49,797 bases of DNA from Nemertoderma westbladi. Lineage: Eukaryota > Animalia > Xenacoelomorpha. How positions within the stretch are numbered: the stretch's first letter is position 1; every line of letters begins with the position of its first letter. The translations under genes and the position numbers were made by a program. The stretch spans positions 1 through 49,797 of the forward strand of contig JAUCBJ010006634.1 in assembly GCA_032718475.1 (NCBI GenBank), given 5' to 3'. This document shows positions 1 to 49,797 of this stretch, in pieces. The notes beneath the pieces are model-generated. The model saw only the letters and a list, made by a program, of their open reading frames with translations. It searched no databases and was not told the DNA's origin.

Positions 1-3000
1 GCTCGCCCCAAAGAGAAAAGGACTCTTGCTAGCTTTAAAAAACTGCGTAAACGCTGTCCGCGCAAGAAAGACTAACTGTTTAGAGTATTTTTATATTTTA
101 GAAACTGTGATTTTGTATATTTTATAGACTTAAATCCCATTTTCTGGGAGCGGTGTAAAAGCTTTTGTGGGATAACTGATACGTTTGCCTTTGCTGGCCA
201 GTTCCCCCCCGGTCGCTAGAATACTCTAAAAGGGATTTATAACTAAAATAGTGCAAGCTACCAGCTTATTGGCTGATGTGCTGTATGGAGGTATCTGGGC
301 TCAGTTTAATCGGCCAACCAGCTTAGGGAGGTTGCCTCAGCCCTGCTGTCCATATCGGCCAATAGAATTTGAGTGGGCGTTGATTTCGACCTATCCCAGA
401 GCTACTGAACTGAATTTCCTATCTCTATGCTCATCCTCTGTGTTGGACGGGAGCTTCGTGGAATAAGGGTAGTTGGTATCCTCGTATAGTGATTCTAGTC
501 ATATGATTCTTCATATGATTCTGTTGTTGTGTTCCCATTTTTCGCCATAACACCGGCTTTTGGGAAGAACTCCAGTAAAACTGCTTAAATTATCGAAAGT
601 ATAACTGTTACCTCACTTAACTAACGAACTTAACTAGTCTCAATCACTTAATTTAACTGCACTAATCATATTGTTTGTACTGTTATTTACCGTCAGTTAT
701 TAATTGTATCTATTTGTTGATGAAATATTGTATGATGATTATATATGAGAATACGGATAAATCACCCAAATTTCCCAATTTTCTTGATACACTACAGGTT
801 AGAGAGACAGGCTATATATATAACAATTGCGATTTATATTAATGTGGTGTGTATTGAATCTAATGTTATTTAGCAGACCCTACATGAGTCAATTGCTGCT
901 CTCTTTATGTGTGATCAAATATACTGACGGTCGGCAGAATAGTGTGCATGATTGTGATTGGTAACAAAGTATTTCCTAAAGAATACGCCTTATACTTTAA
1001 TCATAAGCGGTATCGTTGCGTTTAGTATAAGTCCTAGTTCTGTTTAAATAGATAGAGCGCCACGTCCTAAAGGAACTGTTAATATTTCCCGAAAGCCAAT
1101 AATATCTGTCAGAAATTAATTATTAACGATCTATCGAATAATACAGTAGGTTTACACTGCAACCTTACACTGCAATAATAAAATTTAAGCATCCGAATTC
1201 AGCCTCCCGGGTGTAGATCCATCGGGTGAATGATCGCGCATGGGCTGACTTCGGCTAATGTTTTGTGTATTAGCATAAAATATTGTCGTATGCTAAAGGT
1301 GTTTTAATTAACTAAAAGACATATAAATTTTGGCAGGTTAAACTGCTAAAGGTCTTCAAAAGCGCGAACAGCTGCAATACAGCAATACTCCGATATTGCA
1401 ATGCAATAGGTTTATAGGGCTGAGTGGTTCAATACTATTTGCATACCGGTCAGGCAAACTGCGAGTTTATAATTGTGAATTGATTCATTTTATCAATATT
1501 ATTTTCATCATCATGAATTTAATTAATTGTAGTGCTAAAATACGCGCAAGACACTCTGTTTTCACATGTGATGAAATGATTGAGATTAAATGTAAATTTG
1601 AATGGATCCAAAATCACCCTCCATAGAAAACAATATAAGAAATTGTCTGAGCACTGTGTAGTGACGTCAAATATGTAGAAGCTAATCACAGCCGATTTTC
1701 AAAATCCTTTTGACTTCCCGTGCTTACTTAAACCAACCATTTCGAACGTTTACTAGTTTGACTAGAACTAGTTTAACTAGAACTAGTTTGGTATTTTATT
1801 GTAAAAATTTTATTTAAATTAATACATAATAATTTCAAATTTTATGTTATGTATCAAATTTATTTCTAGGAAATTTATTAACCCTTACAGTAAGTTTAAA
1901 GTTCGCCGAGAAATGTTTTAAAATAATATTGTTATACTAATACTATCACTAATCGAATAAAGTATATATTTATAATACCACACAATATACTAGAAAGCCA
2001 GCAAGCTGGCTATAAACGAACCTGCCCCTCAAACCAGTACCATGAGTGAGCGAAAATGAAAACACGACAATTGCCATCAACTCAACGATAGAAACACCAG
2101 CTCTGCTGGTACATGTGGGCCTAGTAAGCTACTACTATTTATTGAATGGATAGCCCAAACTGCAGAGAAGTATATTACTTGCCAAATTTATTACTATCTC
2201 ACTCTAACCCAGACAGTAATCAAACATCAACTATATGTTTGTATAATGTATTACCACACCAGATGAATAGCTCTTCCCAGTGAATCATCTCAGTGCTATG
2301 TTATGTGGGAGGGAGTTGATGATAATGAATGAGGAGGGACCCAACTAACACTACGTTTGTCTATGGAGGGTCTCCTTACAGCCAGATGGCTGGCTTTTCT
2401 AGTTGAGTCATATTATTCCACAACTAAATAATTTACTCTTTTAGACGAATTTGTGCGTTTTTTTGCCAGACTAACAAATTTTGGCGACGTTCTGTGCGAG
2501 ATTGGCGATATTTGAAAAGATTCTGAGGCTCAAATATGTTGCTCAGATGACTGAATATCTCAAATAAAAAAGTTGGTGCATACTCGATGAGTTGAAATCG
2601 GTGAAATTCGACTTTAAATTTTCAAAACCGCTATTTTTCAGTGACCCCGTGATCGAAACGCCACAAAAAATATACAGTCTTGTGCGCAACCAAAATTTAT
2701 GGAGAGTTAGTTATTAAAATATTTGCATACCTGCTTGAGTTTTTGAGATATTGGATGGTTATACATACACACACACACAACCACATCGTGTTTTTAAATG
2801 GCTCAACTCCTGACAAGAACTACCCAGGCCTATTAATAGGCAGGTTCGTTATTAATACTTTCACACAATATCCGATAGAATATATTATTCCTTCAGTAGA
2901 TAATAATCCAATACCAGATAATATTAATAGGTAGTTCCGTGCCGAGGTCACTGTTCTAATCATATTGTCAATATAGGTGGGGTAAAGACCAATACTAGTG

Positions 3001-3519
3001 ACATATAAAATAAATAAGGTTGTTGCGATATTTCGGCCAACAGGCTATTATTCAAGCAACTAGACTGTACTACCACACTACTGAAACTATACGCACTACT
3101 TCCTATGAACTACTGCTATACTGATTATTGCACAAATTGATATACTGTAGGTATTCAGATGGCACGGTCTATTATTTCTTAAATATTATTGTGGTTTTAT
3201 ATTATAATTTGCCGCAATGACTCAGCTCTAGGATTACTAACTATCACTTTATAAAGAATAGTAAGTTACAGGAGCCCTTAAAAAAAACTAGAATCACTAC
3301 TGTATTTCCTGATTGGTTTTAAACTGGGTATCTATCAACGCCATCAGCTGGTTTCAAAATGCCATATTGCAGCTTAAAAATACAAGAGTAACTATTTCAG
3401 GAGCCATTAAAACAACTTTAAACACGTTCGTGGGGCCTTCGCGCAGCACGGGGCTCAGTTTTGAGATACAGATTAATATTGAGCGATTCTGAGCCAATGA
3501 ACAGAGGAGCGTTTGGGCT

Positions 3520-3790
3520 CCCTCTAGTGATTCTGACAGTACCCCTAACTCAGGATTTCCTCTAATTCTTGTGCCAGTATTCACCCCATCATCATTATGA
3601 TGATCTAAGGACATGCGTATAACATAGTCAACCACAATTACGAGTATAAAGGGTGCAAGTGTGTCACCATGAAGGACTCCCCATAAGACTTCGAATGGAT
3701 CTGTGTCGCCACCATCATCAGCAGGAGACACTAATGTGGTGGAACCATCGTACAGTGATCGGATAACTACAATAATTTCCTCTGGCTGGT
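3520..3790 (-). pseudogene. Degenerate RTE-clade LINE reverse transcriptase fragment
   Basis: GDTDPFEVLWGVLHGDTLAPFILVIVVDYVIR resembles the RTE GVLQGDTLAP(F/Y)LFIIVLDY motif. Confidence 0.75.
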
Positions 3791-6700
3791 TTTAACACAT
3801 GAGAGGAACATTCTCCGCCTAATAATGATAATTATGGAGTGAGGAGGTCGAGCCGTACCGGCCGACTGCAGGAGCCCAAAATGGATGGATGATGTTACAC
3901 AACACGAGTGAAACATAAGGGCAGTAAGTTGGACTGGGTAAGCCACAAGGGGAGGGGGGTCTCATTAGGTTAATGTACACAATTCTATTAGGTTAACTGG
4001 TGCTTTAACTATTTTTCCTGTACTTGGTGTTCGGGCCAAATTGAACCGGGATACCCCATCATAATAACCACACAGGCAGCACGGAAGTGCAAAGGAGGGA
4101 GAGTGTAGATATATTTGGTATCAGCGCTCATCGTTTTGACTTAGGTTTGGGTCTCATTGGGATACTAACATTCATTTCACTTCATCTTTATTTATTTTGA
4201 CCTTTTAGCAGGGATTCCTCACCAACTGGCGTTTCCTTGTTGAGCTTTATATAGACCGGTTTAATGTTTTGTTTTCTTTCGAAACTGATACGTATTGCGA
4301 TATTTTGATTCGTATTCAACAGTGGATATTATGTTAATAAATCTTCAATGTGCTTTAGCGAAATCTTTTTAGCCAATTCTTAGCTTTTGAGTTGTAAAAA
4401 TTTAGTTGCTATAGCGCCGCCGTTGAGTAAAGTTTCTATCGAGTTTGAAAGTTTGTATAGCCAAAAAGGGCTGCATTATAAGATTTATAAGAAATTAAGA
4501 ATTTATATTTCGGTCGAAATTGTTGCGATAAATTTAGTGTAAATCTACCAGACAGCCATCTAATTCTCTAATACAACATTCAGGAACATCACTTTCATCA
4601 CCGCAACCAATCCGGGATCTGGGGACGTTTGACTTGGTACGCAAGTGAACTGATCATTCACGAGGTTGGGACGTGGGACGGCGTCGTTAGCATCAATCAC
4701 AGGTTGGTCGTAGTGTCGATAGGATTGTGCTTGTGGGATCTAGAGTTTATTTGTGGCTGTTTGAAGGTTTGTTAAAATACTTATGCACAGTATTTGTGGC
4801 ACTTGTGCATACAAAATAAATTTGGTGTTGTAATTTTTTAAGTACAATTTTAAATTACTTTCCTTTGTTGTATCTTATTGTCCCACCATCCAGGGTCTCA
4901 AAGTCGAGCCAAGGATATATTTTATGAAATAAAATAAATATAAGAAAATTAGAAATTAATTGAGTTGTGAAAGTTTGTTTTATTTGGATTCACATTTAAA
5001 TTGGTGTAATAATTTGTAAACTATTACAACAAGCAAGGAATTTCGTTAAATTGAATTAAAATTTAAATTAAAAAATTTTAATCAATATAAAAGCTAAAAT
5101 CCCGAAAATGAGTCAAACAACAAATACCGACGTTCCGGTAAAAGAACAATGTGAGACTGCTGACGAGTCCAGTTAGCAATTAAACGTCACCACACCTGAC
5201 GTAATTGAGACTATTAGTGTCCCTACCACACAGACAGTAGGTATTGTCCCTGCTTCTAGGTTTATAGTTCAGGGTGCTGCTCGACACCCTCACAATCCGC
5301 ACTGGACATCTCAAACATGTAATTTTTTGGTGATGGGTACGAAATATGGTGCTAGAACCAAAATTTACCATATTACACCGAAAAATACGAGTAGCAATGC
5401 TCTGGAAAATGAGAAATGTTTCCATTAGAATCAGCGCCCCAGAAAACCTAAAAATGGGAGTTTATAGAATCGTATTAGTGAATAAATAATTTTGTGTTCA
5501 AACTGAAAAGTGCCATACAGCCATTCTAAAACAGCCATTTATACTAATCAGATTATTTTTAAATATTTTACATTGAATTTTACGCACCAGAAAACCCGTA
5601 TTGAAAATTGTATTAAAACAATTAGCAGAATATTGTACTTGGAGTACAATATAAACACCATACTAACCATAAACACCACCTGCAAAATAACCACCCCAGT
5701 ACTTTTTTTTTAATTTTATTTTTCACCAGGTATTCACTTTTCGGCCGAAATTTTATTGAAGTTTTATATATGAAGAATTTATATTTTTTACATTTATTCT
5801 TATTGGGTGTAGAGAAATTATAGAATTGTATACTAATTTGTTTATTGTTTTGGTTAGATTTAGCCTTTTGAAACCTAGGTTATTGGTGAAAACCTGGTAT
5901 TCTTCAATAATGGGGTAAAATGCAAAGTAAAATATTACATCAGAGAGTATAATAAAGTATACATACATACATAAATAAACCACATACATGCATCATTCAA
6001 ACTTCACAGCACTCCCCCCCCCCCCCCCCCCCCCCCAGTTCGCGGTCATCTATGTTAATTATCATTTTATCTTCATATCAAGACCAGTCGGTGTTTTCAT
6101 GAATGTCTACAGCTTCCCACCGCGATTCCTCCCAATACCCGACTGCTATCGAACAAACACTTCGCGCTCAGGATGATCAGTCCTATGGAGGAAGTTGCCG
6201 GCATGACTCCTCCGTTGTTCCCGCAGGGTGCAGCACCGGCTATTATACTGATACCCGGAATAATCTTACATTCAGACAAGATTTGATTCCAGGTGATTCC
6301 CATACTGATAAAAGTATTTAAAAGGTTAAAAAGACAATAAAGGTTGATATCTCCTTATGATGGACAGGACGGAGGTCAATACTTCCATATGGACTGGGTC
6401 GAGGTATATATTGTGAAAATTAATTCAGTTATAATGTGATAAATTAATTTATACATAAATCACTGCTATAAACAATATTATAAATAAATTTCCAGCACAG
6501 AAGGGCAACTGGGCAAAAGTTATTGTTGGTAGATAAACCTGTAACAACTATAATAGATCTTCATAATGAAATCAGCTCTATTATTTGTCTCACGTAAGTG
6601 CCGATTGATACAATACTTATAATAACCACAAAACGAACTGTTATATAATTAATAAATATATATACCGGTTATATTATTGTGATAATATAATAAAAAAAAT

Positions 6701-6876
6701 ATGTTGAAACAATGTAATAAATTACTAAAATGACACGGATATGTCAACAATGTCTAATAAATAATGAAGTCGCATTAAAATAAACATTATATCCCAACCG
6801 GCCAAACGGCAACCAGAAAGTTAAACCTTTTGTATGTGAATCTCCAAAGAATGCAATAAAGTGGCACATATATTCC

Positions 6877-7082
6877 CTACATGCACTTCCGTAGTAGAGC
6901 TTTACAGCCCTCCTCCTCCCAGTCTTTCTTACTGATCCACATTTTTTTGAAGGTATCGAGACTCGCCAATATGGATCCGCCGATCCAGGTAGAGTAGATC
7001 CGTTCCTGGGGTGCCGAGATCCGGATCTTTACGTCTTTGGAGGAGATCTTCTTAACTTCGTGCAGCAATCGGTCGCCGAATC
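6877..7082 (-). CDS. ACTR1: Arp1 terminal coding exon 5
   Basis: CAG|GA TTC GGC acceptor; FGDRLL...[22 protein letters not shown]...RKCM-TAG. Confidence 0.92.
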
Positions 7083-10000
7083 CTGCGAGAGCATAAAAAA
7101 CAGGCAAAACAATAAATTGAGAGAATAAATCGAGAGTTCCCGAAGGATATTATTTATTCCAATAAATCGAGAGTTCCCGAAGGATATTATTATTCCAATA
7201 AATCGAGAGTTCCCGAAGGATATTATTTATTCCAATAAATCGAGAGTTCCCGAAGGATATTAGTTATTCCAATAAATCGAGAGTTCCCGAAGGATATTAT
7301 TTATTCCAATAAATCGAGAGTTCCCGAAGGATATTATTTATTCCAATAAATTAAATAGATTTTAGTTTTAAGTAACTCAAACCTATTAGACGAATGTAAA
7401 TGTTACTAATTAAATAAAATATGAAATCTAAATATCAATTAACAGGTGCAAAATAAATATTTTAATTCAACTGTGGAAATATTATTTAACTCTGTAGGAT
7501 CCAAAACGTTGATCCAAAAAAGGCTCCTGCGCATTTTTGCAAAAAATTTTCAGACGATTTATTTACAATGACAAAGGTATTCTAAACATGTGTACCAAAT
7601 TTTAACGCATTTCAGTACAAATTAGCGCAGAAATAACGTCATTCTGAGCTAAAGGTGTTTAAAGTTTAAAGAACAATTCAAACCTTCCCGCTATTTTAGA
7701 TAATACCATTTTTATTTGTTCAACAATTAATACCTTTGTTCAACCTTTCCAAAAATATAACAAATAAAACAATTTTTTAGAAATTTTATTCATATCTGTA
7801 CCTTGCGGGAAATATGAGAAAAACTATAGGGCAAAACAATACAATAGGATGTATCCTTAGCTTTTAAAGCGGCATATGCAAGATGGTGACTTATATTCCC
7901 AATTAAAGGGTTTAAGAGTTCAGTACGGTAATAGTAGTATCAAGTATAGTTATTAATTATATTTATCAGTAATTGGTAATGATTATTATCAGTAAGATAA
8001 TTTCTTTCATATAATTAATTATTGGCTCCATTCAATTCGCTGAATCAGTTACTCTGTTATAAAGTCATAGAATTCTGACATCACCTGGTTATCAATATAG
8101 TTTCCACTGCCTTCAGCCCGGACATTAATATTCCTACATCTCATGTGGAACCATCCTATCACCAACCTCCATGACCTCTCTAACATCAAAGCTGCCAACC
8201 ACCTCCACTACAACCATATCCAATGCAGAATTACCCACCTCGATATCCTCTCAAACATCTGCCCGATTATTCACAATACTGTCACCTATATCCTCGACCT
8301 ACTCAAATACTGAGGACCCCTTAAACAACTCGGCCCTTTCATTACAAAACCCAGTATCCCCAAATTTTTCGTTTTGAGAAAAACGCAAAAGACTTTGGAC
8401 CTTCTGCGATTGATGATCATAGCTATGAAAGGAACCTAAAATTTGTCAGAACCAAGGGACTCCATTGGTTAATTTAGCCAACCAATAAAAAACAGGAATC
8501 TATTTACCAGAATTTAATTATTACTCATGAAATGAGGCATAGTCGTTGATACTGGGTTTGGTATGAAAGTTTTTGGAGATATCCAAAACCCAGTATCTCC
8601 AAAACGTCCAAAAAACTTATTGGCAAACCTTTGTTTCAATTAATTCAAGTCTTTTATTACCAATTATTATTCTCGAACCGTTTTAAGACATTGTTCATCC
8701 ATACAAGCTGTTGTATTCACTTCGGTACTTACATGATGCACCCCCACGAGGTGTTGTTTTCCCTTCGGTACATGATGCACCCCCACAAGGTGTTTTTTCC
8801 TTTCGGTACATGATGCACGCCCACGAAGTTAGGACAATTCCGACCCGGACAAATCCGATCCATTCAAAGGGTCTAATGAAATTTTCATGGGTCGGAATTG
8901 TCCGGGTCGGAATTGTCCGTACACCCACGCCCACAATGTGTTTTTTTCCCTTCGGTTCATGATGCACCCCCACAAGGTGTTGTTTTCCCTTCGGTACATG
9001 ATGCAACCTCGGACCCACAAGGTTGTTTTCCATTGCAAAAAAACATCGTACAACAGAAATAGAATATCATCCAACGTAATATATGGTTTATTGTTCAAAA
9101 TAGCGATGGGGGGGGGGGGGGGGGGGGGGGTAATCAGAAGAATGACAGACACTACATCATGAATACACACGCCCCACCTATAAAAAATTAGGGGGTGGGG
9201 GTGATAAACTACTGTATGTAAACCAAGGACCGGACCCGGTACAAGGTTCCCAGTAGGTGACAAAAATAAATTCACCATCATATGTGAAATATATTAGATG
9301 TTGTTTGTTGTTGTTGTGGTATATATATATAACATAAGAAAGATACTGTGTTTTGAATTATAAAATAGACAATATATTCATTGCAAAACCCAGTATCTCC
9401 ATCAGTATTAATTTTTAGAACTGTCACAAGACTTTAGGCAACACATTATTGATGTTCCCATTATCAATGAATTTCCACAAAAACTTGCCAGTACCTCGTT
9501 AAGCTATTGGTTAAATTACCCACGTAGTCAAAAATATGAATTTGTTTTCCGAAACTGAGTAATTGCTCATAAAATGGGGCATTAGTCAGATTTTGACATT
9601 CGACATTAGTCAGGTGCAGAACAGTTTCCTGATTCGAATGATATATAAAACTCATTTTTTGAAAAATTTGAGATACTGGGTTTTGCAATGAAAGGGCCGA
9701 TCTGTCCAATCACCCATCTCGTCGGCCACTAAACTATTACCTAAATCCGAACTTCTCCAGCTACTGTACCATTACTACAACAAGCCCCTATGACTTCTCC
9801 CCATCTCCAACAAGATCTCTTGAGCTAACAAGTTTTCGCAACTCGATACCAACTTTTGCTCTATCTAGAATCTAGATGCAATTGAACTCTGGCTTACATT
9901 CATTTGTTTTTTCTCCTGTAATTTTTATCATTGCTTTAAATGCTTTATTCTCTTGTTTAACATACCCGTAATAACAACCGCAGTCTTTCAGTTTATTTAT

Positions 10001-13000
10001 GTTCTTATTTACCCGCTCCCTAGTCTAGGGGCGGGGTTTTTCTGCAACTGATTCAGAGACATCGATTACCACATCCAATAAACGAATCTGACTAAGATAA
10101 ACCGCTAAACGTATTTCAATTAATAGTATAAAAGTGCAGAAGTAATGTAAGTCAGTACATGTTATGTTAGACCAAATCCGAAATTAATAGTAAAAACTAA
10201 AAATCCAGTAAAATAGAACTCCTCCTATACACTGGGATGTCAGTAGTAAGAATGTATGAGGCGCGTAGGCATTCTAATAGTGTCACTATCAGTGATGCAT
10301 TATTGTATTTCGGGATGAAATACCGTTACAGAAGGGACTGTCATATCTGTAACGCAATGCACTGTAGTAACGGTGAGGTGTTACAGATATATGGTTGACA
10401 AAACACTTAAATAACTATCATTAATTTTAATATACGTGTTTGTTAAGAGCAAATTAACTCTTGTGGTTATTGCGGTATAAAATCAAATTGCATTTCCACA
10501 CGTAACGTCATCATATTTGTGTTACAAACGTAGTAAATATTGTTAAAATATATGGCTCATTAGGAGCGTTACGGATGTGGGTGGACGATTATGCTTCGAC
10601 GCTACTAGAAACCACGCAGATTATAAATTTATCAAAACTGTAAATCAGCGGTTGCGATTACAGATTCTAGACATAAATGTTACCGGTGTTACATAAAAAT
10701 TAAAAAACCCAAAACAATTTTATGCGTCGATCGCAAATGGTACAACATGTAAAGTATAGAAACTTATTAGTTTACCAACAATAAAAATGTTGCCTATAAA
10801 TTTACTGCTCGGCGTGATAAAATTTAAAGTCGTTTGTTGCCAAACATGATTGACCTCTGACCCCGCCAAAAGTCTATAAAAGGCGGCGTTTCCGCCATTT
10901 TTACTCGGTGTGTTTCTGGCATTCTCGCTCGGCTAAGTTAGTCTTGGGACTAACTAGCCGAGGCGCAGGCCGCCAGATCTTTCTCGGAGTGCTGTGGCTC
11001 TATAGTTAGGTATTTATATCGGATAGAGTTCTTGGCTAATCGACAAGTATCGCTAGTATCGCTAATCTCATATGAACAAACGGGACCACCACTACTGCAC
11101 TGCTTGGACATAGAGATATAGCCGAGTGTTGCTAAGAACCAAGCTCCAATAGCGTGGAAGCTGCACAAGTATTTTAAAAACAGCTGTTGACTAGAGTTTT
11201 GTTAAAAATACTAAATTAGACGTTATCGTTGTCTAATTCTACCGGAAATAAAGTTTGAAAGCTGATTGATTATATTCGGCAGCTCCAAACCAAAACCCAG
11301 TAAATACATTTTCTGACTTTTCGAGATAATCGTGGTTAAAGTTTTTGGACTTTAAACAGCTGGCATTTGGTTGAAATTTAATTTGATGAGTTATAATTTT
11401 GTGTACCTTTAAAAATTGTACATATTAGTGCCAAATTTTTTTTTAAATTTATTCCTTACTTTTCATATAAATCGACTTACACGGTTTTGGTGTGGTAGAT
11501 AAGAAAACAATTGTGATTTTTGATGCATCAATACCCAGTAACGTCATGATTCCCATTTAAAATCACAATAACTAATTTGCCCGCACCAAAACCCAGTAAA
11601 CTAACATTTAACTTTTCCAATCAGTTACCTATCCAATGCCAAAACCAAGTAACTGACAAGCCAGTAACCCAGTAACTCTGACTTCCGTCGCCAACGGTTA
11701 GCGAAAACAAAGAGGCAACATTCTAGAATATAATATTCTAGAACATTTAATTATTTGTCTACGTCTGTTGCGTTGCCGGAGTTACTGGGTTTTGTTTTGG
11801 TTTGGCATAGTATCTGCATTCGGGAAATCCCACGTCAAAACCCAGTATCTCAAACTCAGTAACCCAGTAACTCTGTTTACTGGGTTTTGACGTGGTAAAT
11901 CTGACATTGACAATATACATACTGGGTTTTGACTTAGACAATTTGTTTTTCGGAAACGATACTAGATTTAGTTCAGAAAATACCAGGTGGAAACCCAGTA
12001 AAGAATTAAGTGCAGTTACTGGGTTTTGGCGTAGGATATTTGAGCACATACTGGGTTTTGATGGAGTAACTTTTTCAAAATAACACCAGAACGGATACAC
12101 GACCAGTAACTAGCATTACTGTGTTTAGACGTGGTATTTGCTCTAAATTAGCTAATTAGTTAATTAATTAATTGTTAATACTGCGAAATCGGGTAGTGCT
12201 ATGGTTTCGTCAGATGAATTCTACGTCCCCAAAAACTCCAAAAAAATATAATTCTAAAAAAATTGACATACTGGGTTTTGGTTTGGAGCTGCCGTATTAT
12301 TCAAGGGGATTTTGTAGCGGGAAAAAGCCGGACTTCGACACGCGAGAATATCAATTATAAACCGTTTGGGAGCTGCGGCGCTGAGGGCGTGAGAAATCCT
12401 TTACAGTTCCTGAACAGATTCGGGTAATTTTTATTGGTTAAACTGCGGGAATAAATTACCTACAAAATAATAAGTAACTTTATTATATTCTAATAAATTA
12501 TTATTAAAGCATTTAAAATTAGATATTAAGATTAACTTCCCGACAAGTCCTTGGACACTTGAATTAGCCATGTACTAATACACTGCCACCCCCCAAAACA
12601 AAAAGATAATGAACGGTTAGCTATATGTGTAAAATAAACGAACCTTTAAACAATGTCGACCCTCCAGACAATACGATGTTGCTGTAGAGCACACGTCTGA
12701 GGTCCATGTCTGACTTGTGGATACTGTAGGTGAGAACCTGGTGGATTCCATCGTACTCCTCGCCGTTGAGATACGGACGGAAGAGAAGTTCGGGAGCGCG
12801 GAAACGCGAAGCTGCCACGTCGATAGAACTACCGTCTGGGAGCTAGGGAGGAGGAGGGAATTCCACACATTTAAGCAACCTACACATTATAACTGCCGTT
12901 AATTTGGACATGTTCAACACATTGAGATATAATATTGGGAATTATATTACCTACAACTGCAGACTGCACTTACCTGGTAAGTATATTTGTCTACAAAGTC

Positions 13001-15485
13001 GCCCTGTTTCTCCTTGTCGTCCTTCTCGTCTTTGGGTGGGGTAGATGACAGGTAACACGCCTTCTCCTTGATGTTTCGAACAACCTCGAACTCACTGGAG
13101 GTGTGGAAGTCGTGTCCCTCCTTCCGCAGCAGCAGTCTCAGGTACCTGGTCACGTCCCGACCCGCTATGTCCGCCCGCATTATCGAATGGGGCAGAGCGA
13201 ACCCCTCGTAAATGGGCACCGAGTGAGTGACCCCGTCCCCCGAGTCTAACACTACCCCGGTGGTGCGCCCCGTAGCGTACAGAGAGAGAACTGCTTGTAA
13301 ACTAACGTACAACGCCGGCACGTTGAATGTCTCGAAAAACGTTTCGGCGGCTTTCTCGCGATTTGACCTGCAACGGGATCGGCGTTGAAACATAATTATA
13401 TTGACGGATCAATTTACTATTTACTTTAAGATGGGTGGGGGGGGGGGGGGGTGGTACTTTTCGTTTTTTATTTTATCTGGAATGCAGAATTAAATTGGGA
13501 TTTCAAATCTTAAAACGGCTTGGCGAGATATTTTTTTATTATCGAGTTATCGCTGTCTTTCCGTCTACCAGTTTGTCCGTCAAAATTTAGAAGACAGACA
13601 AACCGCCAGACAGACTTATTAGATGCCACCAAACATTAAAACTGACATCAGAGATGACCCCGAAAACCACTATATGGATAATTTTAGTGAGTTGTTATGA
13701 AGTCATAGTTCCAAACATTACTGACCGATTAACAGACCACAGACAGACATTATTGAGCGGGAAGGCAAATTATCTCGGAATTACATGACGATTTTTCAAA
13801 ATTAAGGGACTAGTAGTGTTTTTAGTAAAATATTTAATTTTAAAATAGTATTTAGTGCTCGACCTCAACAACAATCAGATCAAAATGAAAAAAATAGTAG
13901 TGCAGCAGTGACACAGACATGGAAACAGGATATTGCACAGTCAGTAAGTAGTATGGAAGTCTAAAAGCACGAATATCATGTCGGTGAAAGTGGTGAAAGT
14001 TAGTGAAAGAGAAAATGGCTACAAAATTATGGTAGTTTTTGGAGTCGGAATGCTGTACATTATTTACGGACTCCGACTCCGAAATCCTGCTTTATTTTAC
14101 TATTTTCTACAAATATAAATGAGATGACGTGAAATTATCAGAAAATTGTTATTCCCTAAAAACAAGACCATCGACAAACGGTTTGCCTAATATTTTATGA
14201 TGACCAGAAAAGATTGTAAAGTTCGTTTACTGTAGGTTGCAATACAATAGGGTTTAATTACCTCGGATTTAAAGGCGCCTCTGTAAGTAGAACTGGGTGT
14301 TCCTCTGAGAATGTTGATAGTTGGTCCTTACTGTAAATATACTGCCAAATGCGTTCCATGTCGTTCCAATCCGTTACAATGCCATGTTCCAACGGATACT
14401 TTACGTATAAGAGACCTCTGTGTTCCTCGGCTTTAGGGCCTAGATTAATCAGTAGTTTAAGAAACAATTATAGTTGATAATAATAGGCCTAATAGGTAAC
14501 GGAGGGGACGGGCCAATGTTAATAACGGCGTAAATTCCGCCAAATTCATAGGATTATAGATTGCACTATATCTTCCTAGTTTGACTACCTGGGGCTAGTG
14601 TAGTGAGACCTCACTGACTGCCATAAGAATACGGAGATATAAAAACGTCGGCATTTAAGTTACAGTTGAAATCCGAACCTCTGGTATTTTCGTATTGCAA
14701 ATTAACACTCAGACACTGTAAGAGTATGAATGTAACCTATGTTATTGCGTTATCGTTATTGTTTTGGTTAGAAAAGCCCGACACGGTAACCTGCTCCTTT
14801 CTGTTGATTAGGCCTAAGAAATCTAGTTTCGATTATTGATTTGGTTATAAAACACCGCCACTGCCACTGTAACCTGCTCCTTTCCCTTAAATTTACAAGA
14901 GGTCCGCATTGCGCATGTGAACGATAACCGGCAGACCGGTGTTTCGCAGGTTCGAGATACAGCGACAAGCGGAAATCAGTAGCCGCGTGAGTGTTAGCGG
15001 TCAGGCGGTAGGCCTACCAGTTGCTGTTGTAGTGTAATTACACCGGCCCTGCGGTCCGATCTGCCGATAGATTCTGATCCTACTCCATACACCATAATCC
15101 TTGCCTGTCAGCCTGTGGCGTGGCTATGGCTATGATGAGGGATACGCCTCTATTTGCCTACCACCTACCTACCGGTAGGCTATTGTAATAGAGCCTTTTT
15201 ACTTCAATACTTTAACACTTAAAACATAGGCCTAACTGCCTAAGCCTATGTATATTAATCAGTTATGACGCAATCTTCACTGCCAATAGCCAATGCGTTA
15301 ATGCCAAACTCACCTATGAAAGCATCTCCTTCCAAAGCCCCCGCCATAAGTCGAACATGTTTTGGTCGGCCAACATAAGCAGGAAAATGACATTTGGGAA
15401 TTTGGTCGCCGGCAAATCCAGCTTTTATAATTCCAGAACCATTATCGATGACCACGGGTTGATTTGCTAAAATATATGACTCCAT
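6877..15485 (-). CDS. ACTR1: Actin-related protein 1 (centractin, dynactin Arp1), 5 coding exons, ~382 aa
   Basis: Exons 15485-15314, 14439-14262, 13367-12974, 12842-12644 and 7082-6877 join in frame across GT-AG introns (1149 nt). Arp1-type rather than conventional-actin motifs: [104 protein letters not shown]. Confidence 0.95.
7124..7351. repeat. 37-bp tandem repeat x6 in Arp1 last intron, ~40 nt from the acceptor
   Basis: AATAAATCGAGAGTTCCCGAAGGATATTATTTATTCC repeated near-perfectly. Confidence 0.97.
8720..9031. repeat. ~39-bp tandem repeat x5 inside the TIR element
   Basis: CTTCGGTACATGATGCACCCCCACAAGGTGTTGTTTTCC units; the third unit is interrupted by a MITE. Confidence 0.85.
8825..8925. 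mobile_element. 101-bp Mutator-like MITE
   Basis: Inverted GGACAATTCCGACCC doublets at both ends; exact 9-bp TSD CACGCCCAC at 8816-8824 and 8926-8934. Confidence 0.85.
10748..12405 (+). mobile_element. Candidate solo LTR (~640 bp) interrupted by the 11277-12294 element
   Basis: TGTAAAGTAT...ATCCTTTACA inverted termini, TATAAAA at 10875, AATAAA at 11247; no matching TSD seen. Confidence 0.3.
11277..12294. mobile_element. Non-autonomous TIR DNA element (possibly Sola-like), related to 8331-9699
   Basis: Perfect 26-bp TIR CGGCAGCTCCAAACCAAAACCCAGTA; 4-bp TSD TATT; many AAAACCCAGTA(AC) motifs in both orientations. Confidence 0.85.
12644..12842 (-). CDS. ACTR1: Arp1 coding exon 4
   Basis: TAG|CTC CCA GAC GGT (LPDG) acceptor; [11 protein letters not shown]...[12 protein letters not shown]; G|GTTCGT donor. 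Confidence 0.92.
12974..13367 (-). CDS. ACTR1: Arp1 coding exon 3
   Basis: CAG|G TCA AAT acceptor; [20 protein letters not shown]...KYTYQ; CAG|GTAAGT donor. Confidence 0.92.
14262..14439 (-). CDS. ACTR1: Arp1 coding exon 2
   Basis: TAG|GC CCT AAA acceptor; encodes [10 protein letters not shown]...[13 protein letters not shown]; AG|GTAATT donor. Confidence 0.92.
14745..14892 (-). repeat. Two degenerate inverted copies of the 68-bp unit in Arp1 intron 1
   Basis: TTGTTTTGGTTAGAAAA...GTAACCTGCTCCTTTC occurs twice and is the reverse complement of the upstream array unit. Confidence 0.8.
15314..15485 (-). CDS. ACTR1: Arp1 coding exon 1
   Basis: ATG at 15485 ([18 protein letters not shown]...), ends GDAFI-G|GTGAGT donor. 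Confidence 0.92.
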
Positions 15486-16094
15486 TTCGAAGCAATCAAC
15501 AGAGAGTACCAGTACAGCGCAGCACGTACCGGTTGCCGGTAGGACTAATACCAATACTGTAATACCCTATCCTAACAGCCTTATGCTGTTATGGCAGTAC
15601 CGTCTGACCGTATGGTAGCAGTAGGCCTTATTACAGTATTGCGTTACTGTATTAGGTCAGTATGCCTACCGGTCCTGTCTGCCTGTAGTTGGTACCGGTA
15701 GTTGCCAAAGCTGCAGGGTATTAAACTGTTAAGTCTGTCATGAAATCACAATCACACCTGAATACCAAGCCACACGCGGATAAGTTCAAAGTAACCGCAT
15801 AAAACAAAGCAGCAGCAGGCCCATATGAAGTTCATCTTCTGTATTATTATTATTACAGCCTTACATTTTACCCCCCATGTGAAGAATACCAGGTTTTTAC
15901 TAAAAACCCATTTTACAGAAGGACTAAATCAAAGGGATTGACTTTTCCGCGTAGGTGTAGCCTACGCGTAAGCGTCGCATAGCAGGCGAAAGAATGCCGT
16001 TTCGCGTAGGTAACCATAATTAATTTATATAATTAGAGATTTCATAAAAGAGAGGTAAATTCAAATAAGCTCAATTCAATATGAAGTTATTTAG

Positions 16095-17482
16095 GGCAGT
16101 GATTTTTTATGTCCTTTTATTTGACTTTTTTTGTCCCTTTTTTTTACGAATTATGCATAATGACTTTTGTTGTCCTTTTAATGACTTTTATTGTCCTTTT
16201 AATGACTTTTTATGTATGTATTTCTTCAAACTGTCAGACTGCTGATTTCTGGACTGTCAGATAGTTGATTTCACTATGCTTGTGCCAAAACATTCCATGA
16301 TTCCATGACTTATAGACTATGAGATAGATTTCCATATGCGCCTGTGGTAAAAAGACTATATTTAATAGTTTGTGGTTGTTGTCGATAATCGATTACCACA
16401 TGACGTAGCAAAACACTCAGTTTATAGCCAAAAACAATTACCAATTGATGGAAAGGAGCAGGTTAAGGCCGAGTTTTCTAACCAAAACAATAAACAGTCA
16501 CTTTACCAAATCAGGGAAAGGAGCAGGTTACAGAGACGCGATTTTCTAACCAAAACAATAAACGATCACTTAACTAATTGAGGGAATGGAGCAGGTTACA
16601 GAGGCGGGATTTTCTAACCAAAACAATAAACGATCACTTAACTTATTGAGGGAAAGGAGCAGGTTACAGAGGCGGGATTTTCTAACCAAAACATTAAACG
16701 ATCATTTAACTAATTGAGGGAAAGGGACAGGTTACAGAGGCGGAATTTTCTAACCAAAACAATAAACGATCACTTAACTGATTGAGGGAAAGAAGCAGGT
16801 TACAGAGGCGGGATTTTCTAACCAAAACAATAAACGATCATTTAACTAATTGAGGGAAAGGGACAGGTTACAGAGGCGGGCCTTTCTAACCAAAACAATA
16901 AACGGTCACTTTACCAATTCAGGGAAAGGAGCAGGTTACAGAGGCGGGATTTTCTAACCAAAACAATAAACGATCATTTAACTAATTGGGGGAAAGGGGC
17001 AGGTTACAGAGGCGGGATTTTCTAACCAAAACAATAAACGATCATTTAACTAATTGAGGGAAAGGAGCAGGTTACAGAGACGGGATTTTCTAACCAAAAC
17101 AATAAACGATAACATTACCAATTGAGAGAAAGGAGCAGGTTACAGAGTCGGGATTTTCTAACCAAAACAATAAACGATAACATTACCAATTGAGGGAAAG
17201 GAGCAGGTTACAGAGGATTAAATGGTAGGCTACACAGTAGGCCTATAGCAGTACCGGTGCCGGTACCGGTACTAAAATGCAGAAATACCTGCTTTATACC
17301 TACATCTGTACATACAATACAGCAAAATAGTGCTATATATACTAATACCGGTACTGATAGCCTGAGAGAACAGCAGTAGAGAAACCGGTAGCATGGAACC
17401 TAACATTAGACTTTTGGAGGACATAAAAAATAAAAAAAAAAGGACAAAAAAAGGATTTAAACGGACAATAAAAATTATTGCG
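16095..17482. mobile_element. Non-autonomous TIR element (9-bp TSD) carrying a 68-bp tandem array
   Basis: Degenerate TIRs GGCAGTGATTTTTTATGTCC / GGACAATAAAAATTATTGCG; direct repeat GTTATTTAG at 16086-16094 and 17483-17491; TGTCCTTTT and AAAGGACA subterminal motifs. Confidence 0.65.
16445..17216 (+). repeat. 68-bp tandem repeat, ~11 copies
   Basis: Unit GAGGGAAAGGAGCAGGTTACAGAGGCGGGATTTTCTAACCAAAACAATAAACGATCACTTAACTAATT. Confidence 0.95.
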
Positions 17483-18054
17483 GTTATTTAGTAGCATGGT
17501 AGGCCCTCATCATCTGGGCACAAACTACTTATCAACAGTATCAAATACCGATGATACGACAAACATCGATAATAGGGATAATACAGAGTTTACAGACCCA
17601 TACCCAGGACCCAGCTAATACCGGGTCCTGTCGACCTGTACCGCGCCAAGCGCCATTACCTACCTATAAATTAATTGGCAACTAAATTGTACTCAACCAG
17701 TAAAGATTTTAATAATTATTAACATACAGTAATTTATGCAATTATTTTTTAAAATGCAAAGTCTCTTAGAGGGATTATCCTATTATCAGAATTTTGAGAA
17801 ATGCTCATGTTCAAAAATTATTTGTGAAAAAACATTTTTATTTGCCATAATTTGACACTTTTTTCCTAAATTTGACACTTTATGGCCTATATATTTCGGC
17901 AACCACAAACAAAATGAAAAAAATGGTAATAGGTGTTAAGCATCACCCAATTATCAATCATGCCAAATTTCACGCGAATTCGTCACTCCAAAGAAGCATT
18001 AAAAGTATGTCCAATCATGCAGAGGTATGGAAACGAGTGCTAAACAGACCATAA

Positions 18055-19050
18055 TTGGATGTTTGCAACCGGGTGGTGAAAGGGGAAATGCCACCACCAA
18101 TTTGGACTAAAAGTCAACTAAGAACCCCAGAAAGGAGACCTCGGCATACCAACAAACTATCGTGGGATATGTCTGCTTGTGGTAGCTACCAAAATATACA
18201 AAAATTATTCTGTATAGAATTGCTTGCGACGCATCTTATAGGACTCTGGCCTTGAAGATGCGGATTATCTAGCAAATGTCATGGGTGATAGGGAGTTGTG
18301 GCGGCGCAATTTCGGCCGGCGCAGTATTTTTAATATATGTAATATATATAATGCAGCTACTGTACAATGCAGCATGCCGATAGTAGTAGTAGAATTAGGC
18401 CTCACATGGAAAAACTATACAGTAAGTAAGAGCCCGAATGGCTTTCGATCAAATAGATCAACAATAACTCAGATACTTGCGCTACGGAGACTGGCTGAGG
18501 GAATAAGTCAAATAATCTTCCTGCAGTTCTGACATTTGTGGACTTCAAGAAAGCATTCGACTCAATCCATAAAGGTAAAATGCTGGAAATCATAAGAGCT
18601 TATGGAATACCAGAAGCAATTGTCACTGATTGGCGTTGGATTGTTATATGGTGACACAGCTCAGGTACTCTCACCAGATGGTGAAACTGAGTTATTCTCA
18701 ATCCTGGCTGGCGTACTGCAAGGTGAAACATTAGCGCGATTACTATTTGTAATTGTACGGATTACGGTAAGCAATTAGGACGACCACAAAGGGATAAAAT
18801 CTAGGATTCACACTACAAGGACGCAGACGTAGAATGAACGCATATTAAGTGGGCACTGATGGAGAAGTAAGGATCTGCTTTCCTGGCAACCAACTCATGG
18901 AAAGCGTAGTCGTGGACGACCGTCCATAACATATATAGATCAACTTGAAAGAGATACTGAACTTGGGAGAAACGAAATTGTGACAACTATGGAGAATCGG
19001 GAAGATTAGAAAGATCACATTTCCACTGTCCGAGTTAGCTCGTCCTAGTA
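18055..19050 (+). pseudogene. Two internally deleted RTE-clade LINE fragments
   Basis: Frameshifted KGDLGIPTNYRGI, NGFRSNRSTITQILALRR, FVDFKKAFDSIH, AYGIP and GVLQGETLA; RTE-type C-termini (MGDRELW, MENRED) and a (TAG)n tail at ~18380. Confidence 0.85.
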
Positions 19051-19877
19051 TTGATTGTAGTGGTAATTGATGCGAGAATGTAATACGAATATAGTATATA
19101 TAGTCTCTATCAAATAAACTTTATTAAATCTTATTTTTTAACTTAACTATATTTCTGATCGTGATCTATTATTATTATTATAATTATTTAATCCGGACAT
19201 TAACTTCAAATATAAAAAATGTGTCCATAAAATTTAATGAAATATCTTTGTATTATTATGATAACAGCAACCGCAATTAGTTGTATTTTTTCATTGCAGG
19301 TATGTCTGTCAGCATGGCGACGGTGGGAAGGTTTCTATGATTACCTGTAAGCCTGGATTTTACCTTGTTCTTTGTATTACCGGTCACCGGGAAAAAAACC
19401 CTTTCATTGGTAATAAATTTATTGTTATTTCATCATTCAACAGTCACTTTCTAATGTTAATAATTTGTTTGTTTATTGAAACAACTAATAATAATAAAAA
19501 TTAATAGCAAGAACCTTAAAGATATAGATCGCAAAGCGAAATAAAAAAATAATCTCCCATTGTAATATAGAAATCAACCATAATGATATACTATAACAAA
19601 CATAGCTTAAATTGCATAGCAGGTCCCAGCCCCCCCCCCCCCCCCCCCCCCCCTTACACTACAAAATAGAACATAATGCACGTAGACCGAACTAAATTAA
19701 ACACAATTAAAGATGCATTGCATTGAATAACAAATAATGTACAACAACCGCATTTACTAGACTAGAGAAATCCCAGTTTACAATACTAAAGTGTGTCAGA
19801 CCATGTCCAAAGATTGCAGTGCGGCCACAAATAAACAGTCTTTAGCTAATATGTCTCTTGTATATCAAACAGAAACG

Positions 19878-20222
19878 CTAGGGTCGGGCCGGTCTATATC
19901 GAATGACCCCACGACCACGTTGCTGAGATTGGCCCCTTCCCATGGCAACGCCACCATCAGCCAATCCCGCGACAGTTTCCTCTTCAATTGCACGGCCATC
20001 ACCACCGTAGTTGTTCGCGTTGGTGTAATTCCCCTCCCGGCCTCTAGATGTCGCTCTAGGTTTGGGTCGTCTCAGCGGTTGTCCCGTTGCCTTGGGACGA
20101 CAGATGGCGTCACTCAGCCCGATCCCGGTGTCGAGACTGCTCCCAACGGCGGACAACTGGTACTGCCCAACGGCAGACGTCGGCGACAAGTCCACACTCA
20201 GCTCCTCCAATCTTATGTTAAC
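19878..20222 (-). CDS. Putative TDRD5-like terminal exon 4
   Basis: GC-rich 114-codon open frame after TTTATTCATTTCTCGAAG|GTT. It is phase-matched to the donor at 30998 and continues the helix LEAAIEK|[12 protein letters not shown]. The tail contains RG motifs. Confidence 0.6.
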   Translation of the reverse strand, partial: VNIRLEELSVDLSPTSAVGQYQLSAVGSSLDTGIGLSDAICRPKATGQPLRRPKPRATSRGREGNYTNANNYGGDGRAIEEETVAGLADGGVAMGRGQSQQRGRGVIRYRPARP

Positions 20223-23200
20223 CTTCGAGAAATGAATAAACTTTAGGTGATTAAACACCACAACATCGGTATAAAGGTACCGTATGCAGTATTTGTAGAA
20301 TAAAAAATGTACCCTTCATAAATGACGCCCCTACTCCATGTCCCGGTTTGTCTGAAAATTATAGACGACCTTACACCAGAAACTTCACGCTACAGACATT
20401 TTGTCAAATGTTCAACGACAATGAACATTGTTTTTTGGACTAGGGCTTAGATTTGATCGAATGGAAATCGACAATTCTAGAACTTTTTGTTAAGGGCTTT
20501 CCGCTATTGTTTTTGCACAATGCCCCGGAATATAGTGTCGTAATTCAATGACACGAACCCCCCTAATTTTTCTACAAATCTTAATGAGATTGCATGAAAT
20601 TTGAAACAGAGATAGTTTCCTATCCCTCCTCCTCCGTGGGTGAGCTAGAATATTTATTTTCGCTTTCATTCATTAGCTACACGCGATTGAATAAAGTGTC
20701 ATATTAAATATACCATATTCTGGAATATTTAGTTAATGTATGAATAACGACTTAAAAAAAAGAATGATTAAAGAGGCATTGCATATAGATGTCAATCAAA
20801 TCACTATAAAGTCAAAGAATAACTGCAGTGTAATTATATCAAAAGCCCTAGTTAATTCCAAAAAGCAATGTACAATGTCGTTGAACATTTGAGAAAATGT
20901 CTGTAGCGTAAAGTTTCTGGTGCAAGGTCGTATATAATTTTCAGACAAACCGCGACATGGAGTAGCGGCGGGTCAGAGTAAAACGCGGATCCGGATCAGG
21001 ATCCGGATTCTATCATTTAACATTGTCCCTATGGAAGTCGACTGAATTTACATTTTTAGGGTGTAATCTGCGGATCCGCGCACTGCTAAATTTACCGAAT
21101 CCGTAACCGAGTGTAAAATGCGGATTGGCCTTTTTTCAGATCCGGAACGGAGTGTAAAGCGCGGATTCATATTTTAGGCTAAATCCTGAACGGAGTGTAA
21201 AACGCGGATTCATTTTTCTACTAAATCCGGGATTGGGTGTAAAATACGGATTCAGGTTTATTACAAAGTTTTATTAAATCCGGGAAGGGGTGTAAAACGC
21301 GGATTCAAGTTAATTACCATGTTTTATTGGATCCGGGAAGGGGTGTAAAACGCGGATTCTAGTTAATTACCAAGTTTTATTGGATCCGGGAAGGGGTGTA
21401 AAACGCGGATTTACGTTAATTACTAAGTTTTATTGGATCCGGAATGGAGTGTAAAACACGGATTTACGTTAATTATCAAGTTTTATTGGATCCGGAATGG
21501 AGTGTAAAACACGGATTTACGTTAATTACTAAGTTTTATTGGATCCGGAATGGAGTGTAAAACACGGATTTACGTTAATTACCAAGTTTTATTGGATCCG
21601 AAATGGAGTGTAAAACGCGGATTCAAGTTAATTACCATGTTTTATTGGATCCGGGAAGGGGTGTAAAACGCGGATTCTAGTTAATTACCAAGTTTTATTG
21701 GATCCGGGAAGGGGTGTAAAACGCGGATTTGCGTTAATTACTAAGTTTTATTGGATCCGGAATGGAGTGTAAAACACGGATTTACGTTAATTATCAAGTT
21801 TTATTGGATCCGGAATGGAGTGTAAAACGCGGATTCAAGTTAATTACCATGTTTTATTGGATCCGGGAAGGGGTGTAAAACGCGGATTCTAGTTAATTAC
21901 CAAGTTTTATTGGATCCGGGAAGGGGTGTAAAACGCGGATTCAAGTTAATTACCATGTTTTATTGGATCCGGGAAGGGGTGTAAAACGCGGATTCTAGTT
22001 AATTACCAAGTTTTATTGGATCCGGGAAGGGGTGTAAAACGCGGATTTACGTTAATTACTAAGTTTTATTGGATCCGGAATGGAGTGTAAAACACGGATT
22101 TACGTTAATTACCAAGATTAATTGGATCCGGAATGGAGTGTAAAACACGGATTTACGTTAATTACCAAGTTTTATTGGATCCGGAATGGAGTGTAAAACG
22201 CGGATTCAAGTTAATTACCATGTTTTATTGGATCCGGGAAGGGGTGTAAAACGCGGATTCTAGTTAATTACCAAGTTTTATTGGATCCGGGAAGGGGTGT
22301 AAAACGCGGATTTGCGTTAATTATCAAGTTTTATTGGATCCGGAATGGAGTGTAAAACGCGGATTCAAGTTAATTACCATGTTTTATTGGATCCGGGAAG
22401 GGGTGTAAAACGCGGATTCTAGTTAATTACCAAGTTTTATTGGATCCGGGAAGGGGTGTAAAACGCGGATTTACGTTAATTACTAAGTTTTATTGGATCC
22501 GGAATGGAGTGTAAAACACGGATTTACGTTAATTACCAAGATTAATTGGATCCGGAATGGAGTGTAAAACACGGATTTACGTTAATTACCAAGTTTTATT
22601 GGATCCGGAATGGAGTGTAAAACGCGGATTCAAGTTAATTACCATGTTTTATTGGATCCGGGAAGGGGTGTAAAACGCGGATTCTAGTTAATTACCAAGT
22701 TTTATTGGATCCGGGAAGGGGTGTAAAACGCGGATTTGCGTTAATTATCAAGTTTTATTGGATCCGGAATGGAGTGTAAAACGCGGATTCAAGTTAATTA
22801 CCATGTTTTATTGGATCCGGGAAGGGGTGTAAAACGCGGATTCAAGTTAATTACCATGTTTTATTGGATCCGGGAAGGGGTGTAAAACGCGGATTCTAGT
22901 TAATTACTAAGTTTTATTGGATCCGGGAAGGGGTGTAAAACGCGGATTTGCGTTAATTACTAAGTTTTATTGGATCCGGAATGGAGTGTAAAACACGGAT
23001 TTACGTTAATTACCAAGATTAATTGGATCCGGAATGGAGTGTAAAATACGGATTACGTTAATTACCAAGTTTTATTGGATCCGGAATGGAGTGTAAAACG
23101 TTACAACTGATTTACTGAGGCTGTCATGCCAGCATACTGCTCTACAACTACAGCTGCATCTAGTAGTTAGAATAGTAGAGCTAATACTTTTACTTAATAC

Positions 23201-26200
23201 GGTTTTACTTCATTTAACCACTACAAGAATACGGGAATAATGGAATTTGCCGATACCCAGAATGAATTAACTACCCTCTTGAAATCTGTTAAAGAAAAGA
23301 AAAGTATGTCTAATGGGGAGGAACGTCAGTTTACAGAATGGCTTTTCAAACTCAATACGATATACGTTACCACTCTAGGCGACTTGGCTAAATGTAGCAG
23401 TGATCTAGCCACAGCGCGCCAGAAGGTAATCGACGCGAAAGAGGAAATCATAACCATGAAAGACACGGCAGCTCGGCATTCTTATAGCCATATGGTAATA
23501 AATGGTCAACGCCCGGCATCACGACAAACAACGTCAATAACCCCATCATCATCAGTACACCCGACACGGCAGCATCAAATGAATCAAGGTTGTCCAACGG
23601 CAACCTTCGCCGAATCTTCAAATCCTGATCATTCAATCACGGAACTGCATCGAAGTTTAATACAAAGAGCTATCGGTAGTCCGAATACACTCCTAACTAC
23701 TCCACCCAACGCACAAATCAGCAGACGATCAACAGAAATCCGCAAGGGGAGGAAGATTGGCAACTCGCTCAGATCTCAACGGACAACTACCGGTACCGTT
23801 ACGGCAGCGCCAACTGTTATACAACCAACGAGAAAGGCCCATGTTTACATTGGACGATTAGACAAAACAGTGTCAAATGAGCAGCTGTCAGAATATATCG
23901 AGAAAGAAGGAATTGTCGTAGAAGAAGTTATCCCACTATCGTCAAACACTGGTAATTTCACCAAAACGAACGCATTTCACCTGGTCTGCACCCAAGAGCA
24001 GCGAGACGGCCTCATCAACCCAGATATCTGGGAGGAAGGCATAGTAATCAAGGACTATCGACTCAGTAATGCGGAGCGATTGCAGTTTGGTCTACGCCCT
24101 CGCACCCGCCCGGCAAATCAAACACAATGACTTGGTGCTAACATCGCAGCAACCGAGACACACACACAGGCTGTCACCACGAACCGCAAAACTAAAAAAC
24201 AACAGTTACTTTCAAAAGCACGAGCAGCAGATAAACAAACAATACTCTGTACCGGATGTAATAAACCTTATCGATACTTAGCCAGTCTAGATAAACATCA
24301 GAAACTATGTTCACGCTCCCAAACTCTACACAACCAGCAACTAATGAACGAGTTACCGTTTCCAGTCGACACTCTCCCCCCTCAGAACTCCAACTCTAAC
24401 ACAATCACGCTTATTGGATGGAATGTTGAGGGCGCCAATACAACAATGGAAACAACCATAGATAACTCATTTGTATTGACCGATATTCTGCTACTAACTG
24501 AAACTCTCGATAATGATCTGACGATTCCGGGCTTCTCCTGCAAAAATATTCCTTCTAGCAAAGGTGAATATGGCCGCCCTTTTGGTGGTATTACTGTAGC
24601 AATCAATATGAAACATGGTGCTACGCAGAATGTAATTTACATAAGTGAGTCATTACTGGCAGTTCATTTTGCGAAATTTGTATTCGTATGCAGTTACTTT
24701 AAACCAAACAGCGACGTAGCGGAAATACTACTTGAACTAGTAAATGCGGTAAACACGATCAGATCCACAACGAAACACCCTATTGTAACTGTTGGGGACT
24801 TCAACTGCCGCCTCGACACTGGCGACCGTGGGAGATTGTTAAGCGAAGGGCTACGCGGAGCTGGACTGCACTGCTTATCAGACCCAACTGTCCCCACTTA
24901 CTACAGCTGGAACGGCTCGAGTGTAATTGATCTGGTTTTTGTAGATGAGTCGCTGCTTGATCTAACCACATTAAACGTGAAACCAACGGTCAACACGAAA
25001 CACCAACGCATTGTCATCGATCTACTCACAAATGATATCACGGAGCGCAATCAAAGAACTCCAACTATTAGACGAATTGATACGGAAAAACTCGGTTCTA
25101 TTCTCAACCAAGATGAATTTCAGGCGGCGCTCAACGATGGAGTCGACTCAGCATGTAGCTATATAACATCCGCTATTACTAAATCGGCAATAACGCGCAA
25201 ACCACGGAAATCAAAACCTTGGTTTGATCGTGAATGTTATTTGGCCAAGGAGGAACTCACAGCATGTTTTAACGCAATGCGCATGAATAGTACAGATGAG
25301 TCTAGGGAAGTTCATACAACCACTAAACGGAGGTATAAACTGTTATTATTAAACAAGATGAAATTATATAAAGCGCGGAAAGAAATACGCTTGATCGAAA
25401 ATAGCGAAGAAGATAAAGCATCTTTCTGGAATATCTTAAAGTGTAATCGAACCGCTACTAAACCTGCTGCGCAACAAGTCTCGGAAGAATCGTGGTCTAC
25501 TCATTTTACGAATCTACTATCAACCGAAAATAATCCACAGCTACCAACCATCCCCGAACAGCCAGATAACGACTTAGACAAACCGATCAATCCCGCTGAG
25601 ATCACGGAAGCGGTTTACAGTCAAAAGCCAAATAAAGCAGCTGGTCCGGACGGTATCACCGGTGAAGCCTTGAAGCATGGTTTTGGTCACCTGCTTCCGT
25701 TTTTACTGACATTGTTTAGTGTTTGTTTCGCAACTGCTGCTTGCCCTGCAACCTGGCTAAAATCATACCTAATTATGCTCTATAAGGGTAAGGGAAGTAA
25801 ATTATCCCCGGACTGTTACCGTGGAATAGCGCTACTATCATGTTTGTTTAAAGTATATACTTCGATATTATTCACACGCTTATACGAATTTGCAGAACGC
25901 CGAGGCCTACTACCAGATGCGCAACACGGTTACAGAAAATCACGTTCGACGATCGACGCTGTTAAACGTCTATATACCCGCATCAATTTTGCCCTTGAAC
26001 CTAAGGGTGGCCATTTATACTGCGTATTTGTTGATTTTCGAAAATGTTTCGACTCGATAAACCGAGAGATTCTCTGCAGGAAATTATCGAAACTCGGAGT
26101 AAGTCGAAAGTTTATTATCGCTATCTGGTCTATGATCGCTATCAACTACATATATATCTGTGTTGGAGTTCACATTCTGGAGCCTATTACTCAAACAATT

Positions 26201-29200
26201 GGAGTTGTACAAGGCGATAAACTGTCTCCTTTACTTTTTAGTCTTTTTGTATCAGACCTACCAGCCTATCTCATATTCGCATCAATTTGGATTATAATGT
26301 ATGCTGATGATCTAGTCATATCAGGTGACTCTATCACGGAGGTTCAAGCTAGTCTAGACAAACTCTCAGAATATTGTGAAGTAAATGGAATCCAGGTCAA
26401 TATTGCGAAGACAAAGGTGGTTAAGTTCCGGAAGGGGGGGAGATTATCGAGGACTGACATTCTAGAATATAACGGGCACAAATTGGAATTTCAAAGCTCC
26501 TTTCAATATTTAGGAGTTACTCTATCAACGAAAAATGGATCCAGAGGACACTACGATCATCTATACTCGAAAGGACTCTCCAGTTGTGTTGTAATTGCAA
26601 CAAAGGTAAACCTACACATCGTTTCGCTAGAATCCGCCCAACGTTTATGGCAGTCTATTGTCCTTCCATCGACCACTTATGGCTGCAACGTCTTCACTGC
26701 AAATGGTGACCTAACGCAACTGTGTCATGTTCAACGTGTCCGCGGTTTTTACTGGAAACTCTGGTGTGGAATAAGCAAGTTTGCCTCCACCACAGCCATC
26801 CTAAGTGCCATAGACAACCCGGCTAACTCAGATCCAAACGTGACAGGTCTCACAGGTTTCCGACGCCGCGCGGCAGCGCAGCTATTATCAAACGGTTGCC
26901 ACCACCGCCTATGTACAAAACTCAATTGCTGGAGACCCACGGAAGACTGCACCTGTTGGGTGTGTGGCTCCCTGGCGGCAAACACAGACCACTACAAACT
27001 ATGTACGCGCATACCTCAGTGCAGTTCACACCTAAAGACAGCAATTTGGCTGATGACGACAGATGCTGCAACACTAACTATTTAAATCAATAGAAAGTTC
27101 AAGGCCCGACTATACTGTTTATTTATTTTATCTTATTTAATGTGCCTTATATTATGCCAATCACCCTCTTCCCATCTTTTTATTTAAAAATACTTTTATT
27201 TTATTTAAGTTTATTTTATAAATTTATGTGCTCTATCCAATTACAACTTATCGTTTTAATTATGTTAAATCAAGTGTCATTACAATAGGCATACTTATAA
27301 CCATTTACTCCTTGAGTAATTAAACGTCATATTGAATCTCAATGGAGTGTAAAACACGGATTTATGTTAATTACCAAGTTTTATTGGATCCGGGAAGGGG
27401 TGTAAAACGCGGATTCAAGTTAATTAGTAAGTTTTAATGAACAATTTATAAAACGCATATGCAATAAAGACCCAGACCCTCATCTAGTTACAATTATTAA
27501 TTAGTGCAATGTTTATTGTTCTTTAGTAACTTTTCTTGGCTTGCTGACTTTCCTGGTTTTTTTCTTCTCCGGGCTCGGGGTGCGCGATGTTTGGGTAGTG
27601 AGTTCAAGCGGCTCAACAATGGCTGTATCATTGGTTGGACTCGGAATAACGAATCCCGTAAATGGAACCTTTACAAAGTCATCAATGTCATCCATGTTTA
27701 ATATGAAATTAAATAAGAAATTATACTGAACAGTTCAGCCTCCATTAATTAGGAAGGCAGCAAGGGTAAATCTTTTCGACCTACGCGTAGGCCTACGCGT
27801 AGCTACGCGTAGCTACGCGTAGCTACGCGTAGTTTGTAACTTCCATTCCTGTCATTTACCGGTAGGGCCAGACTTACTGCCTTTTTAACAACTACGCGTA
27901 GGTGTTTTAAAACTACGCGTAGTTATTTTGGAACTACGCGTAGGTATTTTGAAACAACGCGTAGGTGCTACGCGTAGCTACGCGTAGGTGCTACGCGTAC
28001 CAGTCCTGATAACAATGATTTTTCATTTCAGGTCCGGTAGGGTTGAGTTGTTAGGCAAGTATCGGTATATGTCAGGTATTTGATTATCAGACAAATGTAA
28101 TAGCAGAGTCGGAAACTCATATCTCGACATACAGCACTGGTAATAAATAATATTCGGCTCTTTCACATACAAACACAGAGGATGAATAAAAAGTAAACTT
28201 GAAATTCACGTCTCATGATTCAAGTATCTTTGTTTCCATTGGATTATTTAAATATTGAACAGTAGTAAATAAAGCGACCAGTCTACCGGTGAAGAGGTTA
28301 AGCGAAAGCTGATAAACACTGCATATAATCAAATTGTTTGGTCAAATGACAAGTGCAACCAATCATGGTAGACAATTTAGTCTCCCCCTTCCCTTGTCAA
28401 GGGGTTAACATATTAAATACAGTATATCCTTGCCCTATCGTGAACAAAGGCAATAAAAAGCATAGAGAATCGATAAGAACCATCGGCCTATTTCCTTTGT
28501 AAACTATTTTTGAACTCTAAACATTAATTATTAACACATTTTACCGCCCGCAACGCATGAAGTGAAGAATATGTAGTTTTCGCGTATTCCTCTATATAGA
28601 GTATACAGGTATAGGATGCATTACTGTTGAAAGCATTTGATGGTTGTAGGTTGTTTATTGAACATACCGTATTGTGTCTTATTTTAGTACTGACTCGCTT
28701 GGAATACGTAAGCCTACTAATGATAAACGACGTACTGACGTATAGGCATAGTTATGGGTAGCACCTATGCGTAGGTCGCGTAGGACCTACGCGTAGCTAC
28801 GCGTAGCACCTACGCGTAGCTACGCGTAGCACCTACGCGTAGCTACGCGTAGCACCTACGCGTAGTTATTGTTAAAACTCTGAAACTGGTGATATATGAC
28901 CCAATGTTGCGAACTACGCGTAGCTACGCGTAGCTACGCGTAGGCCTACGCGTAGGTCGAAAAGATTTACCTAGGCAGCAACCTTGCAAGGCCTTAAATA
29001 GAAGACGCTATGATGCAGTACAAACTACCGCCAGCTAGGCAGAACAGTGATTCTTGTTTGTAAGGGAGGTTGGGATGGATAAGCCAATCAGGGAACAGGA
29101 CAGTAATCCTACCATACAATTGTCTACAGAGCTGCTCTACCAGAGAGGTCACGTTCCCACGGTAGTATAGTTTTTCAGCTAATCAATATCTAATAATGTC

Positions 29201-32200
29201 TGACGGCCAAACATCACCATCGCCCTTATTAATAATTCATTGGGAAGCATTGACCCCTATTAAGGTGTCCCCCAGAGCCGGATTAAGCTTATGTGTGGCC
29301 CCTAGACATAGACAAATTATTAAGGTGTCTATTAACTATTAAGGTGTCCCCCATTAATGTTTGTGTCCCTCATTAATGTGTGTACCTCATTAATAGTTGT
29401 GTCCCTCATTAACAAACTCAGTAATTAACGTAAATCCGCATTTTACACCCCTTCCCGGATCCAGTAACACTTTATAATTAACCTGAATCAATCCGCGTTT
29501 TACACCACTTCCCGGATCTAGTAACACTTGGTAAATAAATTGAATCCGCGTTTTACACCCCTTTCCGGATCCATTAAAACTTGGCAATTAACGTAAATCC
29601 GTGTTTTACACTCCGTTCCGGATCCAACAAAACTTGGTAATTAACATAAATCCGTGTTTTACACTCCATTCCGGATCCAATAAAACTTGGTAATTAACGT
29701 AAATCCGTGTTTTACACTCCATTCCGGATCCAACAAAACTTGGTAATTAACGTAAATCCGTGTTTTACACTCCATTCCGGATTCAATAAATCTTGGTAAT
29801 TCACGAAAATCCGTGTTTTACACTCCATTCCGGATCCAACAAAACTTGGTAATTAACGAAAATCCGTGTTTTACACTCCATTCCGGATCCAATAAAACTT
29901 GGTAATTAACATAAATCCGTGTTTTACACTCCATTCCGGATCCAATAAAACTTGGTAATTAACGTAAATCCGTGTTTTACACTCCATTCCGGATCCAATA
30001 AAACTTGGTAATTAACGTAAATCCGTGTTTTACACTCCATTCCGGATTCAATAAATCTTGGTAATTCACGAAAATCCGTGTTTTACACTCCATTCCGGAT
30101 CCAACAAAACTTGGTAATTAACGAAAATCCGTGTTTTACACTCCATTCCGGATCCAACAAAACTTGGTAATTCACTAAAATCCGTGTATTACACTCCATT
30201 CCGGATCCAACAAAACTTGGTAATTAACGAAAATCCGTGTTTTACACTCCATTCCGGATCCATTAAAACTTGGTAATTAACGTAAATCCGTATTTTACAC
30301 TCCATTCCGGATCCAATAAAACTTGGTAATTAACGTAAATCCGTGTTTTACACTCCATTCCGGATCCAATAAAACTTGGTAATTAACGTAAATCCGTGTT
30401 TTACACTCCATTCCGGATTCAATAAATCTTGGTAATTCACGAAAATCCGTGTTTTACACTCCATTCCTGATCCAACAAAACTTGGTAATTAACGAAAATC
30501 CGTGTTTTACACTCCATTCCGGATCCAACAAAACTTGGTAATTAACGAAAATCCGTGTATTACACTCCATTCCGGATCCAACAAAACTTGGTAATTAACG
30601 AAAATCTGTGTTTTACACTCCATTCCGGATCCATTAAAACTTGGTAATTAACGTAAATCCGTATTTTACACTCCATTCCGGATTCACAAAATATATGAAT
30701 CCGCGTTTTACACTGCAATACGGATTGCGTATTTCAGAATCCGCATATTACACTCAGTTACGGATTGTATGTAAATCCGGATCCGCCTTTTACACTCGCA
30801 AATCCGGGTCCTGATCCGTATCCGGATCCTGAATCCGGATCCGGATCCGCGTTTTACACCTACCCAGTAGCGGCGTCATTTATGATCTAAATTATATCAT
30901 AAAATAAATATATATAAAATTATATCGTAATTATATATTTTGTCACAAATTGCGACGGTATTTAGATATTAGCCTGATAATTATCGTGATGATCTAACCT
31001 TTTCGATTGCGGCTTCCAGTCCTGACAATTCCTTCAATACTACGTCGCTGTCGTTCTGGGGATGTTGGCGTTTAGCCAAAGCAGATAAAATTGCCAATCG
31101 CTTAGAAACCAGTTCACGTTTCTTATCCCAGAGAAGTTCGGAAGGTGTTAGGAGGGTGACTTGGTTCTCCAAAACTCGCGGTTTGGGGGTGGATAATATT
31201 AGTGGATTCAGTGACTCATCGCGGTTTATTTGAAGCTGATTGAACTTCTTAGATATGCCAGCAGATGGTTTATTGACAGCCCTTAATGGCGGCAGATTCA
31301 CTGACATATCTGTTATGCATGCCAGTGGCTGATAATGTAATCTATCTGCTGTTGTACAGGTTGGTTGAAGAGGTGAAGATCCATCGGTGACGCCCTGAGA
31401 TCTCGGGTTAAATGATCCGGAGGGGTGGAGGTTCAATAGCGACCTACTAGCTGTGTCACATCGGATAGAGTTCAACGACCTCTGGTATGCATCATCTGGT
31501 TGCGACTTCATGGAATGTGAGTCTGGCATGTACAATGGTCTATTAGGTACTCCACCCGAGGGACACATTGGCCAATTGGGTATCCTTCCTGGGGGATGAT
31601 TTGGACGGTCGGGAATTGCACGAGTGGATTTAATTGGCCAATCGTGTCGACCACTGGAGGTATTTATTGTCCGATCGGGTAAACCGCCGAGAGGATTGCT
31701 TGGTCTATTGGGCGCCCACCGCGGTATATTTAATGACTGCTCTTGCGCGACTCCGGGGGCGCTCAACGGCTTACCGGACACGCCATCTGGGACCGAGTTC
31801 GCGGCTCCGCTCGCACCCTTTGCATCCAGAGCTTTCAGATGGAGTTCCTCAGACCAATGTGGGTCGGAGGGGGTGAACCAATGGCATACCCGCAGCGCTA
31901 GGTCAGCAATCTCGCGGGTCATAAACACAGCCAATACCTCAGGAAACCACAGCAACGAGTAAAGTTTAACGAAATGGGGTTCCTCGCCGGTCCCTATCGA
32001 GTAAGTCGCCAACTCGAGCGAGAGTAATCGATCCGTTGTTACGACAACCGGAATGTTGACGAGTTTTTTTGCCAGGAACATCGCATTCATCTGCTCGTCG
32101 TTGGCGTACTTTAGAATGAGCGCTAAGTCAAAGGAAGTGACGTAACCTTGTCCTTCGTAGTTCACTATGTGTAGCTTCCAGTGCTGGAAGTTTATCCGCC

Positions 32201-35200
32201 ACACCCGTTTACGCGGCGGAGGTGGAACGATGATCTCGTCGATGTCGTCACTCAATTCCTCATCAAAAATCTCATCTAATTCTTTATCGATTGAGAGAGA
32301 GGAGACACCCAGAGGTTTGGGTTGAATCATCGCCCCACGCGGTTGTGCCCCCGCCCATGCTACCACACGAGGTTGGGCACCACCCGCCCCCCGCTCCCCA
32401 GCAAACCGGACTTCCGGACTGCCAACCGGTGGCTCCATTAAGGACGCCATCGGGTTGATCAGCGTCCGCAGGAACCGCGGCGTGTCCGGGACGAACTTGG
32501 CGAGCCCCTCGCAGCAGAGGAGATCGTTGATATGAACGTCGTCCTCGGCGGAGACGTCGGTGACCCCGAGGGAGACGACCCCGTTGTCGGTGCTCGTCAC
32601 GTAACCCATCAACGGCTTGTTGGTGACGATCCGGAAGACGCGATTGTTCGTCTCCATCGGCCACTTCCCGTTGAGGCTTGACGCGGGGATCGCAAGGTTG
32701 GTGAGTCGGGATGGGAGCGACTGGATGGCTAGATGGGTGAACTCGTGTTTGAGAATCCGGAGGGTTCGCTTCGGGACGGTGGAGGTGTTACCGTAGTCGA
32801 CGTAGCGCACCTCGACGAAGTCGTTGGTCGGCGAGGCCCCCAGGATGACGGCGCGATGCCAGTTCTGGTCCTCCGGGAAGAGGGCCGCGCAGATCTGTCC
32901 CTCCCGCACCATGTAGTCCGGGAAGGCATAGGAGTGGCTGCAGGGGCCACAGTAGACGTCGTCCAGCCGGTCCATCAGCTGGGCCAGTCGCTCCGAGGTT
33001 TCCGCTCCCCCCCACTGGATGTACATATCCGCCGGAGTAAAGAAAACCGAAATGTAAACCTGAAAACAATCGAGATATATTACTTTGGTTCATAGAATGT
33101 GTTCTAAAATGTTTTCCTACCTCTCCGTATTTCCCTACCTCTCCGTATTTCCCTACCTCTCCGTATTTCCCTACCTCTCCGTATTTCCCTACCTCTCCGT
33201 ATTGCCATATCTCTCCGTATTTCCCTACCACACCGTATTTCCCTACCTCTCCGTATTTCCCTATCTCTCCGTATTTCCCTACCACACCGTGTTTCCCTAC
33301 CTCTCCGTATTTCCCTACTTCTCCGTATTTCCCTACCTCGCCGTATTTCCCTACCACACCGTATTTCCCTACCTCTCCGTATTTCCCTATCTCTCCGTAT
33401 TTCCCTACCTCTCCGTATTTCCCTACCTCTCCGTATTTCCCTACCTCTCCGTATTTCCCTACCTCTCCGTATTTCCCTACCTCTCCGTATTTCCCTACCT
33501 CTCCGTATTTCCCTACCTCTCCGTATTTCCCTATCTCTCCGTATTTCCCTACCACACCGTATTTCCCTACCTCTCCGTATTTCCCTATCTCTCCGTATTT
33601 CCCTACCACACCGTGTTTCCCTACCTCTCCGTATTTCCCTACTTCTCCGTATTTCCCTACCTCGCCGTATTTCCCTACCACACCGTATTTCCCTACCTCT
33701 CCGTATTTCCCTATCTCTCCGTATTTCCCTACCTCTCCGTATTTCCCTACTTCTCCGTATTTCCCTACCTCTCCGTATTTCCCTACCTCTCCGTATTTCC
33801 CTACCTCTCCGTATTTCCCTACCTCTCCGTATTTCCCTACCACACCGTATTTCCCTACCACACCGTATTTCCCTACTTCTCCGTATTTCCCTACCTCTCC
33901 GTATTTCCCTACCTCTCCGTATTTCCCTACCTCTCCGTATTTCCCTACCACACCGTATTTCCCTACCTCTCCGTATTTCCCTACCTCTCCGTATTTCCCT
34001 ATCTCTCCGTATTTCCCCACCTCTCCGTATTTCCCTACTTCTCCGTATTTCCCTACCTCTCCGTATTTCCCTACCTCTCCGTATTTCCCTACCTCTCCGT
34101 ATTTCCCTACCTCTCCGTATTTCCCTACCACACCGTATTTCCCTACCACACCGTATTTCCCTACTTCTCCGTATTTCCCTACCTCTCCGTATTTCCCTAC
34201 CTCTCCGTATTTCCCTACCTCTCCGTATTTCCCTACCACACCGTATTTCCCTACCTCTCCGTATTTCCCTACCTCTCCGTATTTCCCTACCTCTCCATAT
34301 TTCCCTACCACACCGTATTTCCCTATCTCTCCGTATTTCCCTACTTCTCCGTATTTCCCTACCACACCGTATTTCCCTATCTCTCCGTATTTCCCTACTT
34401 CTCCGTATTTCCCTACCACACCGTATTTCCCTACCTCTCCGTATTTCCCTACCTCTCCGTATTTCCCTATCTCTCCGTATTTCCCTACCTCTCCGTATTT
34501 CCCTACTTCTCCGTATTTCCCTACCTCTCCGTATTTCCCTACCTCTCCGTATTTCCCTACTTCTCCGTATTTCCCTACCTCTCCGTATTTCCCTACCTCT
34601 CCGTATTTCCCTACCTCTCCGTATTTCCTTACCTCTCCGTATTTCCCTACCTCTCCGTATTTCCCTACCTCTCCGTATTTCCCTACCTCTCCGTATTTCC
34701 CTACCTCTCCGTATTTCCCTACCACACCGTATTTCCCTACCACACCGTATTTCCCTACCTCTCCGTATTTCCCTACTTCTCCGTATTTCCCTACCTCTCC
34801 GTATTTCCCTACCTCTCCGTATTTCCCTACCTCTCCGTATTTCCCTACCACACCGTATTTCCCTACCTCTCCGTATTTCCCTACCTCTCCGTATTTCCCT
34901 ACCTCTCCGTATTTCCCTACCACACCGTATTTCCCTATCTCTCCGTATTTCCCTACTTCTCCGTATTTCCCTACCACACCGTATTTCCCTATCTCTCCGT
35001 ATTTCCCTACTTCTCCGTATTTCCCTACCACACCGTATTTCCCTACCTCTCCGTATTTCCCTACCTCTCCGTATTTCCCTATCTCTCCGTATTTCCCTAC
35101 CTCTCCGTATTTCCCTACTTCTCCGTATTTCCCTACCTCTCCGTATTTCCCTACCTCTCCGTATTTCCCTACTTCTCCGTATTTCCCTACCTCTCCGTAT

Positions 35201-38200
35201 TTCCCTACCTCTCCGTATTTCCCTACCTCTCCGTATTTCCTTACCTCTCCGTATTTCCCTACCTCTCCGTATTTCCCTACCTCTCCGTATTTCCCTACCT
35301 CTCCGTATTTCCCTACCTCTCCGTATTTCCCTACCTCTCCGTATTTCCCTACCTCTCCGTATTTCCCTATCTCTCCGTATTTCCCTATCTCTCCGTATTT
35401 CCCTACCACACCGTATTTCCCTACCTCTCCGTATTTCCCTACCTCTCCGTATTTCCCTACCTCTCCGTATTTCCCTATCTCTCCGTATTTCCCGACCACA
35501 CCGTATTTCTCTACCACACCGTATTTCCCTATCTCTCCGTATTTCCCTACCACACCGTATTTCCCTACCACACCGTATTTCCCTACCTCTCCGTATTTCC
35601 CTATCTCTCCGTATTTCCCGACCACACCGTATTTCTCTACCACACCGTATTTCCCTATCTCTCCGTATTTCCCTACCACACCGTATTTCCCTACCTCTCC
35701 GTATTTCCCTACTTCTCCGTATTTCCCTACCTCGCCGTATTTCCCTACCACACCGTATTTCCCTACCTCTCCGTATTTCCCTATCTCTCCGTATTTCCCT
35801 ACCACACCGTATTTCCCTATCTCTCCGTATTTCCCTACTTCTCCGTATTTCCCTACCACACCGTATTTCCCTACCACACCGTATTTCCCTACCTCTCCGT
35901 ATTTCCCTACCTCTCCGTATTTCCCTACCTCTCCGTATTTCCCTATCTCTCCGTATTTCCCGACCACACCGTATTTCCCTACCACACCGTATTTCCCTAT
36001 CTCTCCGTATTTCCCTACCTCTCCGTATTTCCCTACCTCTCCGTATTTTCCTACCACACCGTATTTCCCTACCTCGCCGTATTTCCCTACCTCTCCGTAT
36101 TTCCCTACCACACCGTATTTCCCTACCTCTCCGTATTTCCCTACCACACCGTATTTCCCTACCACGCCGTATTTCCCTACCTCTCCGTATTTCCCTACCA
36201 CACCGTATTTCCCTACTTCTGCGTATTTCCCTACCACACCGTATCTCCCTACCTCTCCGTATTTCCCTACCTCTCCGTATTTTCCTACCACACCGTATTT
36301 CCCTATCTCTCCGTATTTCCCTATCTCTCCGTATTTCCCTACCTCGCCGTATTTCCCTACCTCTCCGTATTTCCCTACCTCTCCGTATTTCCCTACCACA
36401 CCGTATTTCCCTACCACACCGTATTTCCCTATCTCTCCGTATTTCCCTACCTCTCCGTATTTCCCTACCTCTCCGTATTTCCCTATCTCTCCGTATTTCC
36501 CTACCTCTCCGTATTTCCCTATCTCTCCGTATTTCCCTACCTCTCCGTATTTCCCTACCTCTCCGTATTTCCCTACCTCTCCGTATTTCCCTACCACACC
36601 GTATTTCCCTACCTCTCCGTATTTCCCTACCTCTCCGTATTTCCCTACCTCTCCGTATTTCCCTACCTCTCCGTATTTCCCTACCACACCGTATTTCCCT
36701 ACCTCTCCGTATTTCCCTCCCACACCGTATTTCCCTACCTCTCCGTATTTCCCTACCTCTCCGTATTTCCCTCCCACACCGTATTTCCCTACCCCACCGT
36801 ATTTCCCTCCCACACCGTATTTCCCCACCTCTCCGTATTTCCCTACCTCTCCGTATTTCCCTACCTCGCCGTATTTCCCTACTTCTCCGTATTTCCCTAC
36901 CTCTCCGTATTTCCCTACCTCTCCGTATTTCCCTACCTCTCCGTATTTCCCTACCTCTCCGTATTTCCCTACCACACCGTATTTCCCTCCCACACCGTAT
37001 TTCCCCACCTCTCCGTATTTCCCTACCTCACCGTATTTCCCCACCTCTCCGTATTTCCCTACCTCACCGTATTTCCATACCTCTCCGTATTTCCCTACCT
37101 CTCCGTATTCCCCTACCTCTCCGTATTTCCCTACCTCTCCGTATTTCCCTACCTCTCCGTATTTCCCTACCACACCGTATTTCCCTACCTCTCCGTATTT
37201 CCCTACCTCTCCGTATTTCCCTACCTCTCCGTATTTCCCTACCACACCGTATTTCCCTACCTCTCCGTATTTCCCATATCTCTCCGTATTTCCCTACCAC
37301 ACCGTATTTCCCTACCACACCGTATTTCCCTACCTCTCCGTATTTCCCTACCTCTCCGTATTTCCCTACCTCTCCGTATTTCCTTACCACACCGTATTTC
37401 CCTACCTCTCCGAATTTCCCTACCACACCGTATTTCCCTACCTCGCCGTATTTCCCTACCTCGCCGTATTTCCCTACCACACCGTATTTCCCTACCTCTC
37501 CGTATTTCCCTACCTCTCCGTATTTCCCTACCTCGCCGTATTTCCCTACCACACCGTATTTCCCTACCTCTCCGTATTTCCCTATCTCTCCGTATTTCCC
37601 TACCTCACCGTATTTCCCTCCCACACCGTATTTCCCTATCTCTCCGTATTTCCCTACCTCTCCGTATTTCCCTACCTCTCCGTATTTCCCTACCTCACCG
37701 TATTTCCCTCCCACACCGTATTTCCCTATCTCTCCGTATTTCCCTACCTCTCCGTATTTCCCTACTTCTCCGTATTTCCCTACCACACCGTATTTCCCTA
37801 CCTCTCCGTATTTCCCTACCTCTCCGTATTTCCCTACCACACCGTATTTCCCTATCTCTCCGTATTTCCCTACCACACCGTATTTCCCTATCTCTCCGTA
37901 TTTCCCTACCACACCGTATTTCCCTATCTCTCCGTATTTCCCTACCACACCGTATTTCCCTATCTCTCCGTATTTCCCTACCTCTCCGTATTTCCCTACT
38001 TCTCCGTATTTCCCTACCACACCGTATTTCCCTACCTCTCCGTATTTCCCTACCTCTCCGTATTTCCCTACCACACCGTATTTCCCTATCTCTCCGTATT
38101 TCCCTACCTCTCCGTATTTCCCTACTTCTCCGTATTTCCCTACGACACCGTATTTCCCTACCTCTCCGTATTTCCCTACCACACCGTATTTCCCTACCTC

Positions 38201-41200
38201 GCCGTATTTCCCTACCTCACCGTATTTCCCCACCTCTCCGTATTTCCCTACCTCACCGTATTTCCCTACCTCTCCGTATTTCCCTACCACACCGTATTTC
38301 CCTACCTCTCCGTATTTCCCTACCTCTCCGTATTTCCCTACCTCGCCGTATTTCCCTACCTCTCCGTATTTCCCTACCACACCGTATTTCCCTACATCTC
38401 CGTATTTCCCTACCTCTCCGTATCTCCCTACCTCTCCGTATTTCCCTACCACACCGTATTTCCCTACCTCTCCGTATTTCCCTACCACACCGTATTTCCC
38501 TACCACACCGTATTTCCCTACCTCTCCGTATTTCCCTACTTCTCCGTATTTCCCTACCTCGCCGTATTTCCTACCTCGCCGTATTTCCTACCTCTCCGTA
38601 TTTCCCTACTTCTCAGTATTTCCCTACCTCTCCGTATTTCCCTACCACACCGTATTTCCCTACCTCTCCGTATTTCCCTACTTCTCCGTATTTCCCTACC
38701 TCGCCGTATTTCCTACCTCTCCGTATTTCCCTACTTCTCCGTATTTCCCTACCTCTCCGTATTTCCCTACCTCTCCGTATTTCCCTACCTCTCCGTATTT
38801 CCCTACTTCTCCGTATTTCCCTACCTCGCCGTATTTCCCTACCTCTCCGTATTTCCCTACCTCTCCGTATTACCCTACCTCTCCGTATTTCCCTACCACA
38901 CCGTATTTCCCTACCTCTCCGTATTTCCCTACCACACCGTATTTCCCTACCTCGGCGTATTTCCCTACCACACCGTATTTCCCTACCTCTCCGTATTTCC
39001 CTACCTCTCCGTATTTCCCTACCACACCGTATTTCCCTACCTCTCCGTATTTCCCTACCTCTCCGTATTTCCCTACCTCGCCGTATTTCCCTACCACACC
39101 GTATTTCCCTACCTCTCCGTATTTCCCTACCTCTCCGTATTTCCCTACCTCTCCGTATTTCCCTACCTCGCCGTATTTCCCTACCTCTCCGTATTTCCCT
39201 ACCACACCGTATTTCCCTACATCTCCGTATTTCCCTACCTCTCCGTATCTCCCTACCTCTCCGTATTTCCCTACCACACCGTATTTCCCTACCTCTCCGT
39301 ATTTCCCTACCACACCGTATTTCCCTACATCTCCGTATTTCCCTACCTCTCCGTATCTCCCTACCTCTCCGTATTTCCCTACCACACCGTATTTCCCTAC
39401 CTCTCCGTATTTCCCTACCACACCATATTTCCCTACCTCTCCGTATTTCCCTATCTCTCCGTATTTCCCTACCTCGCCGTATTTCCCTACCACACCGTAT
39501 TTCCCTACCTCTCCGTATTTCCCTACCTCTCCGTATTTCCCTACCTCTCCGTATTTCCCTACCTCGCCGTATTTCCCTACCTCTCCGTATTTCCCTACCA
39601 CACCGTATTTCCCTACATCTCCGTATTTCCCTACCTCTCCGTATCTCCCTACCTCTCCGTATTTCCCTACCACACCGTATTTCCCTACCTCTCCGTATTT
39701 CCCTACCACACCGTATTTCCCTACATCTCCGTATTTCCCTACCTCTCCGTATCTCCCTACCTCTCCGTATTTCCCTACCACACCGTATTTCCCTACCTCT
39801 CCGTATTTCCCTACCACACCGTATTTCCCTACATCTCCGTATTTCCCTACCTCTCCGTATCTCCCTACCTCTCCGTATTTCCCTACCACACCGTATTTCC
39901 CTACCTCTCCGTATTTCCCTACCACACCGTATTTCCCTACCACACCGTATTTCCCTACCTCCACGTATTTATCGATGGCCGGCGCATTTGGGTACTGGTA
40001 GTAGGTATTGAAGCCAACTGCGTCCACTGGGACAGTCTCGGGGAGGGTGGCTCCGGCCCCCAGACAGGTGTCGCTCGAGTAGACCACGAGGCCGCCCCTG
40101 TCTGCCTCGAACTCCAACCGGACTCCGGGGATACACAGCAGTAGAGTCTGCACGTCCCGGAATCCCAGCTCCTCCAACGATAAACGTTGGTCAGTGCACT
40201 CGAAGTAGGTCTCTATGAAGTTGCTCGTTTCTATGCCACCGGGGACCGCCTAGCATTGGGATAAATACGAAAGGATATGTCGAAAGGATAATAAAAATGT
40301 ATACACTTGTATTCATAAGAGGTATACCGGTACTATTAATTAATAGTTCGCTTGACATTGCGTTGCAGCTGCATGGGTTATTATGGGTGATGAATCATGA
40401 TGATAAAAGAATATTGTTGTCATGATCAACTGGTATCTTTTGGGATCTTCAAAAAAGCGAACGAATTCTACACTGAAAAATATCATATATAATATTGCAG
40501 TTGCGAGTGTGGTGTAAATAAAACTCGGCCAACTCTAACAGAGAATTTGTTACAAAAATATAGGAAAGCAAAATGGGCGTCTAAACCTTTTCGGGGGACT
40601 AAAATATACTCCCATGCAAGGTTCAATGAAAAAACGTCAGATATGCCGCGGCCGCCTAACGGACTAGCCTACAGGATTCATCCACATCATTGGGGTTTCA
40701 TAATGCCTATAGACAAGTCATTTATATTATATAAAATGAGGTCAGAGGTAGATATACATTAGTTTTATAAAGTGGTTCTTCAGAGGCATTGGAAATGATA
40801 ATAATATTATCTTCAACCAGCGAGCTGGTTGAAGGCGGTAAAATGAAGTACGATACACATTACACAACACAATACACAGGCTTAGCTCACACATACAAAA
40901 ATTCAGAAATGTGAGCTGGTGAGGTTCCTTTCACATAGTTACCATGCAATGTACATACACTGTACATACATTATTTAATGAATGAATGGTACCGGTAATT
41001 GAATGAAATTAAAAGGTTACGATGGTAGGTTACCTACTGTGGGTGGGTGGGTGCACTGCAATAGGGCTATTATGTTTAATGTAGAATTTAATAGACCTAG
41101 TTACATTGTGGATGACAATACTTTAAAGTTTGGTTGCCAGTGATCGATGGGAGTTAAAAGGTCCAACTAACAATTGAATAGTCTGATAGTTAGAGTCCGG

Positions 41201-42471
41201 TACCAGTCGGACAGGAATGATTATCATCGACCCCAAGGTCCTGTTTATTATGGAGAAATAAACTGCTAAAGCAGAATTTGTGATCTATTATTCTTTAGTG
41301 TTCGATTTTGTTTCTCTATCTTGTAATTCTGTAATTGCCACTAGATTATGTAAAATGTTTTGATTATCTGAATGTGTGAATCACAATGTCACCTTAATAA
41401 GCCGACTAAAGGTCAAATGTATTCCTTTGTTGGTTGCTTATTTGAATAACGTTACTAAATTATGATTAGCGAAAGAGAAATTCATAATAAAAATAAATTA
41501 AACAAAAGGGATACCGGTACCGGTACCTTAATAATTCGTTGTATCATCCCGGTAAGATGGTAGTCCACCAGGTTGTTAGACGGTGTAGCCTCTGTGAGTC
41601 TACAGATTGTAGACTTCATCAACCAATGGTCTCCCTGCGGTTCGCTATGAATCACAGAGCTAAAGCTGCGAACCAGATCGGTGGCGTCGCGAAAACCGAA
41701 GTAAGCGGGGTTAAAGGCGCGGTTGAACATCTTCTCGAACTCATGTTTAAGTTCGGAGGAGATGAGCCCATTGGGGTGTTCGAGAAGGAGGGCTGTGATG
41801 CTCTCACGGAACTCGTCGCGAGTACGATACGGGGGTTGGAGAGACGGCAGGTCGACGGATTCCGGTTCGGGACCGGAGGCCGGGACATTTAGTGAGATGT
41901 GGAACCCGTCCGAAACCGATTTGACAACGAGCACCTCGCCAAATGCGTTAAAGAACTGCTGGAGACTTGTGTAGCCAAGTCGGGTGTAGTCGAAGGGGTT
42001 GTGGAATCGTTGGATGTAAGCTTCCTGGAAGTCGCCATCAAACATTCCGCTCGGGTAGGCACGGAGCATCTCGACGATTTGATTAACTACGTGCGGAGGG
42101 ACTTCATTCGGTTTATCGATAACCTGCGGGGACTTTCCGGCGTACCGGGGAACCTTGTCCGGTTTGTCCGGAACGTTCGGGGCCCTTCCTGCGTGCGGAG
42201 AAACATCGTGGGGTTCACCAATAGATGCCCTTCCATCTGGGACATCTAATTCGGTTCGGAGGAAGAAGAGGATTTCTCCGCTGCGAGTCTCACGGGTCCA
42301 CAGTTCGTCCCCGAACATATCGAACAGCAGATCTCCGAGTAGGGTGAATCCATATTCTTTGGCGACCAGCTGACTTCCGGTCGTTGTTGAGTAGATATGA
42401 CATAATTCTTTTTTACTCAATCCATCGGGTCGTTTTCTAAGGATTTCTTCCACGTCTTTTAGACAACCCAT
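19878..42471 (-). CDS. TDRD5: LOTUS (OST-HTH) x4 + extended Tudor protein, TDRD5/Tejas-like; 4-exon model ~1213 aa (3-exon model stopping at 30981 gives ~1104 aa)
   Basis: Exons 42471-41527, 40249-39959, 33059-30999 and 20222-19878, all with phase-0 GT-AG junctions. Four LOTUS-like repeats (PxG...Y/F...[YLF]G[FY]...L) precede an eTudor (VEVYIS...[49 protein letters not shown]). Several LOTUS domains plus a single Tudor is the TDRD5 architecture, whereas TDRD7 has three Tudors. Orthology is inferred. Confidence 0.8.
21276..23099 (+). repeat. 53-bp tandem array, left arm of Foldback element (~34 units; ~2 more units at 27341-27436 after the LINE)
   Basis: Unit GGATCCGG(GAAGGG/AATGGA)GTGTAAAAC(G/A)CGGATT...GTTAATTACCAAGTTTTATT; GGATCC every 53 nt. 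Confidence 0.97.
23240..24130 (+). CDS. LINE ORF1 (N-terminal coiled coil, C-terminal RRM-like domain)
   Basis: 296 aa; [20 protein letters not shown]...AFHLVC...[16 protein letters not shown] resembles the RRM-type ORF1 of LINEs; position immediately upstream of the RT ORF. Confidence 0.85.
   Translation: MEFADTQNELTTLLKSVKEKKSMSNGEERQFTEWLFKLNTIYVTTLGDLAKCSSDLATARQKVIDAKEEIITMKDTAARHSYSHMVINGQRPASRQTTSITPSSSVHPTRQHQMNQGCPTATFAESSNPDHSITELHRSLIQRAIGSPNTLLTTPPNAQISRRSTEIRKGRKIGNSLRSQRTTTGTVTAAPTVIQPTRKAHVYIGRLDKTVSNEQLSEYIEKEGIVVEEVIPLSSNTGNFTKTNAFHLVCTQEQRDGLINPDIWEEGIVIKDYRLSNAERLQFGLRPRTRPANQTQ
24344..27085 (+). CDS. LINE ORF2: AP endonuclease + reverse transcriptase + C-terminal Cys/His domain (frame open from 24131)
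   Basis: APE motifs WNVEG, LTET, GDFN, SVIDL; RT motifs [44 protein letters not shown]; C-terminal CWVC-x8-H-x3-C. Confidence 0.95.
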   Translation: MNELPFPVDTLPPQNSNSNTITLIGWNVEGANTTMETTIDNSFVLTDILLLTETLDNDLTIPGFSCKNIPSSKGEYGRPFGGITVAINMKHGATQNVIYISESLLAVHFAKFVFVCSYFKPNSDVAEILLELVNAVNTIRSTTKHPIVTVGDFNCRLDTGDRGRLLSEGLRGAGLHCLSDPTVPTYYSWNGSSVIDLVFVDESLLDLTTLNVKPTVNTKHQRIVIDLLTNDITERNQRTPTIRRIDTEKLGSILNQDEFQAALNDGVDSACSYITSAITKSAITRKPRKSKPWFDRECYLAKEELTACFNAMRMNSTDESREVHTTTKRRYKLLLLNKMKLYKARKEIRLIENSEEDKASFWNILKCNRTATKPAAQQVSEESWSTHFTNLLSTENNPQLPTIPEQPDNDLDKPINPAEITEAVYSQKPNKAAGPDGITGEALKHGFGHLLPFLLTLFSVCFATAACPATWLKSYLIMLYKGKGSKLSPDCYRGIALLSCLFKVYTSILFTRLYEFAERRGLLPDAQHGYRKSRSTIDAVKRLYTRINFALEPKGGHLYCVFVDFRKCFDSINREILCRKLSKLGVSRKFIIAIWSMIAINYIYICVGVHILEPITQTIGVVQGDKLSPLLFSLFVSDLPAYLIFASIWIIMYADDLVISGDSITEVQASLDKLSEYCEVNGIQVNIAKTKVVKFRKGGRLSRTDILEYNGHKLEFQSSFQYLGVTLSTKNGSRGHYDHLYSKGLSSCVVIATKVNLHIVSLESAQRLWQSIVLPSTTYGCNVFTANGDLTQLCHVQRVRGFYWKLWCGISKFASTTAILSAIDNPANSDPNVTGLTGFRRRAAAQLLSNGCHHRLCTKLNCWRPTEDCTCWVCGSLAANTDHYKLCTRIPQCSSHLKTAIWLMTTDAATLTI
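27764..28972. mobile_element. Non-autonomous Mutator/Foldback-like element nested in the larger element
   Basis: TIR GGTAAATCTTTTCGACCTACGCGTAGGCCTACGCGTAGCTACGCG at both ends; 9-bp TSD AGGCAGCAA at 27755-27763 and 28973-28981; subterminal arrays of the palindrome CTACGCGTAG. Confidence 0.9.
29420..30690 (-). repeat. 53-bp tandem array, right arm of Foldback element (~24 units, inverted)
   Basis: Unit AATTAACGTAAATCCGTGTTTTACACTCCATTCCGGATCCAATAAAACTTGGT is the reverse complement of the left-arm unit. Confidence 0.97.
30999..33059 (-). CDS. TDRD5: TDRD5-like exon 3 (extended Tudor, second globular domain, disordered region, coiled coil)
   Basis: TTGTTTTCAG|GTT TAC ATT acceptor; open frame to AAG|GTTAGA (putative donor) or, if unspliced, to TAA at 30981. 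Confidence 0.85.
33115..39970. repeat. 18-bp minisatellite, ~380 copies (plus strand CCCTACCTCTCCGTATTT; minus strand AAATACGGAGAGGTAGGG)
   Basis: Directly visible; recurrent variants CCACACC, TCTCTCC, CTTCTCC, CCTCGCC, CATCTCC; three 17-nt units near 38570-38715 and one 19-nt unit near 37275. Confidence 0.99.
39959..40249 (-). CDS. TDRD5: TDRD5-like exon 2 (rest of LOTUS 4 and linker)
   Basis: TAG|GCG GTC CCC GGT acceptor; [42 protein letters not shown]...DKYVE; GAG|GTAGGG donor (first of many possible donors). Confidence 0.8.
41527..42471 (-). CDS. TDRD5: TDRD5-like exon 1 (LOTUS 1-3 and start of LOTUS 4)
   Basis: ATG at 42471; ILRKRPDGL...[20 protein letters not shown]...[20 protein letters not shown]...[11 protein letters not shown]; ends IQRIIK|GTACCG. 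Confidence 0.85.
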
Positions 42472-45129
42472 TGTCTGATTGTTACCGATAGCAGGATAGT
42501 CCTACTGACTGTCACTGTCTGCCTGCTAGGCTGCTACCATAGGCTACCCAGTCCAGCAGTCAGCCGGTGACGAGGGATTAACGTCAGAACGTGTTTGGAG
42601 GCCTCCACATACAGACATAATACAGTAATACTGTAGGTAGGCCTAATATAAGTAAAACACGTCATAAATTAATTGATGGATTGAATCAATAAACCTCTGT
42701 CCTTTTTACAGCAACCTTAAACAAAATGAGCTGCACAATAATTCATTGAACGGGAAGGACGCCACTACTGGCAAAAATCATAAATCAAAGCCAAAGTAAA
42801 CAATATCTCTCCTTCATAGACCTCATGTCTTCAATACACTAATCACAAAGAGACAGTCAGACCCAGGCTATACAAAAGTTGTTACCTCTGAGTCTGAGCC
42901 AGCAGCTGCTACAAAGTGTTATTATGTAGACAATAATAAAATTGTGTATTACTACAGCTACATTCTTGTCTCTCACTTGGCGGGTATTGTCCCGGTCCGT
43001 GAAATCCTATTCCTGGATTATGAAATTGGGGCCTGGGGCGGTATTCATAAATGTGACTAACTAGGAACTTAGTCCTAGTCACATCAAGTTAGTAAGTGCT
43101 TGTACTAATTCGGTATTCAGAGAAGTTTGTGCTACTTATTACTAACGTATTTAGTACTAGTTGTTGCTAAACTCGTATTCATAGAATTTAGTCTTACTTA
43201 AGTTAGTTAGTATTAGCTGTAACTTAAATTTCTAGTCACATGAAGATGTGACTAAGTTGGTAAGACCGCTTACTTATTGCATATTGGCCTTCATACATAC
43301 AGTATGGTTATTATGTTACTGACGACTCTGTCCACATTATTCTCTATCTTGTTTTTCTAGCATTCTGTGTTCATTGCAAATGTGTTGTTGCAGAGAAAAT
43401 GTCAAATGTAACGACATAAAGCTTTTTGTTTTTTAAACATATATCCGACTTAAATTTCCAAATTTCAGCTCACATTCTTGAATGGTGAGATTGCTGCCGA
43501 ATGGTCCGCGTCCGTTGAAAAATGTGTTTCGCTAAAGAATTCTACCTTTCGCTAACTTTCGCAAGATGAAAAAGCGGTAGCGTTCCCACTTCATTAATTT
43601 CATATCTATTACCGAATGTAAATAATGGTATTCGATAATGGTAGCCAATTGATTTATCGCCTTACTAACTGACTAAAAATAATAATTGTTCACTATAATT
43701 TTAACAGGAAATCACTAAAATATTCAGTTTCCACTAAAATCTATTAATTAACATTAAATCTATTAATTATAAATTATTGCTAAAATGTGGGAAAGGGCAT
43801 GTTACAGTGCCACTAAAAATGAAGGGATTTTATTACAACAGGCCGTAACAGATTTATTTTTGATGAAAATATATTTTAGTGATAATTAAATTGAGTGGAG
43901 GAAATACAGTATATACCGGTATTTGATAACGAAAAAAATTTACTGGAAAACAGGAATTGTTTTAGTGACCAATAAAATTAATGGGTTTTAATGTAGACTA
44001 CCAGTACAAGTAAAACAGTAAACATAGAGACATGCAGGGCATAGCTACCGACCTTAAGTTGAAACTGAAAGCTTTTTGATAAACATAAGTTAAAGTACCA
44101 GCACTGCTACTAATAGGCTAGAACTAAGTTTAGTAACAGTTTATGAATACTGATATTTTTTAAGGGCTAGTTGAAACTAAGTTAAGTCAATGCTCTTACT
44201 AAAATCAGTTGTTTTTAGTAACAGATAGCTCTTACTAAATATAGTTGCAGCTCTTACTAAGAGCTGTCAATAAGTAGCTGTAAAACTTTAAGCTATAAAA
44301 CATTGTTTTAAGATGATTCCTATAGAGAAGAACTCAACTTCTCAGAGGATTTCAATTATTGCTACCTGAGCAGTATTCTAGGAATCCGGAACATAGATAA
44401 AGATTTCAAACATAAGAAGTGCGCGATTCTTGATTCTGTGATTTATATCAGAAAATCTGGGTTTAATCGCTAGATAAAAGAAAAAATGAGATTTATAACA
44501 TAATATATGTCTATGTAATACAGTATGTATTTTATTGTGCATTATCCATTATGGTATGTTTTACTTCTCACACCTTACACGGTGTGTTCTACTACTACTA
44601 CTAACTTAATTGTGCCGTTATTGTTTACATTTAAATTTTCATGATTATATTTTTACCTAAATAAAGAGTAGTGTCTACATCATTGTCCAGAATAGGGTGT
44701 TTCCCTTCACTTCTATGAGGCTTTCTAGTGTTCCTACCTGTCCCAAATACGTTGTGTAATGATTTCCAACCTGTCCAATATAGGGGCATCCAATCAAATC
44801 ATAATATGAGCCAACTCCTCGTCATCGGACCAATACCAACATTCCTAAAGTTAAGCATCTCCCTTATTGGCTATATAATGTAAAGGTTAATGGACAATTC
44901 CACTGATATATAATCCAAGTGTCAACTACGAATCCAGGGCTCATTATAACAACCTATACTGGACAGAGCAACGTATTTGGGACAGTGGAAATTCCCATTC
45001 TAAATAAGGGCATTTGGAATACATGTTCCCTAGTTATGGTTAAAGATATACTGTGGGGTGCCTTGCAAATGGCCTGTAAGACTGTGATGCATTATAGGCT
45101 ATAGTGTCATCATAGTCACATTATTTCAT

Positions 45130-45203
45130 TTCATGTTGTGCAATTTATTCATGTTGTGCAATTTATTCATGTTGTGCAATTTATTCATGTGGTGCAATTT
45201 ATT
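45130..45203. repeat. 18-bp tandem repeat x4
   Basis: TTCATGTTGTGCAATTTA repeated. Confidence 0.85.
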
Positions 45204-46787
45204 GATTTATATATAATAAATCTATATACATTCGTATAATAATAATTAAATGGCAATCAAATTAGTGATATCGCACCCCAGTCAAAATCCACCCTAGCAA
45301 AAAGCTTGCATAATGCTGGCATGTGACACAACCGCTGCACTTTACATACTTGTGCTAACAAATTGCAAGCATTTTGGTTAACATCACAGTTAATGCTATT
45401 TTATTGTGTTTTTAATAAATAGAGTAAAACATTGTTATAAATGTCAAATTGTTAATGTAATGCAAGCTATTAATTAATCATTTGCTATATCCGCCATGCT
45501 GGGGGGAGATATTTAGTGCTTGTAATATGTAAGCTTTATGCGAGCTTAAAATTGTTTAATTTTCTGCTAACTTATTGCAGACATTATGCTAGCTTAAAAT
45601 TACGATTATGTGATTTTTATAAAAAGATTACCCATAATGTATTGCAAGCAGTGATTCATGATTGGGCATAGTCTGGGTCATTAATAATAATTCATTTGTC
45701 AAATTTATTTTTAATAAACTATTTAGTTATTGCATTATTCATCCATCTGCGATCTGTGCGATGGCTTACTGGCTAGTAATAATATAAACTGTAATACATG
45801 TACAGTTGTACGCCTCGACCTAATGACTGTCATATCCTTTACCTCAGCGCAGCTTGAACTTACTGGTGCTGGATGTCCCGTAGCTTTCTACTGTAGGTAG
45901 AAATGGAGAATGCAGGACCAGGAAGGGACTACCATCCTGCCTACTGCCAGACTGTGGACTGCATGATCTACGTCTTGTATGTACGTCTTGTACGTGTACC
46001 TGAGTAGAGTACCGTACCGTACTGCCGTACAGTCTTACCTCTGCCTGTGGCCTGTCTGTACCTACAGTCTGACACTGACAGTACAGTCTAGCAGTCTAGT
46101 ACAGTGTAGTACAGTAGTACTGTCTGACTGTAGTAGCTTAGGACTGTAGGACAATCAGACAGTAGGACAGCGGACAGGTTTATGTTCTGATGTTGTTTGT
46201 CAGTTTGTAGTTCTGTAGTTGGATGTTGGACATATACAGCAGTACAGTGCAGTTGCAGCCTGTGGTGAGCGTGAGAGAGAACTGGAGAAGGAGAAGTGAG
46301 ACTGAGATTGGCCTACAGATACTCTGATACATGCACAATGTCTGAATGTATGACGTACGTCAGTACGTACATGTCCAGTCAGTCAGTAGGCCTATTTCTG
46401 TATATCAGTACCGTCGGTCCTCAGTATATGCCACGTTGGAATTCCTGAATTCATGCTGCACACTCAGACGCGTACCGGCAGACCGGTAGGCCTACCTGCT
46501 ACCCAGCTACCGGTCAGCCGGTACCTGCCAGCCTGCACCGCTGCACCTGGCTGCCTGGGCGAATGAAATGACCGCAAACCAGATGCGTGTTCGGGTGAGA
46601 CAGGCTGACAGGTGCTCGTTCTCGTTGTGCATTTCAGCATTACTGCATTAAATACTACTACTGTACTAAGCGCCGAATGGCGAACGCAAGTTCGGATGAT
46701 CTTATAAAATAAAATAGAAATAAAACTTTTCAATAGGGCAGCCAGGGCTGGAAAAAACATATTTACTTACAATATTTACTTACATAG

Positions 46788-47216
46788 GTCAGTTAGGAAC
46801 ACTGGTCACTTTCTGGCTGAAGCTCAGCCAAAAATTGTCCACATATTTACAGCCAGAAAGTGTCCGTGCAGCCACTATTTGTCCTTCACAGGCTGCGATT
46901 ATATTTCCGGACATATTTGGCTGTTACTCCAATAGTACTCAAAGCAGAAGCTGGGCACATTTTTATTTTTAATATTATGACTGTATGATAGTTATCCCAA
47001 CGATGAGATTCTAATTCTCAAATCAATTTATACAGAATTTTATGGCGATTCTAATGGCATAATTTTTAGAATGCCAATGTTTAAATTTCACTGCCGGTTT
47101 TCAAATGAAATTTAGCATTGTTTTCTATGGAGAAATTTCACTCTGAGAGCGTTTTCCGCGGACACATTCTGGCTGTAAATTGGACATATTGTGACCAGTG
47201 TTCCTGACCAGCTGAC
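46788..47216. mobile_element. MITE-like inverted-repeat element
   Basis: AGGAACACTGGTCAC (46795-46809) is inverted at 47191-47205, with an inner inverted pair ATTTACAGCCAGAA(A/T)GTGTCCG; exact ends uncertain. Confidence 0.6.
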
Positions 47217-47406
47217 TGTAGGTACTGCAGTAGGTCTACTGACATAGGCCTATCTCGATCGGGATATATCAACCTTTCCAAAATGCGGGCTAAACTCTTT
47301 CCGGTTTATTAATAATCCGGTTATTAATAGGCCTACTGTAATACCGGCAGACCGGTACTGAAATATGGAGTTGGAATCCATTATCGATATTTCATTATAT
47401 ACCGGC

Positions 47407-48180
47407 CAGGGCTGGCAAAAACCTTAGGTTTTTCAAAACAAAAATTAGGTTTTTGCAGGTTTTTGGAAGGTTTTTGCAGGTTTATTGAATGTTACCGCTA
47501 GGTTTTTGTAGTATTTCTTTCAGGCTGTATTTGTATGTTGATTGATTAGATTGACCTGACTGCCTGAGCTTGATTGGTTTATCAGTTCATTCGTTATGGT
47601 TAGATAAATTATATGGGGCCGGATTTGTAATAATAATAGCCCTACAGTAATACTGTAAAAAAAAAATAGTAATAATATCAATTTGATCAAGATTATATTT
47701 TATACAGCCCATTGCCTTGTAGATACAGATAAACCTACAATATATTATATTACAATAAATAATCGATTTAAATTTTGTTTTAAAAAGGGATAGGGTAATA
47801 TTAGCAGATTAGTCAGTCCAGCAGTGAGGTTTTATTGTCGGCATAGTTTAAGACAGAAACTCAAGAGTCTGTACATGTACATTTTATGCGCATGAAACCA
47901 AAATATTTTTGTCATCAGAAATTTTCAAAAACACAAGCAATTTGGCTCTTTTTGTGATCAAAAACCTAAAAACCTAGTTTTAGGCCCGTATGCTAAGTGA
48001 CTTTTTTGTGCGCCGAACGCGACGCGGCGCAGATGTGCGCCTGCGCAGTCGAAAACAGTGCAAAATCCGCGTGGAAAAAATTGTGCGCCGAACGCGTTCG
48101 GCGTACATGCCCTACTTAGCAGAATGGGTTTTAGGCTTTTTTCAAATTAAAATTTCAAATAAAAACAATAAAAACACCCC
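47407..48180. mobile_element. Truncated hAT-like non-autonomous element
   Basis: CAGGGCTGGCAAAAACC terminus followed by GGTTTTT repeats, with AAAAACC repeats near 47960; no matching right TIR seen. Confidence 0.35.
47983..48130. mobile_element. ~148-bp Harbinger/Tourist-like MITE
   Basis: Imperfect TIRs GGCCCGTATGCTAAGT / ACTTAGCAGAATGGGTT flanked by TTA...TTA; GC-rich core with TGTGCGCCGAACGCG twice. Confidence 0.5.
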
Positions 48181-48580
48181 TTCTGTCTTGGAGTTGTGGG
48201 GGCCTTCTGGTCTGGAACTCCTGCCTGCTGCCATTTTAGAGTCGAAGCAGTTGAAGTTTCAGCAGTTGAAAGTTTAACTTCTCTTTCTGTCCTTGACTGA
48301 ATATTTTTATCATTAAATTGCAGTTTTGCACACATTTATAACTTTTTTACACCTTACAGCCTTATCCGTGCACTTTGACTTTTACTATTTTGCACAGATT
48401 ACCGTGCACTTTTGGTGTTTTTCACACAATTCTGCGCACTTTTATTTCAATTCCGCGCACTTTTACCGCGCACTATTTCAAAACCGCGCATAACGCGTTG
48501 CGATTTTTGCACTCCATTGGCAGCCTGGAATATCAGATAGTGCTGTTACAGACTGACAGTGGTATAATTTTAAGCCAATT

Positions 48581-48718
48581 AGGAGGCCCCTTGTTCGATC
48601 CCTTGTTGCCTTGACCGTGTAGCACTGTTTTCTGTTTGTGCAGTGTTTTAAAAACGGTCCTCCGAATAACCCCAAACCAAAAACCTGGTCAAGTCAAGGG
48701 ATCGAACCAGGGCCTCCT
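48581..48718. repeat. Short inverted-repeat (hairpin) element, TA-flanked
   Basis: AGGAGGCCCCTTGTTCGATCCCTTG...TTGACC pairs with GGTCAAGTCAAGGGATCGAACCAGGGCCTCCT. Confidence 0.65.
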
Positions 48719-48842
48719 ACGTCTGTACGTGGAATGCACTCCCCAGTTTCTGGTTAAAATTCCCTAGTTTATTTTAGTTTATTCTTAGTTATTTGTTAGT
48801 AGTGTTTTTTCTGTCTGAGATATTACAGGATTAGATGTATGC

Positions 48843-49797
48843 ATGATGACTTCTGTTAGACAATTGGCTAGGGAAAGGAAGCGTAAACTAGATGATGAAG
48901 TTGCTGAAGTATTTGGGAGTATTAAAGTTGCATCTTTAATTAATTCCAATCCAACTGACTCTCCACTCCCAGATATTCAATCTGGCTCGTGTAGTTCGAG
49001 TGCTGGTACAGTTATATCTGTTCAGGAATTACAAGAAATAGGATCAGGTTCAGATTTTGAACATTTTACTGATGATGCCAGTGATGGTGAAGTTGAAAGA
49101 TACTGTAATGGTGGTGGTAGTAATAATACGAATGTCAATAATAGTACCGGTAATAATGGATCTATGGTTGTTAGTCACAGTCCCAATAGGCATGAGCATT
49201 CTTCGTTTCTTTGTTGCAAATTGGCTTCATGTTTGGATGAGAATCGTGCCAACATATCTAATAATGTATTTTCTTCAATATTGCGAGTTTTGCATGAATA
49301 TCACCCTTCCCTTCCCATCACAACTTCTGTGCTACTTAAAGATCATCAAAGTATAGTGCCCTATTCGGAATGTGTTGTTTATCCATGCTCAGGGGGTTTT
49401 ATGGCATTTTTCGGTTTTGAAAACAGTAATCTAAATGCAAATAGCAAACTTTTGGTAAACATAGATGGTGTCCCTCTCTCGCGTTGTTCTGGGCTCACAC
49501 TCTGGCCGATTTTAGGTTGCGCCTATGGATCTAGTCAACCTTTTCCAATGGCGTTGTGGGCTGGAAAGGTAGGTAAACCTACTGACATAGATCAATATTT
49601 AGGTAAGTTTGTGGTCTTGATTCAAGGATCACTTATCAAGCCATACTTGTTAATAGCGGATTCCCCAGCTCGTAGTTTGATCTGTTGTACCAAGTCTCAT
49701 GGTGGATATTTTTCATGTAACTACTGCCATATCCCTGGTGAGGCATGGCCACCTGCTCCAGAAAGATTTGAAAAGGTTATATATCCTGGAAATAGGT
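48843..49797 (+). CDS. EnSpm/CACTA (CMC)-like transposase, 3'-truncated by the window edge
   Basis: Manual translation from ATG 48843 stays open for 318 codons to the window end (absent from the ORF track because there is no stop): HPSLP...LLK, GGFMAFFG, VNIDGVPL, LWPILG, GKP, ADSPARS, KSHGGYFSCNYCHIPG. CCG(T/C)GCACTT subterminal-type repeats lie at 48366-48490. Confidence 0.8.
   Translation, partial: MMTSVRQLARERKRKLDDEVAEVFGSIKVASLINSNPTDSPLPDIQSGSCSSSAGTVISVQELQEIGSGSDFEHFTDDASDGEVERYCNGGGSNNTNVNNSTGNNGSMVVSHSPNRHEHSSFLCCKLASCLDENRANISNNVFSSILRVLHEYHPSLPITTSVLLKDHQSIVPYSECVVYPCSGGFMAFFGFENSNLNANSKLLVNIDGVPLSRCSGLTLWPILGCAYGSSQPFPMALWAGKVGKPTDIDQYLGKFVVLIQGSLIKPYLLIADSPARSLICCTKSHGGYFSCNYCHIPGEAWPPAPERFEKVIYPGNR

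What the first reader, a model, noticed from the sequence alone, without database searches (positions are those of the whole stretch)
33060..39970. Minisatellite made of ~380 copies of the Tudor gene's own 5' splice junction: a possible tunable (KYGEVG)n insert
Seen: exon 2 ends AAA TAC GTG GAG|GTAGGG, and the array unit on the coding strand is AAA TAC GGA GAG|GTAGGG, i.e. 12 nt of exon plus 6 nt of intron, exactly 6 codons. After the last unit (GAG|GTAGGA at 33120) only a 61-nt unique segment remains before the acceptor at 33060, which looks like the ancestral small intron. Most units therefore carry the same GAG|GTAGGG donor as the true exon end, and units with ATA lack it. The frame is open from exon 2 for ~60 units until TAA at 38870, so any of those donors would splice in frame. 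Many recurrent variants are synonymous or conservative in this frame (GGA/GGC/GGT, GAG/GAA, GTA/GTG/GTC, TAC/TAT, V/I, K/R, E/D), although E/V is also common. Established: TDRD5/Tejas proteins scaffold nuage/germ granules. Inference: either donor choice yields a ladder of isoforms with a Gly/Tyr/Lys low-complexity tract at the start of the extended Tudor domain, or the spliceosome selects the most distal of hundreds of near-identical donors. Either outcome is unusual.
Basis: partly seen in the sequence, partly recalled or inferred. Interest (0 to 1): 0.85.

Follow-up and report, generated by a model that had tools for sequence, protein, structure and literature searches.

The report
Splice-donor minisatellite in TDRD5 intron
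An 18-base piece matching a predicted exon end and its splice signal stands in 381 tandem copies in a likely germline gene (TDRD5-like) of an animal; the copies change as if unselected and splicing at a later copy would break a conserved protein strand, so the cell likely uses mainly the first signal, as in known human and lancelet repeats of this kind.

Summary
The array is real: 381 units of 18 nt (39970-33115, minus strand). Unit 1 is the last 12 nt of predicted exon 2 plus GTAGGG; 337 of 381 units keep GT. The gene is TDRD5-like (LOTUS domains, one extended Tudor). Splicing at the first donor aligns across the junction with 15 homologues, whose exon-end residues are conserved, so the repeat likely grew out of the exon. 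A tunable (KYGEVG)n insert is poorly supported. Synonymous alleles are 7 of 24 (P 0.23-0.44) and stops 2 of 24, as expected without selection; one subset test is borderline (7 of 17, P 0.03-0.08). Each later donor would put glycine at a strand position where 0 of 15 homologues and 1 of 927 Tudor domains have it. No RNA run was listed, so donor use is untested. The arrangement is published: human F7, IFI6 and CBS minisatellites and lancelet 'mirages', where the first donor dominates. This scan noted the same kind of array before on other DNA, in 12 listed notes from this genome (unchecked by me). Verdict: a large, short-period, in-frame new member of a known kind; the genome-wide excess of such arrays matters more than this locus.

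The parts
41527..42471 (-). Predicted coding exon 1 of a TDRD5-like gene, three LOTUS (OST-HTH) domains
   Evidence: Pfam PF12872, 3 stretches, E 7.6e-25; starts at ATG, ends phase 0 before GT; no RNA support
39959..40249 (-). Predicted exon 2 (291 nt): a fourth LOTUS-like stretch, linker, and the first residues of extended-Tudor strand 1
   Evidence: No Pfam hit at E 0.1; pairwise match to a LOTUS region of P0001, E 3e-6; its end aligns with 15 homologues
39953..39970 (-). Unit 1: last 12 nt of exon 2 plus the first donor GTAGGG (intron starts at 39958)
   Evidence: Only unit with the exon's Val codon; at least 2 changes from every other 18-nt unit
33115..39970 (-). 18-nt minisatellite, 381 units, 337 with GT, 80% purine on the coding strand, built of duplicated blocks
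   Evidence: a 23-unit string occurs twice; shuffled maximum 9
38870..38872 (-). First in-frame stop (TAA, unit 62); 60 GT donors, the first included, lie in frame upstream of it
33060..33120 (-). Last donor (GTAGGA at 33120), 55-nt unique tail and acceptor TTTTCAG ending at 33060
   Evidence: ancestral-intron reading not tested
30981..33059 (-). Predicted exon 3: extended Tudor domain and C-terminal region, 692 codons and stop
   Evidence: Pfam PF00567, E 2.9e-19; 36-46% identity to 15 LOTUS+Tudor proteins; groups with them at 100/99 support

Best explanation
This is an 18-nt minisatellite of 381 copies whose first copy spans the predicted exon 2/intron 2 junction of a TDRD5-like gene; it likely arose by a short duplication of the junction, likely expanded without selection, and is likely spliced out mainly from the first donor. 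Shown: the array, its block structure, the match of unit 1 to the exon end, the conserved protein across the junction. Inferred: slippage between two AAA triplets 18 nt apart made copy 2; copy 2 changed GTG to GGN and was amplified by unequal exchange, while the exonic copy stayed fixed. Inferred from mammalian work: the first donor wins because it closes a normal 291-nt exon and is met first; neighbours 18 nt apart are too close for two U1 particles; every unit added to the exon adds a UAGG silencer; and any donor beyond unit 61 gives a stop or frameshift. A small leak to the next few donors (+6, +12, +18 residues), as in IFI6 and CBS, is possible and would likely give a weakened Tudor domain.
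For: Exons joined at the first donor give one 1104-codon frame, and the spacer before the strand is 17 residues, as in 11 of 15 homologues (range 17-22). Homologues have E/D at -1 (15 of 15), an aromatic residue at -3 (14 of 15) and I/V/F/L/T at -2 (15 of 15), so the exon end predates the repeat. 377 of 380 later units encode Gly at -2; Gly occurs there in 0 of 15 homologues and 1 of 927 aligned Tudor domains. An AlphaFold model of homologue P0001 puts the junction inside strand 512-522 (block pLDDT 69-76). Profile score falls from 240.6 bits (first donor) to 229.4 (+1 unit) and the match splits from +3 units. Alleles: 7 of 24 synonymous against 5.3-6.3 expected, 2 of 24 stops against 1.5-2.2. 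Units 2 and 3 pair less well with U1 (-8.2 vs -9.8 kcal/mol); only 2 of 337 donors pair better than the first. Precedent: PMC1557585, PMC3087553, PMC3902484.
Against: No RNA was seen, so exon borders and donor use are predictions. 202 other GT donors pair with U1 as well as the first. In HeLa work, of two strong donors 45 nt or more apart the intron-proximal one is used almost always (PMC3413131), which predicts the opposite choice. Recurrent alleles are 7 of 17 synonymous (P 0.03-0.08) and the copy-weighted share is 0.49 (P 0.07-0.11). The open proximal 60 units keep GT in 59 of 60 against 87% in the rest. One unchecked scan note from this genome (e1-10614089) reports splicing from an internal copy at similar depth. 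All mechanistic precedents are mammalian or lancelet.
Confidence: 0.8

Rival explanations
1. Functional isoform ladder: many of the 59 in-frame, stop-free later donors are used and add a Gly/Tyr/Lys/Val tract that tunes TDRD5 in germ granules.
For: Unit is 6 codons; 60 GT donors in frame before the first stop; borderline synonymous excess among recurrent alleles; 59 of 60 proximal units keep GT; IFI6 makes three mRNAs from repeat donors (PMC4526556 passage).
Against: Main allele tests fit neutrality; the antisense frame that shares third positions scores as well (8 of 17, P 0.02-0.04), and 6 frames and 4 statistics were tried. Chance that 6 randomly placed breaks miss the first 60 units is 0.35. 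The tract lands inside strand 1 and swaps Val for Gly. None of 15 homologues has more than 5 extra residues there. One in three unit lengths is in frame by chance.
Confidence: 0.06
2. The array is a brake: intron-proximal donors (up to 33120, leaving a 61-nt intron) often win, so many transcripts keep kilobases of repeat with stops and are degraded; array length then sets TDRD5 dose.
For: Proximal preference for strong donors 45 nt or more apart in HeLa (PMC3413131); the two strongest donors lie at 35244 and 34632; a CBS VNTR paper title reports reduced enzyme activity (reference list of PMC1557585; paper not read).
Against: All three exons are intact; F7 constructs with 8-12 repeats still used only the most upstream site; 61 nt is shorter than the 5 other predicted introns in the window (132-5562 nt).
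Confidence: 0.08
3. The array is real but its length and the stops or indels are assembly errors, or the units serve as recursive splice sites (AG|GT).
For: The three 17-nt units lose one G from a G run; no reads could be laid. Most units contain AG directly before GT.
Against: The 17-nt units 70 and 77 recur in similar block contexts and long unit strings are duplicated exactly, as in real array turnover. The array is 80% purine with no pyrimidine tract before the AGs, so the units are poor acceptors.
Confidence: 0.06

Closest known systems
Human F7 intron 7 37-bp VNTR, with IFI6 (6-16), CBS intron 13, LMNB2 and PDGF intron 4 minisatellites (PMC1557585; read: abstract, introduction, part 3 of 6 of the text, discussion, passages)
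   Same: First monomer spans the exon-intron boundary, so the donor is reiterated into the intron. F7, LMNB2 and PDGF use only the first donor; IFI6 and CBS use two more.
   Different: 381 copies against 5-26; 18-nt unit against 31-100 (IFI6's 12-nt in-frame unit is recalled, not from a call; its primary paper was not available); non-mammalian; donor use here untested.
Lancelet 'mirage' minisatellites (Adh3, globins BflGb6/BflGb9, troponin C, PGBD5; PMC3087553 and PMC3902484, passages)
   Same: Tandem repeats of an exon-intron boundary in an invertebrate, unit 10-160 bp, concerted evolution with the boundary unit left out, normal splicing reported.
   Different: The globin mirages cited have 3-6 units; this array has 381 and fills 99% of a 6.9-kb intron.
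TDRD5/Tejas (PMC8953433, passages)
   Same: N-terminal LOTUS domains and a single extended Tudor domain; best single-domain matches and tree place it with TDRD5-annotated proteins.
   Different: Long branch (45% identity at best); a fourth LOTUS-like stretch; germline expression and PIWI or Vasa binding not tested.

Membership tests
Junction-spanning (mirage/F7-type) minisatellite | Head-to-tail array with unit of about 10-160 bp | tested here: met
   Period 18, 381 copies, 91% matches
Junction-spanning (mirage/F7-type) minisatellite | First unit spans an exon-intron boundary of the host gene | tested here: met
   By protein homology across the junction; not by RNA
Junction-spanning (mirage/F7-type) minisatellite | Downstream units reiterate the splice signal | tested here: met
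   337 of 381 with GT; 202 with GAG|GTAGGG
Junction-spanning (mirage/F7-type) minisatellite | Concerted evolution inside, boundary unit distinct | tested here: met
   Unit 1 differs by at least 2 nt from all others; 23-unit block duplicated
Junction-spanning (mirage/F7-type) minisatellite | Normal splicing from the first donor(s) | not testable with these tools
   No RNA holder listed
Junction-spanning (mirage/F7-type) minisatellite | Length polymorphism between alleles | not testable with these tools
   One sequence only; no genome or runs held
Coding tandem repeat under protein selection | Excess of synonymous and deficit of stop alleles in the coding frame | tested here: not met
   7 of 24 synonymous, P 0.23-0.44; 2 of 24 stops; recurrent subset borderline, P 0.03-0.08
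TDRD5/Tejas | N-terminal LOTUS domains plus one extended Tudor domain | tested here: met
   Pfam: 3 LOTUS stretches in exon 1, 1 Tudor in exon 3
TDRD5/Tejas | Tudor domain groups with TDRD5 proteins | tested here: met
   16-row set (window + 15 LOTUS/Tudor homologues) at 100/99 in a 44-row tree; midpoint root, no named TDRD7 row included
TDRD5/Tejas | Germline expression, nuage location, PIWI/Vasa binding | not testable with these tools
   No expression data

The most novel reading that the evidence does not exclude
In this animal, 5' splice sites are hot spots of runaway repeat growth, and at this locus the 18-nt in-frame unit lets the spliceosome slide over dozens of donors, giving germ cells a ladder of TDRD5 isoforms whose Gly/Tyr/Lys insert breaks strand 1 of the Tudor domain and so detunes PIWI binding in proportion to array structure: a splicing-read repeat dial on a piRNA scaffold.
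Probability: 0.06. Interest if true: 0.75.

Novelty: new member of a known kind. Interest (0 to 1): 0.3.

Why it matters
If the best reading holds, the locus is a natural test of 5' splice-site choice at an extreme: 337 donors, 18 nt apart, 202 as strong as the real one, in a non-mammalian animal. Upstream scanning or exon definition and the intron-proximal rule make opposite predictions here, and because the first 60 donors are in frame, decay of stop-containing RNA would not hide leaky choices. One RT-PCR or a long-read run reads this out. The locus itself is not a new system. The larger question, raised by unchecked scan notes, is why this genome has so many giant donor-anchored arrays.

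Tried and rejected
RNA: no RNA holder was listed for exon 3, so no reads were laid; this is no evidence on expression. No whole genome is held, so other loci with this 18-mer could not be counted; a two-unit pattern gave 0 hits in metagenome contigs and a look-alike search of scan notes gave 0. Orthologous intron: the metagenome protein scan gave 2 loci; L001 covers only query residues 104-192 and L002 92-125, neither reaching the junction (L002 not read). No transcript-derived protein of this gene turned up at 380-1211 aa, under 380 aa, or among the best 150 representatives; lengths above 1211 aa were not searched by words. Selection for weaker donors: alleles inside the donor window are not clearly more copied than those outside (P 0.08). 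G-quadruplex masking: G4Hunter mean 0.91, 5% of windows at 1.2 or more, weak. Recursive splicing: no pyrimidine tract. Exon 1 gave no solved-structure hit. The IFI6 primary paper is not held. Two searches for a published genome-wide case in invertebrates gave 0 and 2 unrelated papers; the library lacks most subscription journals, so this does not show absence. No supplements were read. One allele (position 12 G to C) is synonymous on its own background but was scored as a replacement in the permutation; counting it gives 8 of 24, not re-tested. The 4 units of 17 or 19 nt and unit 1 were left out of the allele counts.
Full report
Observation. The window holds a tandem array of period 18 at 33112-39970 with 381.2 copies and 91% matches; 381 pattern matches stand against 0.15 expected. 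Parsed on the minus strand it has 381 units from 39970 to 33115. Unit 1 is AAATACGTGGAG|GTAGGG; the commonest unit (165 copies) is AAATACGGAGAG|GTAGGG and the second (75) AAATACGGTGTG|GTAGGG. 337 of 381 units keep GT and 202 carry GAG|GTAGGG. The frame from exon 2 is open through unit 61; TAA follows at 38872-38870, then a TGA (unit 76), three 17-nt units (70, 77, 78) and one 19-nt unit (150). The last donor at 33120 lies 61 nt from the acceptor end at 33060; 55 nt of this are unique.

The host gene. Three minus-strand exons (42471-41527, 40249-39959, 33059-30981), all phase 0 with GT-AG ends, give a 1104-codon frame when joined at the first donor. Pfam finds three LOTUS stretches in exon 1 and one Tudor domain in exon 3, nothing in exon 2; exon 2 matches a LOTUS region of homologue P0001 pairwise (E 3e-6). 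The 14 best single-domain matches are LOTUS+Tudor proteins, several named TDRD5 by their sources, and the window's Tudor domain sits with all 15 such proteins at 100/99 support on a long branch (44 rows, no named TDRD7). LOTUS domains plus one extended Tudor is the TDRD5 layout (PMC8953433 passages). The exon borders rest on homology, not RNA.

Which came first. Exon 2 ends Lys-Tyr-Val-Glu and exon 3 begins Val-Tyr-Ile. In 15 homologues the matching columns hold Y/F/H/M, then I/V/F/L/T, then E/D, then V/L/I. The exon end is therefore old protein sequence, and the repeat grew from it. No other unit has the exon's GTG codon (0 of 380): all descend from a changed second copy. The array's edges show AAA at both ends, 18 nt apart in the inferred ancestor, which fits slippage; this step is inference. 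A 23-unit string occurs twice (shuffled maximum 9), so growth came by block duplication and recurrent variants are not independent events.

Is the array read as protein? Of 24 distinct substitution alleles in the 376 later 18-nt units, 7 are synonymous (5.3-6.3 expected, P 0.23-0.44) and 2 are stops (1.5-2.2 expected). Against my reading: alleles seen twice or more are 7 of 17 synonymous (P 0.03-0.08) and the copy-weighted share is 0.49 (P 0.07-0.11). But an antisense frame with the same third positions scores 8 of 17, and many tests were run. Six breaks placed at random miss the first 60 units with probability 0.35. The same codon frame is stop-free over the last 232 units, and the antisense frames have no stops, so openness comes with the unit. 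The proximal 60 units keep GT in 59 cases against 87% elsewhere; block duplication can produce this, but I did not test it.

What an insert would do. 377 of the 380 later units encode Gly, 2 Ala and 1 a stop at the codon that is Val in the exon. Gly is found there in 0 of 15 homologues and 1 of 927 aligned Tudor domains. An AlphaFold model of P0001 places the junction inside one strand, residues 512-522, at block pLDDT 69-76 in an otherwise weak Tudor model. Against a profile of the 15 homologues, the first-donor form scores 240.6 bits, +1 unit 229.4, +2 units 224.3, and from +3 units the match splits. The insert would not sit harmlessly before the domain; it would interrupt its first strand.

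How the donor is likely chosen. By U1 pairing, 202 other donors equal the first, 133 are weaker and 2 stronger; units 2 and 3 are weaker (the U1 motif is recalled). In F7, only the most upstream of identical donors is used, also with 8-12 repeats and with stronger downstream sites; LMNB2 and PDGF behave alike; IFI6 and CBS use two more (PMC1557585). Lancelet mirages do not disturb splicing (PMC3087553, PMC3902484). Each added unit would bring a UAGG into the exon (351 TAGGGA), and exonic UAGG silences exons through hnRNP A1 (PMC1079783, abstract only). The counter-evidence is PMC3413131 (passages): two strong donors 45 nt or more apart favour the intron-proximal one, with a threshold near 30 nt put down to steric interference. 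An 18-nt spacing is under that threshold for neighbours but not for the array as a whole. No RNA run was listed, so none of this is shown for this gene.

Context. Scan notes, unchecked by me, list 12 distinct findings of junction arrays in other genes of this genome, with 12 to about 2100 copies; several report a transcript using the first donor, two of them with in-frame units, and one reports an internal copy in use as well. They gave me the lancelet lead, which I then read. They suggest a genome-wide mutational habit, in which an in-frame unit needs no special explanation. In this window none of the other arrays in the actin-related gene lies on a predicted junction.

Verdict. Observation confirmed; junction origin supported; tunable insert unlikely (0.06). 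New member of a known kind, notable for copy number, short period and frame. Interest 0.3.

Noticed in passing
window 21108-30798: Two arrays of a 53-bp unit (21225-23100 and 29414-30683, about 87% identical) face each other in inverted orientation and enclose a LINE-like element with two open frames (23198-24130, 310 aa; 24131-27085, 984 aa, endonuclease/reverse-transcriptase-like by eye) and CTACGCGTAG-rich repeats; it may be a foldback-type element. One arm starts under 200 nt after the TDRD5-like stop codon.
   Followed up: partly
window 6877-15500 (-): Actin-related gene (Arp1/centractin-like by eye, not searched) with predicted introns of 873, 894, 132 and 5562 nt; a 37-bp array (7124-7351) ends about 40 nt upstream of the last acceptor but does not include it.
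   Followed up: partly
window 33115-39970 (-): The coding strand is 43% G and 6% C with a GGG in every unit, so it may form R-loops when transcribed. LOTUS domains are reported to bind G-rich RNA (passage in PMC8953433), so binding of the protein to its own intron RNA is conceivable but has no support here.
   Followed up: no
window 37291-38872 (-): All six frame-breaking units (2 stops, 4 indels) lie in units 62-150, five of them in units 62-78; the 61 units before and the 231 after have none.
   Followed up: partly
window 16443-17216 and about 14770-14890: A 68-bp array upstream of the actin-related gene has degenerate relatives inside its first intron, seen by eye.
   Followed up: no
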